Positions 1 to 64,000 of a stretch of 64,000 bases of DNA are shown here, piece by piece; the first letter of the stretch is position 1; each line of letters opens with the position of its first letter. The position numbers and the translations under genes were made by a program. Origin of the DNA: an uncultured Acidimicrobiales bacterium (GTDB lineage: Bacteria > Actinomycetota > Acidimicrobiia > Acidimicrobiales > RAAP-2); assembly GCA_963730685.1 (NCBI GenBank), contig CAVSSP010000001.1, positions 1,687,767 to 1,751,766 of the forward strand, in the 5' to 3' direction. The notes beneath the pieces are model-generated. The model saw only the letters and a list, made by a program, of their open reading frames with translations, did no database searches and had not been told where the DNA came from.

Positions 1-2672
1 GGCCGGCCCCGGAGGTCGACCAGCCAGCCGGCACGTCCGGGTAGTTCGATCCGGGTGGGCTCCGGGCGCGGATTGAAGACCCGCACCTCCAGCTGGCCGG
101 CCTCACGGCGCACGGCGGACACCTCGCCACCCCGCACCGTGAGCGCCGAGCCCCGGTCGGACCGGTCCCCCCCTCCGAACGACGCCGTGGTGGCGAACGG
201 CACCAGGACATCGTCGGCCACGGCGTACGGATCGACGGCGTCGACCACCAGCGCGTACCGGGCTGACACCGGACCGATCATCTGGGGCCCCTCCACAGGG
301 ATGGTCGGTCCGGCGGTCAGGGGCCGGGTGCTCATGCCCAGCCGGGACAGCATCCCGGTCGACCGCAGCAGCGTGAGTGCCAAGGTGTGGGCCTTCCCGT
401 CCCCCGGGGTGGCGGGCTCGTCGGGCGCACCGCCGATGTCGATGAGCTCGTACTCCAGGAGTCCCTCGTGGACCACGGTCAGCCCGCCGCTCGACACGAA
501 GCGCCGCGACGGGAAGGTCGGCGTGGGGAACTCCTCGGGCCGTCCTTCGGCCACCAGGCCCCGCTCGACGACGGTGAAGGCGCACTCGGCCTGTGACGTG
601 CCGGCCGGCTCCCGGAGGGGCAGGTGGACCCGGAGCCGGTGGTCTCTCGACGGATTGAAGAACGAGGTGTGCACGCGCACGGCCGGCTCGTCGGCCCGGA
701 GCTCGAGTGTGGTCGTCACCTCGACCTCGTGCCGCCCCGTCCTCGCCCTGGTGTCGCCGTCGACCCTGTCGGGCCACGAATAGACGGAGGTGACGGCGGC
801 CGTCGCCCGGACGGGCCCCCGTTCGAGGACGGAGACGGCCACCTGGTCGGGGGTGTCGACCACCGAGTCGACGGCGGGGGGCGAGTAGTTGTAGGTGTCC
901 CCGTGGTCCCCGCTGTCGACGAGTCGCCCGTAGCCCGCCACGCCGTCGACGGAGAACGTGCCGTCCCGCCCGTCGACGACCACGGTGACCAGCCCGTTGG
1001 TCAGCGTGGTGCCGGACACCGCGCCCCCGTCGTCGATCACGTGCACCGGATGGGCGAGCGCGGCCGCCTCGAAATGGGCCCAGCCGAACCCCGGGACCTC
1101 CTGCCGGGCGAGGATGCGCCGGACCGGGGGCTGGTCGAGCGTCAGGCGGACCTGGGTGTCCGGCCGGGCGGTGAGCCGGGTGTACAGCTCGCGCTTCACC
1201 TCCTCGATGGGGACGCCCTCGCGTTCCTCGGACCCGATCACCACCGTGACCTCGAGCCCCTCCTCGTCCTCGCTCAGGGCCACGTCGGTCACGTAGCTGT
1301 CGGCGTCGATGCGCGCCCCCTGGATGAGCCCGAGCATGTTGCGGACGGTCTCGCCGTCCAAGGTGATCGACCCGGGGATGCCCATCCGTTCCGACACGAC
1401 CTGCACGTCGGGGCCGGGTGCACCGACTGCCGGCACCACCACCTCGACGACGCCGCCCCGGTCGCGGGCCGACGGGTTGACGGCCAGCGGCCCGGAGGTG
1501 CGCATCGACCGGGCCACGGCCGTCAGGACGTTGTCGGTCAGGCCCTCGCCGATGTGGCGGGCCTCGGCGTAGCGGTGGAGCACCGCGTCGACCACATCGT
1601 CGACGGAGCAGGCGCACACCGAGTCGTGGGCGGAATTGCGGATCATCAGCGTCCAGGCGACCTGGAGGAAGCCCTCGGGCCAGCGATCGGCTGGCAGGAA
1701 CAGTGCCGACAGCGGCTCGGCCAGGCGCTCGAGCGACCGCTCCGCACGCGCCGCCGCCTGCTTCACGTCGACGCGGTTGGAGGCCACCCCCATGAGGAGG
1801 TTGGACCGGGCCCCGGACCGCAGCTCGCCGACCCACCCGGGCAGGTCCTGATCGGATGCCTGCTCGAGATACCGGGGGAGCGAGGTGATGGAGAGCTCGA
1901 AGTCACCCTGGATCTGATTGGCCTCGGCCACCACCCGGCCCAGCCACGGTTGGGGCCGCTGGTGATCGGTGCCGTTCATCAACAAGACGGGCTCTGCCGG
2001 GCGAAGGAATTCCCCGAACTCCTCGACCATCGACCGGAGCCGGCGCACCAGCGACTTGGCGTCGTCGGGAAGCGCGGCGCCGTTTCCATAGCCGGCGACC
2101 AGGTACTCGGCCCGCACGGAGGATCCGTCGGGTGCGCTCCAACGGAACGCGGTCCGGTCGACGGCCGAGGGGACACCCCGCCACACCACGGCGTGCTCGA
2201 ACCCGGCCTCGGCCAGGATCTGGGGCATCTGGGCCACATGGCCGAACATGTCGGGCAGGTAGCCGACTTCCATCACGCCACCGAAGGCGGTCCCGCGTCG
2301 CACCCCGGCCTGGAGGTTCCTGACGATCGTCTCACCCGACACCAGGAACTCGTCCATGAGGATGTACCACGGGCCCACGTTCAGCCGGCCGGCGGCGGCG
2401 AGGGCACGCAGCCGGTCTTCGTTCTCCGGACGGATCTCGAGGTAGTCGTCGATGACCGCCAGCTGGCCGTCGAGGAGGAAGTGGGAGTACGAGCTGTCCC
2501 GCTCCATCTGGTCGAGGAGCCCGTCGACCAGGCGCACCAGCTTGATCCGGAACTGCTGGAAGGGCTCGTACCACTCACGGTCCCAGTGGGTGTGGGGGAC
2601 GACGGCGATCCGGCGGGCGCCGGCGTCCTTCGCCCCAGTCACGAAGCCACCGTCGCCCTGTGCTCCAGTCAC
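1..2672 (-). CDS. GH38-family alpha-mannosidase / mannosylglycerate-hydrolase-like protein, N-terminal ~890 codons (3' end runs off the left edge)
   Basis: Own translation of the minus strand. This frame is absent from the ORF track because it meets no stop inside the window. It reads RRIAVVPHTHWDREWYEPFQQF, VGPWYILMDEFLVSGE, GYLPDMFGH, LMNGTDHQRPQPW, ELRSGARSNLLMGVASNRVDVKQ, NSAHDS. Start is uncertain: GTG 2672, GTG 2642, or ATG 2704. About 60 nt (1860-1922) read sensibly only in another frame. Confidence 0.8.
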   Translation of the reverse strand, partial: MTGAQGDGGFVTGAKDAGARRIAVVPHTHWDREWYEPFQQFRIKLVRLVDGLLDQMERDSSYSHFLLDGQLAVIDDYLEIRPENEDRLRALAAAGRLNVGPWYILMDEFLVSGETIVRNLQAGVRRGTAFGGVMEVGYLPDMFGHVAQMPQILAEAGFEHAVVWRGVPSAVDRTAFRWSAPDGSSVRAEYLVAGYGNGAALPDDAKSLVRRLRSMVEEFGEFLRPAEPVLLMNGTDHQRPQPWLGRVVAEANQIQGDFELSITSLPRYLEQASDQDLPGWVGELRSGARSNLLMGVASNRVDVKQAAARAERSLERLAEPLSALFLPADRWPEGFLQVAWTLMIRNSAHDSVCACSVDDVVDAVLHRYAEARHIGEGLTDNVLTAVARSMRTSGPLAVNPSARDRGGVVEVVVPAVGAPGPDVQVVSERMGIPGSITLDGETVRNMLGLIQGARIDADSYVTDVALSEDEEGLEVTVVIGSEEREGVPIEEVKRELYTRLTARPDTQVRLTLDQPPVRRILARQEVPGFGWAHFEAAALAHPVHVIDDGGAVSGTTLTNGLVTVVVDGRDGTFSVDGVAGYGRLVDSGDHGDTYNYSPPAVDSVVDTPDQVAVSVLERGPVRATAAVTSVYSWPDRVDGDTRARTGRHEVEVTTTLELRADEPAVRVHTSFFNPSRDHRLRVHLPLREPAGTSQAECAFTVVERGLVAEGRPEEFPTPTFPSRRFVSSGGLTVVHEGLLEYELIDIGGAPDEPATPGDGKAHTLALTLLRSTGMLSRLGMSTRPLTAGPTIPVEGPQMIGPVSARYALVVDAVDPYAVADDVLVPFATTASFGGGDRSDRGSALTVRGGEVSAVRREAGQLEVRVFNPRPEPTRIELPGRAGWLVDLRGR

Positions 2673-2695
2673 GAAGCCACCCTCTCCCTGTGCGT
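2636..2695 (-). repeat. 30-bp tandem duplication at the 5' end of the GH38 gene (encodes AQG[E/D]GGFVTG twice)
   Basis: cagtcacgaagccacc..ccctgtgc occurs twice in direct succession (2636-2665 and 2666-2695). Confidence 0.8.
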
Positions 2696-2957
2696 CGATC
2701 CCATGGATGCCTCCTCCTGCGGTCCGTGTCCGGCCAGGTGTCAGATTAGGCGCCGCCGTGGTGCCCAGCCGTCACGGCTGACCACAGGTCCGGCCCCGGA
2801 CCGCAAACGGCCCGAGCCGCGTTTTCCGCTATGACGTAGACCGGAGCCGACGAGAGCAGTCGGCGCCGGACGGCGACTGACGACACACGAGGAGGACCCC
2901 CTGCGCCCCTGGAGCGATCATCTTCCGCCCGGGCTCCTCCTGCGCCCGGAGGACCTC

Positions 2958-4439
2958 GTGGCGGGCGGCACGTTGCTCGAGCGGTGGTCGGCGGGGTGGA
3001 GCGCCGCCCCCGACGCTCCGTTGTGGCTCGATATCCGGACGCCGGCCTCCCGGCCGGGCTCGACGCCCGGTGGCGCCCGGTGGTGGACGGCAGGGGAGTT
3101 CGCCGAGGCCACCGGCCGGGTGGCCGGGAGGCTCGTCGGGGCCGGACTGCGCCCCGGTGACCGGATGGTGTGGTCGACCTCCTCCACGGTCACCGCCCTG
3201 GTGGCCCATGTCGGTGCCCTCCGGGCCGGTCTGGTCCTGGTCCCGGTGAACACCGCCTACTCCGAACGGGAGGTGGCCCACATCGTGGGCGACGTCCGCC
3301 CCGCCGCCGCGGTGGTGGAGCGGGCCGATCAGGCGGAGTGGGTGCGGCGGGCGTCCGATGCTCCGGTGGTGGTCGTGGGCCCGGATGTGGAGCTCGACGA
3401 CGCCGACGGGGGCCCGCTCGACACCGCCGCCCCCGGTGATGCGGCCCTCATCGGGTACACGTCGGGCACCACCGGTGCGCCCAAGGGGGCGGTGCTGACC
3501 CACGCCAACCTGCTGGCCGGAGCGGAGGCGGTGCGGATCGCCTGGCGCTGGGACGCCGATGACCGGCTCGTCCACTGCCTGCCCGTGTTCCACGCCCACG
3601 GGCTGTGCGTCGGGATCTACGGCACGCTGCTCGCCGGGGGATCTGCCGTGCTGCTCGATGGCTTCGATCCGGGCGCTGTCGTCGACGCGGCCCGAGAACA
3701 CCGGGCGTCACTGTTCTTCGGCGTCCCGACCATGTACCACCGCCTGGCTTCGTCGGGGCACGCGTCGGAATTGAAGGGGCTCCGCCTGTGCGCGTCGGGG
3801 TCGGCCCCGCTCTCGGCCGAGCTGCACGGACGGGTGAGCACGTCACTGGGGATGCCGGTGTTGGAGCGGTACGGGATGACCGAGACGCTGATGAACGTCT
3901 CGAACCCGTACCACGGGTCCCGGCGGCCCGGAACGGTGGGGTTCCCCCTGCCCGGTGTCGAGGTGCAGCTGGACGACGACGGGGAGATCCTGGTGCGGGG
4001 CCCCAATGTGTTCCGCGGGTACTGGGAGCGCGAAGCGGCGTCGCGTCAGGCGTTCGGGCCGGCGGCCGACGGGGGATCGCCGTGGTTCCGCACCGGCGAC
4101 CTCGGCGAGGACCTGGACGGCTACCTGGTCATCAAGGGCCGCTCGAAGGAGCTCATCATCTCCGGCGGATTCAACGTCTACCCGGCCGAGGTGGAAGAGG
4201 TCCTCGCCACCCACCCGGGCGTGGCCGAGGTGGCGGTCAGCGGACACCCGTCCGAGGAGTGGGGTGAGGTGGTGACGGCGTGGATCGTGCCGGACGGGGA
4301 CGCCCCCTCGCTCGAGCAGTTGGTCGAGTTCACGTCGGGCTCTCTGGCTGCCTACAAGCGGCCCCGGGTGGTCCATGTCGTCGACCGTCTGCCCCGTAAC
4401 GCACTGGGCAAGGTGATGCGTGGTCGGCTCGGGCAGTGA
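2958..4439 (+). CDS. AMP-dependent acyl-CoA synthetase/ligase (MatB/FadD-like)
   Basis: 493-aa ORF with the AMP-binding motif YTSGTTGAPKG, plus GYWE, TGDLG and a C-terminal K(V)MR tail. Confidence 0.9.
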   Translation: MAGGTLLERWSAGWSAAPDAPLWLDIRTPASRPGSTPGGARWWTAGEFAEATGRVAGRLVGAGLRPGDRMVWSTSSTVTALVAHVGALRAGLVLVPVNTAYSEREVAHIVGDVRPAAAVVERADQAEWVRRASDAPVVVVGPDVELDDADGGPLDTAAPGDAALIGYTSGTTGAPKGAVLTHANLLAGAEAVRIAWRWDADDRLVHCLPVFHAHGLCVGIYGTLLAGGSAVLLDGFDPGAVVDAAREHRASLFFGVPTMYHRLASSGHASELKGLRLCASGSAPLSAELHGRVSTSLGMPVLERYGMTETLMNVSNPYHGSRRPGTVGFPLPGVEVQLDDDGEILVRGPNVFRGYWEREAASRQAFGPAADGGSPWFRTGDLGEDLDGYLVIKGRSKELIISGGFNVYPAEVEEVLATHPGVAEVAVSGHPSEEWGEVVTAWIVPDGDAPSLEQLVEFTSGSLAAYKRPRVVHVVDRLPRNALGKVMRGRLGQ

Positions 4440-4462
4440 CGAGGCGATAGGTTCGCGACCTG

Positions 4463-5302
4463 GTGGCACCGACGAAGACACTCACGAAGTCCCCGGTGAA
4501 CGCGCCGGCCGACGGAACGGCCGACGGAACGGCCGACGGAGGGACCGGGGCGACCGCCGCGAAGCGGGCCCGGAAGCGGAGGGCCGGTCCGAACCGTGCC
4601 CACGAGCGGTCGCTGGCCGAACTCGGCTTCGAGGTGGTGGCCGGCCTCGACGAGGTGGGACGGGGCGCCTGGGCCGGTCCGGTCTCTGTCGGCGTGGTGG
4701 TGTTCCCACCGGACGCCAAGCCCCCTAGAGGCGTGCGCGACTCCAAGGAGCTCACCGAGGAGCGCAGAGAGGAGCTCTTCCCCCTCATCGTCTCGTGGTG
4801 CGCCGACTGGTCGGTCGGACACGCCGACTCCATCGAGTGCGACCGCCTGGGCATGACGGCGGCGCTCAGGTTGGCAGCCCGACGGGCGCTCGGTGGCCTC
4901 AGCCTGGCGCCTCACGCCGTGCTGATGGACGGCAACTTCGACTACGTGAGCGCTCCCGCCGCTCCCGCCGATCCGACCGATCCCGCCGATCCCGCCGATC
5001 CCGCCGGGGCCGCCGATCCGGCCGACCCCGCCCATCCGTCGCTCGGGGAGGCCACGGCCCCCCACGTCCGGACCGTGGTCCGGGGCGATGCCGCCTGCGT
5101 CTCCATCGCCGCCGCCTCCATCGTCGCCAAGGTGACCAGGGACCGTCAGATGCGTGCGCTGTCACCGAGCTTCCCGGCGTTCGACTTCCACCGCAACAAG
5201 GGGTACCCCTCGCCCGTCCATCGCCGGGCCCTGGACGGCAACGGATTGACATCCATCCACCGGAGGTCGTGGTCGTTCGTCGGCGAGATGGCCTTCCGCT
5301 GA
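4463..5302 (+). CDS. rnhB: Ribonuclease HII
   Basis: GLDEVGRGAWAGPV, DSKELT, IAAASIVAKVTRD and GYPS motifs. Carries an ADGT repeat at the N-terminus and an internal PADP repeat insertion. Confidence 0.9.
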   Translation: MAPTKTLTKSPVNAPADGTADGTADGGTGATAAKRARKRRAGPNRAHERSLAELGFEVVAGLDEVGRGAWAGPVSVGVVVFPPDAKPPRGVRDSKELTEERREELFPLIVSWCADWSVGHADSIECDRLGMTAALRLAARRALGGLSLAPHAVLMDGNFDYVSAPAAPADPTDPADPADPAGAADPADPAHPSLGEATAPHVRTVVRGDAACVSIAAASIVAKVTRDRQMRALSPSFPAFDFHRNKGYPSPVHRRALDGNGLTSIHRRSWSFVGEMAFR

Positions 5303-5337
5303 GCGACCGGGCAGGAACCGGTTGCCACCGGACCGGC

Positions 5338-6603
5338 CTAGGCGGGTGAGGGTTCCTTGGGCAGGCCGAGCACGCGCTCACCGATGATGTTGCGGAGCAC
5401 CTCGTCGCTTCCGCCGGCGATCCGCATCCCGGGCACGCCGAGGAGGTACTCGGACCAGGCGTACGTGCCCCAGGCGCCGGTGTCGACCACGAGCGCCGGG
5501 CCGAGCACCGAGGACAGCAGGCCGCAGGTCCGCACCATGTTGGCGGTCAGTGCCATCTTGGCCAAGGACAGCTCCGGGCCCGGAAGCTGCCCGACGGCGA
5601 TCTTGGCCATGGCTCGCTGATTCGTGTACCGGGCCACCCGTTCGTTGACGATGACCGAGGCCAGTTGCTGGCGGATCAACGGGTCGTCGGACCGCCCGAC
5701 GGCACGGGCCAGGGCGATCAGACGGGACGAGGTGGGGAGACCGACCCCGCCGGCCCCGCCGCCGATGGCGGCCCGCTCGTTCATGAGGGTCGTCAGGGCC
5801 ACGGTCCAGCCGCCGTTGACATCGCCGAGCCGGTGGGAGTCGTGCACCCGCACCTCGGTGAAGAACACCTCGTTGAAGGACGCACCGCCGGTCATCTGAC
5901 GGAGTGGGCGCACCTCGACTCCGGGCGCGTGCATGTCGACGACGAATCCGGTGAGCCCGCGGTGCTTGGGTTGGTCCGGGTCGGTCCGGCAGATGATCTC
6001 CCCGATGTCGGAGACCTGGGCCCCCGACGTCCACACCTTCTGGCCCGTGATGATCCACTCGTCCCCGTCCCGGACCGCCTTGGTCTGGAGCGATGCCAGG
6101 TCGGAGCCGGAAGACGGCTCGCTGAACAGCTGGCAGGCCACGATGTCCCCGCGGTACATGGAACGCAGGTACGCCTCTTTCACCTCCTCGGTGGCGTGGG
6201 CGAGGATGGTGGGTGCGACCATGCCCAGCCCGATCCCGTAGACCGCCATCGAGGGCGTGGCGTAGTCGGCCGCCACAGAGGCGTAGATGCGTTGGTAGTC
6301 GCGGGGAAGGCCCCTCCCCCCGTACTGGGTGGGCCCGCTGATCCAGCCGAAGCCCGCATCGAACACCTTCTGGGCCCACCCCCGAGCCCGCACCACGTCG
6401 GCGGCCTCCTGCTCGGGCGTTCGCTCGGGGAACAGGCTCACGCTGTCGGAGCCTTCACCCCATTCGAAGCTCTCCTCGGTGCGCAGGGTGGCGTTGGCCT
6501 CGAGGAAGGCCCGGGCATCGAGCGCGAACTGCTCGGGGGTGACGGCGGTCGGTGCGTCGGCTCCCTTGGAGTCTTCGTGGCTCACCACTGCTGCGTCGGT
6601 CAC
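5338..6603 (-). CDS. Acyl-CoA dehydrogenase
   Basis: ACAD fold motifs (CQLFSEPSSGSDLAS, ITGQKVWTSGA, GGSDEVLRNIIGERVLGLP). I place the start at GTG 6603, preceded by GGGGAAGGGGA. The upstream part of the 643-aa ORF is Arg/Pro-rich shadow sequence. Confidence 0.9.
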   Translation of the reverse strand: MTDAAVVSHEDSKGADAPTAVTPEQFALDARAFLEANATLRTEESFEWGEGSDSVSLFPERTPEQEAADVVRARGWAQKVFDAGFGWISGPTQYGGRGLPRDYQRIYASVAADYATPSMAVYGIGLGMVAPTILAHATEEVKEAYLRSMYRGDIVACQLFSEPSSGSDLASLQTKAVRDGDEWIITGQKVWTSGAQVSDIGEIICRTDPDQPKHRGLTGFVVDMHAPGVEVRPLRQMTGGASFNEVFFTEVRVHDSHRLGDVNGGWTVALTTLMNERAAIGGGAGGVGLPTSSRLIALARAVGRSDDPLIRQQLASVIVNERVARYTNQRAMAKIAVGQLPGPELSLAKMALTANMVRTCGLLSSVLGPALVVDTGAWGTYAWSEYLLGVPGMRIAGGSDEVLRNIIGERVLGLPKEPSPA

Positions 6604-6817
6604 GGTCTGGTCCCCTTCCCCTGTCGGTTCCCGGCCTCCGAGCGTCGGCCTGGTCCGGGACGCCGACAGCGTAACCGTGGCGGCCCGCCCGCCGGTAACC
6701 GCGGCGCCGGCGGAGCACCCACCCGGACCGTACCAAAGGTAGGTTACAAGAGTAGAAGCCACAGACCGTTGAGGCGGGTGCTCCCTGAGCAGGGCCGCCC
6801 GCCCCCTGCCGCTCGGC

Positions 6818-7744
6818 TCAGGAGGGTGACGACAGAACCGACCGAACGGCCTCGTCGAGGTCGGTGTGGGCGAACTCGAATCCTCGGGACTGCAGGACGG
6901 CGGGGAGGACCCGCTGTCCTCCGAGCACCAGCTCATCGGCCATCTCGGTCCCGAGGACGAGGCGGAGCGCAGTAGCGGGCACCGCCAAGATCGTCGGCCG
7001 GTGGAGGGCCGTCCCGAGCGCCTTGGCCAACTCGGCGTCCGTTGCCGGTGAGGGGGCGGTGGCGTTGACCGGTCCGGAAAGACCTTCGTCGGCGATGGAG
7101 TGCATGATGGCGCCGACCTCGTCGTCCAGCGTGATCCAGCTGCGGTACTGGGTGCCGGTTCCCATCCGTCCGCCCGCCCCGATGCGGAACAACGGCAGCT
7201 GCTTGCCGAGCGCTCCGCCGGATCGGCTGAGCACGATGCCGGTACGCACCAGGACGGTCCGTATGCCACCGGCAGCGGCAGGGCTGGCAGCCGCCTCCCA
7301 GGCCTGGCACACCTCGGCGAGGAAGTCGTCCCCGGCCGAGGATGCCTCGGTCAGTGGTTCCTCCCCGCGGACGCCGTAGTAGCCGACTGCGGACGCACTC
7401 ACCAACACGGACGGGCGGGCCGGGAGGGCCAGGATCGAGTCGACCAGGAGTGTGGTGGAGGCGGTGCGGCTCTCGATGATCTCCTTCTTCCGCTTCGGGG
7501 ACCATCGCTTGTCGCCGATGCCGGCGCCGGCCAGGTGGACCACGGCGTGGACCGGTCCGGTCCGGTCCAGCTCGGCCAGGTCGATGACCCCGGCCCCGGG
7601 GTCCCATCGGACCGCGCCGGAGCGACCGGTGTCGCCGACGGGGCCGCTGCGCACCAGCCGGATGACACGGTGGCCCTCCGATTCGAGGCGTTGGGTGAGG
7701 GCGGTGCCGATGAGGCCGGACGAGCCGCTGACGAGGACGTTCAT
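6818..7744 (-). CDS. TIGR01777/YfcH-type NAD-dependent epimerase family protein (SDR with C-terminal DUF1731)
   Basis: MNVLVSGSSGLIGTAL Rossmann motif and YfcH-like C-terminus. The ATG overlaps the upstream stop (ATGA). Confidence 0.85.
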   Translation of the reverse strand: MNVLVSGSSGLIGTALTQRLESEGHRVIRLVRSGPVGDTGRSGAVRWDPGAGVIDLAELDRTGPVHAVVHLAGAGIGDKRWSPKRKKEIIESRTASTTLLVDSILALPARPSVLVSASAVGYYGVRGEEPLTEASSAGDDFLAEVCQAWEAAASPAAAGGIRTVLVRTGIVLSRSGGALGKQLPLFRIGAGGRMGTGTQYRSWITLDDEVGAIMHSIADEGLSGPVNATAPSPATDAELAKALGTALHRPTILAVPATALRLVLGTEMADELVLGGQRVLPAVLQSRGFEFAHTDLDEAVRSVLSSPS

Positions 7745-8574
7745 CCCGCCTGCTCGGCGGGGAGACCGGCCCGGGCCACCACGGAGCGGACCAGGGCGGC
7801 GAATCCGTCGGGGTGCGTGAGGTGGGCACCGTGCTCGGCACCGGCGATCTCGAACAACTCGGCGCCAGGAGTGTGCCCCACCAGCCACTCCACCGTGTCG
7901 TGGTGTCGGCCCACGGACCGACCTCCCCGCCCGAACTGGGAGGGGACGGCCAGTGCGGTCACGTCGAATGGTGGATCCTCGAGCCGGATGGCGCGCAGTT
8001 CGGCGGCCAGGGCCGGCCCGTCGTCACGTCGGGAACGCTTCCCGTCCTCCGACAGACGCTCCCAGGCGGAGTCTCCCATCATCCGGCGAAAGAAGCGCTC
8101 GGCGGCCGCACCGTCGTCGCCGGGAGGGTAGGTGCCCGTGCCGGGCGCGCCGTCGCCGGTGTTCCTCGGCCATACGTCGAGCCAGGGCATCGGGGGCTCG
8201 TAGGCCCCGACGGCGAGGATGGACGTGCCCCCCGGACGGAGGGCGGCACCGACGGCGATGTCCCCCCCGTAGCTGTGGCCGACGACGACGGCGGGTCGGT
8301 CCCGGATCACCGCCAGGAGATCGTCGATGTGCCCGTCGAGGGTGGTGTTGACGGGGAGGACATGACGGGATCCCTGGTATCCGCGGCGGTCGTAGACGAT
8401 GGTGTGGAGGTCGGTGAGACGCCTCAGCACCCGGGTGAAGCTGGCGGCACGATCGAGCGAGCCGTGCACCAGGACCACCACCGGACCGGCGGTGAGTGCA
8501 CGATCGGGCTCGTGTTCTGCAATCGAGAGCCATTCCGAGGGGGACACCGTCGCAGAGCCTGGCAGGTACGCCAC
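7741..8574 (-). CDS. Alpha/beta-fold hydrolase
   Basis: VVLVHG and the nucleophile elbow GHSYGG. The stop overlaps the downstream ATG. The start (GTG 8574) is approximate. Confidence 0.75.
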   Translation of the reverse strand: MAYLPGSATVSPSEWLSIAEHEPDRALTAGPVVVLVHGSLDRAASFTRVLRRLTDLHTIVYDRRGYQGSRHVLPVNTTLDGHIDDLLAVIRDRPAVVVGHSYGGDIAVGAALRPGGTSILAVGAYEPPMPWLDVWPRNTGDGAPGTGTYPPGDDGAAAERFFRRMMGDSAWERLSEDGKRSRRDDGPALAAELRAIRLEDPPFDVTALAVPSQFGRGGRSVGRHHDTVEWLVGHTPGAELFEIAGAEHGAHLTHPDGFAALVRSVVARAGLPAEQAG

Positions 8575-8743
8575 CGCACCGCCATACGGGCTCGTGACAA
8601 GGGGTAATGTCGGAGCGGCCCGCGCTCGGCGGGCGCCGGAACGGCGGAAATCCGGGGTGTCCGAGGGGTCGATCCCCGCGGAATGCACACGCGGGCCTCC
8701 CGGATCGTGCATTGTTGTGGCTTCCGAAACCGAAGGAGAGACT

Positions 8744-9058
8744 GTGCCCCTTACCAAAACCGATCTCATCGCGGCCGTTGCCGCCCACACCGGATCGACC
8801 TCGAAGGATGTGGCCACCGTGCTGGCCGGCCTCGAGGATGTCGTGGTCGCGACCGTGGCCAAAGGCGAGAAAGTCGTCATCACGGGATTCTTGACCTTTG
8901 ACCGTGCCCAGCGCGCCGCGCGCACCGGCCGCAACCCCCAGACCGGTGAGGCCATCAAGATCAAAGCATCGAAGAGCCCGAAGGTGTCGGCCGGCGCTTC
9001 GTTCAAGAAGGTCGTCAACGGCCAGGCCCCGGCTCCCAAGCTGACCAAGGCCAAGTAA
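8744..9058 (+). CDS. hup: Nucleoid-associated DNA-binding protein HU
   Basis: LTKTDLIAAVA...GFLTFDRAQRAARTGRNPQTGEAIKI. GTG start lies 4 nt after AAGGAGAG. Short Lys-rich tail. Confidence 0.9.
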   Translation: MPLTKTDLIAAVAAHTGSTSKDVATVLAGLEDVVVATVAKGEKVVITGFLTFDRAQRAARTGRNPQTGEAIKIKASKSPKVSAGASFKKVVNGQAPAPKLTKAK

Positions 9059-9116
9059 GCGGCGCCGGCAACTGGCCGGCACCGTCAGCACCTGGTGACA
9101 ATCCGCAGTCGGCGTT

Positions 9117-9153
9117 CGGCGGCGGTCGGGGACGTTTCTCCCGGCCGCCGCCG
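9117..9153. terminator. GC-rich hairpin between convergent hup and queE (candidate bidirectional terminator)
   Basis: cggcggcgg (9117-9125) is the exact reverse complement of ccgccgccg (9145-9153). No U-tract. Confidence 0.35.
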
Positions 9154-9176
9154 AGTGCTGTCCGGATCGGTGTCGG

Positions 9177-9972
9177 TCAGAGTTGGCCGATGGCCTTGTG
9201 GGTCTGGGGTACGACCCGGACCCGGGGGTGCTGGCGGAGGGCCCGCTCCTGCAACTCGAGCACCTGGGTGGGGGACGGGGCACGTTCGACGGCACCGAAG
9301 GGCGTGACCGGCTGGAGGAAGATCTCGACGTCGTGGCCGCGGGCCACGGAGGCCACCGTGGCGACGGCCCGGTCGAACTCGACGGGATCGGTGGCGGCGC
9401 CGATCACCAGCTTCACCCACGTGGTCGCCCCCGAGGAGACGGCGGCGGTGAGGAATCGCCGCTGGGTATCGGCCCGGACCCGCTCGCCGTCGACGCTGGG
9501 GAGCTTCATGTCCATGCTCACGTAGCGGAGCCACGGAAGGCACCGTTCGAGGGCGGCGACCATCGTCCCGTTGGTCTCGAGCATCACCGGCCGGTCCCCG
9601 GTGGCCAGTTGGCGGACCAGCTCGACCGACACGCGTGGACTGCATCAGCGGCTCTCCGCCGGTGAGGGTGATCGAATGATGGGGGAGCGCCTCCCACAGG
9701 GAACCCACCGCCGCCACCACCTCCGGGACGGGCAGCGGGCTCTGCTCGACGAGCCAGTCGCGACGACCCGGAGTGCGCTCGATGCGGCACGGACCCGGTC
9801 GACGCTCGAGGGCCTCGGGTTGGTCGCAGTAGGCGCACCGGATGTTGCAGCCGGCCAACCGGACGAAGATCTGGCGTTCCCCCACCAGGCTCGCCTCACC
9901 TTGGATGGCCGAGAACACCTCGGTCACGAGTATCCCCGAACCCCCCGAACCGGGCTCGACACGAGCGGTCAT
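9177..9972 (-). pseudogene. queE: 7-carboxy-7-deazaguanine synthase QueE (radical SAM), interrupted by one frameshift as sequenced
   Basis: The N-terminal part (CNIRCAYCD, ITLTGGEPLMQS) and the C-terminal part (VELVRQLATGDRPVMLETNGT...) are in different frames. The junction is at ~9630-9645. Total length is 3n+1. Confidence 0.8.
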
Positions 9973-9973
9973 C

Positions 9974-10636
9974 TCACGCAAGGGCGGGGTCGTCCGCGCC
10001 CGCCTCGGCGAATCCGAGCGCTCTGAGCCGGCAGGCGTCACACTGTCCGCAGGGGCGGTCGCCACCCAGGTAGCACGACCACGTGAGCGCCAGTGGGGCC
10101 TCCAGGTCGAAGCCCATACGGACGATGTCCGCCTTGGTCGAGGCGATCAGCGGGGTCCGGATATCCACCGGGTTTCCTTCGACCCCACGCTTCTGGCCGG
10201 TCGCCGCCACTCCCCGGAAGGCGTCGATGAACTCGGGGCGGCAGTCGGGGTAGCCCGAGTAGTCGATGGCGTTGACGCCCAACCACACGGCGTCGAGCTC
10301 GCGGGCTTCGGCGACACCCAGCGCCACGGCCAAGAAGATGCTGTTCCGTGCCGGCACATACGTGACCGGGATGCCCTCCTCGCCTCCGCCCGACGGCACG
10401 GCGATCGACGGGTCGGTGAGGGCGGAGCCGCCCCAGGCCCTGGTGTCGAGGGCGACCACGAGATGCTCCGAGCGGTAGTGACCGGCCACTCCGGCCGCCC
10501 GATCGATCTCGGTGCGGTGGCGCTGTCCGTAGTCGAAGGTCAACGCCAGTGGTGGTGCGCCCGACTCAGCGGTGGCGAGCGCCATGCACACGGTCGAGTC
10601 GAGTCCCCCCGACAGGACGACCAGGTGGCCCGACAC
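9974..10636 (-). CDS. queC: 7-cyano-7-deazaguanine synthase
   Basis: VVLSGGLDST, YVPARN, and the C-terminal Cys cluster CGQCDACRLR. Confidence 0.95.
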   Translation of the reverse strand: MSGHLVVLSGGLDSTVCMALATAESGAPPLALTFDYGQRHRTEIDRAAGVAGHYRSEHLVVALDTRAWGGSALTDPSIAVPSGGGEEGIPVTYVPARNSIFLAVALGVAEARELDAVWLGVNAIDYSGYPDCRPEFIDAFRGVAATGQKRGVEGNPVDIRTPLIASTKADIVRMGFDLEAPLALTWSCYLGGDRPCGQCDACRLRALGFAEAGADDPALA

Positions 10637-10638
10637 CG

Positions 10639-11001
10639 TCAGCCGCCGACGGTCAGCTCGGCCGAGGAGTCATCGGTCTCCCACAGCCGGAGGCCGCTCA
10701 GTGCCAGTCCGGCGTCGGTCAGCAACTCCCATGCCTTGTGCGCCAGGAGCTCGGCGGTCGGGTTGTCGATGACCCGGTTGAGGTCGGTGTGGTCCCAGGG
10801 GTCGATGACCTCGCGCTCCACCACCGCACGCAGGTGGTCGAAATCGAGCACGACACCGTTGTGGTCCAACGGCCCGGACACGGTGACCTCCAGGCGATAG
10901 GAGTGGCCGTGCAGATTGCGGCACTTCCCCGGGTGCCACGACAGGTGATGGGCGGCCTCGAAGCTGAAGGTGCACCTGACGCTGGTGATGGGTGGGGCCA
11001 C
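10639..11001 (-). CDS. queD: 6-carboxy-5,6,7,8-tetrahydropterin synthase
   Basis: FSFEAAHHL...NLHGHSY...VLDFDHL, typical of the PTPS/QueD family. Confidence 0.95.
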   Translation of the reverse strand: MAPPITSVRCTFSFEAAHHLSWHPGKCRNLHGHSYRLEVTVSGPLDHNGVVLDFDHLRAVVEREVIDPWDHTDLNRVIDNPTAELLAHKAWELLTDAGLALSGLRLWETDDSSAELTVGG

Positions 11002-11088
11002 GGGTCGACGCTAACGCACGGCCGGACGGTCCCGGATCGGAGGGCCGACACGGCGGTGGCCCACGTGCGCCCCGGTAGGCTGAACGCC

Positions 11089-14000
11089 ATGGACGCGACC
11101 CCCGAGGGAGACCCGAGTACGGCTGCGAGGGGTCCGTCGGGCGCCCACGGGGCCGGCTCGTTCGGTCCCAACGCGTGGCTCGTCGAGGATATGTACGACC
11201 GGTACCGCGCCGATCCGGGCTCGGTGTCGGACTCGTGGCGTGAGTTCTTCGCCGACTACCGGCCGGCCGGGGGCCCGCTCGCCCCGCCGTCCACCTCGGC
11301 GATCTCCACACCCCTGGTCACCACATCCACGGCGCCGCCGGCGACCCCGTCGACCCGGGCCGCGGTTCCATCCACGGATCCCGCCCCGTCCACGGTCCCG
11401 ACCGCCGCTCCGCAGAAGGCGGAGGAGGCTGCCGTGCCGCTGCGGGGGGCGGCCGGGCGCATCGTGGCCAACATGGAGGCCTCGCTCGGGGTCCCCACCG
11501 CGACCAGCGTGCGGGCCGTTCCGGCCAAGCTCCTCGAGGTCAATCGCACCATCATCAACAACCAGCTGTTCCGGACGACGGGCGGCAAGGTCAGTTTCAC
11601 GCACCTGATCGGCTATGCCGTCGTCAAGGGGCTCGAGGCCATCCCGGCGATGAACGCCGCGTTCGTGTCCGATGCCGATGGCAAGGGGACGCCGGGGGTC
11701 ATCCGACACCACCGCGTCGGTCTGGGCCTGGCCGTGGACGTGGAGAAGGCCGACGGCAGCCGGACGCTCATGGTCCCGTGCATCAAGGACGCCGACACGC
11801 TCGACTTCCGCGGGTTCGTCAGCTCCTACGAGGACCTGGTCCGCAAGATCCACACCAGCAAGATCGCCCCGGACGACTTTGCCGGGACCACCGTCAGCCT
11901 CACCAATCCGGGCACACTCGGGCACCGTCCAGTCGGTGCCCAGGCTGATGCCCGGCCAGGGCCTCATCGTCGGGGTCGGAGCCCTTGGGTACCCGGCCGG
12001 ATTCGAGGCCGCCGACCCGCGGACGCTCGCCGAACTGGGCATCGGCAAGACGGTGACCATCACGTCCACGTACGACCACCGGATCATCCAAGGGGCGGAG
12101 TCGGGCCTGTTCCTGGCGTACGTCTCCGAGTGCCTCATGGGCAAGCACGACTTCTACGACCAGGTATTCGAGTCGCTCGAGGTCCCCTACGAGGCCGTCC
12201 GCTGGGAGCGGGACTCGAGCGCGCCGGACGAGGAGGGTGAGGGAGCCCACCTCCGGCTGCTCAAACAGGTGCACGTCCAGACCCTGATCAACATGTACCG
12301 GGTGCGCGGCCATCTGATCGCCCACCTCGACCCCCTCGACGCCGAGCCGCCGGTCCTGCACCCCGAGCTCGACCCGCTCCACTACGGACTGACCATCTGG
12401 GATCTGCCGAGGCACTTCGTGGCGGACGGTCTGGCCGGCAAGGACCTGGCCACGCTGGACGAGATCCTGCACGTCCTGCGCGACGCCTACTGCCGCACCC
12501 TCGGGGTGGAGTACATGCACATCCAGGACCTCGAGCAGAAGCGCTGGATCCAACAGCACCTCGAGGGCGTGTCCTCGGCCCTGTCCCAGGACGAACAGCG
12601 CCACATCCTGGGGCGCCTCAATGCCGCCGAGGTATTCGAACGGTTCCTCCACTCCCGGTACGTGGGTCAGAAGCGCTTCGGGTTGGAGGGAGCCGAATCG
12701 ACCATCGTGCTGCTCGACACCATCCTCGAGCAGGCAGTGGCCGAGGGACTGCGTGAGTCGGTGATGGGGATGTCCCACCGCGGGCGCCTCAACGTGCTGG
12801 CCAACATCGTGGGCAAGTCCTACGGCGAGATCTTCGAGGAGTTCGAGGGGAACCTGGACCCCGAGTCCGTCCAGGGGTCCGGCGACGTGAAGTACCACAA
12901 GGGGGCGGTGGGCACCTTCGTGGCCCGCAGCGGGGGATCGATCCCGGTGGCCATGGCCTCGAACCCCTCCCACCTCGAGGCGGTCGACCCGGTGGTCGTG
13001 GGGATGGCCCGCGCCAAGCAGGACGCCGCCGGCGGCGAGCAGGGCTCGGGCCCGCAGCTCGAAGACGGCTCGGGCGAGCCGTTCCCGGTGTTGCCCATCC
13101 TTCTCCACGGCGACGCCGCCTTCGCCGGCCAGGGGGTGGTGGCCGAGACCCTCAACCTGTCCGGACTGGCCGGCTATCGGACGGGCGGCACCATCCACAT
13201 CGTCATCAACAACCAGCTCGGCTTCACCACCGCGCCGGAGGCCGCCCGGACCTCGGTGTACCCGACCGACGTGGCGAAGATGGTGCAGGCCCCGATCTTC
13301 CACGTCAACGGCGACGATCCCGAGGCCTGCGCCCGCGCCGCCCGGCTGGCGTTCGGGTTCCGCCAGGCGTTCCACAAGGACGTCGTCATCGACATGGTCT
13401 GCTACCGGCGCCACGGGCACAACGAGGGCGACGACCCCAGCTACACCCAGCCCCTGATGTACGCACTCATCGAGGCCAAGCGCTCGGTGCGCAAGCTCTA
13501 CACCGAGTCACTGGTCCGCAGGGGGGACATCTCGCTGGAGGAGGCCGAGCAGGCGCTCGACGACTTCTCCGACCGGCTGCAGGCCGCCCTGGACGAGACC
13601 AGGGCCGAGGCCGTGTCGGCGTCCGCCGCCACCCCGGTGCTTCCGAAGTACGTCGTGCCCGACCTCTGGATCCCACCGGTCGAGACCGGCGTGGAGGCGG
13701 CGGTGCTGTCGCGACTGGCCGCAGAGGTCCGCTCGGTGCCCGAGGGCTTCGTCATCCATCCCAAGCTGGCCCGCCAGTTCGAGCAGCGGGACAAGGTGGT
13801 GGCCGACGGGGAGATCGACTGGGCCCTCGGCGAGGCCCTGGCCATCGGCTCGCTGCTGTTGGAGGGATCCAACGTCCGCCTCACCGGTCAGGACACCCGG
13901 CGCGGCACCTTCTCGCAGCGGCACGCCGTGCTCGTCGACCACGTCACCGGCCAGGAACATGTGCCCCTGGCCGGCCTGGAGGGCGGCCGGTTCACCATCC

Positions 14001-14851
14001 GCGACTCGCTGCTGTCGGAGTACGCCTGCGTCGGCTTCGAGTACGGGTACTCGGTGGAGGCCCCCGACGGCCTGGTGGCATGGGAGGCCCAGTTCGGAGA
14101 TTTCTGGAACGGCGCCGAGATCATCGTCGACAACTTCCTGGTGGCGGCGGAGGACAAGTGGGGGCAGAAGTCGGGACTGGTCCTGCTGCTGCCGCACGGA
14201 TACGAGGGGCAGGGCCCCGAGCACTCCTCGGCCCGCATCGAGCGGTTCCTCACGCTGTGCGCCCGCGGGAACATGCGGGTGACCGAGCCCACCACGGCAG
14301 CCCAGTACTTCCATCTCCTCCGGTCCCAGGTGAAGGGGGAGGGCCGCCGGCCGCTGATCGTGTTCACCCCCAAATCGCTGTTGCGGGCCCGCCAGGCCCG
14401 GTCGCCCATCGCGTCGTTCACCGCCGGATCGTTCGCCGAGGTGCTCGACGACCCCGCTTCGGCGGGGGAGGAGTTCGATCCCGGTGCCGTCACCAGGGTC
14501 GTGCTGTGTACGGGCAAGGTGGGTTTCGACGCCCTGGGGCGCAGGGACGAGCTGGGCGACGAGGGCAACGGTGTCGTCGTGGTGCGGGTCGAACAGCTGT
14601 ATCCCTGGCCCAAATCGACCATCCAGGGCATCCTGTCCCGCTATCCCAATGCGCACGAGGTGGTCTGGCTGCAGGAGGAGCCGGAGAACATGGGGGCGTG
14701 GAACTTCGTCCACGGCCGGCTCCACAAGATCCTGCGGGAGAGCCATTCGTTGCGCCACGTCAGCCGGGCCGAATCGGCCAGTCCGGCGTCGGGGAGTGCA
14801 GCGCTGCACCGGCTGGAACAAGACGACCTGCTGGCCCGTTCGGTCGGGTAG
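11089..14851 (+). pseudogene. sucA: Kgd/SucA-type 2-oxoglutarate dehydrogenase E1 with N-terminal E2-like acyltransferase segment; one 1-nt frameshift as sequenced
   Basis: Frame A ends at SLTNPGTLG. Frame B continues TVQSVPRLMPGQGLIVGVGAL...DHRIIQGAESG...LHGDAAFAGQGVV. The shift is at the GGG run 11920-11922. Total length is 3n+1. Confidence 0.9.
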
Positions 14852-14891
14852 CCGCGACCGCGGCGGGGGCCGCGGCGGTAGCGGGGCGCAC

Positions 14892-16242
14892 TCAGACCAG
14901 GAAGTCGTGGGCCAGGGCGATCCACATCTCGGTGGACAGCCGCAGCGATTCCACGTCGACCCGCTCGTCGACACCGTGGAACATGGCCCCGTACTGCTCG
15001 AAGCTGATGGCGGCACTGTGCAGGCCGAACCCGTAGGCGACGCCGCCGAGGGCCCGATGGAAGCGGGCATCGGTGGCACCGACCGTGAGGTACGGGACCG
15101 TCCTGGCGCCGGGATAGAACAGGCGGCTCACCCGCTCGAGCGCGTCCCACAGCGGGGTGTCGATGGGAGAGGTGGTGGAGGGCTGCTCGGACCGGAACTC
15201 GACGTCGACGTCGGCGGCCAGGGGGCCGAGCACATCGTCCAGCATGGCCGCGCACGTCAGCGGTGTCCCACCCGGGCAGGGTGCGGATGTCGACGGTCAG
15301 CTCGACCCGGTCGGGGATGACGTTGACCTTGGTGCCGGCGTGCATGACCGTCGGGGCCAGGGTCGTGTGGGTACAGGCGTGGGCCTGCCGGGCCAGGCCG
15401 ACCAGGGGCAACCCGTCGCAGAAGTCGTCGATGCGATCGGGGTCGAGGAGCGGCTCGGCCAGTTCGGGCGGAAATCCGATCCCCTCGATGAACCGGGTCC
15501 ACGCCTCGTGCAGCTGGGCCTCGGGCCGGTACTCGTCGATCCTCCTGACGACCTCTGCCGCCTTCACCAGGGCATTGTCGGTGCGGAAGGGCTGGCTGCC
15601 GTGACCCGGCGTGCCCTTCACGATGAGCCGGCACCAGTAGACGCCCTTTTCGCCCACGATCACCGGCAGGCGGGCGGTTCCGTCGGCTCCACTCATCGGG
15701 AAGCCACCCGACTCGGTGATGACGTAGTCGGAGTGAACGTCGTCGGCCACGTGGGCGCACAGCCACTGTGCGCCGTGGGTGCCGAGGCCCTCCTCGTCGG
15801 CGACCGCGACATAGGTGAGGTCCCCGGCCGGCCTGAAGCCGGAACGGGACAGGTGGCGGAAGGCGGTGGCCATGGTGGCCGTCAGATCGAGCATGTCGAT
15901 GGCGCCCCGTCCCCACACCTCCCCGTCGATCAGCTCGCCCTCGAACGGGTCGTGCCGCCAGTCGTCGGCGTTGGCCGGCACCACGTCGGTATGGCCGAGA
16001 AGGGTCAGCGACGGAGCCCGGGGATCGGAGCCGTGGAGCTTGGCCACCAGCGAGGTCCGACCGGGCTGGGGTTCGAAGGTCTCGATGTCGGCACCGGAAC
16101 CCTCCAGGTAGGTGCCGATCAGTTCGGCGCTCCGTACTTCCTGGCCCGAGGTGACCGATCCGTCGTTGACGCACCGGTTGCGGATCAGGTGCTGGAGGAG
16201 GTCCGTGGCCTCACCGGTGCGACTGGTCTCCGAGGCCACCAC
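14892..16242 (-). pseudogene. M20-family metallopeptidase (ArgE/DapE/CPG2-like), one frameshift as sequenced
   Basis: The N-terminal part (LLGHTDVVP, VADEEGLG, GTPGHGSQP ... DIRTLPGWDTADV) and the C-terminal part (MLDDVLGPL...GATDARF) are in different frames. The junction is at 15246-15250. Total length is 3n+1. Confidence 0.85.
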
Positions 16243-16359
16243 CGCATCCTAGGGGCGCGTCCGTGAGGGCTGCCCCTGGCCGCGGACCACTTCCGGCCGA
16301 TGGGTCCGGAGCGGGGATGGTCGGAGTCGCCCTGGTCAGATGGTTGACTGTGGAGGTCT

Positions 16360-17847
16360 ATGGAACCAGAACTCCCTGAGCGTCGGCGCATCGTCGTCGA
16401 CGGCTCCAACATCGCCACCGAGGGCAGGACACTGCCCAGCCTGGCGCAGCTCGACGAGGCCATCAGAACGTTCTTGGAGGAGTACCGCGGCTTCTCCACG
16501 TCCGACGTGACCGTGGTTGTCGACGCCTCCTTCGGGCACCGGATCGACCCGTCCGAGGTCCAGGCATTCGAGCAGGCCATCGAGCACGGTGAGATGATCA
16601 GCCCACCCGCCGGCGCCGTGGGCCGAGGAGACGGGTTCATCCTCCGGATCGCGGAGAAGTCGGGAGCGCTGGTGCTCTCCAACGACTCCTTCCAGGAATT
16701 CCACGCCGAACGACCCTGGCTCTTCGAGCCGGGGCGACTGATCGGGGGCAAGCCGGTGCCCGGCGTCGGATGGATCTTCACGCCTCGGACGCCCGTCCGG
16801 GGAGCCAAGAGCCGGTCGGTGACCAGCAAGTCGAGACGTGACGCCAAGGCGGCCGAAGGCGACGGACCGACCGGTGCGGAGGACGGACTGGTCCCGATGG
16901 CGACCGCGGGCTCGAGCCGGGGTCGGCGCGGCCGGGGGGGTCGCGGCCGGGGGGCGAAGGCCGCCGCCGATCGTCCTGCCCGAGGACGAGGCGGTCGACG
17001 TCGCGCCCGAAGCCGACGAGGCGGCCAAGGCGCCCCGGACCACGAAGAAGGCGGCCAAGGTGGTGGCGGCCACCAAGGCCACCAAGGCCGCAAAGGCCAC
17101 CAAGAAGACGAAGTCCGGCTCGGGCGAAGGGGCCGACGATGGCGAGGCGATCGCTGCCACAGGTACGAAGGCCACCAAGGCCACCAAGGCCACCAAGGCC
17201 ACCAAGGCCACGAAGGCCACGAAGAAGGCGAAGTCCGGCTCGGGCGAAGGGGCCGACGATGGCGAGGCGATCGCCGCCACAGGTACGAAGTCGGTCAAAG
17301 CGATCAAGGCAACTAAAGCGACCAAGGCGACCAAGGCGACCAAGGCGACCAAGGCGACCAAAAAGGCCGTAGGCGATCCAGCCGGTCTCGAAGGCGACCA
17401 AAGCGACCAAGGCGACCAAGGCCGACAAAGGCCGAAAAGGCCGAAACGGCGTCCGCTGCTACCAAGGCGTCCGCTGCCACCAAGGCTGCCAGGGCGGCCG
17501 GACGAGGACAGGAGCGGGACAGTCGGTCCGCCACCGATCCCACGCCCGCCAGCCAGCGAGGAGGCGGACACGAGGCCCTCAATGACCCGCTGACCTTCCT
17601 CACCTTCGTGGCCGACCATCCGGTAGGCAGCACCTTCGACGGGACCGTGGTGTCGTTCACGTCCCACGGGGCCCACGTCGACGTAGGCGGCATGCTGTGT
17701 CACGTCCCGCTGCGAGGACTGGCTGTGCCGCCTCCGAACAAGGCCCGGCAAGTTCTGTCCAAAGGTGAGACGCGTCCTTTCGTGCTGGTCTCGTTGGATG
17801 CCGCCCGCCGCCGGGCCGAACTGGCGGTGCCCGGCATCGCCGGCTGA
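16360..17847 (+). pseudogene. NYN (Zc3h12a/PIN-like) RNase domain, Lys/Ala-rich repeat linker and C-terminal S1 RNA-binding domain; 2-3 frameshifts in the repeat region as sequenced
   Basis: NYN part: RIVVDGSNIA...LSNDSFQEF (frame 1). (A/T)KATK repeats lie in frame 2 from ~16975. ATKATKATKA lies in frame 0 at ~17394-17423. AEKAETASAATK...ADHPVGSTFDGTVVSFTSHGAHVDVGG (S1 domain) lies in frame 1. Net length is 3n. Confidence 0.7.
17060..17460 (+). repeat. Nested tandem repeats: 9-bp ACCAAGGCC units within a 120-bp duplication
   Basis: 17111-17170 is nearly identical to 17231-17290, so the period is exactly 120 bp. It is flanked by runs of accaaggcc / accaaggcg. Confidence 0.9.
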
Positions 17848-17913
17848 GCGGCGCGGACCAGAGAGGGGTGGGATGAGGGCCGCGCCCCCTTCGGGCCGGT
17901 ATCCTCGCCACTC

Positions 17914-18396
17914 GTGCGAGCTGACGACTACCTACCCCACCGGGACCCGTTCCTGTTCGTGACGGAGCTCACCGATGTCGATCCCGGCCAGTCGGCTCGT
18001 GGCAACTGGCGGCTCACCGGCGATGAGGCATTCTTCGCCGGGCACTTCCCCGGACGCCCGACCCTCCCCGGGGTGCTCATGGTCGAGGCACTGGCCCAGC
18101 TGGGGGGCGTGGCCGTCCTGGCCGACCCCAGGTATGCCGGCAAGCTCCCGTTGTTCGGTGGGATCGAAAAGGCGCGGTTCCGTCGCCAAGTGGTTCCCGG
18201 GGACCTGCTCGAGATGGAGGTGACCCTGGACCGGATGTCGGCCCGGGCCGGCAAGGGAACCGGACGCGCCACCGTGGGTGGGGATCTGGCCTGTCAGGCC
18301 GAGTTGTTGTTCGTCCTGGTCGACGCGGCGTCGACCGGATCCGGACTGACCGGCGCCGGGTCATGCGCATCGCTACCTGGAACGTCAACTCCCTGA
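17914..18396 (+). CDS. fabZ: 3-hydroxyacyl-ACP dehydratase
   Basis: LPHRDPFLFV...HFPGRPTLPGVLMVEALAQ hot-dog fold motifs. Confidence 0.9.
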   Translation: MRADDYLPHRDPFLFVTELTDVDPGQSARGNWRLTGDEAFFAGHFPGRPTLPGVLMVEALAQLGGVAVLADPRYAGKLPLFGGIEKARFRRQVVPGDLLEMEVTLDRMSARAGKGTGRATVGGDLACQAELLFVLVDAASTGSGLTGAGSCASLPGTSTP

Positions 18397-19133
18397 CCGC
18401 CCGCTTCCCGAGGGTCGAGGAGTGGATCCGCTACGCCGAGCCCGACGTCTTGTGCTTGCAGGAGACCAAGCAGTCCGACGCGGCATTCCCCCGGGATGCC
18501 TTCGCCTCCCTCGGCTACGAGTCGGCACACCATGGGGACGGACGGTGGAACGGGGTGGCGATCCTCAGCCGGGTGGGGATGGACGGAGTCGCCTCCGGGC
18601 TGGGCGACGACGACGATCAGGGCACCCGCCTGATCGCCGCCGACTGCGGAGGGGTCCGCGTCCACTCGGTCTACGTCCCGAACGGTCGCAGCCTCGACAG
18701 CGATCAGTACCCGGCCAAACTCGCCTGGCTCGCCCGTCTGAAGGCCCTCTTGGACCAGACCAGCTCCCCTGATCGCCCGGTGGCGGTGTGCGGCGACTTC
18801 AACGTGGCGCCCGACGACCGCGACGTCTGGGACCCGTCCCAGTTCGAGGGGATGACCCACGTGAGCCAGCCTGAGCGCGACGCGCTCGCCGATGTCGAAT
18901 CGTGGGGCCTGGTCGACGTGTTCCGGCGCCTCTACGACCAGGACAAACTGTTCACGTGGTGGGACTACCGGGCTGGCTCGTTCCACCGGCACCGGGGGAT
19001 GCGCATCGATCTGATCCTGGTGAGCCAGGTGCTGGCCGAGGGGACCACGTACGGGCTGATCGACCGCAATGCCCGCAAGGGCGAGAAGCCGTCCGACCAC
19101 ACGCCGGTGTTCGTCGACATCACCTACCCATAG
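18363..19133 (+). CDS. xthA: Exodeoxyribonuclease III (AP endonuclease)
   Basis: MRIATWNVNS...LCLQETK...GDFNVAP...SDHTPV. Confidence 0.95.
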   Translation: MRIATWNVNSLTARFPRVEEWIRYAEPDVLCLQETKQSDAAFPRDAFASLGYESAHHGDGRWNGVAILSRVGMDGVASGLGDDDDQGTRLIAADCGGVRVHSVYVPNGRSLDSDQYPAKLAWLARLKALLDQTSSPDRPVAVCGDFNVAPDDRDVWDPSQFEGMTHVSQPERDALADVESWGLVDVFRRLYDQDKLFTWWDYRAGSFHRHRGMRIDLILVSQVLAEGTTYGLIDRNARKGEKPSDHTPVFVDITYP

Positions 19134-19136
19134 TCG

Positions 19137-19211
19137 GTTATTTGGAAAAAACTATTCGGCGAAGAGGTTGCCTCCCCGGCGACCGGCGACCGGCGACCGG
19201 CGACCGGCGAC
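19137..19211 (+). repeat. AT-rich motif GTTATTTGGAAAAAAC followed by a (CGGCGAC)x5 heptamer array; copy A of a two-copy element
   Basis: Motif at 19137-19152. Five perfect heptamers at 19177-19211. It lies in the convergent xthA/helicase intergenic region. The 14-nt core is identical to 34036-34049. Confidence 0.7.
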
Positions 19212-19226
19212 CGCCCACCGGCCAAT

Positions 19227-20818
19227 TCAGCTGCCGAGGACGGCCCGCATGGCGGCGATCCGTTGGGCGGCGTCCCTCGAGGTGATCCGGCCGTTGCCGG
19301 TCCTCGACACCCGGGCCACCGCCGCCAGCCAGGGGGACGGCTGGCGCTCCATCTGCCTGCCGTTGGCCATGCGTCGGCTCCGGGCCCACGAGCAGTGGAG
19401 CTCGATCGAGGCCCGGGTCAACGCTACGTAGAGCAGGCGCCGTTCCTCGTCACGGGACGCTTCGGTGGCCGCATAGACGATGGGGACGAAGCCGTCCTCG
19501 ATGCCGACCACGTACACCGAGGTCCATTCGAGGCCCTTGGCCCGGTGGAAGGTCGCCAGCTCCACCGCGTCGACGGGACCGTCCCCGGACCGATCACGAC
19601 CTCCGCCCGGACCCGGAGCCCCGCGCCCATGCCCACTCCGGCCCGCCGGTCCCACCCGGATCCCGTCGGCCGAGGACTCGGGCCCGGGCGCGATCCGGTA
19701 CGGGACGCCGGCACGCTCCAGCTGCCGGCCCACCACGGCCAACTGGTCACGGGTGCGGGCCAGCACCGCCTGGTCGGACCAGGATCGTGCCCTCCTCGGA
19801 GCGCTCGAGGATGAGGGAGACCACCCCTTCGGCTTCCGCCGCCTCGTCGTCGAAGGCGGTGACCACGGGCATGGGCCCGTCGGCGCCGAGCGAGCGTGGA
19901 GGAACCGCTGCCGATCGCCCCAGACCCGCGCTGGCCGCCGCCACCACCTGGGGTGTCGAGCGGTGGTTCTCGTCGAGCCGGACGACCTCCATGCCCGGCA
20001 CGGCGTCGGGCAACCGGCCCAGGAGCGTCGGATCGGCCCCGTTCCACCCGTAGATGGCCTGATTGGGATCGCCGACGGCGCACAGGTCCTGCCGGGTTCC
20101 GAGGAGCGCCTCCGATGAGCCGGAACTGGGCCGGGTTGACGTCCTGGAACTCGTCCACCGACAGGTGCCGGTACCGCCAGTGCATGCGCTCGGCGAACTC
20201 GGCGTCGTCGAGCAGGAGGTCGCCCGAGCGGACCAGGACGTCATCGAGGTCAAGGGAACGGCGGCGGGCCAGGGCCTCGTTGTAGAGGGTGAAGGCTCGG
20301 CGACCCGGTCGGTGTCCGCCACGGTGACGCGGCCGGCGGCCTCCGCCGCCTCGGCGTAGCGGTCCGGGGTGAGGCACCGGGCCTTGGCCCATCCGATCTC
20401 GGTCTCGGCTGCCGAGGCCATGGCCGGGTCGCCGACGATGTCCCGGATGAGCCGGAACCGGTGCTCGACCACGACCGGCGGGGGAGTCCGGCCGTCGAGC
20501 GCATGGCGGCGCAGCAGCGTGAGGGCCAGTTGGTGGAGGGTTCCGGCCCGGACGCCGGGGCCGGGGCCACCACCGGCGGACGGCGCCGTCGAGACGGGCA
20601 CCCCGTACAGGGCCAGCCGCCCCCTGAGCTCGCGGGCCGCCTTCCGGGTGAACGTGCACACGGCGGTGTGGTCGGCTTCGGCCGACCCGTCCCGGATCCG
20701 CCGGGCGACCCGGAGGGTGAGGACGCGGGTCTTCCCCGAGCCCGCACCGGCCACGATGCACAGCGCCGTCGGCCTCCGACTCGACGGCACGGCGCTGGGG
20801 CGGGGTGAGGGCGTCCAT
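19227..20818 (-). pseudogene. UvrD/PcrA/Rep-family (SF1) DNA helicase, split over three frames by about 4 frameshifts
   Basis: MDALTPPQRRAVES / CIVAGAGSGKTRVLT / SVDEFQDVNPAQ / CAVGDPNQAIYGWNGAD...ENHRST / TFHRAKGLEWTSV...LLYVALTRA. Frame changes are near 20765, 20295, 20110 and 19785. Confidence 0.85.
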
Positions 20819-20937
20819 GGCCCGATCGAGTGCCCGCGTCGTCGATCGGCGGCTCGACGGGAGGATCGAAGGGCTGCACAACGCCTGAGGCTATCGGCAG
20901 GGTGCAGTCCCACCGGTCCCGGGGGGGTCGGTAGGGT

Positions 20938-21723
20938 GTGCCGGTGCTGAAGTCGTTTGCCGGCGGACAGTTGTTCGGCGGCACGTGGGGCCAGGGGCCG
21001 GCATCGGTGCTGGCCCTGCACGGCTGGCGGCGCACCCACCAGGACTTCTCAGCGGTGTTCGACCTGCCCACCGATAGCCCCTCGCCTACCGGACCGACAC
21101 CGGGGCCGAGCGTCGTGGCGCCCGACCTCTTCGGGTTCGGGGCCACCCCGGCGCCGCCCGAGCCGTGGGGCTCCGACGACTACGCCGCCCATCTCGTGGC
21201 ACTGTTCGAGGAGCCGGGACTGCTGGCCGACCGGGTGGTGCTGGTGGGCCACTCGTTCGGCGGCCGGGTGGCGGTTCCGCTGTACGGGCTGGTGCCCGAC
21301 CGCATCGATCGGATGGTGCTGACCGGGGTCCCACTCCTCGACCGCGAGGGCCGGAGGCGACGCCCGGCCCCGGCCTACCGGGTGGCCCGGCGCCTCCACC
21401 GGATGGGACTGGTGGGGGAGGAGCGCATGGAGACCCTGCGCAACCGGCACGGGTCCCCCGACTACCGGGCGGCCCAGGGCGTCATGCGCGGCGTCTTCGT
21501 GCGGCTGTTGGCCGAGCAGTACGCCACCGGAATGGCCGCAGTCGACTGCCCGGTCCAACTCGTCTGGGGCGCGAACGACACCGAGGTCCCCGTCGGGGTG
21601 GCCGAGCGCGCCCGCCCGATGTTCCCCACCGCCACGCTCACCGTCCTGCCCGGCGTGGGCCACCTCACCCCCACCGAGGCTCCGGTCCAACTGCGCCAGG
21701 TCATCCTGGGCGGATCCTCGTGA
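20938..21723 (+). CDS. Alpha/beta-fold hydrolase
   Basis: LALHGW and GHSFGG nucleophile elbow, with C-terminal GVGHL. The stop overlaps the next start (GTGA). Confidence 0.8.
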   Translation: MPVLKSFAGGQLFGGTWGQGPASVLALHGWRRTHQDFSAVFDLPTDSPSPTGPTPGPSVVAPDLFGFGATPAPPEPWGSDDYAAHLVALFEEPGLLADRVVLVGHSFGGRVAVPLYGLVPDRIDRMVLTGVPLLDREGRRRRPAPAYRVARRLHRMGLVGEERMETLRNRHGSPDYRAAQGVMRGVFVRLLAEQYATGMAAVDCPVQLVWGANDTEVPVGVAERARPMFPTATLTVLPGVGHLTPTEAPVQLRQVILGGSS

Positions 21724-23411
21724 GGAGTGGCTGGATCGCTCCGGTCCGCCCGGCGGTCGGCCTCGAGGTGGCGCAATGGCACCGGGGGGTGGCATGGGTG
21801 ACGGTGGGCGCCTGCGCGTTGGCCTGCGCCCCGGCCGGCCTGCGGTGGCTCCGGGTGGCCCAACGTGAGCACTACCTGGCCGGTTCGGTGGTGCGCTTCG
21901 CCGCCCGTTGGTGGCGGATCGTCCCGGCCAATCTGGCCCTGGTCGTCGTGGCGGTGGCCGCCGGGGTGTCCTCGTTGTGGTGGCCGCTCGCCGGGGTGGG
22001 CGTCGCCCTGGTCGTGGGCGTCGGTCCCATCGGCCTGTCCCTCAAGGGCCGGACCTCGCCGTTGGCCTGGACACGACGCCTGAAGACCTTGGCCGTGACC
22101 TGGGCCGTGCTCGAGGCCGTGGTGGTGGCGGTCGGTGTGGTGTCCGGCTGGGCCGCACCCCTGGCCGTGGTGGCGGCGCTGGCGGTGCCGGTGGTGGTGG
22201 ACGTCGCCTGCCTCGTCAACTCGCCGTTCGAGCGCCGACTCTCGAACCGGTTCGTGGACGCAGCCGCCGCCCGACTGGCCCGGGTACACCCGACCGTCGT
22301 GGCCATCACCGGCTCGTACGGCAAGACATCGACCAAGGGGCACGTGGCCCACCTGCTGCGGGCGGACCGGAGTGTGGTGGCCACCCCGGCCAGTTTCAAC
22401 AACCGGGCCGGATTGGCACGTGCCATCAACGAACACCTGGTCGACGGCACGGAGGTGTTCGTCGCCGAGATGGGAACCTACGGTCCCGGGGAGATCGCCG
22501 ACCTGGTGGGCTGGTGCCGGCCCGATGTCTCGGTCATCACCGCCATCGGCCCGGTGCACCTGGAGCGATTCGGGTCCGAGGACCGTATCGTCGAGGCCAA
22601 GTCCGAGATCCTGGGCCCCGCCACCACCGCCGTCCTCCAGGTCGACGATCCCCGGCTGGCGTCGGTGGCCGGCGCCGCCACCGCTGAGGGGAAGCGGGTG
22701 GTCAGCTGCTCGGCCAGCGACCGGTCGGCCGACGTGTGCGTGTCGCGGAGCGGGGACGGGACCCGGGTGTCGGTGTACGTCTCCGGCGAACCGGTCGCCG
22801 AGGACCGTCCCGTCCCGACGGGGGTCCAGCCGTCCAACCTGGCCTGCGCCATCGGCGTGGCCCTGGCCCTGGGCATCGACCCGTCGACCATCGGCGCCCG
22901 CCTGGACGGTCTGCCGTCGGTCGACCACCGGCTCCAGACCGTACGATCCGATTCCGGGCTCCTCATCCTGGACGACACCTACAACGCCAACCCAGCCGGG
23001 GCGGCCGAGGCCCTCGGGGTGCTGGCCGCGCTCCGCGCCCCGGCCGCCGACCCTGCCCCGGCCGGCCCGACCGGCCCGGAGACGGGCCCGCGGCGACTGG
23101 CCGTGGTCACCCCGGGCATGGTCGAACTCGGAGCGCGGCAGGCCGACGAGAACCGGAGGTTCGGCGCCGCCATCGCCACCGTGGCCGATCACCTCGTGAT
23201 CGTGGGCCTGACCAACCGCCGGGCCCTGCTGGCCGGGGCGACGCCGGTGGCGGGGTCGACCACTCCGACCACTCCGACCACTCCGACCACTCCGACCACC
23301 TCGGTCACCCTGGTGCGGGACCGCCCCGAAGCGGTGGAGTGGGTGCGGGGACATCTCTCGCCCGGGGACGCGGTGTTGTACGAGAACGATCTTCCGGACC
23401 ACTACCCTTGA
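21720..23411 (+). CDS. MurF-like Mur ligase with ~190-aa N-terminal polytopic membrane domain in place of the usual UDP-binding N-domain
   Basis: Hydrophobic N-terminus with 4-5 predicted helices, then ITGSYGKTSTK, FNNRAGLA, AEMGTYGPGEI, ITAIGPVHLERFGS, DDTYNANP and MVELG. In-frame TTPTTPTTPTTPTT repeat at 23261-23299. Confidence 0.8.
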   Translation: MRSGWIAPVRPAVGLEVAQWHRGVAWVTVGACALACAPAGLRWLRVAQREHYLAGSVVRFAARWWRIVPANLALVVVAVAAGVSSLWWPLAGVGVALVVGVGPIGLSLKGRTSPLAWTRRLKTLAVTWAVLEAVVVAVGVVSGWAAPLAVVAALAVPVVVDVACLVNSPFERRLSNRFVDAAAARLARVHPTVVAITGSYGKTSTKGHVAHLLRADRSVVATPASFNNRAGLARAINEHLVDGTEVFVAEMGTYGPGEIADLVGWCRPDVSVITAIGPVHLERFGSEDRIVEAKSEILGPATTAVLQVDDPRLASVAGAATAEGKRVVSCSASDRSADVCVSRSGDGTRVSVYVSGEPVAEDRPVPTGVQPSNLACAIGVALALGIDPSTIGARLDGLPSVDHRLQTVRSDSGLLILDDTYNANPAGAAEALGVLAALRAPAADPAPAGPTGPETGPRRLAVVTPGMVELGARQADENRRFGAAIATVADHLVIVGLTNRRALLAGATPVAGSTTPTTPTTPTTPTTSVTLVRDRPEAVEWVRGHLSPGDAVLYENDLPDHYP

Positions 23412-23515
23412 ACAACTGAGCCTGTGGGCGGCCCGGACACCGGGACCGGAACCCCAGGACCGCGAACGACAGAATCCGCCCACCACCAGCACCCGACCGG
23501 AGGTTCCAACCCACC

Positions 23516-24637
23516 GTGCCCGACGTCGCCGTCATCTTCGGAGGACCCTCGCCCGAACACGACGTCAGTGTCCTCACCGGGCTCCAGGCCGCCCGGGGCC
23601 TCGCCGCCTCGCCCGGGGGCGCCGGGGGTCCGGTGCGGGCCCTGTTCTGGTCGAAGGCCGGTGACTGGTACGAGGTGGATGCGACCCTGGAGGCCGAGGC
23701 GTTCCTCGACGGGGTGCCGAGGGGGGCGCAGCCGCTCCAGCTGACGGTCGGCTCCGAGGGCGGCTTCAGCGAGCCCGCCGGCCGCCGGGGCCGCGCCCGT
23801 CCCGTCGACATCGACGCCGCCCTGGTGTGCTGCCACGGGGGGCCCGGCGAGGACGGGACGCTCCAGGCCGTCCTGGACCTGGCCGGCATCCGCTACTCGG
23901 GCCCGACGGTGTCGGGTGCCGCCCTCGGGATGGACAAGATGGCGTTCGGTGCCGTCGTGTCCGCAGCCGGCCTGCCCACCCTTCCCCGGGCCCTGGTCAC
24001 CTCCGGCGGGGACCCGCCGCCCTTCGATGGGCCGTTCATCGTCAAGCCCCGGTTCGGCGGCTCCTCCATCGGGATCGACGTGGTGGAGGATTTCGCCACC
24101 GCCCAGGCCCGGCTGTCGGCCAATCCCCACCTTCGCTTCGGTGCCGTCCTGGAGCCGTACCGGCCCGACCTGACCGACCTCCAGGTGGGCGTGCGCACCT
24201 GGCCGACGCTGGAGCTCTCCGCCATCGAGCGCCCGATCCGGGCCTCCCAGGGTGCCCACATCCTCGACTACCGCGACAAGTACGTGGCCGGTGAGGGCAT
24301 GGCCGGCGCCAACCGGGAGCTCCCGGCCCAGATCTCCTCGGAGCTGGAGAAGGCGCTGCGCGACGCCGGCGAGCGGATCGCCGGACTGGCCGGGGTCCGG
24401 GGGGTGGCCCGGATCGACTATCTGTCCGACGGCACGGACTTCGTGGTCAACGAGATCAACACCATCCCCGGGTCGCTCGCCCGGTACCTGTGGGTGGCAC
24501 CGGACCTACCCTTCGCCACCCTCCTCGGTGACCTGCTGGCCGAGGCCCGCCAGCGCCCGACCCACGCGTACTCGGCTGCGGGCGCCGACGGATCCGTGCT
24601 CCGATCGGCCGGATCGATCGCCGGCAAGTTGGGCTGA
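23516..24637 (+). CDS. ddl: D-alanine--D-alanine ligase family ATP-grasp enzyme
   Basis: VAVIFGGPSPEHDVS, HGGPGEDGTLQ, FIVKPRFGGSSIG, NEINTIPG. GTG start lies after GGAGG. Confidence 0.85.
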   Translation: MPDVAVIFGGPSPEHDVSVLTGLQAARGLAASPGGAGGPVRALFWSKAGDWYEVDATLEAEAFLDGVPRGAQPLQLTVGSEGGFSEPAGRRGRARPVDIDAALVCCHGGPGEDGTLQAVLDLAGIRYSGPTVSGAALGMDKMAFGAVVSAAGLPTLPRALVTSGGDPPPFDGPFIVKPRFGGSSIGIDVVEDFATAQARLSANPHLRFGAVLEPYRPDLTDLQVGVRTWPTLELSAIERPIRASQGAHILDYRDKYVAGEGMAGANRELPAQISSELEKALRDAGERIAGLAGVRGVARIDYLSDGTDFVVNEINTIPGSLARYLWVAPDLPFATLLGDLLAEARQRPTHAYSAAGADGSVLRSAGSIAGKLG

Positions 24638-24642
24638 GGCCC

Positions 24643-25167
24643 TTGGCCGTCCACCGGCTCGACCTCCTGCCGGGCGAACAGGTCCTGGTCGACCTCAAGC
24701 CCCACTGGTCGTTCCTCACCGCACCACTGCTCGTCTCGCTGTTCGCCGTGGCCGTCGGGGTGGCGCTCGACGTCGGCATCCCGCACACGTCGGTGGCCCT
24801 CCACTGGGTCGAGGGATCGGTGGTGGCGATCCCCTGCGCGTGGCTGGTGGTGCGGGTGGTCCGGTGGCGGACGACCAGCCTGGTGCTGACCTCCCTCCGC
24901 GTCGTCGAGCAGTGGGGTGTGACGTCGCGTCGCCAGGCCGAGACGCTGTTCTCCCACATCATCTCGGTGGTGGCGGTCCAGTCACTGGTGCGGCGCATCG
25001 TCGGTACCGGGCGCCTCGAGCTGGAGATCGTGGGCGAGGACGAGATCCGCTGGATCGACGACGTGCGCAAGCCGGTGATCGTCCAGCGGGTCATCAACCG
25101 ACGGCTGCGGCCCTACGGAACGGGGGACGGCGCCACCACGGGACCCGGCAGCCCGTGGCCGGGCTGA
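24643..25167 (+). CDS. Membrane protein with bacterial PH (bPH_2/YdbT-like, DUF304) domain
   Basis: Two N-terminal TM segments followed by a PH-like beta-rich domain ([15 protein letters not shown]...). Lies 5 nt downstream of ddl. Confidence 0.6.
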
Positions 25168-25178
25168 CCGAACCGGGG

Positions 25179-26239
25179 TCACTCGCCGCCGGTACCGTCC
25201 GGCCGGGCCCGGCGGGCAACCGTCCCGTCCGAGGCCCGTACGCGCCAGGCCGGGGTGCCCAAGTCGCTCCAGCCCGATGGCCCCGGGGCGGCAGAGCGCC
25301 ACCGCACAGCCGCCGAATCCGGCGCCGGTCATCCGGGCGCCGAACACCCCGGGAATGCCCACGAGGTGGGTCACCAGTTGGTCGACGACCGGCGTGGAGA
25401 CCTCGAAGTCGACGCCCAGGCTCCGGTGGCCCTCGGTGAGGAGCCGACCCGCCGTCTCCAGGTCGCCGTCCCCGAACGCCTCGACCACACCCCGGACGCG
25501 GTCGCACTCGGTGATCACATGGCGGGCCCGTCCGCCGGAGCCGATCGTCCCGGAGATGGGCGACGTCGGATCGATGGGCCAGGCCCAGGGGGCCGATGAC
25601 CGCCGCCGCCTCCTGGCATTCGGCCACCCGGGTGCCGCGTAGGCCGAGGAGCGGACCGTGCGGCGTTGTCCCGAGTCCACTACCACCAGCTCGCAGCCGA
25701 GAGGCACCGGGACCGGGCGGTGGGCCAACGTGGAGAAGTCGATCAGCAGCGCGTGGCCGGCGACGGCACCGGCACACACGAGGGGATCCATGGCGCCGAC
25801 CGGCACACCGGTCAGCTGCTCGGCCGCCTGGCACCGGAGCGCCACCTCCTCGGCCGACCCGCCATCGCCCAACACCTCGGCCAGCGCCACGCACAGGGCG
25901 GCGCTGGAGGACAGGCCGGCCCCCATCGGGAGCGTCGCCATGATGTCGAGTCCACCGCCGGTCGTGCCGCCCGAGAGTGCCATCATGGCGGCGATCGGAC
26001 GTGCCCACTCGGGCTCGAGAGAACCGATGGTCCCGGCGTCGGGGTCCGATCCGGGCCGGGATCCGGGCCGGCTCGTCGAAGGCGTCGGACCGCACCGTCA
26101 TCGGCCCGTCGCCCGGGGTGGCGACGACGGTGACGCCGAGATCGATGGCCATGGGAAGGGCCAGCCCCTGGTTGTAGTCGGTGTGGTCGCCGATCAGGTT
26201 GACCCGCCCCGGTCCTGTGGCTCGTCGTACCGGGGGCAT
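25179..26239 (-). pseudogene. galK: Galactokinase (GHMP kinase), about 4 frameshifts as sequenced
   Basis: [15 protein letters not shown] (frame 1), [12 protein letters not shown]...VVVDSG (frame 0), [13 protein letters not shown] (frame 1), [11 protein letters not shown]...[12 protein letters not shown] (frame 0), last ~25 codons in frame 2. GAGGAG SD lies before ATG 26239. Confidence 0.85.
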
Positions 26240-26494
26240 GTGCACTCCTCGAGTGGCGTGGTGGTGGTGGCGTCGGCGGTGGTGGCGTCGGGACGCCGGC
26301 ACGTTACTGCGTCGTGCCCGTGGCACCCGGTCCGACCCCGTCCCCCGCCCGGGCCCGGTCCCTGGTCACGGGCGGGTGGCCGGGGGAGCATTTGACCGAG
26401 CCGGGCGGAACGGTCACCATCCGGCCATGACTTTCTGCCTCCCACGACACCGGCCACTGCCGACGGGCCCGGCCCCCACGCACGGCGGTACGCG

Positions 26495-27640
26495 ATGAGC
26501 GGACCACTCGACGGCGTCAGGATCATCGAACTGGCCGGGCTCGGCCCGGCACCCTTCGCCGGGATGATGCTCTCCGATGCCGGGGCCGACATCGTCAGGA
26601 TCGACCGGGCCGAGCGGGCCGCCTCGCCGCCGCTGTCGGAGCCCCACGTGGACCTCATGAACCGGGGGAGGCGGTCGGTGGCGGTCGATCTCAAGCACCC
26701 CGAGGGTGTCGACCTGGTGCTGCGACTGGTCGAGGGAGCCGACGGCCTCATGGAGGGGTTCCGCCCCGGCGTTGCCGAGCGGCTGGGTCTGGGCCCGGAC
26801 GTGTGCCTGGCACGCAACCCGGGGCTCGTCTACGGGCGCATGACCGGCTGGGGCCAGGACGGTCCGATGGCCACCACGGCCGGCCACGACATCGACTACA
26901 TCGCCCTGGCCGGCGCCCTCGAGCCGATGGGGCGGGCGGGGGAGCGCCCGGTGCCGCCACTCAACCTGGTGGGCGACTTCGGCGGTGGGGGGATGATGCT
27001 GGCCTTCGGGATGTGTGCCGCCATCATCAGCGCCCGCACGACCGGGGTCGGCCAGGTGGTCGACGCCGCCATGGTCGACGGTGCCGCCGCCATGATGACG
27101 ATGACCTTCACACTCCGTCAGGCCGGCGTCTGGCACGACGAGCGGGGCGTCAACCTCTTGGACACCGGGGCCCACTTCTACGAGGTGTACGAGACGGCCG
27201 ACGGCGGGTTCATGGGGGTCGGCGCCATCGAGGGGCAGTTCTACGCCGAGCTGATCCGGCTCCTCGGGTTGGAGGACGAGGACCTCCCCGACCAGAACGA
27301 CCGCAGCGCCTGGCCGGCCATGAAGGATCGGTTCGCCCGTCTGTTCGCCAGCCGGTCCCGGGCCGAATGGGAGAAGGTGTTCGATGGCACCGATGCCTGT
27401 GTGGCGCCGGTCCTGTCACTGGCCGAGGCGCCCGAGCACCCCCACAACCGTTTCCGCGGCACGTTCACCGAGGTGGCCGGGGTAGTCCAGCCGGCACCGG
27501 CGCCCCGGTTCACCGGCACGCCGGGGTCCATCCGGCGGCCTCCGCCCAACCCCGGCCAGCATGCCGACGACGCACTGGCGGACTGGGGTGTCTCCGAGCG
27601 CGAGGTGGCCGAGCTGCGCTCGTCGGGAGCGATCCGCTGA
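26495..27640 (+). CDS. Family III CoA-transferase (alpha-methylacyl-CoA racemase-like)
   Basis: GVRIIELAGLGPAPFAGMMLSDAGADIVRI, GFRPGV, GHDIDY, CaiB/BaiF family. Confidence 0.9.
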   Translation: MSGPLDGVRIIELAGLGPAPFAGMMLSDAGADIVRIDRAERAASPPLSEPHVDLMNRGRRSVAVDLKHPEGVDLVLRLVEGADGLMEGFRPGVAERLGLGPDVCLARNPGLVYGRMTGWGQDGPMATTAGHDIDYIALAGALEPMGRAGERPVPPLNLVGDFGGGGMMLAFGMCAAIISARTTGVGQVVDAAMVDGAAAMMTMTFTLRQAGVWHDERGVNLLDTGAHFYEVYETADGGFMGVGAIEGQFYAELIRLLGLEDEDLPDQNDRSAWPAMKDRFARLFASRSRAEWEKVFDGTDACVAPVLSLAEAPEHPHNRFRGTFTEVAGVVQPAPAPRFTGTPGSIRRPPPNPGQHADDALADWGVSEREVAELRSSGAIR

Positions 27641-27697
27641 TCACGGCCGGCTCGCCGACCCGGCGACCGCGGCCATCCCCCCGACGCGGGCTGTCCG

Positions 27698-27934
27698 CTA
27701 CAGGTTGACCACCGGGCAGGTCACCGTCCGGGTGATCCCCTCGATCAGCTGGATGCGGCCGACCACCATCTGTCCGAGCTCGTCGACCGTTCCCGCTTCG
27801 GCCCGGACGATCACGTCGTAGGGGCCGGTGACGCCCTCGGCGGACACCACGCCGGCCAGTGAGGACACGGCTCGGGCCACCGTCGCCGCCTTGCCCACCT
27901 CGGTCTGGATCAAGACGTAGGCATGGACCGGCAA
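27698..27934 (-). CDS. Small Lrp/AsnC ligand-binding-domain protein (no HTH)
   Basis: HAYVLIQTEVGKAATVARAVSSLAGVVSAEGVTGPYDVIVRAEA. I place the start at TTG 27934, 7 nt after GAGGAG. The upstream part of the 184-aa ORF is not protein-like. Confidence 0.75.
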   Translation of the reverse strand: MPVHAYVLIQTEVGKAATVARAVSSLAGVVSAEGVTGPYDVIVRAEAGTVDELGQMVVGRIQLIEGITRTVTCPVVNL

Positions 27935-28215
27935 TTGGGTCTCCTCGGTCGGGTCGAAGACGGTGACCCGGCGAATGCTACCGCCATCGATGCCGGCCCC
28001 ATCCCGAGTCCCGCGGGTCGTGGTGGCCACTCCGATGGCCTGGTCCCGAGGCGCTGATCGTCGTCCGACCTGATGGCAACCGCCAGACCGGTCGGACGGC
28101 GTTCGTCGCTCCTCCACCCCCCAGCCGCGCTCGTGCCTCGCCGGCGGATCCCGCGGGACGGAGGTCGCACTCCTTGGTGCCATGAACCCGCCGTGCTGTT
28201 CCGCTCTCCGGGTGC

Positions 28216-29718
28216 GTGATACACCCCCCTGCTGAACTCTGGTCCATGACATCGACGGTCGATGCGAAGCCAGTGGTGGACCCGGCGGGTGCCGGCATGG
28301 CCGGTGCCGGTGTTGCCCGTCCCGAGGGCGAGGACGCCGGAGTCAGCGTGGCCAGGTTCCTGTCCGCCGCCGCCACCGTCCTGCAGTTCGTGGCCGAATT
28401 CGACCCCGCCCGCTACGACGGTGTTGACGCCACCGCCCTGGTGTCTTCATTCACCCAGATCGAGCGGGTGGCTGTCATCGGCAAGTCCCTGGCCGGGGTC
28501 CGGGCCACCGAGTGCCGCCAGCCCGAGGCCGGCGGCCATCCCACCCCGGCCCACTGGCTGTCGGACATGACCGGTGACTCCTTGGGGGACTCGACCGGGG
28601 TCCTGAAGCTCGGGGAGTCGTTGGCCGACCACCCCGCCATCGACGAGGCGGCCCGGAAGGGCAAGCTGTCCGGCAAGGCGGCCCGGCTGGTGGCCGACGC
28701 CGCCCGGGTCAACCCGGGCAGTGAGGACGAGCTGGTGGAGGCGGCCACCCACGAGACCTTCCACCAGCTGCGGGACCGCTGCCTGCGGGCCAAGGCCCAG
28801 GGCCGGTCGGCCGAGGATGCCGCCGCCCACCGCCGGCGCCTCCACGAGGAGCGCCACTGTCGGACCTGGACCGACCAGGAGGGGGCCTTCTGCCTCGATG
28901 CCCGGCTCACCCCCGATGCCGGTGCAACCCTGCTGGCCTCCCTCAACGCCCGGACCGACGCGTTGTTCGAGGAGGCCCGGCGCGAGGGGCGCCACGAGCC
29001 CTCCGACGCCTACCGGGCCGACGCCCTGGTGGGCCTGGTCACCGGCCGGCGGCGCGGATCACCGGTCCGGACCGGGGCCACCCCGCCGAGCGCCCCGGGC
29101 CCGGGCACCGTCCAGCCCGGGGACCCCGAGCCCGGGGACCCCGACCTCACCGACCTCACCGCACTCACCGGAGGCAGCCACACCGGGGACAGGGACGACC
29201 CCGGACCGAGGGCCCAGGTCCTCCTCCGGGTCGACCTCGACGCCCTGCGCCGGGGATCGGTCGGACCCGGTGGGGTGTGCGAGATCCCCGGGGTGGGCCC
29301 GATCTCCGTCGAGTCGGCCCGGGAGCTGATGGGGGACGCCGTCACCCGGTTGGTCATCACCAACGGGGTGGACGTGACGACCGTGTGCCATCTGGGACGC
29401 TCCATCCCCAGTGCCCTGCGGACCGCCCTGGTGGAGCGGGACCGGAGCTGTGTGATCCCCGGCTGTGACGTCACCCAGGGCCTCGAGATCGACCACTGGG
29501 GCGTCGCCTTCGCCGAGGGGGGACCGGCCAGCCTCGAGAACACCGCCCGGCTCTGCGGCCACCACCACTACCTGCGCACCCATCAGGGGTTCACCCTCAC
29601 CGGGGGACCGGGCAGGTGGCGGTGGACACCGCCGGCCCGGGGTCGGCCACCCGATCCGGACGATCCCGACCCTGCCCCTGACCCCGGCGAGACCAGGCTG
29701 TTCACCCTCGAGGAGTGA
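28216..29718 (+). CDS. DUF222 + HNH endonuclease protein (13E12-repeat-like family)
   Basis: Long helical N-terminal region, then CVIPGCDV...EIDHW...NTARLCGHHHYLRTH (HNH). The start could also be ATG 28246. Confidence 0.85.
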   Translation: MIHPPAELWSMTSTVDAKPVVDPAGAGMAGAGVARPEGEDAGVSVARFLSAAATVLQFVAEFDPARYDGVDATALVSSFTQIERVAVIGKSLAGVRATECRQPEAGGHPTPAHWLSDMTGDSLGDSTGVLKLGESLADHPAIDEAARKGKLSGKAARLVADAARVNPGSEDELVEAATHETFHQLRDRCLRAKAQGRSAEDAAAHRRRLHEERHCRTWTDQEGAFCLDARLTPDAGATLLASLNARTDALFEEARREGRHEPSDAYRADALVGLVTGRRRGSPVRTGATPPSAPGPGTVQPGDPEPGDPDLTDLTALTGGSHTGDRDDPGPRAQVLLRVDLDALRRGSVGPGGVCEIPGVGPISVESARELMGDAVTRLVITNGVDVTTVCHLGRSIPSALRTALVERDRSCVIPGCDVTQGLEIDHWGVAFAEGGPASLENTARLCGHHHYLRTHQGFTLTGGPGRWRWTPPARGRPPDPDDPDPAPDPGETRLFTLEE

Positions 29719-29848
29719 CCCGAGGGCCGGACGGCCGGAGCACCGCGCCCCCACCGACCCCCGCCTCGCCGCGGGACAGGAGGCAAGTGCCGCGCCCCGT
29801 GGGCTTGGCTCCGCCGGTCGGGGGGTCGCCGACCCCTACCATTGGGAT

Positions 29849-31372
29849 GTGGGTGTTCGTGAACGCAGCGACCAGTTCCGGCGCCTGGCCCGATCGGCCA
29901 TCACCGACCTGTTCGATCAGCGCCGCCCCTTCGGCCGGCTGGCCCTGACCCACGTCCTGATGACGGCCGGCGACACCTTGTTCGCCGTCTCCCTGGCCGG
30001 GTCGCTGTTCTTCTCGATCTCACCGACAGCGGCCAAGGACAAGGTGATCTTGTACCTGTTGTTGACCATGGGCCCCTTTGCCGTGGTCGCACCGGCGCTG
30101 GGTCCGGTCATCGACCGCAGCCGGGGGGCCCGTCGGGCCATGGTGGTGGCATCTGCCGTGGGCCGGGCCGTGCTCTGCCCATTCCTGGCCCGAGACATCC
30201 ACTCCCTGCTGCTGTTCCCGGAGGCCTTCGCCATGCTGGTGCTCTCCAAGGTCTATCTGGTGACCAAGGGGGCGCTGGTACCGGAGATGGCCGCCCTCGG
30301 CATGCTCGACGAGACCACCGGGCCGGGCCCGTCCGGCACCGTGGGCCCACAACCGGCCGAGACGCCCACGATCCCCACCGTCCGGCGGCCGGATCCCACG
30401 CCCCCCTACGGGCTCCCGGTCGTCCGTGTCGACGACCCGGTCACCGGGACCGAGCTGATCGAGCCCGACCTGGCCACCCTCAACGCCCGCCTGGGCCTGT
30501 TGGCGTCACTCGCCGGTTTCGCCTTCGCCCTCCCGGCCGTGGCCATTCTCAAACTCGGAGGTGCAGCCAGCGTCATCTGGGTGGCTATCGCCGTCTTCGC
30601 CGCCGCCGCCGCCGCCGGGGTCCGCCTACCGGTGCCCGCCCGTCTGGGCCGGGAGCGGTCCGGTCGGCGCGCCGCGGGACGTCCTGGGGGCGCCAGGGTT
30701 TCTGCCGGGGCGGAGGTCGCCATCGAGATGGCCCCGGACTTCGACCCGGGTTGGAAAGGCGACGACGAGGACCTGGCCGCCCTGCGGCCCATCGCCGACA
30801 CCGAGGTCATCTTGGCCCTCATGCCCATGTCGGTGCTCAAGGCGCTGGTCGGGTTCACCACGTTCCTGTTCGCCTTCGAACTCCGCCGCGATGGAGCTGC
30901 GACCTGGTGGTTCGGCTTCATCCTGGGCGGGCTCACGGCTGGCGCCCTCATCGGGGTGCTGTTGGTGTCGAGGATCCGACGGGTCCTCGACGAGCAGCAG
31001 ATCCTCATGGGCTCGCTCTGGGTGACCGCCGCCGTCACCCTCATCGGCGCCTTCTACTCGGTGCGTTGGTTCTGGGCGGTGATGGCGTTGGCGGTGGGCC
31101 TGTCGAGCTCGGTGGCCAAGCCGTCCTTCGATGCCCTGGTCCAACGCCACGTGCGTGAGTCCAACCAGGGCCGGGCGTTCGCCCGGTTCGAGACGCGGTT
31201 CCAGCTGATGTGGGTGGTGGGGTCGTTCGTGCCGGTCGTGCTCTCACTGCCGGTCGAGGCGGGGAGCCTCGTCATGGCGGTGGTGGCGGCCGTCGGGGCC
31301 CTCTCCTATATGAGCTCGCGCCGGGCCCTCGGGGGAGCGGGCGTCGGCTCCTACGCCCCGGGGGGCGCCTGA
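29849..31372 (+). CDS. Polytopic integral membrane protein (MFS-like)
   Basis: About 10-12 hydrophobic segments with a long central hydrophilic loop. GTG 29849 chosen as start. The upstream ORF portion is Pro/Arg shadow sequence. Confidence 0.65.
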   Translation: MGVRERSDQFRRLARSAITDLFDQRRPFGRLALTHVLMTAGDTLFAVSLAGSLFFSISPTAAKDKVILYLLLTMGPFAVVAPALGPVIDRSRGARRAMVVASAVGRAVLCPFLARDIHSLLLFPEAFAMLVLSKVYLVTKGALVPEMAALGMLDETTGPGPSGTVGPQPAETPTIPTVRRPDPTPPYGLPVVRVDDPVTGTELIEPDLATLNARLGLLASLAGFAFALPAVAILKLGGAASVIWVAIAVFAAAAAAGVRLPVPARLGRERSGRRAAGRPGGARVSAGAEVAIEMAPDFDPGWKGDDEDLAALRPIADTEVILALMPMSVLKALVGFTTFLFAFELRRDGAATWWFGFILGGLTAGALIGVLLVSRIRRVLDEQQILMGSLWVTAAVTLIGAFYSVRWFWAVMALAVGLSSSVAKPSFDALVQRHVRESNQGRAFARFETRFQLMWVVGSFVPVVLSLPVEAGSLVMAVVAAVGALSYMSSRRALGGAGVGSYAPGGA

Positions 31373-31426
31373 TCACCGGGGCGTAGCCGGGGCCCGGGGG
31401 AGCCCCCGACCGAACCGCCCATGTGA

Positions 31427-33217
31427 TCAGCCCAGCCGCTGCTCCAGCCGGTCCACCTCGGCGGCGAGCTGGGACGGGAGCTTGTCGCCGAACACCGCGA
31501 AGTGCTCCCGGATGCCCGGCACCTCGGCCCGCCACTCCTCGACGTTCACGGTGAGGAGCTTCTCCATGTCGGCGGGCGAGACGTCGAGCCCATCGGTGTC
31601 GATGGCGCCCGGGGCGGGGACGAACCCGATGGGCGTGTCGAGTGCCTCGCCGGTCCCGCTCACCCGCTCGAACACCCACTCGAGGACCCGGGAATTCTCG
31701 CCGTAGCCGGGCCAGAGCCAACGCCCGTCCGCATCCTTGCGGAACCAGTTGACGTAGAAGATCTTCGGGAGCTTGTCCGGGTCGGCCCCGGCTCCGATCT
31801 GGAGCCAGTGGGCGAAGTAGTCGGCCATGTTGTACCCGCAGAAGGGGAGCATGGCGAAGGGGTCGCGGCGGAGCTTCCCCACCGCACCGGCCGCTGCCGC
31901 CGTCGTCTCCGAGGCCATGATCGATCCCAGGAACACCCCGTGCTCCCAGTCCCTCGACTGGAACACCAGGGGAATGACCGACGCCCGGCGGCCTCCGAAC
32001 AGGATGGCGTCGATCGGAACGCCGGCCGGATCCTCCCACTCCGAGGCGATGGCGGGGTCCTGCGAGGCCGGGACGGTAAAGCGCGCGTTCGGATGGGCGG
32101 CCGGTGTGCCCGACTCGGGCGTCCACTCCTCACCCTTCCACGAGGTGGCATGGGCCGGGGCCTCGTCGGTCATGCCCTCCCACCACACGTCGCCGTCGTC
32201 GGTCAGGGCGGTGTTGGTGAAGATGGCGTTGCCGTCCAGGGTCAGCATGGCGTTGGGGTTGGTGTGGGTGTTGGTGCCGGGCGCCACCCCGAAGAACCCG
32301 GCTTCGGGGTTGATGGCATAGAGCCGGCCGTCGGGACCGAACTTCATCCAGCAGATGTCGTCGCCCACGGTTTCGACCTTCCAGTCGGGAAGGGTGGGGA
32401 TGAGCATGGCCAAGTTCGTCTTGCCGCAGGCGGACGGGAAGGCACCGGTCACGTAGCGGGTCTCGCCGGCGGGGGAGGTGAGCTTGAGGATCAGCATGTG
32501 CTCGGCCAGCCAGTTGTCGTCCCGAGCCATGACCGAGGCGATCCGGAGGGCGAAACACTTCTTGCCCAGCAGGGCGTTGCCGCCGTAGCCCGAGCCGTAG
32601 GACCAGATCTCACGGGATTCGGGGAAGTGGACGATGTACTTGTTCTCCGAGTCGCACGGCCACGGCACGTCGGTCTCGCCTTCGGCCAGGGGTGCACCCA
32701 CCGAATGGAGGCAGGGGACGAACTCACCCTCGGATCCGAGCACCTCCAGCGCGCCACGACCCATGCGGGTCATGATCCGCATGGACACCGCGACGTAGGC
32801 CGAGTCGGTGATCTCCACGCCGATGTGGGCGATCGAGGACCCGAGCGGACCCATCGAGAACGGCACCACGTACATGGTCCGTCCCCGCATGGACCCCTGG
32901 AACAGGTCGGTGAGGACGCCGCGCATCTCCTCGGGGTCCCGCCAATTGTTGGTGGGCCCGGCATCGGACTCGAGGGTCGAACAGATGTAGGTGCGGTCCT
33001 CCACCCGGGCCACGTCGCCCGGATCGGAGTGGGCCCAGTAGCTGTTCGGGCGCTTGGCCTCCGACAGCTTGGCGAACGTACCGTTCTCGACCAGGAGCTG
33101 GCACAGACGGTCGTACTCCTCGGCCGAGCCGTCGCACCATTCGACGGAGTCCGGCTCGGTCAGCGCGGCGATCTCGTCCACCCATGCGATCAGCTTCTTG
33201 TTCGAGGTGGGTGGCAT
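31427..33217 (-). CDS. pckG: Phosphoenolpyruvate carboxykinase (GTP)
   Basis: [35 protein letters not shown]. The ATG is preceded by AAGGAGGA. Confidence 0.95.
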
Positions 33218-33340
33218 GGGCTGGGAGGTCCTCCTTGGGATGTTGCCGGGCCTGACGGTCACCTCGCGCAATTCGCACGTCCTGACCGGTTGTCCGGCAA
33301 TTGTAGCTGGCAGTGGCTCGCCCAATGCTAGGCAAGGGTC

Positions 33341-34507
33341 GTGCGCAGGCCCAATTCCGGTGAGGAACCGACCGGCCCGCCCGGCCCCCCGCCCGGCCCC
33401 CCGCCCGGGTCCCCGCCCGGGCCCCCGCCCACGGGGCCTCCCGGAGGTCTTGACGAGTTCGACGCCATCGAGCGGATGAGCGCCCAATTCCTGGCGTCGG
33501 CCCGGGCCCGGCTGCCTGACGCGGATCTCCCACCCCAGGGTGACGTCTGGATCGGCGACGACGCCGCCGTGGTGACGGCGAGGAATGGCGGGCAGATGTT
33601 GATGACGACCGACCTGGTGGTGGAAGGTGTCCACTTCGTCCTCGGATTGAGCTCGGTCGACGATGTCGGGTACAAGGCGCTGATGGTGGCGGCGTCGGAC
33701 ATCGCTGCCATGGGGGGACGGCCCGACCAGGTCATGGCATCGATCGTGGCCCCTCCGGCCATCGATCTCGATGACCTGGCCGCCGGTCTCGCCGAGGCGT
33801 CGGGGGAGTGCGGGTGCACGATCGTCGGGGGTGACCTGTCGGCGGGGCCAATCGTGGTGGTGTCGGTGGCCGTGTTCGGTGCGCTGGGCCCCGAGCCCAC
33901 CGTCGGCCCGCTGCTGCGGTCCGGCGCCCGGCCCGGTGACCACCTCTTCGTGACCGGGCCACTGGGGGGGTCGGCGGCCGGCCTGCGGATCCTCCGGCAG
34001 AGATACCGGGGAGACGAACTACATGCCAATGGCATGTTATTTGGAAAAACAGTACCGGAGCGCTCCCAACTTCCCCACGACACCCCGACCCACGACGCCG
34101 GGACCAGCGAGACCCGCAACCGTGACGACGCCCTCGCACGCACTCACCTCCGTCCACGGGCCCGGGTGCGTGAAGGCGAGACGGCGAGGCTGGCCGGGGC
34201 CACTGCCGCCATCGACATCTCCGATGGGCTGGCAGCCGACCTGGGCCATGTGGCCGGCGCCTCGGGGGTCGGGATCTCCCTCGACAGCGTGCCCGTGGCG
34301 GACGGGGCGACGATCCCCGAGGCACTCCACGGTGGAGAGGATTACGAGCTGGTGCTCGCCACCCCCGATCCCGATCGCCTGGTCGCCGCCTTCGGACAGG
34401 CCGGGCTTCCCCCGCCCCTGGCGGTGGGACGGTGCACGGAGTCGGCAGGTGAGGTGGTCCTCGACGGGGTGCCGCTGCCGCCGACGGGGTGGACCCACCG
34501 GTTCTGA
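33341..34507 (+). CDS. thiL: Thiamine-monophosphate kinase with Pro-rich N-terminal extension and ~30-aa internal insertion
   Basis: [55 protein letters not shown]. The insertion is at ~34015-34125. Confidence 0.85.
34015..34125 (+). repeat. Copy B of the AT-rich element, inserted in frame in thiL: 7-bp-arm palindrome + GTTATTTGGAAAAAC + degenerate ..CGAC heptamers
   Basis: CATGCCA-A-TGGCATG at 34022-34036. Motif at 34036-34050. It is followed by ccacgac accccgac ccacgac gccgggac. This is a local GC dip in a ~70% GC gene. Confidence 0.6.
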
Positions 34508-34526
34508 GCGGCCGCCCCGCCCCGGC

Positions 34527-34581
34527 CAGCCCCGAACCAGCCCCGAACCAGCCCCGAACCAGCCCCGAACCCGCCCCGAAC
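34527..34581 (+). promoter_or_regulatory. Five tandem 11-bp direct repeats (CAGCCCCGAAC x4, CCGCCCCGAAC x1) upstream of the two-component operon
   Basis: Exact 11-bp periodicity. The array ends 46 nt before the response-regulator ATG (34628) and lies in the thiL/RR intergenic region. Confidence 0.5.
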
Positions 34582-34627
34582 TTCGTTCTCAGGAAACTCA
34601 CAGACGGACCGGTCAACATGGTGGGGA

Positions 34628-35337
<710 letters not shown>

Positions 35338-35341
<4 letters not shown>

Positions 35342-37032
35342 CCCTCCGGCTGCGCCTCCTCCTGCTCCTGGTCGGGATCGTGGCTGCCGGCCTGGTCATA
35401 TCCGACGTGGTGACCTACAACGCCCTGCGCTCGTTCCTCACCACCCGGGTGGACCAGCAGCTGGAGTCGGCGGCCTTCCCGGTGGGCCGGGCCCTGCTGT
35501 CGTCCTCGGGCCTCGGCCTGACGGTCCCGGCCGCCCCACCGGCCGGATCGGCCAACCCCACGGCCGGGTCGGCCACCACCACGCCCACCACCACGCCCAC
35601 CACCACGCCCACCACCACGCCCACCACCGCTACGACCCTGCCCAACTCGTCGACGCTGCCGCCCGGATCGCGGCCCGGGCGGAGCCCGTTCCGCGGCTCG
35701 TTCAGGAACGGGGGAGGCCTGTTCGGCTCCCCACCCGGGTCCCAGCGCGGACTGTTGGTCACGCCGGGGACGTACGGGCAGCTGCGGAGTGCCACCGGCA
35801 AGGTGGAGGCCCATCTGTTCTTCAGCTACGGAGGCAAGGCCCCGTCCACCCCGGCCATCCCGGCAAGACTGCCTGGCGCCGGCCTGCCGGGCACGACCGA
35901 CCACTACTTCACGACGTCGAGCACGGGCCCGAACGCGGTCTCGTACCGGGTGCTGGCCAAGCCCCTTTCCCACGGCGGAGGGGTGATCGTGGTGGCGGTC
36001 CCGCTCACCGATCTCGAGAGTACGCTCCGCCAGCTGCTCCTGGTCGAACTGGTCGTGTCGCTGCTGCTCCTGGTCGGGCTGGGCACCCTCTCGTGGGTCA
36101 TGGTGCGGCGAGACCTCCGGCCGTTGCAGGAGATGACCGAGACCGCCGGGGTGATCGCCCAGGGCGACCTGTCCCAGCGGGTCTCCCACGTGAACGAGGC
36201 CACCGAGGTGGGCAAGCTGGGGACCGCGTTCAACACCATGGTTGACGAGATCGAGGTGGCGTTCTCCGAGCGGGCTGCGTCCGAGGAGCGTCTCCGGCGG
36301 TTCCTGGCCGACGCCTCCCACGAACTCCGCACCCCGCTCACCTCCATCCTCGGGTATGCAGAGCTGTTCGACCTCGGGGTCCGTGACCGGCCCGAGGACC
36401 TGGCCGTCTCGATGCGGACCATCAAGGAGGAGGCGGCCCGCATGGGGGTCCTGGTGGACGACCTGCTGTGGCTGGCCCAGCTCGACCACGAACGCCCACT
36501 CCGACGCGAGCGCGTCGACCTCGGGGAGGTGATCCAGAGGTCGGCGGCCGTCATCGGCGTCTCGGCGCCGGACCGGCCTCTCTCTGTGGGGATCGACCAC
36601 CCGGTCGTGGTCGTCGGTGACGGACAACGCCTCCGCCAGGTGGTGGACAACCTGCTGGTCAATGCCGTGACGCACACCCCGACGGGGACCGCCATCGAAG
36701 TCACCATGACCCAGGAGGGCCAGTGGGCGGTCGTCACCGTCCACGACGAGGGGCCGGGGATCGACTCGGACGAGGTCGATCGGATCTTCGAGCCGTTCTA
36801 CCGGTCGGATCCCTCGCGGGCCAGGGTGTCGGGAGGTGCGGGCCTGGGGCTGGCCATCGTGGCCGCCATCGTCGGGTCCCACGGTGGGACGGTGGTGGCG
36901 AGACCCGGAAGGGGGGCCACCTTCGAGGTTCGGCTACCCATCACCACGACCTCCGACGAGGACTCCCAGTCGGTCGAGTCTCCGCCGGGACGGGCCGAGC
37001 CCGTCGAGCCGGCCCGCCGGGTCGGGTCCTAG
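35338..37032 (+). CDS. Sensor histidine kinase (HAMP + HisKA + HATPase_c)
   Basis: ATGA overlap with the response regulator. Two TM segments, H-box [16 protein letters not shown]-box, G-box [10 protein letters not shown]. Periplasmic (TTPT)n repeat at 35575-35628. Confidence 0.95.
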
Positions 37033-37238
37033 GCGGGGATGTTCCGGACAGGTCGTTTGACGACCTTGCCGGAACGGATGCACGACGTGCAGGCGTTCAA
37101 CCGCTTGGGCGAGCCGTCGACCAGGGCACGCACCCGTTGGATGTTCGGATCCCAACGCCGCTTGGTCCGACGGTGGGAATGGCTGATGTTCATTCCGAAC
37201 GACGGCTTCTTGCCGCAGACCTCGCATACCGCTGCCAT
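37029..37238 (-). CDS. rpmB: 50S ribosomal protein L28 (Cys-containing form)
   Basis: [43 protein letters not shown]. The 83-aa ORF is trimmed to the internal ATG. Confidence 0.9.
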
Positions 37239-37297
37239 GACACTCCGACTTCCTCTGAGAAACCTCTGGGTAAGGCACAAAGGTTAGCATCCTGCCC

Positions 37298-38980
37298 ATG
37301 GTGGTCCTCGACGCGCTCGGAGCTACGGAGCTCGCCCAGGTGATCCGCACGTTCCGCGACGGGCTCCGATCCCACCAGGAAGTCATCAACCGACTCAACG
37401 TCTACCCGGTGCCGGACGGGGACACCGGGACCAACATGGCGCTCACCATGGAGTCGGTGGCCAACGAGCTCGCCACCCTCGAGTCCCCCGATCTCGACGC
37501 CACCTGCAGGGCCATCACCCACGGTTCACTGATGGGCGCCCGGGGCAACTCGGGGGTCATCTTGTCCCAGCTCCTGCGGGGGATCTCCGAGGGCCTCGGC
37601 GAGGGGACCGGCGACCCCGGGCCCCAGGAGCTGGGCCGGGCACTGGCCATCGCCGACCGGCTGGCCCGGGAGGCGGTGATGCGGCCGGTGGAGGGCACGA
37701 TCCTCACCGTCGCCAGGGGCGCCGCCGACGGGGCCCGCTCCGCCGCCGACGCCGGAAAGTCGCTGGTGGACGTGGCCGAGGCGTCGAGGGCAGGTGCCGC
37801 CGAGGCGCTGGCCCGGACGCCGTCGCTGCTCCCGGTGCTCGAACAGGCCGGCGTCGTCGACGCCGGGGGTACCGGCCTGCTGCTGTTGTTCGATGCCCTG
37901 CTCTCGGTGGTGGACGGGCGGTCCATGCCCGAGCCCCCGCTGCCGCCGGAGACCCACTTCGGTCCGGTCAACCCCGAGGCCCCCGGCATGGCCACCGGGG
38001 TGTCCGCCGCCGATGCCGAGCTGGCCGGCCTCCGCTACGAGGTCATGTACCTGCTCGAGGCCCACGACGACACCATCCCCTCGTTCAAGGAGGTGTGGGC
38101 GGGCCTGGGCGACTCGATCGTGGTGGTCGGCGGCGACGGCCTGTGGAACTGCCACATCCACACCGACGACATCGGGGCCGCCATCGAGGCCTCGCTCGAT
38201 GCGGGCCGTCCCCGGTCCATCCGGGTCACCGACCTGTTGGAGGAGGTGGAAGAGGAGCGCTGGGTGCGCGAGGGTGCCGGCGCCGAGGGCAGTGGGCCCT
38301 CGCCGACGCCGCTCGGCCCCCCGCCGACCACCGGGGTGGTGGCCGTGGCCACCGGCGACGGCATCGGCAGGATCTTCCGCTCGCTCGGCGTCCAGGGCCT
38401 GATCTCCGGTGGCCAGTCGATGAACCCCTCGACCGCCGAGCTGGTGGAGGCGGTGGACGCCCTCGGGTCCGACGAGGTGATCATCCTCCCCAACAACGGC
38501 AACATCCGGGCGGTGGCCGAGCGGGTGGACGACCTGACCGCCAAGTCGGTCTGGGTGGTGCCCACCGACACCATCGCCGAGGGGTTCGCGGCGCTGCTGG
38601 CCTATGACCCCGGGGCCCACGGTGAGGCCAATGCGCGAACCATGGAGGCGTCCTCCTGTCGGGTGGTGCCCGGCGAGGTGACCAGGGCGGTGCGGGACGC
38701 CGACGGGCCGGCCGGCCCGATCGCCGAGGGCGACTGGCTCGGTCTGTCGCGACAGGGGATCGAAGTGGTTCGGCCATCGCTGGCCGAGGCCGCCTGCGCT
38801 CTGCTCGACGTGCTGGCCACCGACGCTCACGACCTGGTCACCATCATCGAGGGCGAGGGGTCGGGGGCGGCGGATACCCGGCGGATCACCGAGTGGCTCG
38901 GTGACAACCGGCCCCAGCTCGAGACCGAGGTGCACCACGGCGGGCAGCCCTTGTACCCGTACCTGTTCTCCATCGAGTGA
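37298..38980 (+). CDS. DAK2-domain fusion protein (YloV family)
   Basis: YPVPDGDTGTNM, GARGNSGVILSQ. Conserved position upstream of recG. Confidence 0.9.
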   Translation: MVVLDALGATELAQVIRTFRDGLRSHQEVINRLNVYPVPDGDTGTNMALTMESVANELATLESPDLDATCRAITHGSLMGARGNSGVILSQLLRGISEGLGEGTGDPGPQELGRALAIADRLAREAVMRPVEGTILTVARGAADGARSAADAGKSLVDVAEASRAGAAEALARTPSLLPVLEQAGVVDAGGTGLLLLFDALLSVVDGRSMPEPPLPPETHFGPVNPEAPGMATGVSAADAELAGLRYEVMYLLEAHDDTIPSFKEVWAGLGDSIVVVGGDGLWNCHIHTDDIGAAIEASLDAGRPRSIRVTDLLEEVEEERWVREGAGAEGSGPSPTPLGPPPTTGVVAVATGDGIGRIFRSLGVQGLISGGQSMNPSTAELVEAVDALGSDEVIILPNNGNIRAVAERVDDLTAKSVWVVPTDTIAEGFAALLAYDPGAHGEANARTMEASSCRVVPGEVTRAVRDADGPAGPIAEGDWLGLSRQGIEVVRPSLAEAACALLDVLATDAHDLVTIIEGEGSGAADTRRITEWLGDNRPQLETEVHHGGQPLYPYLFSIE

Positions 38981-41331
38981 GCGCGTCGCCTCGGGTCGGC
39001 CCCGCTGCTGACACGGCCGACCCGGCTGACCCGCCCCACCCGCCCGACCCGGCTGACCCGCCCGACCCGGCTGACCCGCCCCACCCGCCCGACCCGGCTG
39101 CCGATGGGGAGGGGGACGGCCGCAAGCTGGCCCAGTTGGCCGAACTGGTCGTGTCCGTGCTCCGGGGTGTCGGTTCGGCTGCCGAGCAGGACCTGGGGGA
39201 GCTCGGCATCGAGACGGTCCTCGATCTGATCACCCACTACCCCAGGCGGTACATCGACGGCACCCGCCTGGTGCCCATCGCCGACCTGGCCGTCGGGGAC
39301 AAGGCGTCGGTCCTGGCCCGGGTGTCGAAGGTGAGCCGACCCGGCTCCGGGTACGGACGGGGACGGCGCCGGCCCCCGTCACGGGTGGTGGTCGAGATCA
39401 CCGACGGGACCGGTCGCCTGAACGTGGTCTTCTTCAACCAGACGTGGCGGGCCAAGCAGCTGCCGGTCGGCACCACGGCCCTGTTCTACGGCACCATCGG
39501 GGCCTACCGGGGGGAGCTCCAACTCGGCAGCCCCACGGCCGAGGTCCTCCAGGCCGCCGACGAGGCACCTGAGGACGCCGGAGACAGCCCGGACCCCGAC
39601 GCCTCGGTGCGGTCGGGTCGGGTGTTCCCCGTCTACCCGTTGTCGGACAAGGCCAACCTGACCTCGGCCCGGATCAGCCGCTACGCCGGTGAGGCACTGG
39701 ACCGGGCCGGCCGGTTCGCCGACCCCCAGACGGCCGCCACCAGGGGGCGGTTCGGCCTGGTGGACCGTACCACCGCGTTCAACCACATCCACCGGCCGGG
39801 TGCCATGGCCGAGACCGAGCCGGCCCGCAGACGGCTGGCCTTCGACGAACTGTTCCGGCTGCAGCTGGCGCTGGTGCTCCGCCAGGCCCGGCTCCAAGGG
39901 GACGCCCGCGGCATCCGCCACGTCACCTCCCGGGAGGACGGGAGCCCGACCCTCGCCGAACGGTTCTTGGAGGAGCTCCCGTTCCGGCCCACCGGCGCCC
40001 AGCGGCGTGCCGTCGGCGTGATCCTCGAGGACCTGGCCGGCCCCCTGCCCATGCACCGGCTGCTCCAGGGTGACGTCGGGTCGGGCAAGACGGTCGTGGC
40101 GGTGGCCGCCATGCTCACGGCGGTGGAGGGTGGTCATCAGGCTGCCCTCATGGCGCCCACCGAGGTCCTGGCCGAACAGCACGCCGGCGGGGTGCGCGCC
40201 CTCCTCGACGGCCTGACCGTGGCGGATCCGTCCACGCTCGAGGGGACCCGTCCCCTGCGGGTGGCGCTGCTCACCAACAAGACCGGCGCCGCCGACCGGG
40301 CGTCGTTGCACGCCGGGCTGGCCGACGGCACCGTCGACCTGCTGATCGGCACGCACGCCCTCTTGACCGAGCACGTGGGGTTCCGGTCCCTGGGTGTCGT
40401 GGTCATCGACGAGCAGCACCGGTTCGGCGTGGAGCAGCGGGCCGCCCTCCGGGCCAAGGGCCGCGGCGACGACGGGGCCGGCCACGATCCCGACCTCCTG
40501 GTGATGACGGCCACCCCCATCCCCAGGACGGCGGCCATGGTCGTCTTCGGCGACCTCGACATGACCATCATCGACGAGATGCCAGAGGGGCGGCAGCCGG
40601 TGGCCACGGCGTGGCTCCGGACGCCGCTGGAGGCCGAGACGGCGTGGTCGCGGGTGCGCCACGAGGTCGCCGACGGCCGGCGGGCCTTCGTGGTGTGCCC
40701 GTTGGTGGACGGGTCCGAGCGGGTCCAGGCCACCTCGGCGGTGGCCGAGGCCGAGCGCCTGTCCGGGGCGGAGCTGGCCGGCCTGCGGGTGGGCCTGCTC
40801 CACGGCCAGCTCCCGTCGGCCGAGAAGGAGCAGGTGATGGCGGCCTTCCGGGCCGGCGACCTCGACGTGTTGGTGGCCACCACCGTGATCGAGGTCGGGG
40901 TGGACGTCTCCGAGGCCACGGTGATGGTCATCGAGGACGCCGACCGCTTCGGCATCGCCCAGCTACACCAGCTGCGGGGCCGGGTGGGTCGCGGCTCCGA
41001 CCCGTCGTGGTGCTACCTCCTGTCGGAGAACGACACCCCCGAGGCCGTCGCCCGGCTCGAGGCCATGGAACGGTCCACCGACGGGTTCGAACTGGCCGAG
41101 GTGGACCTCGGGATCAGGGGTGAGGGGACCATCCTCGGGGCCCGCCAGAAGGGCCGGAGCGATCTCAAGCTCGCCCGGCTGCTCTCCGACCGGGACCTGG
41201 TCGAACATGCCCGTGCCGTTGCCGAGGAGGTGGTGGCCGAGGATCCGGCCCTGTCCCGCCACCGGTTGCTGGAGGACGAGCTGCGCATCTTCATCGACGA
41301 GGACGAGGCCGAATTCCTCTTCAAGAGTTGA
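38977..41331 (+). CDS. recG: ATP-dependent DNA helicase RecG
   Basis: GDVGSGKT, DEQHRFGV, TATPIPRT, QLHQLRGRVGRG. GTGA overlap with yloV. N-terminal (ADPxxPP) repeats at 39016-39100, so the true start may be further downstream. Confidence 0.9.
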   Translation: MSASPRVGPAADTADPADPPHPPDPADPPDPADPPHPPDPAADGEGDGRKLAQLAELVVSVLRGVGSAAEQDLGELGIETVLDLITHYPRRYIDGTRLVPIADLAVGDKASVLARVSKVSRPGSGYGRGRRRPPSRVVVEITDGTGRLNVVFFNQTWRAKQLPVGTTALFYGTIGAYRGELQLGSPTAEVLQAADEAPEDAGDSPDPDASVRSGRVFPVYPLSDKANLTSARISRYAGEALDRAGRFADPQTAATRGRFGLVDRTTAFNHIHRPGAMAETEPARRRLAFDELFRLQLALVLRQARLQGDARGIRHVTSREDGSPTLAERFLEELPFRPTGAQRRAVGVILEDLAGPLPMHRLLQGDVGSGKTVVAVAAMLTAVEGGHQAALMAPTEVLAEQHAGGVRALLDGLTVADPSTLEGTRPLRVALLTNKTGAADRASLHAGLADGTVDLLIGTHALLTEHVGFRSLGVVVIDEQHRFGVEQRAALRAKGRGDDGAGHDPDLLVMTATPIPRTAAMVVFGDLDMTIIDEMPEGRQPVATAWLRTPLEAETAWSRVRHEVADGRRAFVVCPLVDGSERVQATSAVAEAERLSGAELAGLRVGLLHGQLPSAEKEQVMAAFRAGDLDVLVATTVIEVGVDVSEATVMVIEDADRFGIAQLHQLRGRVGRGSDPSWCYLLSENDTPEAVARLEAMERSTDGFELAEVDLGIRGEGTILGARQKGRSDLKLARLLSDRDLVEHARAVAEEVVAEDPALSRHRLLEDELRIFIDEDEAEFLFKS

Positions 41332-41423
41332 GCCCCGCGACCCGGGCCGCCCGGTCCCGGCTGATCCTGGGAGCGGGGAGGGGGCCGATAGGCTGGCGTC
41401 ATGGATCGGCCTGGAGCGCGTCG

Positions 41424-41981
41424 GTGCGGGTGATCGCGGGAGAGTTGCGGGGTCGGCGCCTGGCCGCCCCGGTCGGAGCGGGCGTCCGGCCGACATCGGA
41501 CCGGGTCCGCGAGGCGATCTTCGACATCCTCTACAGCCTGGGCGGCGTCGAGGGCCTGCAGGTGGCCGACCTCTTCGCCGGCACCGGGGCCCTGGGCATC
41601 GAGGCGCTGTCCCGGGGTGCGTCCTCGGTGACCTTCGTAGAGCGGGATCCGCTGTCGGTGGCCGCCATCCGCCGGAACCTCGAGTTCGTGGGGCTCGGCG
41701 ACGGGGAGCGTGCCGGCGACGCCACCGTGGTGCGGGCCGACGTCGACTCCTGGGTCGCCTCCACCGCGTCACGGTACGACCTCGTGCTGTGCGATCCGCC
41801 CTACGGCTACGACAACTGGGAAGCGCTGATCGACCGGCTGCCTGCCGACCTCGCCGTCCTGGAGTCCGGCGTCGAGATCTCACCCCCTGTCACCTGGGGG
41901 GTCATCAAAACCCGGCGGTATGGAGGTACCATCGTCACCGTGGCCCGTCCGGCACTGGTCACGGAGAAAGGTGTCTCGTGA
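41424..41981 (+). CDS. rsmD: 16S rRNA (guanine966-N2)-methyltransferase
   Basis: RVIAGELRGRRL, RPTSDRVREAIF, DLFAGTGALGIEALSRGA, DPPY. GTG 41424 chosen as start. Confidence 0.85.
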   Translation: MRVIAGELRGRRLAAPVGAGVRPTSDRVREAIFDILYSLGGVEGLQVADLFAGTGALGIEALSRGASSVTFVERDPLSVAAIRRNLEFVGLGDGERAGDATVVRADVDSWVASTASRYDLVLCDPPYGYDNWEALIDRLPADLAVLESGVEISPPVTWGVIKTRRYGGTIVTVARPALVTEKGVS

Positions 41982-42460
41982 GGATTGCATTGATCCCCGG
42001 GTCCTTCGACCCGGTTCACAATGGGCACCTCGAGGTAATCGAGCGTGCCGCCCGCCTGTTCGACGAGGTCGTGGTGGCCACGCTGCGCAACCCGCAGAAG
42101 AGCGAGGCGCTGTTCGAGCTCGAAGAGCGCCAGGAGATGCTCGAGGAGTCGCTCGCCCACCTCGTCAACGTGAGGATCGTGTCGGTGTCCACCCTGGTGG
42201 TGAATGTGGCGCACGACGTGGGCGCCAGCGCCATCGTCAAGGGCCTCCGGGCCGTGTCGGACTTCGAGAACGAACTGCAGATGGCCCAGATGAACAAGCA
42301 GCTCTCCGGGGTGGAGACCCTCTTCATCCCCACCAGCTCGGCCCACTCGTTCATCGCCTCGCGCCTGTTGCGCGAGGTGGCCCGCTTCGGGGGGGACGTG
42401 ACGTCCTTCGTCCCCAAGGTGGTGGCGCTCCGGCTGCAGGAGAAGTTCGCCGATGAGTGA
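41978..42460 (+). CDS. coaD: Phosphopantetheine adenylyltransferase
   Basis: IALIPGSFDPVHNGHLEVI...IVKGLRAVSDFE. GTGA overlap with rsmD. Confidence 0.95.
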   Translation: MRIALIPGSFDPVHNGHLEVIERAARLFDEVVVATLRNPQKSEALFELEERQEMLEESLAHLVNVRIVSVSTLVVNVAHDVGASAIVKGLRAVSDFENELQMAQMNKQLSGVETLFIPTSSAHSFIASRLLREVARFGGDVTSFVPKVVALRLQEKFADE

Positions 42461-43064
42461 CCTGTTCGAGGATCTCGACCAGCAGCGGGCGGCCGGCGAG
42501 GAGCACGACTCCGAGGCCCTGATCCGGGTGGCCCTCGACCTGGTCCAGACGGCCAAGGCCATGCCGCTGTCGGCGTCGGTCCTGGTCTCGCGTGACGAGT
42601 TGGCCGAGCTCCTCCAGGCCGCCCTCGACCGCATGCCCGACGAGTTGCGCCAGGCCAGGTGGCTGCTGAAGGAGCGCGACGAGTTCCTGGCCGAAAAGGA
42701 GCGAGAGGCCGAGGTGCTGCTCGAAGAGGTCCGGGTCCAGGCCGAGCGGATGGTCCAGCGGACCGAGATCGTACGCCAGGCCAACCACGTGGCCCAGCGC
42801 ATCCTCGACGATGCCAACGAGGAGGCGCGCCGGCTCCGTCACGAGGCGGAGGACTACGCCGACCAGAAGTTGGCCAGCTTCGAGATCGTGCTGGACCGGA
42901 CGATGAAGACCGTCCAGGCCGGGCGCGAGAAGCTGCAGGTCACGCCGTTGCCCAAGGTCGAGATCGGCGAAGGCGGCAACACCTCGCTGGCCTCGAGCGT
43001 GCCGGGGGCGGCCAAGTTGGGCGTCGAGGACCCGGAGGGCTTCTTCGACCAGGACCTCGCCTGA
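42453..43064 (+). CDS. Conserved coiled-coil protein of unknown function
   Basis: Charged heptad-like sequence (ELRQARWLLKERDEFLAEKEREAEVLLEE...). The ATG overlaps the coaD stop. Confidence 0.6.
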   Translation: MSDLFEDLDQQRAAGEEHDSEALIRVALDLVQTAKAMPLSASVLVSRDELAELLQAALDRMPDELRQARWLLKERDEFLAEKEREAEVLLEEVRVQAERMVQRTEIVRQANHVAQRILDDANEEARRLRHEAEDYADQKLASFEIVLDRTMKTVQAGREKLQVTPLPKVEIGEGGNTSLASSVPGAAKLGVEDPEGFFDQDLA

Positions 43065-43078
43065 ACCGGCGGTAGCCG

Positions 43079-43621
43079 ATGCCAGCCACCGCCTCACCGC
43101 CGCGCCGCTCCCGCCCCTTCTCGGTCCAGGTCGCCGCCCTGCGCAAGACGGCCGGCACCACCCGGCACGAGGTGCGCCGCGGGATGATCCAGGACCTGGA
43201 CCTTGCCTCGGTGGGGGTGTCGGTCCCCGAGGGTGAACCGGTCGACGTGGACCTGGTCCTCAGCTCCTATCCGGGCGGGATCTCCGCCACGGGCACCGTG
43301 TCCACCCGGTGGGTGGGGGAGTGCCGTCGGTGCGGCGGCCCGGCGGGGGGAACCCTGGTGGCAGAGGTGCGCGAGCGGTTCGCACCGACCGGGGGCACCG
43401 ATCGTGACGAGGAGGCGTATCCCCTCGACGGTGACGAGCTCGACCTCGAGCCGCTGGCCCGGGACGCCGTCCTGCTCGACCTGCCGCTGGCCCCGTTGTG
43501 CACGCCGGACTGTCTGGGGCTGTGTCCCCAGTGCGGGACCAACTGGAACGTGGGACCCTGTGCGTGCCGACCGGCGGGTGATCCCCGCTGGGCGGCACTC
43601 GACGCCCTGCGTGATCACTGA
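43079..43621 (+). CDS. YceD/DUF177 family protein
   Basis: CxRC ... CxxDCxGLCPxCG motif and conserved position directly upstream of rpmF. Confidence 0.85.
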   Translation: MPATASPPRRSRPFSVQVAALRKTAGTTRHEVRRGMIQDLDLASVGVSVPEGEPVDVDLVLSSYPGGISATGTVSTRWVGECRRCGGPAGGTLVAEVRERFAPTGGTDRDEEAYPLDGDELDLEPLARDAVLLDLPLAPLCTPDCLGLCPQCGTNWNVGPCACRPAGDPRWAALDALRDH

Positions 43622-43651
43622 GCCCACGATTTCGCCTAGGATCACCCCTCT

Positions 43652-43831
43652 ATGGCCGTCCCCAAGAAGAAGACCTCCAAGTCGAAGACCCGAAGCCGCC
43701 GGGCATCCAACTGGGTGCTGAAGGCGCCGGCGCGTTCCGTCTGTCCCCAGTGCACCTCCGCCAAGCTGCCCCATGTGGTCTGCCCGAACTGCGGATGGTA
43801 CAAAGGCCGGCAGGCCCTCGAAGTCGACTAA
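43652..43831 (+). CDS. rpmF: 50S ribosomal protein L32 (Cys-containing form)
   Basis: Own translation; at 59 aa it is below the ORF-track cutoff. MAVPKKKTSKSKTRSRRASNWVLKAPARSVCPQCTSAKLPHVVCPNCGWYKGRQALEVD. Confidence 0.9.
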   Translation: MAVPKKKTSKSKTRSRRASNWVLKAPARSVCPQCTSAKLPHVVCPNCGWYKGRQALEVD

Positions 43832-44934
43832 TGGTGCGCAGGGCAGCGCGCCCGACCGGTGCGGCGTTGGCCGCGCTCCCCGTGGCGGTCGACGCCATGG
43901 GCGGGGACCGGGCCCCCGAGGAGATCGTTGCCGGTGCCCGTCGGGTCGCCGACACGACGGACATCAAGGTGGTCCTGGTCGGGCTTCCCGGGGGGATGGG
44001 CGACATCGGCACCCTCGCCACCATCGATGCCAGCGAGATCATCGGTATGGACGACGATCCCGGCCAGGGCGTGCGCAGGAAGAAGGACTCCTCGCTGGTC
44101 AGGGCGGCCGAGGCCGTCCGGGACGGCAGGGCCCTGGCCATGGTGTCGGCCGGCAACACCGGAGCGACCATGGCCTCGGCGCTCCTCCGGATGGGTCGGC
44201 TCCCCGGTGTGATCCGCCCCGCCATCGCCAGCCCCGTCCCGTGCCCCGGCCGCAAATGGCCGACCGTGCTCCTCGATTCGGGGGCCAACGCCGAGTGCTC
44301 GGCCCAGATGCTCGTCCAGTTCGCCCACATGGGGGCGGCGTTCGTCCGCAAGCGTTACGACGTCGAGCGACCGAGGGTCGCCCTGCTGTCGATCGGTGAG
44401 GAGAAGTCCAAGGGAAGCCCCCTGGTGAAGGAGGCCCACGGGCTGCTCGCCGGCTCGGGGATCCCCGGTGCCGACTTCATCGGCAACGTCGAGGGTCGCG
44501 ACTTCTTCGCCGGGGTGGCCGACGTCATCGTCACCGACGGGTTCACCGGCAACGTCGCCCTCAAGACCATGGAGGGGTCGCTCCGGTTCCTGATCGGCGC
44601 TCTGGGCGACGTCCTCGGCCGACCCGAGCTGAGCGAGGCCACCGCCGCCCTCTCCCCCCACCTGCTGGCGCTGGCCGCCGACCTCGACCCCGAGTCCGTC
44701 GGTGGCGCCATGCTCCTCGGCGTGGATGGCGTCTGTGTCATCAGCCACGGCTCGTCGTCGTCGGTGGCCATCGTCAACGCCATCACCGTCGCCCACGACC
44801 TGGCGGTGGCGGGACTGGTGGACGCGGTGGCCGGGTCGGTGGCCGAGGCGGTGGCCGAGGCGGTGGCCGAGTCGGTGGCCGAGCCAGCCGGTGAGCCCAC
44901 CGGCGGGCGGCCGGCCGACACACCCGTCAACTAG
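43831..44934 (+). CDS. plsX: Phosphate acyltransferase PlsX
   Basis: VAVDAMGGDRAPEE, SAGNTGA, DGFTGNVALKT, GSS. TAATG overlap with rpmF. C-terminal (VAEA)n repeat at ~44820-44890. Confidence 0.9.
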   Translation: MVRRAARPTGAALAALPVAVDAMGGDRAPEEIVAGARRVADTTDIKVVLVGLPGGMGDIGTLATIDASEIIGMDDDPGQGVRRKKDSSLVRAAEAVRDGRALAMVSAGNTGATMASALLRMGRLPGVIRPAIASPVPCPGRKWPTVLLDSGANAECSAQMLVQFAHMGAAFVRKRYDVERPRVALLSIGEEKSKGSPLVKEAHGLLAGSGIPGADFIGNVEGRDFFAGVADVIVTDGFTGNVALKTMEGSLRFLIGALGDVLGRPELSEATAALSPHLLALAADLDPESVGGAMLLGVDGVCVISHGSSSSVAIVNAITVAHDLAVAGLVDAVAGSVAEAVAEAVAESVAEPAGEPTGGRPADTPVN

Positions 44935-44974
44935 CCGGAGCCCGACGCGCCCAGCCAGCCGTCGGCCGATGCGG

Positions 44975-45937
44975 TCAACCGCTCCGACTGGCTCCCCAGA
45001 AGTCGCCCAGCATGGTGGCGTCCTCGGCGCCCTGGCGGGCACCCATGGCGAGCGCCTTCGCCACGGACGTCGGGTTCATCAATTCCGTGAGATCGACCTC
45101 GGCGGGCATCCGCACCACCACCTCGGCCCCTGACGCCTTCAGGTCCTCGAGCTCTTGTTGGCCCTCGCCCGGGTGGGAGGTCATCATCCCCTCGGTCACC
45201 TCCGAGCCGTCGGTCAGGGCCAGCACCAGCACCCGCCTGGCGCCGGCCAGGAGGTCGAGATGGACACCGGTGCCGCTGACGCCGCCGTCCATCAGGCGCC
45301 GGTCACCGATGGGCTGGGGGGCGAAGATCCCCGGCACCGCACTGCTGGCCGCCACCGCCCGGGCCACCGTCGTCCCCGAGTCGGCGGTCACCACGCAACG
45401 TTCGCCGGTGTAGGCGTCGACGCAGGTGATGTGGAGCGCGGCCGACGGCCACCGCCCGGTGCCCACGACCAGGGAGATGTTGCGCCTGGTCACCTCCGGT
45501 CTGGGTGTCACCGCGGCCAGGGCGGCATGCCCGATGGCCTGCACGGTCGGCGGATCTCCGTCGGTGGCCTTGATGAACAGCTCGAGGGCGCGGTTCTGGC
45601 TGGGTTGGAGCTCACCCGTCGGGGCCATGGTCGCCACCAGGGCCGGGACCTTCGACAGGACCGACACCTCGGAGTGGAGCCGCTTCAGCTTCCCCGATGT
45701 CACCGCCGAGGAGACGATGGAGCCCGCCGAGGTCCCGACCACCCGGTCGGCGATGTCCACCTTGACCCCGTGCAGGGCCAGGGTCTGGAGGTAGGAGACC
45801 TGCCAGGCCACGAAGAAGAGCCCGCCGCCACCCAGGCAGAGGCCCCGCTCGGTGCCGGCGCCGTACCGGGCGGGAAACGAGCGGGGGAGGGCCAGGTCCT
45901 TCGGGGCTGGCTTGGTGGAGGACGTCCGAAGCGGCAT
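44975..45937 (-). CDS. Patatin-like phospholipase
   Basis: GGGG oxyanion motif, GTSAGS (GxSxG) and DGG catalytic Asp motif. Start trimmed to ATG 45937. Confidence 0.85.
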   Translation of the reverse strand: MPLRTSSTKPAPKDLALPRSFPARYGAGTERGLCLGGGGLFFVAWQVSYLQTLALHGVKVDIADRVVGTSAGSIVSSAVTSGKLKRLHSEVSVLSKVPALVATMAPTGELQPSQNRALELFIKATDGDPPTVQAIGHAALAAVTPRPEVTRRNISLVVGTGRWPSAALHITCVDAYTGERCVVTADSGTTVARAVAASSAVPGIFAPQPIGDRRLMDGGVSGTGVHLDLLAGARRVLVLALTDGSEVTEGMMTSHPGEGQQELEDLKASGAEVVVRMPAEVDLTELMNPTSVAKALAMGARQGAEDATMLGDFWGASRSG

Positions 45938-45991
45938 CCGCACAACGATACCGGCCTGTCCCGGATCGATGATCACGGCGACGGCCGCGGT

Positions 45992-46027
45992 CACGCCACG
46001 GCCCCGTGGCACGCCACGGCCCCGGGG
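45992..46027. repeat. 18-bp direct repeat x2 in the divergent patatin/sugar-transporter intergenic region
   Basis: cacgccacggccccgtgg / cacgccacggccccgggg are adjacent. Possible operator. Confidence 0.5.
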
Positions 46028-46116
46028 CACAGGCGACGACGGACGGGCACATGACGACGCCCCCGGGAGTGGGTTCGCCGCTCACGACCCCGATCGCAGT
46101 AGGGTCCCCCGGCGGT

Positions 46117-47577
46117 ATGGCTGCTGCACCGAACGACGCAGGGGTGACCGACGGGGGTGCCGGGCGGCGGCGCACCACGCCGACCATGCCCATCACGCTC
46201 CTGGCGGTGGGGCTGGTCATCATGCTGGCCGGGCTCCTGTTCGGCTACGACCAGGGCGTCATCTCCGGGGCGCTGGACGGCATCCAGAAGGACTTCTCCG
46301 TCGGCACCCTGCTGCTGGAGGTGATCACCAGTTGGGTGACCCTCGGCGCCATGGTCGGTGCGCTGGTGGCCGGCGGCGCGGCCGACCGCATCGGGCGGCG
46401 GCTCACCATCGTGGCCGCCGCCGTCCTCTTCGTCGCCGGCGCCCTGATCGAAGCCCTCGCACCCGGGGCATACGTCCTGGTGGTCGGCCGCCTGCTGGTC
46501 GGGTTCGGGGTCGGCGTGGCGTCGGTGGCCGCCCCGCTCTACGCCTCCGAGATGGCCCCCAGCCGGGTGCGGGGGCGCATGATCTCCCTCTACCAGCTGG
46601 CCATCACCATGGGCATCTTCATCGCCTACTTCGCCGACTACCTCCTGGTGAACGGGGACCGGTGGCGGGCGATGCTCGGGGTGTCCGCCATCCCCGGGGT
46701 GCTGTTGGTGCTGGCCGTCCTCCCACTGCCCGACTCGCCCCGCTGGTACGTGAAGATGGGGCGGCACGAGCGGGCCCGGGACACGCTCCACAAGGTGGAG
46801 CCCGGCGTCGACATCGGGCGGGAGCTCGAGGCCATCGAGGAGCTCGACGCCGAAGAGGCGGCCGGGACCTGGCGGGAGGTGTTCGCCGCCCGTTGGCGGC
46901 GACCCCTGGTCATCGGGGTCCTGCTGGCCGTGCTCCAGCAGCTCACCGGCATCAACGCCGTGATCTACTACGCCGACAAGATCTTCGCCGCCGCCGGGTT
47001 CGCATCGCCGGCGGGCCAGAGCCTGGCCACCCTCCTCGCCATCGGCGCCGTGAACGTGGTGGCCACGTTCATCGCCGTGGCCTATGTCGACCACTTCGGC
47101 CGGAAGCCGCTCCTGCTCGTCGGCTCGGTGGGCATGGGCGTCAGCTTGGTGGTGGTGGGGACGATGTTCGAGGTGATGGGGCGCCCGTCGGCCCCCTCCG
47201 GATCGGGCACCACCACCGCAGGCATCGTCACGCTCATCGCCCTGGTGGTGTTCATCGCCTCGTTCGCGTTCTCGCTCGGACCGGTGGTCTGGACCATCAT
47301 CAACGAGATCTACCCCTCGCACATCCGGGGCAAGGGGGTGGCGGTGGCGACGGCGGCCAACTGGCTGGCGGCCTGGGTGGTCAGCCAGTTCTTCTTGTCC
47401 CTGGTCGGCCTGATCACCGAAGCCGGGACGTTCTGGCTGTTCGCTGGGTTCTGCGCGGTCACCTACGTCTTCGTCCGGCGGTTCGTCCCCGAGACGAAGG
47501 GCAGGACCCTCGAGCAGGTCGAACGCCTCTGGGGCGATCCCGAAGCCGTGCGGCGGGCCATTGCCGACCGACCGTAA
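46117..47577 (+). CDS. MFS sugar:proton symporter
   Basis: LFGYDQGVISGA, GRR, PDSPRWY, VPETKGRTLEQ sugar-porter signatures. 12 TM segments. Confidence 0.9.
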   Translation: MAAAPNDAGVTDGGAGRRRTTPTMPITLLAVGLVIMLAGLLFGYDQGVISGALDGIQKDFSVGTLLLEVITSWVTLGAMVGALVAGGAADRIGRRLTIVAAAVLFVAGALIEALAPGAYVLVVGRLLVGFGVGVASVAAPLYASEMAPSRVRGRMISLYQLAITMGIFIAYFADYLLVNGDRWRAMLGVSAIPGVLLVLAVLPLPDSPRWYVKMGRHERARDTLHKVEPGVDIGRELEAIEELDAEEAAGTWREVFAARWRRPLVIGVLLAVLQQLTGINAVIYYADKIFAAAGFASPAGQSLATLLAIGAVNVVATFIAVAYVDHFGRKPLLLVGSVGMGVSLVVVGTMFEVMGRPSAPSGSGTTTAGIVTLIALVVFIASFAFSLGPVVWTIINEIYPSHIRGKGVAVATAANWLAAWVVSQFFLSLVGLITEAGTFWLFAGFCAVTYVFVRRFVPETKGRTLEQVERLWGDPEAVRRAIADRP

Positions 47578-47599
47578 CGGGGACGGGGAGGGGAGGGGA

Positions 47600-48913
47600 C
47601 TACCGCTGGAGCAGGTCCTTGGCGATGTGGGTGATCTGGATCTCGTCGGTTCCGGCGTAGATCTGGAACACCTTGGCGTCACGGGCCAGCTGCTCCACCC
47701 GGAACTCGGCCATGTACCCGTTTCCGCCGAACAGCTGGACGGCCTCCATGGCCACCTCGGAGGCGGCCTGGGCCGAGTAGAGCTTCATGGCCGAGGCCTC
47801 GGCCAGGGTCAGGGTCTTGCCGGCCTCGGACAGCTCGATGTGCCGGAAGACCAGGTTCTGCACGTTGAGGCGGGCCACCTCCATCTTCGCCAGCTTGAGC
47901 TGGATGAGCTGGCGGTCCCCGATCGGCCGCTCCCACAGCATCCGGTTCTTGGCGTACTCCACCGACAGCTTCAGGCACTCCTCGATGACCCCGAGCGACA
48001 TGGCGGCCAGCCCGGCCCGCTCGGTGACGAAGTTGCCCTTGGCCGAGTCCCGCCCGCTACCGGCCCGCTCGTCCTCGGTCTCACCCAACAGGTGCTCCCG
48101 GCCCACCCGCACATCGGTCAGGAACAGCTCGCCCGTGGGCGACGAGTGCAGCCCCATCTTGCGGAACGGTTTGGACTGCTCCAGTCCGGGTGTTCCCCTG
48201 TCGAGGACGAAGGTCAGCACCTGGCGGTCGCGGATGGGGGTGTCCGACCCGTCGTCCAGCTTGGCGTAGAACACGATGGTGTCGGCGAAGGGCCCGTTGG
48301 TGATGAATGTCTTGGACCCGTTGAGGATGTACTCGTCGCCGTCCCGGCGGGCGGTGGACTTCATCCCGCCGAGCGCGTCGGAACCGGAGTCGGGCTCGGT
48401 GATGGCCCAGGCGCCGACCTTGTCACCGGTCAGGAGGTCGAGTCCCCATCGCTCCATCTGGGACGGCGTGCCCTGCTTCATGATGGTCCCCCCGGCCAAC
48501 CCGGCGCTCACCCCCATGGCGGTGACGATGCCCGGGCAGTAGTGGCACAGCTCGATGATGGGGATCAAGGTCATGGCGGCGGCACCGCCGTCGCCCCGGC
48601 GTCCGGCGGCCGCCTCCCCGGTGTCCCCGGTGTCCCCGGTGTCCCCGGTGTCCCCGGCTGCCGTTGTGGCCCCGGCACCCGCTCCGGCGCCGGGGCCGGC
48701 GCCGCCGAGCTCGGCCGACCTGCGGTCCAGCTGCTTCTTGAACCGGTCGCGGGCGAGCTGGTCCATGCCGAAGGTGGCGTAGAGCTTCGAGATGATGCCG
48801 TAGGGCGGCAGATCGCCGTGCTCCAGGGCCTCGATGTTGGGGACGACCTCGGCGTCGATGAAGCGCCGGATGGCGTCCCGGATCATCAGCTGCTCTTCTG
48901 ACCACTCGAACAC
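47600..48913 (-). CDS. Acyl-CoA dehydrogenase with Gly/Ala/Thr-Asp repeat insertion
   Basis: ITEPDSGSDA, NGSKTFITNG, QLFGGNGY, YAGTDEIQ. GDTGDTGDTGDTG is encoded by a 9-bp x4 repeat at ~48619-48655. Confidence 0.9.
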   Translation of the reverse strand: MFEWSEEQLMIRDAIRRFIDAEVVPNIEALEHGDLPPYGIISKLYATFGMDQLARDRFKKQLDRRSAELGGAGPGAGAGAGATTAAGDTGDTGDTGDTGEAAAGRRGDGGAAAMTLIPIIELCHYCPGIVTAMGVSAGLAGGTIMKQGTPSQMERWGLDLLTGDKVGAWAITEPDSGSDALGGMKSTARRDGDEYILNGSKTFITNGPFADTIVFYAKLDDGSDTPIRDRQVLTFVLDRGTPGLEQSKPFRKMGLHSSPTGELFLTDVRVGREHLLGETEDERAGSGRDSAKGNFVTERAGLAAMSLGVIEECLKLSVEYAKNRMLWERPIGDRQLIQLKLAKMEVARLNVQNLVFRHIELSEAGKTLTLAEASAMKLYSAQAASEVAMEAVQLFGGNGYMAEFRVEQLARDAKVFQIYAGTDEIQITHIAKDLLQR

Positions 48914-48990
48914 GTTCGCCCTCCGTCATCGGTGCGAGCCGTCGGTACTCGCTGGCCCGAGGCTAACCGAGGTCGGCCTACAGTCGGGGC

Positions 48991-49383
48991 GTGCGAGTCA
49001 AGCGCGAACCCGACCGCCCCGCCTACGAGCGATGGGGGGGCGAGCCCTTCTTCACCGCCCTGGTGGGGCGGTTCTACGAGGGTGTGTCGACGGATCCACT
49101 CCTGCGGCCCATGTACCCGGCCGACCTGTCCGAGTCGAAGGCCCATCTGGCCATGTTCCTGATGCAGTACTGGGGCGGACCGCCCACCTACAGCGAGCAG
49201 CGGGGCCATCCCCGGCTCCGGATGCGCCACGCCCCCTTCGCCATCGGGCAGGCGCAGTCCGAGGCGTGGCTGCGCCACATGACCGACGCCGTGGCCGCCT
49301 CGGGGCTGGGCCCCGACGACCGACAGGAGCTCCTCGACTATCTGTCGATGGCGGCCCGCAGCCTGGTCAACGCCGACACCTGA
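48991..49383 (+). CDS. glbO: Group II truncated haemoglobin
   Basis: FYEGVSTDPLLRPMYP...FLMQYWGGPPTYSEQRGHPRLRMRHAPF, a typical trHbO sequence. Confidence 0.9.
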   Translation: MRVKREPDRPAYERWGGEPFFTALVGRFYEGVSTDPLLRPMYPADLSESKAHLAMFLMQYWGGPPTYSEQRGHPRLRMRHAPFAIGQAQSEAWLRHMTDAVAASGLGPDDRQELLDYLSMAARSLVNADT

Positions 49384-49418
49384 GCGCCCGGGTCACCCCC
49401 GGCTCCCGCCCCCGATCG

Positions 49419-50306
49419 TCAGCGCCCGGCCGGCACCGACCGGGACACGTCGACCGACACGTCGAGTGTGTGGGTGTTCCCGCCGCCGAACACGATGCCC
49501 TTGAGCGGCGAGACGTCGGAGTAGTCGCGCCCCCAGGCCGTCGTGACGTAGGTCGACCCCACCACCTGGTCGTTGGTGGGGTCGACGTCGAGCCAGCCCC
49601 ACTCGGGGATGAACACCGACGGCCAGGCATGGGAGGCGTCGGCCCCGATCAGGCGCTCCTCGCCGGGCGGTGGCGCCGTCTCCAGGTAGCCGCTCACATA
49701 GCGGGCGGCCAGACCCATGGAGCGCAGGCATCCGATGGCGAGGTGGGCGAAGTCCTGGCAGACGCCGCGCCGGAACCGGATCACCTCCTCGAGGGGGGTG
49801 GTCACCGTGGTGAACCCGGGATCGTAGAGGTAGTCGACGAAGATCCGCTCGGTGAGCTCGGAGACCACGTCGTGGATGGGACGACCCGGCGTGAACGACG
49901 GCTCGGCGTAGGCGCGCACCGCGGCCGACAGGGGGATGAGCGGCGACTCGAAGCAGAACTGGCGTGCGGCCAGGGTGTCGGGACCGAGGTCGCGGGCCAG
50001 GGTGTCCCGCGCCCGCTCCCAGGCGGAGCCGACCGCCGGCAGCGGTTCGCGCCCGGACACCGACACCGAGCTGGTCGACGTCACCGTCAGCTCCGAAAAG
50101 GGACCGTCCACGGCGAACGTGGCCACCGGGTTCCCGAAGAAGTCGCTCCGTTCCGACCAGCTGGTCGGCGTCGGCTCGACCACGATCTCGCTGCTCAAGC
50201 AGTGCTGGCGGTCCGATTCCCGTGGCCGCAGGTGGGCCTCGTTGCGGGCGCGTGCCACCGGTGCCGTGTACCGGTAGGCGGTCCGGTGGACGATGCGGTA
50301 GATCAT
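49419..50306 (-). CDS. Transglutaminase-fold protein (Bact_transglu_N + TGase core Cys-His-Asp)
   Basis: MIYRIVHRTAYRY, RGVCQDFAHL, ADASHAW, DVDPTN. ATGA overlap with the upstream gene. Confidence 0.9.
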   Translation of the reverse strand: MIYRIVHRTAYRYTAPVARARNEAHLRPRESDRQHCLSSEIVVEPTPTSWSERSDFFGNPVATFAVDGPFSELTVTSTSSVSVSGREPLPAVGSAWERARDTLARDLGPDTLAARQFCFESPLIPLSAAVRAYAEPSFTPGRPIHDVVSELTERIFVDYLYDPGFTTVTTPLEEVIRFRRGVCQDFAHLAIGCLRSMGLAARYVSGYLETAPPPGEERLIGADASHAWPSVFIPEWGWLDVDPTNDQVVGSTYVTTAWGRDYSDVSPLKGIVFGGGNTHTLDVSVDVSRSVPAGR

Positions 50307-53035
50307 CGGGCCGGGCCGTCCGGACCGCCCGGACGGGCTGCTCCCAGCGAGTGCTGGAGCCCGGTGAGCATCGACAGGCGCTCGTGGGAGAAGTACGTGC
50401 GGCGCAGGCTGTCCAGCAGCTCCCCCAACAGCTCGTCCACCCGTCCGAGGACGGTGTCCAGCTCCGGTCGCTGTCGCGAGTCGGGGTCGACCGAGGCCAG
50501 GCGGGTGGCGTCGGTGAGGCGGAGCATGGTGGTGATCTCCAACACCAACTGCTCACCGTGCCCGAGCCGCTGGGCCGGGGACCGCTTGGGCAGGTCGGCG
50601 AGCTGGTCCACCAGCCGGTCCAACTGGTACATCACACTCCGGGGGTTGGCGGCGTCGTAGACCAGCAGGTCCACGGCGCCGGCCACGCGCATGGTGGGTC
50701 CGGAACGGCGCCGGAAGATGATCAGGCTCTCGGATGTCTTGAGCAGCGACTCCAACAGCAGGTCCTCGACCACGCCGGCCCGCTGGTGGACCAGGACGGC
50801 CCGGAGCAGCCGTACCAGGGACTGGGCCCGTTCGAGTCGCCTGCCGGCGTCGAGGAACAGCCATGCGGCGTCGCGTTCCATGTTCTCGGCCGACAGCCCG
50901 GCCAGGGCCAGAAGCGCCTGGAGCAGCCGCTGCAGGCTGGACTGGACGCCCACGAGCTGGGTGGGGGGGCGGTTCCGCAGTCGGGCGAGCTCCTCTTCGA
51001 CGTCGCCCACCAACTGCCAGGTGTCGCTCGAGAGCTGCTCCCGCACCGAGTAGGCGGCGTCGACGAGGAGCGCCAACGACGACACCAGGCTGCCGTCCAC
51101 CCCGGCGTCGAGGAGCAGGGACAGCGCCCGTCGGTCGGTGGGCACATCGGAGTCGGACCCGTTCGACGGCTGGCCGGGCACGGTCCGGCTCTCTTCCCGC
51201 GGGGCCACGATCCCGGAGCCCTCGCCCTCGGGCTCGGACACCGCATCGAACCCCGAGGCGGTACCGAGGGCGGCCAGCAGGACCTGCAGCGACTCGGCCC
51301 CGCCGTCCACGCCCACCCCGAGCGGCTGGTCGAGTCGGGCCAGAACGGTACGGATGAGTCGGATGACCAGCTCGGCATGCTCGGCGGTCCGGCCGAGGAC
51401 GAACAGCTGGGCGGCCACCCGCCCGGGGAGCGGGGTGGCCACGTCGGGCACGACCGGGGGCCGGATCGTGGTCCGGGCCGACCGGAGCCAGGTGCTCTGC
51501 TGGAGGGCGGGCTCGGTCGAGGCCACCCAGGTGTCCTTGCTGGTGCCGTCGTTGTGGTTGGAGATGATCAGGGAGGTCGGTGCCGCGCCCACCCTGGTCA
51601 GGCCACCCGGGAGGACACGCAGGCCGTGGGGGCCGTCGTCGGCGCCGCTCGGGCCGGCCACCACGAAGGTGCGCAGCACGGTCGGCCGGGGCTCCAGCGA
51701 GCCCGAGTCCGTCACGGTCGGTGTGGTCGAGGGCTCGATGAGCTCCTGGCCCACCCACTCCCAGGGTCGGGCCCGGATCTGGTCCCGGAGCCCGGCGAGC
51801 TCGTCGGCGGTGAGGGACGACCCCACGATGGGGCGCCGGGCCGGGGACGGACGGATGGCCTGGACGACGAGGCCGTCGAGATGGGCCAGCACGTGGCTCT
51901 GGGCGGCCGGCTCGCCGCACCACCAGGTCTCGGGGCCGCGCAGGGCCAGGTCCTCACCCAGGAGCACCGGTGCCAACGGCTCCAGCAGGGCGGTGATGGC
52001 GGGATGCTCGATCACCCCGGAGCCGACCGGGTTGATCACGGTCACCCGCCCCCGGCGGGCCACCTCGAGCAGCCCGGGGACACCGAGCAGGGAGTCGGCC
52101 CGGAGCTCCACCGGGTCGCACCAGGTGTCGTCGACCCGTCGGATGACCACGTCGACGGGATCGAAGCCGGCCAGCGACCGCAGCCACACCCGGTTGTTGT
52201 TGACCACCAGGTCGCGGCCCTCCACCAGCGCGTAGCCGAGATACGAGGCCAGGTAGGCGTGCTCGAAGTACGTCTCGCTCAGGGGCCCCGGCGTCAGGAT
52301 GACCACCCGCGGCTCGTCGACCCCCTCGGGGGCCGTGGCCGCCACGCCGGCCCGGATGGACCGGAAGAACCCGGCCAGCCGCTCGACGCCCGACTCCCGG
52401 TGCAGATTGGGGAGGACCCTCGACAAGATGGTCCGGTTCACCAGCGCGTAGCCCAGGCCCGAGGGCGCCTCGGCCCGGTCGCCCACCGCCCGGAAGTGGC
52501 CGTCCCGGTCGCGCACCACGTCGACGGCGGTGAGGAAGAGCCGGTGGGCGCCCGGCGCCGGCATGTCGGCGCAGGCCCGCAGGAAGGCCGGGTTGCCGAG
52601 GACCAGTTGGGCCGGGATCCGACCGTCGCCCACCAGGCGCCGCTCGCCGTAGATGTCGGACAGCACCAGGTCCAACAGGGCCACGCGCTGGGACACCGCC
52701 GACTCGAGACCGGTCCACTCGGCGCCGTCCACCACCAGTGGACAAGGATCGAGGGCCCAGGCCTGCCGGCGGCTGACGTGGTCCTGGTTCACGTTGTAGG
52801 TGGCGCCCTCGTTGCGCAGCAGGCGGGCCAGCTCGGTCCGGCGGGCCAGCAGGCCACTCGGGCCCAGGCCGGCCAACTCCGCCGCCACCTGTTTCCAGCG
52901 GGTCCTCACCAGCCCGTCGGGGCCCAGGTACTCGTCGGTGCGACCCGGGACGGGGCTGTACGCGGGCAACCCGGTGCCGCCGGGCCCGACGGGGGGGTTG
53001 CCGCCGAAGGGCTCGGCGGCCGTCGCCGTGGTCAT
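50303..53035 (-). CDS. Fusion of circularly permuted ATP-grasp (type 2) and alpha-E domains
   Basis: 910-aa ORF. The N-terminal half parallels 54104-55771 (SETYFEHAYLASYLGYALVEGRDLVV, DSLLGVPGL, GTSKDTWV). The C-terminal half parallels the alpha-E protein (ERDAAWLFLDAGRRLERA). Confidence 0.85.
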   Translation of the reverse strand: MTTATAAEPFGGNPPVGPGGTGLPAYSPVPGRTDEYLGPDGLVRTRWKQVAAELAGLGPSGLLARRTELARLLRNEGATYNVNQDHVSRRQAWALDPCPLVVDGAEWTGLESAVSQRVALLDLVLSDIYGERRLVGDGRIPAQLVLGNPAFLRACADMPAPGAHRLFLTAVDVVRDRDGHFRAVGDRAEAPSGLGYALVNRTILSRVLPNLHRESGVERLAGFFRSIRAGVAATAPEGVDEPRVVILTPGPLSETYFEHAYLASYLGYALVEGRDLVVNNNRVWLRSLAGFDPVDVVIRRVDDTWCDPVELRADSLLGVPGLLEVARRGRVTVINPVGSGVIEHPAITALLEPLAPVLLGEDLALRGPETWWCGEPAAQSHVLAHLDGLVVQAIRPSPARRPIVGSSLTADELAGLRDQIRARPWEWVGQELIEPSTTPTVTDSGSLEPRPTVLRTFVVAGPSGADDGPHGLRVLPGGLTRVGAAPTSLIISNHNDGTSKDTWVASTEPALQQSTWLRSARTTIRPPVVPDVATPLPGRVAAQLFVLGRTAEHAELVIRLIRTVLARLDQPLGVGVDGGAESLQVLLAALGTASGFDAVSEPEGEGSGIVAPREESRTVPGQPSNGSDSDVPTDRRALSLLLDAGVDGSLVSSLALLVDAAYSVREQLSSDTWQLVGDVEEELARLRNRPPTQLVGVQSSLQRLLQALLALAGLSAENMERDAAWLFLDAGRRLERAQSLVRLLRAVLVHQRAGVVEDLLLESLLKTSESLIIFRRRSGPTMRVAGAVDLLVYDAANPRSVMYQLDRLVDQLADLPKRSPAQRLGHGEQLVLEITTMLRLTDATRLASVDPDSRQRPELDTVLGRVDELLGELLDSLRRTYFSHERLSMLTGLQHSLGAARPGGPDGPAR

Positions 53036-53053
53036 GACGTGGTCACGACGGAG

Positions 53054-54037
53054 TCATGACGCCACCGACGCCGGCTGCCAGCCCACGAAGTTCGGCCGGA
53101 AGTAGGTCTCGTCGATCCGGTCGTGGACGGCCGCCACCGCCACCTGGACGTCGTCGAGGAACTCGCTGAGCCCGCCCGTGGTCAGCCGGGTGACCGCCGC
53201 GGTCGCCACCATCATGGAGGCATTGTTGCAGGCATCGATGGCCTCTTCCGCACGGGCCAGTCCCTTCAGCTGGCCTCGGGTCTCGGTGAGGCAGGCGCTG
53301 ACGGCCCGTGGGAAGCGGTCGTCCTGGAGCAGGAAACGGAGCATGGAGCCGCCCTGGGGCCGGGCCGGCATGGCCCGGCGAAACGGCTGGTAGGCGGCCA
53401 GCGACCGCAACACGGCCATCCAGTGGACGGCGTCGTAGGGATCGTCACCCCGCTTGGGCTGGAGGTTCTCCGACCGCACCTCCAGGACACGGGTGGTCAG
53501 ATCGGCGCGCTCGAGGTTCTGTCCGATGAGGAGGAAGGACATCGCCTCGTCGCGGCTCATGGTCCCGAGCAGGATCCCGTTGATGCGCTGGCAGCCGGCG
53601 ATCACCCGGCGCAGCCACTGGACCCGGTTCTGGCGGTCCTCGGTCTCGGCGAGGTTGTCGCAGCACACCAACCACAGGCTGTTGCACGCCTCCCAGGCCT
53701 CGCGGGGGACCACCGGGCGGGCGGTACGAAGGTTCTCACGGGCCGACGCGATGGACCCGAGGATGGAGGACGGATTTCCGTCGCCGTGCAGGAGGAACTC
53801 GATCACGTCCTCCTCGGACGGTCCGTCCCCTCCGGACTCCATGGCGGCCGAGTAGCGCTCGGCGAACTCACTGTCGACGCCGGCGATGGCCAGCAGCGGC
53901 TCCCAGCCCACGTCCTGGCCCACCGGCATGTCGACGTGGGTGTCGGTGTGCACCTGCACGATGCGTGCGGTGCATTCGGCGCGCTCGAGATAGCGACCTG
54001 CCCAGTAGACGGCCTCGGCCATTCGTGCCAGCAGCAT
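53054..54037 (-). CDS. Alpha-E domain protein (DUF403)
   Basis: MLLARMAEAVYWAGRYLERAECTARIV. The ATG lies 6 nt after AAGGAG. The longer ORF start (54103) was rejected. Confidence 0.85.
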   Translation of the reverse strand: MLLARMAEAVYWAGRYLERAECTARIVQVHTDTHVDMPVGQDVGWEPLLAIAGVDSEFAERYSAAMESGGDGPSEEDVIEFLLHGDGNPSSILGSIASARENLRTARPVVPREAWEACNSLWLVCCDNLAETEDRQNRVQWLRRVIAGCQRINGILLGTMSRDEAMSFLLIGQNLERADLTTRVLEVRSENLQPKRGDDPYDAVHWMAVLRSLAAYQPFRRAMPARPQGGSMLRFLLQDDRFPRAVSACLTETRGQLKGLARAEEAIDACNNASMMVATAAVTRLTTGGLSEFLDDVQVAVAAVHDRIDETYFRPNFVGWQPASVAS

Positions 54038-54103
54038 GGTGGGCTCCTTTGCCTCGCTCGATGCGGATTCGTCGTCTTCGTCGGCGCCTTCCACCGCGGT
54101 CAC

Positions 54104-55771
54104 CTACGAGCCGTCCCCGGCACCGGTGTCGGGGACGGCGTCGGCTCCGGAAGCCCCGGGGAAGACAGGAGGGGCCGGCGACCGCGAAGCGCCGGGGGAG
54201 CCGGGGGAGCCGGGGGAGCCGGGGGAGCCGGGGGAGCCGGGGGACGGGGACGCCGGGTCGCTCGCGGGCGCCGGGGACAGCTGGCTGTCGACCACCCAGG
54301 TGTCCTTGCTGCCACCTCCCTGGGAGGAGTTGACCACCAGTGAGCCCGAGCGCCGGGCCACCCGGGTGAGGCCGCCGCGGGTCACATAGGCGCCCTCGGG
54401 ACCGAGGAGGGTGAACGGGCGCAGGTCGACATGGCGCGGCGCGATCTCACCGTCACACAGCGTCGGGGCGGTGGAAAGCGGGATGATCGGCTGGGCCACC
54501 CACCGGTCGGGCTCGCTCTCGATCTGCTTGCTGACGGCGGCCATCTCTTCCTCGGTGGCCTGGGTCCCGACCATGACCCCGTAGCCGCCGGACTCGTTGG
54601 CCGGCTTGACCACCAGGCGCTCGAGATTGCTCAGGACGTAGTGCCGGGAGTCGTCGTCGCTGCACCGGAGCGTGGGGACGGTGGCGAGGATGGGCTCCTC
54701 GCCGAGGAAGAACCGGATGATGTCCGGCACGTAGGAGTAGACCTTCTTGTCGTCGGCGATGCCGGCCCCCGGCGCGTTGACCAGGGCCACCCGACCGGCC
54801 CGCCACGACCGGATCAGGCCCGGGACACCCAGCATGGAGTCGGGCCGGAACGCCTCGGGGTCGAGGTACAGGTCGTCGATGCGCCGGTAGATCACGTCGA
54901 CCCGTTGGAGGCCGTCGATGGTCCGGGCGTAGACGCAGTCGTCGTCCAGGACCACCAGGTCACTGCCTTCCACCAGCTCGACGCCCAGCTGCTGGGCCAA
55001 GAAGGCGTGCTCGAAGTAGGCCGAGTTGTAGATGCCCGGGGTCAGCACCACGATGGTCGGGTCGCCGGTGGCGGGGGACACCGAGGCCAGCATGTTGGCC
55101 AGTCTCCCGATGTAGGGGTCGACGGGCTCGATGCTGTAGTGCCGGAACATCTCGGCGAAGACGTGCTTGGCCACCATCCGGTTCTCCAGCAGGTACGAGA
55201 CCCCCGACGGGACCCGGAGGTTGTCCTCGAGGACGTAGACGGTGCCGTCCGCGTCGCGGATCAGGTCGCTTCCGCAGATGTGGGCCCAGATGCCTCCGGG
55301 CGGCTTGACCCCGACGCACTCCCGCCGGAAGTTGGGCGATCCGGCCACCAGCTCGGAGGGGACGATGCCGGCGCTCACCGCCCGTTGGTCCTGGTAGACG
55401 TCGTCGATGAACAAGTTGAGGGCGTTCAGCCGCTGGACCAGCCCGGACTCGATCAGCTGCCATTCGTCGGACGGCATGACCCGGGGGATGATGTCGAAGG
55501 GCCAGGGCCTGTCGACCCCGGTCGAGCCCTCGTAGACGGTGAAGGTGACCCCGATGGCCCGCATCTCCCGGTCGGCGGCCTCCTGCCGGTCGGACAGGGC
55601 CTCGGGCCCGAGCTCGGTGAAGTGCCGCCACAGGGTGCGGGCCGACGGCCGCGGCACCCCGTGGGGGCCCACCATCTCGTCGAAGAAGTCGCCGGGGTCG
55701 TACGAGGGCCATGGCTCCACACCCGGATCCGGGGGACTCCCGGACGCGTCGGGTGAGTCGTCACGTTCCAC
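54104..55771 (-). CDS. Circularly permuted ATP-grasp type 2 protein (DUF404/DUF407)
   Basis: NSAYFEHAFLAQQLGVELVEGSDLVV, DSMLGVPGL, VVKPANESGGYG, GGSKDTWVV. C-terminal (PGS)5 repeat. The start is uncertain (GTG 55771 preferred). The 55852 ATG extension has GC3 of only ~36%. Confidence 0.85.
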   Translation of the reverse strand: MERDDSPDASGSPPDPGVEPWPSYDPGDFFDEMVGPHGVPRPSARTLWRHFTELGPEALSDRQEAADREMRAIGVTFTVYEGSTGVDRPWPFDIIPRVMPSDEWQLIESGLVQRLNALNLFIDDVYQDQRAVSAGIVPSELVAGSPNFRRECVGVKPPGGIWAHICGSDLIRDADGTVYVLEDNLRVPSGVSYLLENRMVAKHVFAEMFRHYSIEPVDPYIGRLANMLASVSPATGDPTIVVLTPGIYNSAYFEHAFLAQQLGVELVEGSDLVVLDDDCVYARTIDGLQRVDVIYRRIDDLYLDPEAFRPDSMLGVPGLIRSWRAGRVALVNAPGAGIADDKKVYSYVPDIIRFFLGEEPILATVPTLRCSDDDSRHYVLSNLERLVVKPANESGGYGVMVGTQATEEEMAAVSKQIESEPDRWVAQPIIPLSTAPTLCDGEIAPRHVDLRPFTLLGPEGAYVTRGGLTRVARRSGSLVVNSSQGGGSKDTWVVDSQLSPAPASDPASPSPGSPGSPGSPGSPGSPGASRSPAPPVFPGASGADAVPDTGAGDGS

Positions 55772-55949
55772 AAGTGAAGTGATAGGACGGCGATGCGTCT
55801 GATGGGTTGCCACAGTGTTTCCACTCCGTGAATGTCCAGTTGGCGTTATCATCTGCCAGCGGCGCCGGGTACTGCCCGAGCCGGTTGAGCGTGGTCTGCA
55901 CGGCCTGAAGCCTCTGGATCGGTCCCCTTGCCGTTCCGATGCGTTTCAT
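55761..55949 (-). CDS. Candidate 62-aa small ORF directly upstream of, and overlapping, the ATP-grasp operon
   Basis: Own reading: MKRIGTARGPIQRLQAVQTTLNRLGQYPAPLADDNANWTFTEWKHCGNPSDASPSYHFTCGT. GC3 is ~72% against GC1/GC2 of ~54% in a ~57% GC region. AGGTG lies before the ATG. The stop overlaps GTG 55771 by 11 nt. Confidence 0.3.
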   Translation of the reverse strand: MKRIGTARGPIQRLQAVQTTLNRLGQYPAPLADDNANWTFTEWKHCGNPSDASPSYHFTCGT

Positions 55950-56124
55950 GGCACCTGGTGCAGTACGGCGCGATCCGGCGAGGTGCGGTGCGCGCTCAGG
56001 CCTTCGGGCCCGGCGGCGCTGCCAGTCGGCCACGCGTCCGTCCGACCCCGTCACCCCAACCGTACCGGACGACGTGTGCCCCCAGCCACCACCCATAACC
56101 GTCCACCGACCCACAGGAGATGCC

Positions 56125-56421
56125 GTGCCCGCTGAGACCCACGTGGAGAAGGGTCCACTCGACCGAGGGCAGGTGCTCTCGCTCATCCGAGACCTGCTGG
56201 CCGACATCTTGGAGATCGAGCCGGCGTCGATCTCGGAGTCGGCGTCCTTCGCCGAGGACCTCGATGCCGACTCGTTGGCCCTGATCGAGCTGGTCGAGGG
56301 GCTGGAGGAGGAGCTGGGCGAGCGTTCCGTGGGATTCCGGATCGACGACGAGGACCTCGAGGAGCTGCGTACGGTGCGCGATGCGGTGGACTACGTCTAC
56401 GCCAAGCTCGGAGGGGCCTGA
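56125..56421 (+). CDS. acpP: Acyl carrier protein
   Basis: FAEDLDADSLALIELVEGLEEE (DSL phosphopantetheine site). The GTG lies after AGGAGA. Confidence 0.85.
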   Translation: MPAETHVEKGPLDRGQVLSLIRDLLADILEIEPASISESASFAEDLDADSLALIELVEGLEEELGERSVGFRIDDEDLEELRTVRDAVDYVYAKLGGA

Positions 56422-56430
56422 GGCGATCTG

Positions 56431-57234
56431 ATGACGTCCCCGAGTGGCCCGGAGGTGTCCGGGGGGGACCATGACCCCGTGGCGCCGGACCGGGTGGAGC
56501 CGGGCCCCGTGGCGCCGGACCGGGTGGCGCCGGACCGGGTGGAGCCGGGCCTCGGGGAGCGGATCGGCTACCGATTCGACGACCCGGCCCTGTTGGATCT
56601 GGCCATGGCCCACCGCTCGTGGTGCGCCGAGCAGGACGGCCGGACCTCGAACGAGCGTCTGGAGTTCCTGGGCGACGCCGTCTTGGGGCTGGTGGTGGCC
56701 GAGTACAGCTACCGGACCCACCCGGACCTCTCGGACGGGCAGATGTCCAAGGTCCGGGCGTCCGTCGTCAACACGAAGGTGCTGGCCGAGGTGGGCCTGG
56801 GGCTGGGGATTCCGGCCCACCTCCGGCTGGGGAGGGGTGAGGATCTGTCCGGGGGGCGGGCCAAGGAGTCGATCCTCGCCGACGCCACCGAGGCGGTCAT
56901 CGGCGCCGTCTACCTCGATGGCGGCCTCGGTGAGGCCGAGCGGCTGGTCCTCTCCCTGCTCAAGGACCGGATCGCCGTGGCCGTCGGCGAACCCGGCGAG
57001 TCCGACCACAAGAGCCGCCTGCAGGAGGAGACGGTCCGGCTGGGGCGTGGCGTGCCCCGGTACGAGGTGGAGGGGTTCGGCCCCGATCATGCCCGCAGGT
57101 ACCTGGCCACGGTGTACGTTGCTGGCCAGCGCCTCGGAACGGGGGAGGGGCGCTCCAAGAAGGACGCCGAGCAGGTCGCCGCCAGGGTGGCCTGCGGATC
57201 GTTGGACGTCGAGAGAGGCGGGGGGGATGCCTGA
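56431..57234 (+). CDS. rnc: Ribonuclease III
   Basis: NERLEFLGDAVLGL, plus a dsRBD with C-terminal KKDAEQVAA. N-terminal VAPDRVEPG repeats at 56470-56555. Confidence 0.9.
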   Translation: MTSPSGPEVSGGDHDPVAPDRVEPGPVAPDRVAPDRVEPGLGERIGYRFDDPALLDLAMAHRSWCAEQDGRTSNERLEFLGDAVLGLVVAEYSYRTHPDLSDGQMSKVRASVVNTKVLAEVGLGLGIPAHLRLGRGEDLSGGRAKESILADATEAVIGAVYLDGGLGEAERLVLSLLKDRIAVAVGEPGESDHKSRLQEETVRLGRGVPRYEVEGFGPDHARRYLATVYVAGQRLGTGEGRSKKDAEQVAARVACGSLDVERGGGDA

Positions 57235-58069
57235 GCTTCCCGAAGTCGAGACCATTCGGCGGGACCTCCAAGGTGAGGTGGTCGGTCGCAAGATCAAGTC
57301 GGTGGAGGTCCGAAACGGACGCACCGTCCGCCGCCACCCGAGCGCCAAGCAGTTCCGGTCCCGGTTGGAGGGCCACACCATCAAGGCCGTGGACAGGAAG
57401 GGCAAGTACCTCCTGTTGGGCCTGGACGACGGCCAGACGCTGGTCGTGCACCTGGGCATGAGCGGCCAGCTCCAGCGGGCCAAGGGCCCCAAGGAGCCCA
57501 AGGCCCCCCACACCCATGCGGTGATCACCTTCACCCAGGGTGGCCAGCTTCGCTTCGTCGATCCCCGTACCTTCGGGGAGCTGTTCGTCTCGGCGGCGCC
57601 GGCCGAAGGGGAGCGTCCGCTGCCCGAGCTCGCCCACCTGGGGTTCGACCCACTCGAGGACGTGATGAGCTGGGAGAAGTTCTGGGTGTTGCTGGCCTCG
57701 CACAAGAGCGGGCTGAAGGCCCTGCTGATGGACCAGGAGTTCGTGGCCGGCATCGGGAACATGTACGCCGACGAGATCCTGTTCGCCGCCGGGCTGCGGT
57801 TCGACCGGCTCTCGAGCTCGCTGTCGTCCCAGGAGGTGCGCCGGCTCTACCGGTCCATGGTCGAGACGCTGGCCGAGGCGGTCAAGCGGCGCGGGTCGTC
57901 GTTGGCCGACGAGCAGTACCGCGACCTGTTCGGCGAGATCGGCGACTACCAGGACCAGCACCAGGCCTACGACCGTGAGGGCCAGGCCTGCCGTCGCTGC
58001 CGTGCCACCATCGTCCGGGTGAAGTCGGGCGGCCGGTCGACCTACTTCTGCGACCACTGTCAGGTGTGA
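57227..58069 (+). CDS. mutM: Formamidopyrimidine-DNA glycosylase
   Basis: MPELPEVETIRR, H2TH, and C-terminal zinc finger CRRC...CDHC. Confidence 0.95.
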   Translation: MPELPEVETIRRDLQGEVVGRKIKSVEVRNGRTVRRHPSAKQFRSRLEGHTIKAVDRKGKYLLLGLDDGQTLVVHLGMSGQLQRAKGPKEPKAPHTHAVITFTQGGQLRFVDPRTFGELFVSAAPAEGERPLPELAHLGFDPLEDVMSWEKFWVLLASHKSGLKALLMDQEFVAGIGNMYADEILFAAGLRFDRLSSSLSSQEVRRLYRSMVETLAEAVKRRGSSLADEQYRDLFGEIGDYQDQHQAYDREGQACRRCRATIVRVKSGGRSTYFCDHCQV

Positions 58070-58159
58070 CCGCGGCACCGGCCGCTCCGCATCCGCATTT
58101 CTCCCTCCTGAGCTGGGGCTCCCGCATGGCGGGGCAGCGACCGATAGGGTGAGCGCCCG

Positions 58160-61100
58160 GTGTTCCTGAAGTCACTGTCCCTCAAAGGATTCAAGTCCTT
58201 CGCCGACCCTGCGGTGCTCGAATTCGAGCCCGGGATCACCGTCGTGGTCGGCCCCAACGGCAGCGGCAAGTCCAACGTGGTCGACGCGGTGGCCTGGGTG
58301 CTCGGGGCCCAGGGACCCAGGACGGTGCGGTCGGCGAAGATGGAGGACGTCATCTTCGTGGGCACCGCCAACCGGCCGGCGCTGGGCCGGGCCGAGGTGG
58401 CCCTCACCATCGACAACAGCGCCGGCAAGCTCGCCACCGACCTGGCCGAGATCACCATCACCCGGACGCTGTTCCGTTCCGGCGACAGCGAGTACTCGAT
58501 CAACGGGGCCCCCTGTCGGCTGCTGGACATCCAAGAGCTCCTGTCCGACACCGGTGTGGGTCGCCAGCAGCACGTCATCATCAGCCAGGGCAACCTGGAC
58601 GCCATCTTGGAGGCCCGGCCCGAGGACCGGCGGGCCGTCATCGAAGAGGCGGCCGGGGTCCTCAAGTACCGGCGCCGCCGCGAGCGGTCCGAGCGACGGC
58701 TGGCCTCGACCGAGGAGAACCTGGAGCGCCTGTTCGACCTGGTGCGAGAGGTGAAGCGGCAGATCCGACCCCTCGAACGCCAGGCGGCCGCGGCACGCTC
58801 GTATACCGGTCTGGCCGACGAGCTGCGGGCCGTCCGGCTCCACGTGGCCGGCTCCGAGCTCCAGGCCCTCGACGGCCGGCTGTCCTCGGGGGCCAAGGCA
58901 CAAGCCGAGCTCCGGACGACCGAGGAGCAGTTGCGGGGATCGCTGAGCCAGCTCGACGCCGACAGCGAGCGCACCGCCGACGAGATGTCGGCGCAACGGG
59001 AGTCGGACCTCGCCACCGCCCTGGGCCGCGCCGAGGGAATGGTGGAGCGGGCACGTGGTCTGTCCGGAGTGCTGCGCGAGCGCCAGCGGTCGCTGGCCCA
59101 GGCGCTCGACGCCGCCGCCGACGCCGACGTCGTGTCCACCCTGGAGGCCGAGGGGGCCAGGCTGACCGAGGAGTTGGGATCGGCCGCCGCCGATGCCGAA
59201 GGGCTCGCCCCCGAGCAGGACGGGATCCTCCAGCTGGAGGCGGCCACCGGCGCCGAGCTCGAGGCCCACCTCGCCGCGTGGGGCGACGGTGCCCTGCTCC
59301 GCCAGGCCGACGAGGCGGTGACGGTGGCCCAGGGTCAGCTGGCCTCCCTCGAGCATGCGCTCGAGCGGGACCGACGGTCGCTGGATCAGATGCGGGCCCG
59401 CCTGGCCACCACCGAGCGCCGCTCGGCGCTCATCGAGGGGGAGGACCACGAGCTGGGCGAGCGCCTGGCCGAGACGGAGCAGGCGCGCCACCAACTGCAG
59501 ACGGCCGTGGCCGAGACCGAGGCTGCTCACGTCCGCGCCACCCGGCGACTGGAGTCGGCCGAGGGGTCGCTGCGTCAGGCGGAACAGGAGCTGCACCGCT
59601 CGGTGGCCCGGGCCGACGCCCTCGAGCGCGCCCTCGACGAGGCCCGGGGGGCGGCAGGTGCCGAACTGCTGGCCGGGGTCGAAGGGGTGGTCGGGACCCT
59701 GCTCGACGTCGTCGAAGTGGATTCCGGGTGGGAGGATGCCTTCGAGGCGGCGGCCGGCGCGTCGATCGCCGCCGTCGTGGTCTCGGGTAGTCAGCCGGCG
59801 AAGGCCGCGCTCTCGAAGCTCCGCCAGGGCGGCGCCACCGGGGCCGTGCTGGCCCTCACCGACGGTGCGGTGGCCAGGTCGGCGGGCGGTCCGGGCGGTC
59901 CGGGCGGTCCCACGACCGACACGCCGGCGGGGACCGAGTCGATCCGGCGCCACGTGCGCCCCCGGCGTGGGGGCCGGGACCTCCCCGGGCTGGAGAGGGT
60001 GCTCGACACACTGCTGGCCGGCTCGTGCTGCACGCCGGGGGGATGGTCGGAGGCCATCGACCTGGCGCTGGCCCGCCCCGATCTGGTCGTGGTCACCAGG
60101 GACGGGGACCGGTTCTCGCCGACCGGCTGGAGGGTCCGGTCCGGCGGCGGAGTGGTCACGGCGGCAGTGGTCGAAGAGGCACGGGACCGGGCCGACGTGG
60201 CGGCGGTGGCGGCCACGGAGGCGGCGGGCGAGCGGGTCCTGGCCCAAGGGGAGGTCGAGTCGACCCGGGCGGCGGCCGCCGAGGCGGTGCGGGCCGACGA
60301 CCGCAACGAGGTCGAGCACCAGACGGCCCGTTCCGCTCGCCAGCGTGTGGCCAACGACCGCATGGCCCTGGCCGCCGAGTTGGAGGAGGTGCGCCGGAGC
60401 CTGGCCGAACTCGACGACCGGATCGACCGCGACACGGAGCGGGCGGTGCGGCTGCGCGACGAGCTCCCGGTGCTGGAGTCCGCCCGGGCGATGGCCTCCG
60501 AGCAGGCCGCCGCCGCCCGCGACGAACGGAAGCGGATCGACGAGCGAATCGCCGAGGCGGCCCACCGGCGGTCGGAGTGGGAGGCCCGGACGGCCGGCCT
60601 GGTCGAGCGGCGGCGGGTCCTGACCGAGCGCCTGCACGAGGTGGAGCGCCGGCTGACCGGCCACGCCGAGGAGCGGGCCGAGGCGGCCGAGCGGCGCAGA
60701 AGGCTGGAGGCGGATGCCACCGCCGTCGAACGGCTGTTGACCGTGGTGGCCTCGGCCCAGGGGGAGCTGGACTCGGCCCTGGCCCTGCTGCGGGAGCGGT
60801 ACCAGCACCAGCTCGAGGCGGTCCGGGCCGGCGGCGCCCGGCTGGAGGAGCTCCGGCGCCAGCGCTCGGCGAGCGAGCACACGCTGGCGGCGGCCCGGAG
60901 CCGACTCCAGAAGATCGAACTCGACCTGGTCGAGGCGACCATCCGCCGGGAGTCGGTGGTCGAGTCACTGCGACGGGAGCTGGCGGCGACCCCCGACGAC
61001 GCCGTCGGCTCGCCGCTTCCCGAGCTCGCCGAGGGCTCCGACCCGGCCAGCCGCATCGGGGAGCTCGAGGCGGAGCTGGCCGCCCTCGGTCCCGTCAACC

Positions 61101-61879
61101 CCCTGGCCCTCGAGGAGCTGGCCGAGCTCGGCGAGCGCCACCAGTTCCTCGAGTCCCAGGTGGAAGATGTCCGTACGGCCCGGCGCGAGCTCCACCACGT
61201 GATCCGGACGCTGGACGAGGAGATCATGCACGTCTTCGACGCCGCCTTCGCCGACGTCAACGAGCACTTCTCCTCGCTCGTCACCACGCTCTTCCCGGGC
61301 GGCACGGGCCGGCTGTCCCTCACCGATCCGGAAAACCTGCTCGACACCGGGGTCGAGGTCGAGGTGCGCCCGGCCGGCCGCAACGTCCGGCGCCTGTCCC
61401 TGCTCTCGGGGGGCGAGCGGTCGTTGGTGGCGCTGGCCTACCTGTTCGCCGTCTTCCGCAGCCGGCCGTCCCCCTTCTACCTGATGGACGAGGTGGAGGC
61501 CGCCTTGGACGACGTCAACCTGCAGCGGTTCCTCGGTCTGGTCCACGAGTTCCGCGGCGAGGCACAGCTCATCATCGTGAGCCACCAGAAACGGACCATG
61601 GAGGCGGCCGATGCCCTCTACGGGGTGACCATGGCTCCGGGGGGATCGTCGAGGGTGGTGAGCCAGAAGGTCGCCCGCCGTCCCGAGGAGGAGCCCGGCG
61701 CCCGGTCCGACCCCGGGGACGGTGTGTCCGAGGGGCGGCCCGCACCCGGCCTCCCCCCGGCCAACGGGAGCACGGCCCCGGTCGTCCACACCGCCGCCAC
61801 CCCGGACCCTGATGCCCCGCTCGGGCCGGCAGTCCCCGGAGCGCCCCGGGCCGACCCGGCCAGGGGGTCCGAGCGGTGA
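58160..61879 (+). CDS. smc: Chromosome partition protein SMC
   Basis: GPNGSGKSNVVDA Walker A, long coiled coils, hinge, LSGGERSLVALA, FYLMDEVEAALD. Confidence 0.95.
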   Translation: MFLKSLSLKGFKSFADPAVLEFEPGITVVVGPNGSGKSNVVDAVAWVLGAQGPRTVRSAKMEDVIFVGTANRPALGRAEVALTIDNSAGKLATDLAEITITRTLFRSGDSEYSINGAPCRLLDIQELLSDTGVGRQQHVIISQGNLDAILEARPEDRRAVIEEAAGVLKYRRRRERSERRLASTEENLERLFDLVREVKRQIRPLERQAAAARSYTGLADELRAVRLHVAGSELQALDGRLSSGAKAQAELRTTEEQLRGSLSQLDADSERTADEMSAQRESDLATALGRAEGMVERARGLSGVLRERQRSLAQALDAAADADVVSTLEAEGARLTEELGSAAADAEGLAPEQDGILQLEAATGAELEAHLAAWGDGALLRQADEAVTVAQGQLASLEHALERDRRSLDQMRARLATTERRSALIEGEDHELGERLAETEQARHQLQTAVAETEAAHVRATRRLESAEGSLRQAEQELHRSVARADALERALDEARGAAGAELLAGVEGVVGTLLDVVEVDSGWEDAFEAAAGASIAAVVVSGSQPAKAALSKLRQGGATGAVLALTDGAVARSAGGPGGPGGPTTDTPAGTESIRRHVRPRRGGRDLPGLERVLDTLLAGSCCTPGGWSEAIDLALARPDLVVVTRDGDRFSPTGWRVRSGGGVVTAAVVEEARDRADVAAVAATEAAGERVLAQGEVESTRAAAAEAVRADDRNEVEHQTARSARQRVANDRMALAAELEEVRRSLAELDDRIDRDTERAVRLRDELPVLESARAMASEQAAAARDERKRIDERIAEAAHRRSEWEARTAGLVERRRVLTERLHEVERRLTGHAEERAEAAERRRRLEADATAVERLLTVVASAQGELDSALALLRERYQHQLEAVRAGGARLEELRRQRSASEHTLAAARSRLQKIELDLVEATIRRESVVESLRRELAATPDDAVGSPLPELAEGSDPASRIGELEAELAALGPVNPLALEELAELGERHQFLESQVEDVRTARRELHHVIRTLDEEIMHVFDAAFADVNEHFSSLVTTLFPGGTGRLSLTDPENLLDTGVEVEVRPAGRNVRRLSLLSGGERSLVALAYLFAVFRSRPSPFYLMDEVEAALDDVNLQRFLGLVHEFRGEAQLIIVSHQKRTMEAADALYGVTMAPGGSSRVVSQKVARRPEEEPGARSDPGDGVSEGRPAPGLPPANGSTAPVVHTAATPDPDAPLGPAVPGAPRADPARGSER

Positions 61880-63132
61880 TCGGGGTCGTGACGGCGTCGG
61901 CAACGTCGGACGTGGTGATCGCCCTGTTCGTGGCGGTCCCGGTCGCCATCGTGGCCGGTGGCACGGCGCTCATCCTCCGGCTGCGGGGGAAGGGCCCGAA
62001 GGGCCGGGTGCCGTCCGGGGAGGTGGCCAGCGACGCCCCCACCGACGTCGAGCTGGACAGGAGTGCCGACGCCACCAGACGGGCGTCCCCCGCCCCGGAC
62101 GGGGGTGCGCCACCGGCCGCCGGCGGGATCGCACCGGTGGGAGTGGTGGTCGAACCGGAGCCCGGCCCGGAGCCAAGCCCGGCACCAGAGCCGGCTACCT
62201 ACCGCACGCGCCTCGGCAAGGCGCGCGGGCTCTTCTCCGGGTACCTGGGTGCCATCCGCTCCAAGGCCAGGGTGGACGCCTCCACGTGGGACGATCTCGA
62301 AGAGGCCCTGATCCGTGCCGATGTCGGGGTGGGGGCGACCGATGCCCTGCTCACCGATCTGCGGGCCAGGGTGGCGTCCGGCGAGATCGGAGGTCCCGAG
62401 GCGCTCGTGGACGCCCTCAGGGCGGACCTGGTGGCCATGCTGTCCACCACCGACGCCGGCCTGGCGCTCCCGTCCGAGGACGCCTCCGGGGGCATCTCCG
62501 ACGGCGCCTCCGGGGACGGCGATGCGCTCGTCGATGTGTGGCTGTTCGTGGGCGTGAACGGGGTGGGCAAGACCACCACGGTGGGAAAGGTGGCCAATCG
62601 GCTCTCGGCCTCGGGGGTCAAGGTGCTGTTGGCCGCCGGCGACACGTTCCGGGCGGCCGCCGGCGAGCAGTTGGCCATGTGGGCCTCGCGTGCCGATGCC
62701 GACATCGTGCGGGGGTCCGAGGGCGGGGATCCGAGCTCGGTGGTGTTCGACGCCGTGCAGCGGGCGGCCTCCCGGGGGCATGCCGTCGTCCTGGCCGACA
62801 CCGCCGGCCGGCTCCACAACAAGGTGAATCTCATCGAGGAGCTGAAGAAGATCCGGCGCATCGCCGACCGGCCGCCGGGTCATGTCGTCGAGGTCCTGTT
62901 GGTGCTCGACGCCACCACCGGGCAGAACGGTCTGGCGCAGGCCAAGGTGTTCCTCGAGGCGGTCGACGTCTCCGGGGTCGTGCTCACCAAGCTCGACGGC
63001 ACGGCCAAAGGCGGGATCGTGGTGGCCATCCAACGGGAGCTGGGGCTCCCGGTGAAGCTGGTCGGTCTGGGCGAGGGAGTGGACGACCTGGTCGACTTCG
63101 ACGCCGCCGCATTCGTCGACGCGCTGTTCTGA
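61876..63132 (+). CDS. ftsY: Signal recognition particle receptor FtsY
   Basis: N-terminal TM/acidic region, GVNGVGKTTT, DTAGRL, TKLDGTAKGG. GTGA overlap with smc. Confidence 0.95.
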   Translation: MIGVVTASATSDVVIALFVAVPVAIVAGGTALILRLRGKGPKGRVPSGEVASDAPTDVELDRSADATRRASPAPDGGAPPAAGGIAPVGVVVEPEPGPEPSPAPEPATYRTRLGKARGLFSGYLGAIRSKARVDASTWDDLEEALIRADVGVGATDALLTDLRARVASGEIGGPEALVDALRADLVAMLSTTDAGLALPSEDASGGISDGASGDGDALVDVWLFVGVNGVGKTTTVGKVANRLSASGVKVLLAAGDTFRAAAGEQLAMWASRADADIVRGSEGGDPSSVVFDAVQRAASRGHAVVLADTAGRLHNKVNLIEELKKIRRIADRPPGHVVEVLLVLDATTGQNGLAQAKVFLEAVDVSGVVLTKLDGTAKGGIVVAIQRELGLPVKLVGLGEGVDDLVDFDAAAFVDALF

Positions 63133-63159
63133 CCGCCCGTCCTGTAGCCTGAGGAACCC

Positions 63160-64000
63160 ATGTTCGAGAGCCTGTCCGACCGATTCGAGGGGATCCTCAG
63201 CCGACTCCGCGGCCGCGGCCGACTGAGTGAGGCCGATGTCGACGAGGTCCTGCGGGAGATCCGGACGGCGCTGCTCGAAGCCGACGTGGAGATCGGCGTG
63301 GTGCGCGGCTTCACCGAGGCGGTCCGGGTCCGTTGCGTCGGCTTGGAGCTGTCCCAGGCCCTGAGCCCCGGCCAGCAGGTCATCAAGATCGTCAACGAGG
63401 AGTTGGTGACGATCCTCGGCGGCGAGACGCTCAAGATCACCTACGCCGGTCGGCCTCCGACCGTGATCCTGCTGGCCGGACTGCAGGGTTCGGGCAAGAC
63501 CACCGCCTCGGCCAAGCTGGCCCGCTGGTTCAAGCAGCAGGGGCGCAACCCGCTGCTCGTCGGGGCGGACCTCCAACGGCCCGCCGCCGTGGAGCAGCTG
63601 CGCGTCCTGGGCGGCCAGGCCGGCATCACCGTGTTCAGCGAGCCCACCGACCCGGTCGCCGTGGCCGCCGCCGGGCTGGAGGAGGCCAAGCGCCTCGGAC
63701 GGGACGTCCTGATCGTGGACACCGCCGGCCGACTGGCCATCGACGAGGACCTGATGGTCGAGATCCGCGATATCGCCGGCGTGGTCGACCCGCACTACAC
63801 GTTCCTCGTCATCGACGCCATGACCGGGCAGGACGCCGTGGCCACCGCATCGGCGTTCCACGACGCCCTGACCCTCGACGGCGTGATCCTGACCAAGCTG
63901 GACGGAGACGCCCGTGGGGGTGCGGCGCTCTCGGTCAAAGAGGTGGTCGGCCGTCCCATCGCCTTCGCCTCGACGGGTGAGAAGCTGGACGACTTCGACC
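63160..64000 (+). CDS. ffh: Signal recognition particle protein Ffh, N-terminal 280 codons (runs off the right edge)
   Basis: Own translation: MFESLSDRFEGILSRLRG..., GLQGSGKTT, DTAGRL, TKLDGDARGG. Confidence 0.95.
   Translation, partial: MFESLSDRFEGILSRLRGRGRLSEADVDEVLREIRTALLEADVEIGVVRGFTEAVRVRCVGLELSQALSPGQQVIKIVNEELVTILGGETLKITYAGRPPTVILLAGLQGSGKTTASAKLARWFKQQGRNPLLVGADLQRPAAVEQLRVLGGQAGITVFSEPTDPVAVAAAGLEEAKRLGRDVLIVDTAGRLAIDEDLMVEIRDIAGVVDPHYTFLVIDAMTGQDAVATASAFHDALTLDGVILTKLDGDARGGAALSVKEVVGRPIAFASTGEKLDDFD

Follow-up and report, generated by a model that had tools for sequence, protein, structure and literature searches.

A putatively nitrogen-activated ATP-grasp, Alpha-E and transglutaminase-fold operon of Acidimicrobiales with a single apparent ligase

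The window analyzed here, a stretch of 64,000 nucleotides from an uncultured Acidimicrobiales bacterium, carries a four-gene operon, AG-AE-FUS-TG, which is a member of a widespread enzyme system already known but biochemically uncharacterized. The operon appears, from the DNA upstream of it, to be activated by nitrogen shortage, and of its two "ligases" only AG looks able to work. On balance, we favor an explanation in which this nitrogen-activated operon would encode one ligase, AG with AE, alongside a non-catalytic FUS and a TG that would remove or transfer the ligated group, with a peptide or protein as the target.

An ORF check of the window found all five minus-strand ORFs where the first-pass annotation had placed them, and four are genuine, closely packed genes. 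AG (54104-55771) is a stand-alone circularly permuted (CP) ATP-grasp ligase of 555 aa with a GTG start; AE (53054-54037) is a stand-alone Alpha-E protein of 327 aa; FUS (50303-53035) is a 910-aa ATP-grasp-like and Alpha-E fusion; and TG (49419-50306) is a 295-aa transglutaminase-fold Cys-His-Asp enzyme. Their GC3 of 0.90-0.94 matches that of the other genes in the window (~71% GC). Pfam searches bear out the families proposed initially, with CP_ATPgrasp_2 on AG (54104-55852/55771, minus strand; 1.5e-160), Alpha-E on the ORF holding AE (53054-54103, minus strand; 1.2e-75), CP_ATPgrasp_2 and Alpha-E on FUS (1.8e-136 and 5.3e-60), and Bact_transglu_N and Transglut_core on TG (2.2e-26 and 1.7e-17). 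By their coordinates the genes are separated by gaps of 18 and 66 nt and, as described earlier, by an ATGA overlap of the FUS stop and TG start at 50303-50306. The assigned start sites also hold: in-frame stops precede the GTG at 55771 in three relatives (L001, L002 and L063), which places the AG start there, and the deposited 327-aa gene call for AE begins at Met 54037, a residue invariant among its homologues.

The fifth ORF, of 62 codons (55761-55949, minus strand), had been counted as part of the operon, and we reject it as a gene. Searches of Pfam, NCBIfam and PADLOC assigned it to no family, and none of the related loci conserves its first ~35 codons. GC3 drops to about 0.5 across its 3' half, the frame is interrupted by stop codons in both L002 and L004, and its conserved part shows 11-bp rather than 3-nt periodicity. 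This 3' half is instead a DNA element, a predicted regulator binding site, and the ORF overlaps both operator and promoter. The operator (55795-55832, minus strand) consists of four direct-repeat sites in 11-bp phasing, TTCAC (55832-55828), GAAAC (55821-55817), GCAAC (55810-55806) and GACGC (55799-55795). Its conserved form, TTCAC-n6-GAAAC-n6-GCAAC-n6-GACCC, is found at 16 Acidimicrobiales AG loci, made up of 13 fetched loci (12 distinct) and three further metagenome loci. The window contains a single copy of the pattern, which was absent from all 100 shuffles, and the operator adjoins AG even where other genes separate ACP from AG (L081, L083). RNA structure and covariation were looked for in the operator and none was seen, nor was there an Rfam match.

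A likely -10 hexamer, TATCAC (55779-55784, minus strand), lies between the operator and the GTG, 10 nt beyond the fourth site and 7 nt short of the start codon. The generic promoter scan made no call of it; hexamers whose second base is A (TATCAC, TAACAC, GACACT, TAACAA or TATACC) occur at the same fixed distance in 12 of 12 distinct loci, with the GTG following after 6-7 nt in every one. This spacing implies a leaderless or near-leaderless mRNA.

The first-pass annotation had also placed the block inside an insertion. The block does part plsX from acpP-rnc-fpg-smc-ftsY, yet 12 Acidimicrobiales loci, with fusion proteins 62-73% identical to FUS, have the same neighbors around it. It is thus not a recent insertion, and within the window it shows no GC deviation, tRNA, flanking repeat or integrase; it is an ancient feature of the lineage, neither recent nor mobile. 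We therefore regard as highly improbable both a recently acquired island, which the broken plsX ... acpP order might suggest, and a RiPP- or graspetide-like precursor peptide or tag for the ligase, which a small ORF directly 5' of an ATP-grasp gene might suggest. The latter would have to accommodate the missing protein-level conservation, the stops in relatives, the operator overlap and the lack of a PADLOC match. In most phyla DUF2126 is also present (58 of 80 loci), in the layout AG-AE-[TGase+DUF2126, ~1120 aa]-FUS-TG. Neither DUF2126 nor Anbu, both frequent partners in other lineages, is present anywhere in the window or in the 12 related loci.

Inspection of the putative operator indicates that it fits the a1-b1-a2-b2 box of actinobacterial GlnR. 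The published consensus is gTnAc-n6-GaAAc-n6-gTnAc-n6-GaAAc, with Gn2AC-n6-GnAACA in M. smegmatis (PMC3662644, PMC3087709, PMC10235972). Shared with these boxes are the four 5-nt sites, the 6-nt spacers, the AC-n9-AC core, the GAAACA b-site and a location right beside the -35 region. At a2 and b2 the sequences differ, being GCAAC/GACCC here as opposed to GTnAC/GAAAC. A metagenome scan with TTCAC-n6-GAAACA-n5-GnAAC returned matches that split into GC-rich (62) and low-GC (58). The GC-rich matches precede a wHTH regulator in 21 cases, amt in five, P-II in three, glnA in two and AG in three, whereas only 2 of the 58 low-GC matches precede such genes. An autoregulated 170-aa OmpR-type wHTH regulator of Acidimicrobiales has this motif upstream of its gene, and the box is also present at two regulator loci picked by protein similarity rather than by motif. 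This ~170-aa regulator is not encoded within the 64-kb window. The likely cognate regulator in Acidimicrobiales would thus be a receiver-less OmpR-type protein, shorter than the ~260-aa GlnR.

Expression data from related clusters point in the same direction. B. cenocepacia I35_5080-83 are 6-9-fold lower in an ntrC mutant, and nitrate in place of ammonium raises P. putida PP_2685 and PP_2688 by log2 4.4 and 4.0. In two microarray studies of M. smegmatis, wild-type levels of msmeg_4567/4569/4570 are 3.1-3.7-fold above those of a glnR deletion mutant; these genes are probable orthologues, judged by their position beside rpsT, and have no listed GlnR ChIP peak.

The operator could instead serve a non-nitrogen regulator, such as the PhoP-like two-component system at 34628-37032, and the operon would then answer another signal. 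OmpR/PhoB-family proteins generally recognize direct repeats in 11-bp phase, ATTCACG, the first repeat, is similar to half-sites of the PHO box and of PhoP, and the window's own PhoP-like regulator matches Mtb PhoP with an E of 4e-70. We nevertheless think this quite unlikely: the alternating TnAC/GAAAC pattern and invariant GAAACA match the GlnR consensus, copies of the motif stand before glnA, P-II and amt genes, and the PhoP-like genes lie 15-20 kb off with housekeeping genes between.

AG retains the complete canonical set of ATP-grasp catalytic motifs. D169, E182-x-N184, K389 and the loop S394-G-G-Y-G398 are invariant in 43 of 43 stand-alone ligase sequences. In hhalign these residues fall on D257/E270/N272, K144 and the loop of E. 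coli DdlB, for which an approximate sequence was used, and visual comparison shows these motifs in the window's own Ddl too. Across phyla AG shares 51-61% identity; it is a full-length homologue of PDB 3N6X (E 2.5e-154) and ends in a low-complexity (GSP)n tail. Its neighbor AE contains two 'G-x-x-LERA-[ED]' motifs, whose residues, together with M1, are invariant in 42 homologues. The AlphaFold2 model of AE is all-helical (15 helices, pLDDT 82, pTM 0.84) and has no similar solved structure, the best Foldseek and phmmer matches reaching E 0.47 and 0.37.

FUS, of which a 100% identical protein is present in NCBI/ENA, pairs an ATP-grasp-like domain (~99-482) with an Alpha-E domain (536-882). It shares 35% identity with AG over 476 aa and, in its Alpha-E part, ~25% with AE over 127 aa; the N-terminal domain matches 3N6X at E 5.1e-77. 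In contrast to AG, its catalytic motifs are degenerate. L-E182-D-N184 of AG becomes V-G185-D-R187, and K389 and the SGGYG loop become Q392 and 'PSPARR'. Across the family, 97% of 79 sequences have x-D-R instead of the Mg2+ ligands E-x-N, and the glycine-rich loop is not conserved, while the ATP-binding lysine position is Q, T or L in this clade. Such losses argue against canonical catalysis without proving inactivity, and altered chemistry is possible because R187 and many residues shared with the family are conserved (for example YFEH, RR, GGLTR and SKDTW). The first-pass annotation had read the two paralogous ligase/Alpha-E pairs of one operon as a two-step ligation. Their co-occurrence does extend across phyla, with the modules no more than 10 kb apart in at least 47 of 80 loci, and the retained residues would suit two active domains. 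Because FUS has lost the canonical motifs family-wide, however, two successive ligations seem improbable, and where DUF2126 is present that domain could be the second ligase instead.

TG retains its triad, as first noted, with Cys183/His226/Asp242 invariant in 76 orthologues. It matches PDB 3ISR at 7.8e-09 and is of the FUS-linked type, to which it is 41-56% identical across phyla, versus 24-30% to the type within the large DUF2126 protein.

We propose that under nitrogen limitation a GlnR-type winged-helix regulator, in this order probably the ~170-aa receiver-less OmpR-family protein, would bind the four sites around -35 and activate a leaderless transcript. AG and its helical partner AE would be the only ATP-dependent carboxylate-amine ligase, making an amide or isopeptide bond by way of an acyl-phosphate. 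FUS would act as a non-catalytic paralogous module, a substrate or product binder or a scaffold, and TG as a thiol hydrolase or transamidase taking off or transferring the ligated group. Most likely the target would be a peptide or protein bearing a reversible amino-acid or peptide tag, which might serve nitrogen recycling or scavenging in starvation; the data fit a small-molecule substrate equally. In such a small-molecule route, AG would couple a carboxylate, for instance the gamma-carboxyl of glutamate, with an amine, which could be a polyamine, an amino acid or an ammonia donor, and TG would be an amidase releasing nitrogen, akin to gamma-glutamylation routes for amine use. Membership of these operons in nitrogen regulons accords with it, as does the partner in most phyla, DUF2126, which Pfam describes as a 'putative amidoligase' and which the 2009 comparative work reportedly considered glutamine-synthetase-like; DUF2126 is, however, absent here. 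The nearest solved structure, 3N6X, was deposited by structural genomics as a 'putative glutathionylspermidine synthase', but this name is annotation only and the structure has no Alpha-E partner. The Anbu authors also considered that the transglutaminase might release ammonia (PMC6376114). We hold the small-molecule route to be a credible but clearly less probable account, since Bact_transglu_N/Transglut_core proteins usually act on proteins or peptides, and an Alpha-E-sized partner with a 910-aa pseudo-ligase looks more like macromolecular recognition.

The tagging explanation that we prefer descends from a published prediction. As later papers relay it (PMC5666114, PMC6376114, PMC3495828), Iyer, Abhiman, Burroughs & Aravind in 2009 combined CP ATP-grasp, Alpha-E and transglutaminase-like peptidase into a predicted peptide-ligase/tagging system, the peptidase reversing the peptide tags. 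The Anbu Ntn-hydrolase and DUF2126, a CP glutamine-synthetase-like protein, may or may not accompany these three. Later papers cite this work in agreement with the initial attribution, and a full-text literature search up to 2026 likewise found no published substrate or product, only three related reports. The Y. bercovieri ATP-grasp protein of an Anbu operon frees phosphate from ATP (PMC6376114), and an assay on another subject included Rv2411c and Rv2567 as its negative controls (bioRxiv 10.64898/2026.04.15.718621). The third report describes Rv2569c as a secreted protease that acts on host proteins and is sensitive to serine-protease inhibitors (PMC11081392), a role unrelated to the operon context.

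The Acidimicrobiales operon shares with the 2009 system the three core families in one operon, the AG-AE order and the Cys-His-Asp triad of the transglutaminase-like protein; it differs in lacking Anbu and DUF2126 and in joining the split pair directly to FUS-TG. M. tuberculosis Rv2411c-Rv2410c-Rv2409c and Rv2566-Rv2567-Rv2569c, which belong to the same families, and msmeg_4567-4570 extend the likeness to another actinobacterium, where the M. smegmatis genes, probably orthologous by position, are GlnR-dependent. In mycobacteria, by contrast, the split module and the fused one lie at different loci, the latter accompanied by a large Rv2566-type protein. The Anbu operons of Pseudomonas (PP_2685-2688) and Yersinia bercovieri, and B. 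cenocepacia I35_5080-83, have homologous ATP-grasp and Alpha-E proteins and expression that responds to nitrogen limitation. Whereas those clusters are under NtrC/sigma-54 control and end in Anbu or a large transglutaminase protein, the Acidimicrobiales operon is preceded by direct repeats that make up a predicted GlnR-type operator, probably starts without a leader, lacks Anbu and includes a fused paralogue.

Inspection of the window, which has a GC content of ~71% and finds its nearest relatives among uncultured members of the Acidimicrobiaceae and Acidimicrobiales, reveals four minus-strand genes: a stand-alone circularly permuted (CP) ATP-grasp ligase (AG, 54104-55771; Pfam CP_ATPgrasp_2, 1.5e-160), a stand-alone Alpha-E protein (AE, 53054-54037; Alpha-E, 1.2e-75), a 910-aa CP ATP-grasp/Alpha-E fusion (FUS, 50303-53035; CP_ATPgrasp_2, 1.8e-136, and Alpha-E, 5.3e-60) and a transglutaminase-fold protein (TG, 49419-50306; Bact_transglu_N and Transglut_core). 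These matches decisively confirm every family named in the first-pass annotation. The GC3 values of the four genes (0.90-0.94) are typical of real genes, and FUS is 62-73% identical to the fusion proteins of these nearest relatives in the species-level genome set. Given intergenic gaps of 66 nt and 18 nt followed by a 4-nt ATGA overlap, AG-AE-FUS-TG constitutes one operon. The core of the CP ATP-grasp/Alpha-E/transglutaminase-like system is present in full, with a ligase, an adjoining Alpha-E protein and, in the same operon, a TG whose Cys-His-Asp triad (C183/H226/D242) is invariant in 76 orthologues; G-x-x-LERA motifs are found in both AE and the Alpha-E domain of FUS. No curated functional family in NCBIfam matches any of the four proteins, and a role in anti-phage defence was rejected, as PADLOC returned no matches for them.

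The first-pass annotation had listed five ORFs, and the fifth, a 62-codon minus-strand ORF at 55761-55949, was rejected, both as a gene and as the source of a precursor peptide or tag. This ORF occupies the divergent intergenic region between AG and the plus-strand acyl carrier protein gene acpP (56125-56421; PP-binding match), where it overlaps the operator described below. Its GC3 decays to ~0.5 over the 3' half, it has no family match in Pfam, NCBIfam or PADLOC, its N-terminal half is conserved in no related locus, and the homologous frame is interrupted by stops in two of them (L002 and L004). No conserved precursor-peptide gene of the kind that marks RiPP/graspetide clusters adjoins the ligase at this locus. 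A 588-codon minus-strand ORF at 55996-57762 (GC3 0.81) likewise has no family match; it is the shadow of plus-strand acpP, rnc and fpg and exemplifies the long spurious ORFs of a high-GC genome.

What is conserved in the intergenic region is a DNA element, TTCAc-n6-GAAAC-n6-GCAAc-n6-GACcC, whose window copy spans 55832-55795. Thirteen fetched loci, 12 of them distinct, keep the element, as do 3 further metagenome loci; its 5-nt sites are near-invariant and its spacers more variable. The pattern occurs once in the 64-kb window and in none of 100 shuffles. In two loci with extra genes between acpP and AG (L081 and L083), the element is still found beside AG. A riboswitch or leader RNA was rejected, since Rfam gave chance-level matches only and RNAalifold returned no consensus structure (-1.66 kcal/mol) and 0 covarying pairs. 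Ten nucleotides downstream of the element lies a hexamer whose second base is A (TATCAC in the window), and the GTG that opens the conserved AG frame comes 6-7 nt after the hexamer. The frame is closed upstream of this GTG in L001, L002 and L063 and the GTG spacing is conserved; therefore, the GTG at 55771 is the AG start. The operon mRNA is probably leaderless. A generic scan for sigma-70 promoters and terminators did not call the proposed promoter, nor did it show a convincing terminator behind TG. A second, partly conserved pair of sites lies immediately before the first operator site, at 55833-55858 (ATAAC-n6-TGGAC in the window; GTTAC-n6-GTGAC in L002 and L082), ~5 bp out of phase with the main element. 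This pair could represent one more box, of a3-b3 type, or be bound by a different factor.

To compare the two ligase domains, we aligned sequences taken from the fetched loci, 43 of the AG type and 79 of the FUS type. ATP-grasp enzymes carry Mg2+ ligands in a D/E-x-N arrangement and an ATP-binding lysine with a glycine-rich loop. All of these are invariant in the AG family, where they read D169...L-E182-D-N184-x-x-P-S-G, V-V-K389-P and S-G-G-Y-G. In the FUS family, the D/E-x-N motif reads x-D-R, with R in 97% of sequences and no conservation of the E position (G185-D-R187 in the window); the lysine is kept in 78% (Q392 in the window, T or L in L001, L002 and L063), and the glycine-rich loop is not conserved (PSPARR in the window). 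When a re-permuted AG profile was aligned locally with hhalign, D257/E270/N272, K144 and the GSSVG loop of E. coli DdlB were matched, with confident motif matches obtained only for this DdlB sequence and not for the window's own Ddl. The latter carries the same ATP-grasp motifs ('FIVKPRFGGSSIG' and 'RIDYLSDGTDFVVNEINTIPGS'). AG thus has the complete catalytic set, which the N-terminal domain of FUS lacks.

The two domains, which share 35% identity, are old paralogues. Within the same genomes, FUS shows 69-73% within-family identity versus 80-87% for AG, and 39-49% versus 51-61% across phyla, so that FUS is the faster-evolving of the two. FUS is under selection but, in all likelihood, does not act as a canonical ATP-dependent ligase, and this 'second ligase' is probably a pseudo-enzyme throughout its family. 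The loss of Mg2+ ligands, lysine and loop weakens the idea, put forward from the two ligase/Alpha-E pairs, that the operon performs a two-step ligation. If FUS is indeed a pseudo-enzyme, assay design for Rv2567-type proteins would change.

Of the remaining structural features, AG has a solved homologue in the PDB (3N6X). For AE, phmmer against the PDB found no solved homologue, and a Foldseek search of the PDB with its confident AlphaFold2 model (pLDDT 82, pTM 0.84, 15 helices) gave nothing below E 0.47. A G-x-x-LERA-[ED] helix motif occurs twice in AE (53476-53515 and 53950-53989), at a spacing of 158 residues. These copies are still 75% identical as DNA, and their detection at this level suggests that the Alpha-E domain arose by internal duplication. 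We also observed in-frame tandem repeats of 9, 12 or 15 nt at 54187-54259, 48606-48668, 44816-44887 and 56473-56560, which encode low-complexity tails at protein termini, including a (GSP)n tail at the AG C-terminus and others in the acyl-CoA dehydrogenase, PlsX and RNase III genes; such tails look like a genome-wide habit. In one relative, L001, ~300 nt of tandem repeats (6900-7230; G-x-x-G-x-P-x-G-type units) separate the operator and start codon from the conserved AG N-terminus, and the AG of this locus would have a long repetitive N-terminal extension.

On one side of the operon, the order is yceD, plsX (43750-44934), patatin, an MFS sugar transporter, an acyl-CoA dehydrogenase (47600-48913) and a truncated globin (48991-49383); TG-FUS-AE-AG follow, and then acpP-rnc-fpg-smc-ftsY. 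Twelve Acidimicrobiales loci share this gene order, varying only in patatin, the MFS gene and a few genes of the TG-globin interval. GC is flat, with no tRNAs and no flanking repeats. A recent insertion or genomic island was therefore rejected, and what had earlier been read as an insertion in a conserved backbone is an ancient, lineage-wide arrangement. The acyl-CoA dehydrogenase and the bacterial-like truncated globin (47600-49383) always lie just downstream of the operon in the 12 related loci, convergent or divergent to it.

We next consider what binds the operator. The actinobacterial GlnR element has an a1-b1-a2-b2 layout of gTnAc/GaAAc sites with 6-nt spacers, the M. smegmatis GlnR 17-mer reads Gn2AC-n6-GnAACA and cannot do without its AC-n9-AC core, and four GlnR protomers are placed around the -35 region (PMC3662644, PMC3087709, PMC10235972). 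The operator fits this published cis-element, with four 5-nt sites, 6-nt spacers and the AC-n9-AC core. A metagenome collection was scanned for TTCAC-n6-GAAACA-n5-GnAAC, and the genes downstream of at least 120 matches were classified after division by GC content (62 of the matches listed at GC >=0.58, 58 at <0.58). Among the matches listed, the motif preceded a ~170-aa protein family, at 23-49 nt, 21 times at high GC versus 0 at low GC, an ammonium transporter 5 times versus 1, P-II 3 versus 0, glnA 2 (one distinct) versus 1, and AG 3 versus 0; the other 29 versus 56 had another gene or too short a flank. The motif is thus found upstream of glnA, P-II and amt in GC-rich metagenome contigs, only some of which are placed in Acidimicrobiales; the glnA-bearing contig is from Ca. 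Anoxymicrobiaceae. As it precedes these genes and the regulator genes, the motif is read as a nitrogen-regulon operator in GC-rich Actinomycetota. The operon appears, from its GlnR-type box, to belong to the nitrogen-limitation regulon of this phylum.

The ~170-aa proteins have an OmpR/PhoB winged helix (Trans_reg_C) as their sole Pfam domain. The family has 4312 relatives at E <=1e-10, and every member named by NCBI is an 'Acidimicrobiales bacterium'. Two members picked by protein similarity alone (L205:6001-6513 and L206:6001-6504) are orphans, with no kinase gene nearby, and both carry TTCAC-n6-GAAAC-n6-GAAAC just upstream; the same element lies 23-49 nt upstream of these genes and of a minus-strand member at L093:5553-6080. 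About 20 more such loci were recorded (L092, L100, L102, L103, L122, L132, L133, L141, L145, L156, L157, L160, L164, L166, L168, L169, L176, L179, L182 and L200). The ~85-aa N-terminal region of these proteins is reduced and only receiver-like ('MDVVLVRWP...RLLLV...EDWIRxPA'). The cognate factor in Acidimicrobiales is likely an autoregulated, receiver-less OmpR-type protein of this kind, and the orphan family is probably the order's autoregulated nitrogen regulator. No gene for it was found in the 64-kb window, where the sole weak match (20954-21259) was rejected as an alpha/beta hydrolase. A minor rival is that the operator answers to a PhoP-like two-component pair, which has in its favor that it is encoded within the window itself (34628-37032); the autoregulated ~170-aa family, with the motif before its own genes, is the reading we prefer. 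The pair consists of an OmpR-family response regulator nearest to M. tuberculosis PhoP (E 4e-70) and an adjacent HAMP/HisKA histidine kinase, and is adjoined by a minus-strand GTP-dependent PEP carboxykinase (31427-33943).

Homologous operons respond to nitrogen elsewhere. In B. cenocepacia, I35_5080-83 (DUF404/407, DUF403, transglutaminase-like and large transglutaminase-like) are down 6-9-fold in an ntrC mutant (PMC5491218). In P. putida on nitrate versus ammonium, PP_2685 (Anbu) is up by log2 4.4 and PP_2688 (CP ATP-grasp) by log2 4.0 (PMC8050072). Nitrogen limitation induces Anbu (PMC5666114, PMC6376114). In two independent microarray studies of nitrogen-starved M. smegmatis, expression of msmeg_4567/4569/4570 in wild type exceeds that in the glnR deletion mutant by 3.1-3.7-fold; msmeg_4567-4570 appear in the expression table only and are not among the direct targets of the M. 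smegmatis GlnR ChIP list. These 'conserved hypothetical' genes, whose AG/AE/TG identity is discussed in neither microarray paper, adjoin rpsT (MSMEG_4571). Rv2409c-2411c likewise adjoin rpsT (Rv2412). By position beside rpsT, msmeg_4567/4569/4570 are probably the mycobacterial AG/AE/TG orthologues.

The system is widespread. At least 595 confirmed relatives of FUS occur among species-level genomes. Of 80 fetched loci, at least 47 carry AG-AE no more than 10 kb from FUS; therefore, the co-occurrence of split and fused copies is a widespread rule rather than a peculiarity of the window. A ~1120-aa protein combining Bact_transglu_N, Transglut_core and DUF2126 precedes FUS in 58 of these loci. Its conservation is unusually high, the DUF2126 part (a 'putative amidoligase' in Pfam) being 53-70% identical across phyla, from Bacteroidota to Planctomycetota. 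This protein, exemplified by L007:6555-9926 and seen in 57 other loci, is absent from all Acidimicrobiales loci. The short AG-AE-FUS-TG layout without DUF2126 is found in the window, in all Acidimicrobiales loci and in L029 and L046, and TG is of the FUS-linked type. Homologues in M. tuberculosis include Rv2411c and Rv2567, and Rv2569c is the FUS-linked transglutaminase-like protein of that species. Related clusters are recorded in Pseudomonas (PMC8050072) and Burkholderia (PMC5491218).

More than 15 years after the system was predicted, our literature search turned up no paper defining its substrate or product, in agreement with the earlier description of the system as uncharacterised. The published prediction is unchanged: a peptide tag attached by the ATP-grasp ligase is taken off again by the transglutaminase-like peptidase (PMC3495828). 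Co-expression and pull-downs of Yersinia operon proteins gave no stable complexes, and the ATP-grasp protein hydrolyses ATP (PMC6376114). Rv2411c and Rv2567, used as negative controls in an unrelated assay, did not make GABA-trehalose (bioRxiv 10.64898/2026.04.15.718621). Rv2569c is reported to degrade casein and E-cadherin with the inhibitor profile of a serine protease (PMC11081392), a report that leaves aside what the operon does in its native setting.

The gene content, the motifs, the conservation of the operator and its association with nitrogen genes are direct observations, and the best model built on them is the following. Nitrogen limitation would induce the AG-AE-FUS-TG operon, AG with AE would act as a single active amidoligase, FUS would serve as a pseudo-ligase adaptor, and TG would be a thiol hydrolase or transamidase. 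The chemistry would concern an amide or isopeptide linkage and serve nitrogen recycling, and peptides or proteins are the substrate class that we infer as most likely. Joined together, these readings would point to a so far undescribed receiver-less ~170-aa OmpR-type regulator, autoregulated via GlnR-like boxes, that runs an Acidimicrobiales nitrogen-starvation regulon in which this operon is one core target: a starvation-induced, reversible protein- or peptide-tagging machine in which a single CP ATP-grasp ligase is active, a pseudo-ligase/Alpha-E protein is the dedicated adaptor and a transglutaminase-fold enzyme removes the tag, without Anbu or DUF2126. As a whole, this is a speculative combination that we consider unlikely to hold in full. 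If true, the operon would represent, in minimal form, a ubiquitin/Pup-like modification system of bacteria with a link to nitrogen recycling. The analysis also uncovered numerous small orphan regulators of the OmpR type, a large family that probably controls nitrogen genes in this abundant order, most of which is uncultured.

In the system of Iyer et al. 2009, an Anbu and/or DUF2126 partner is frequent, though not universal, whereas this operon has neither: no Anbu-like gene was found among the window genes scanned, and no DUF2126 in the 64-kb window by tblastn or in the gene lists of related loci. The minimal Acidimicrobiales version is the smallest gene set worth reconstituting. Its proteobacterial relatives belong to the regulon of NtrC/sigma-54, a control system unrelated to the one suggested by the GlnR-type box seen here; such convergence would tie the function of the system to nitrogen economy.
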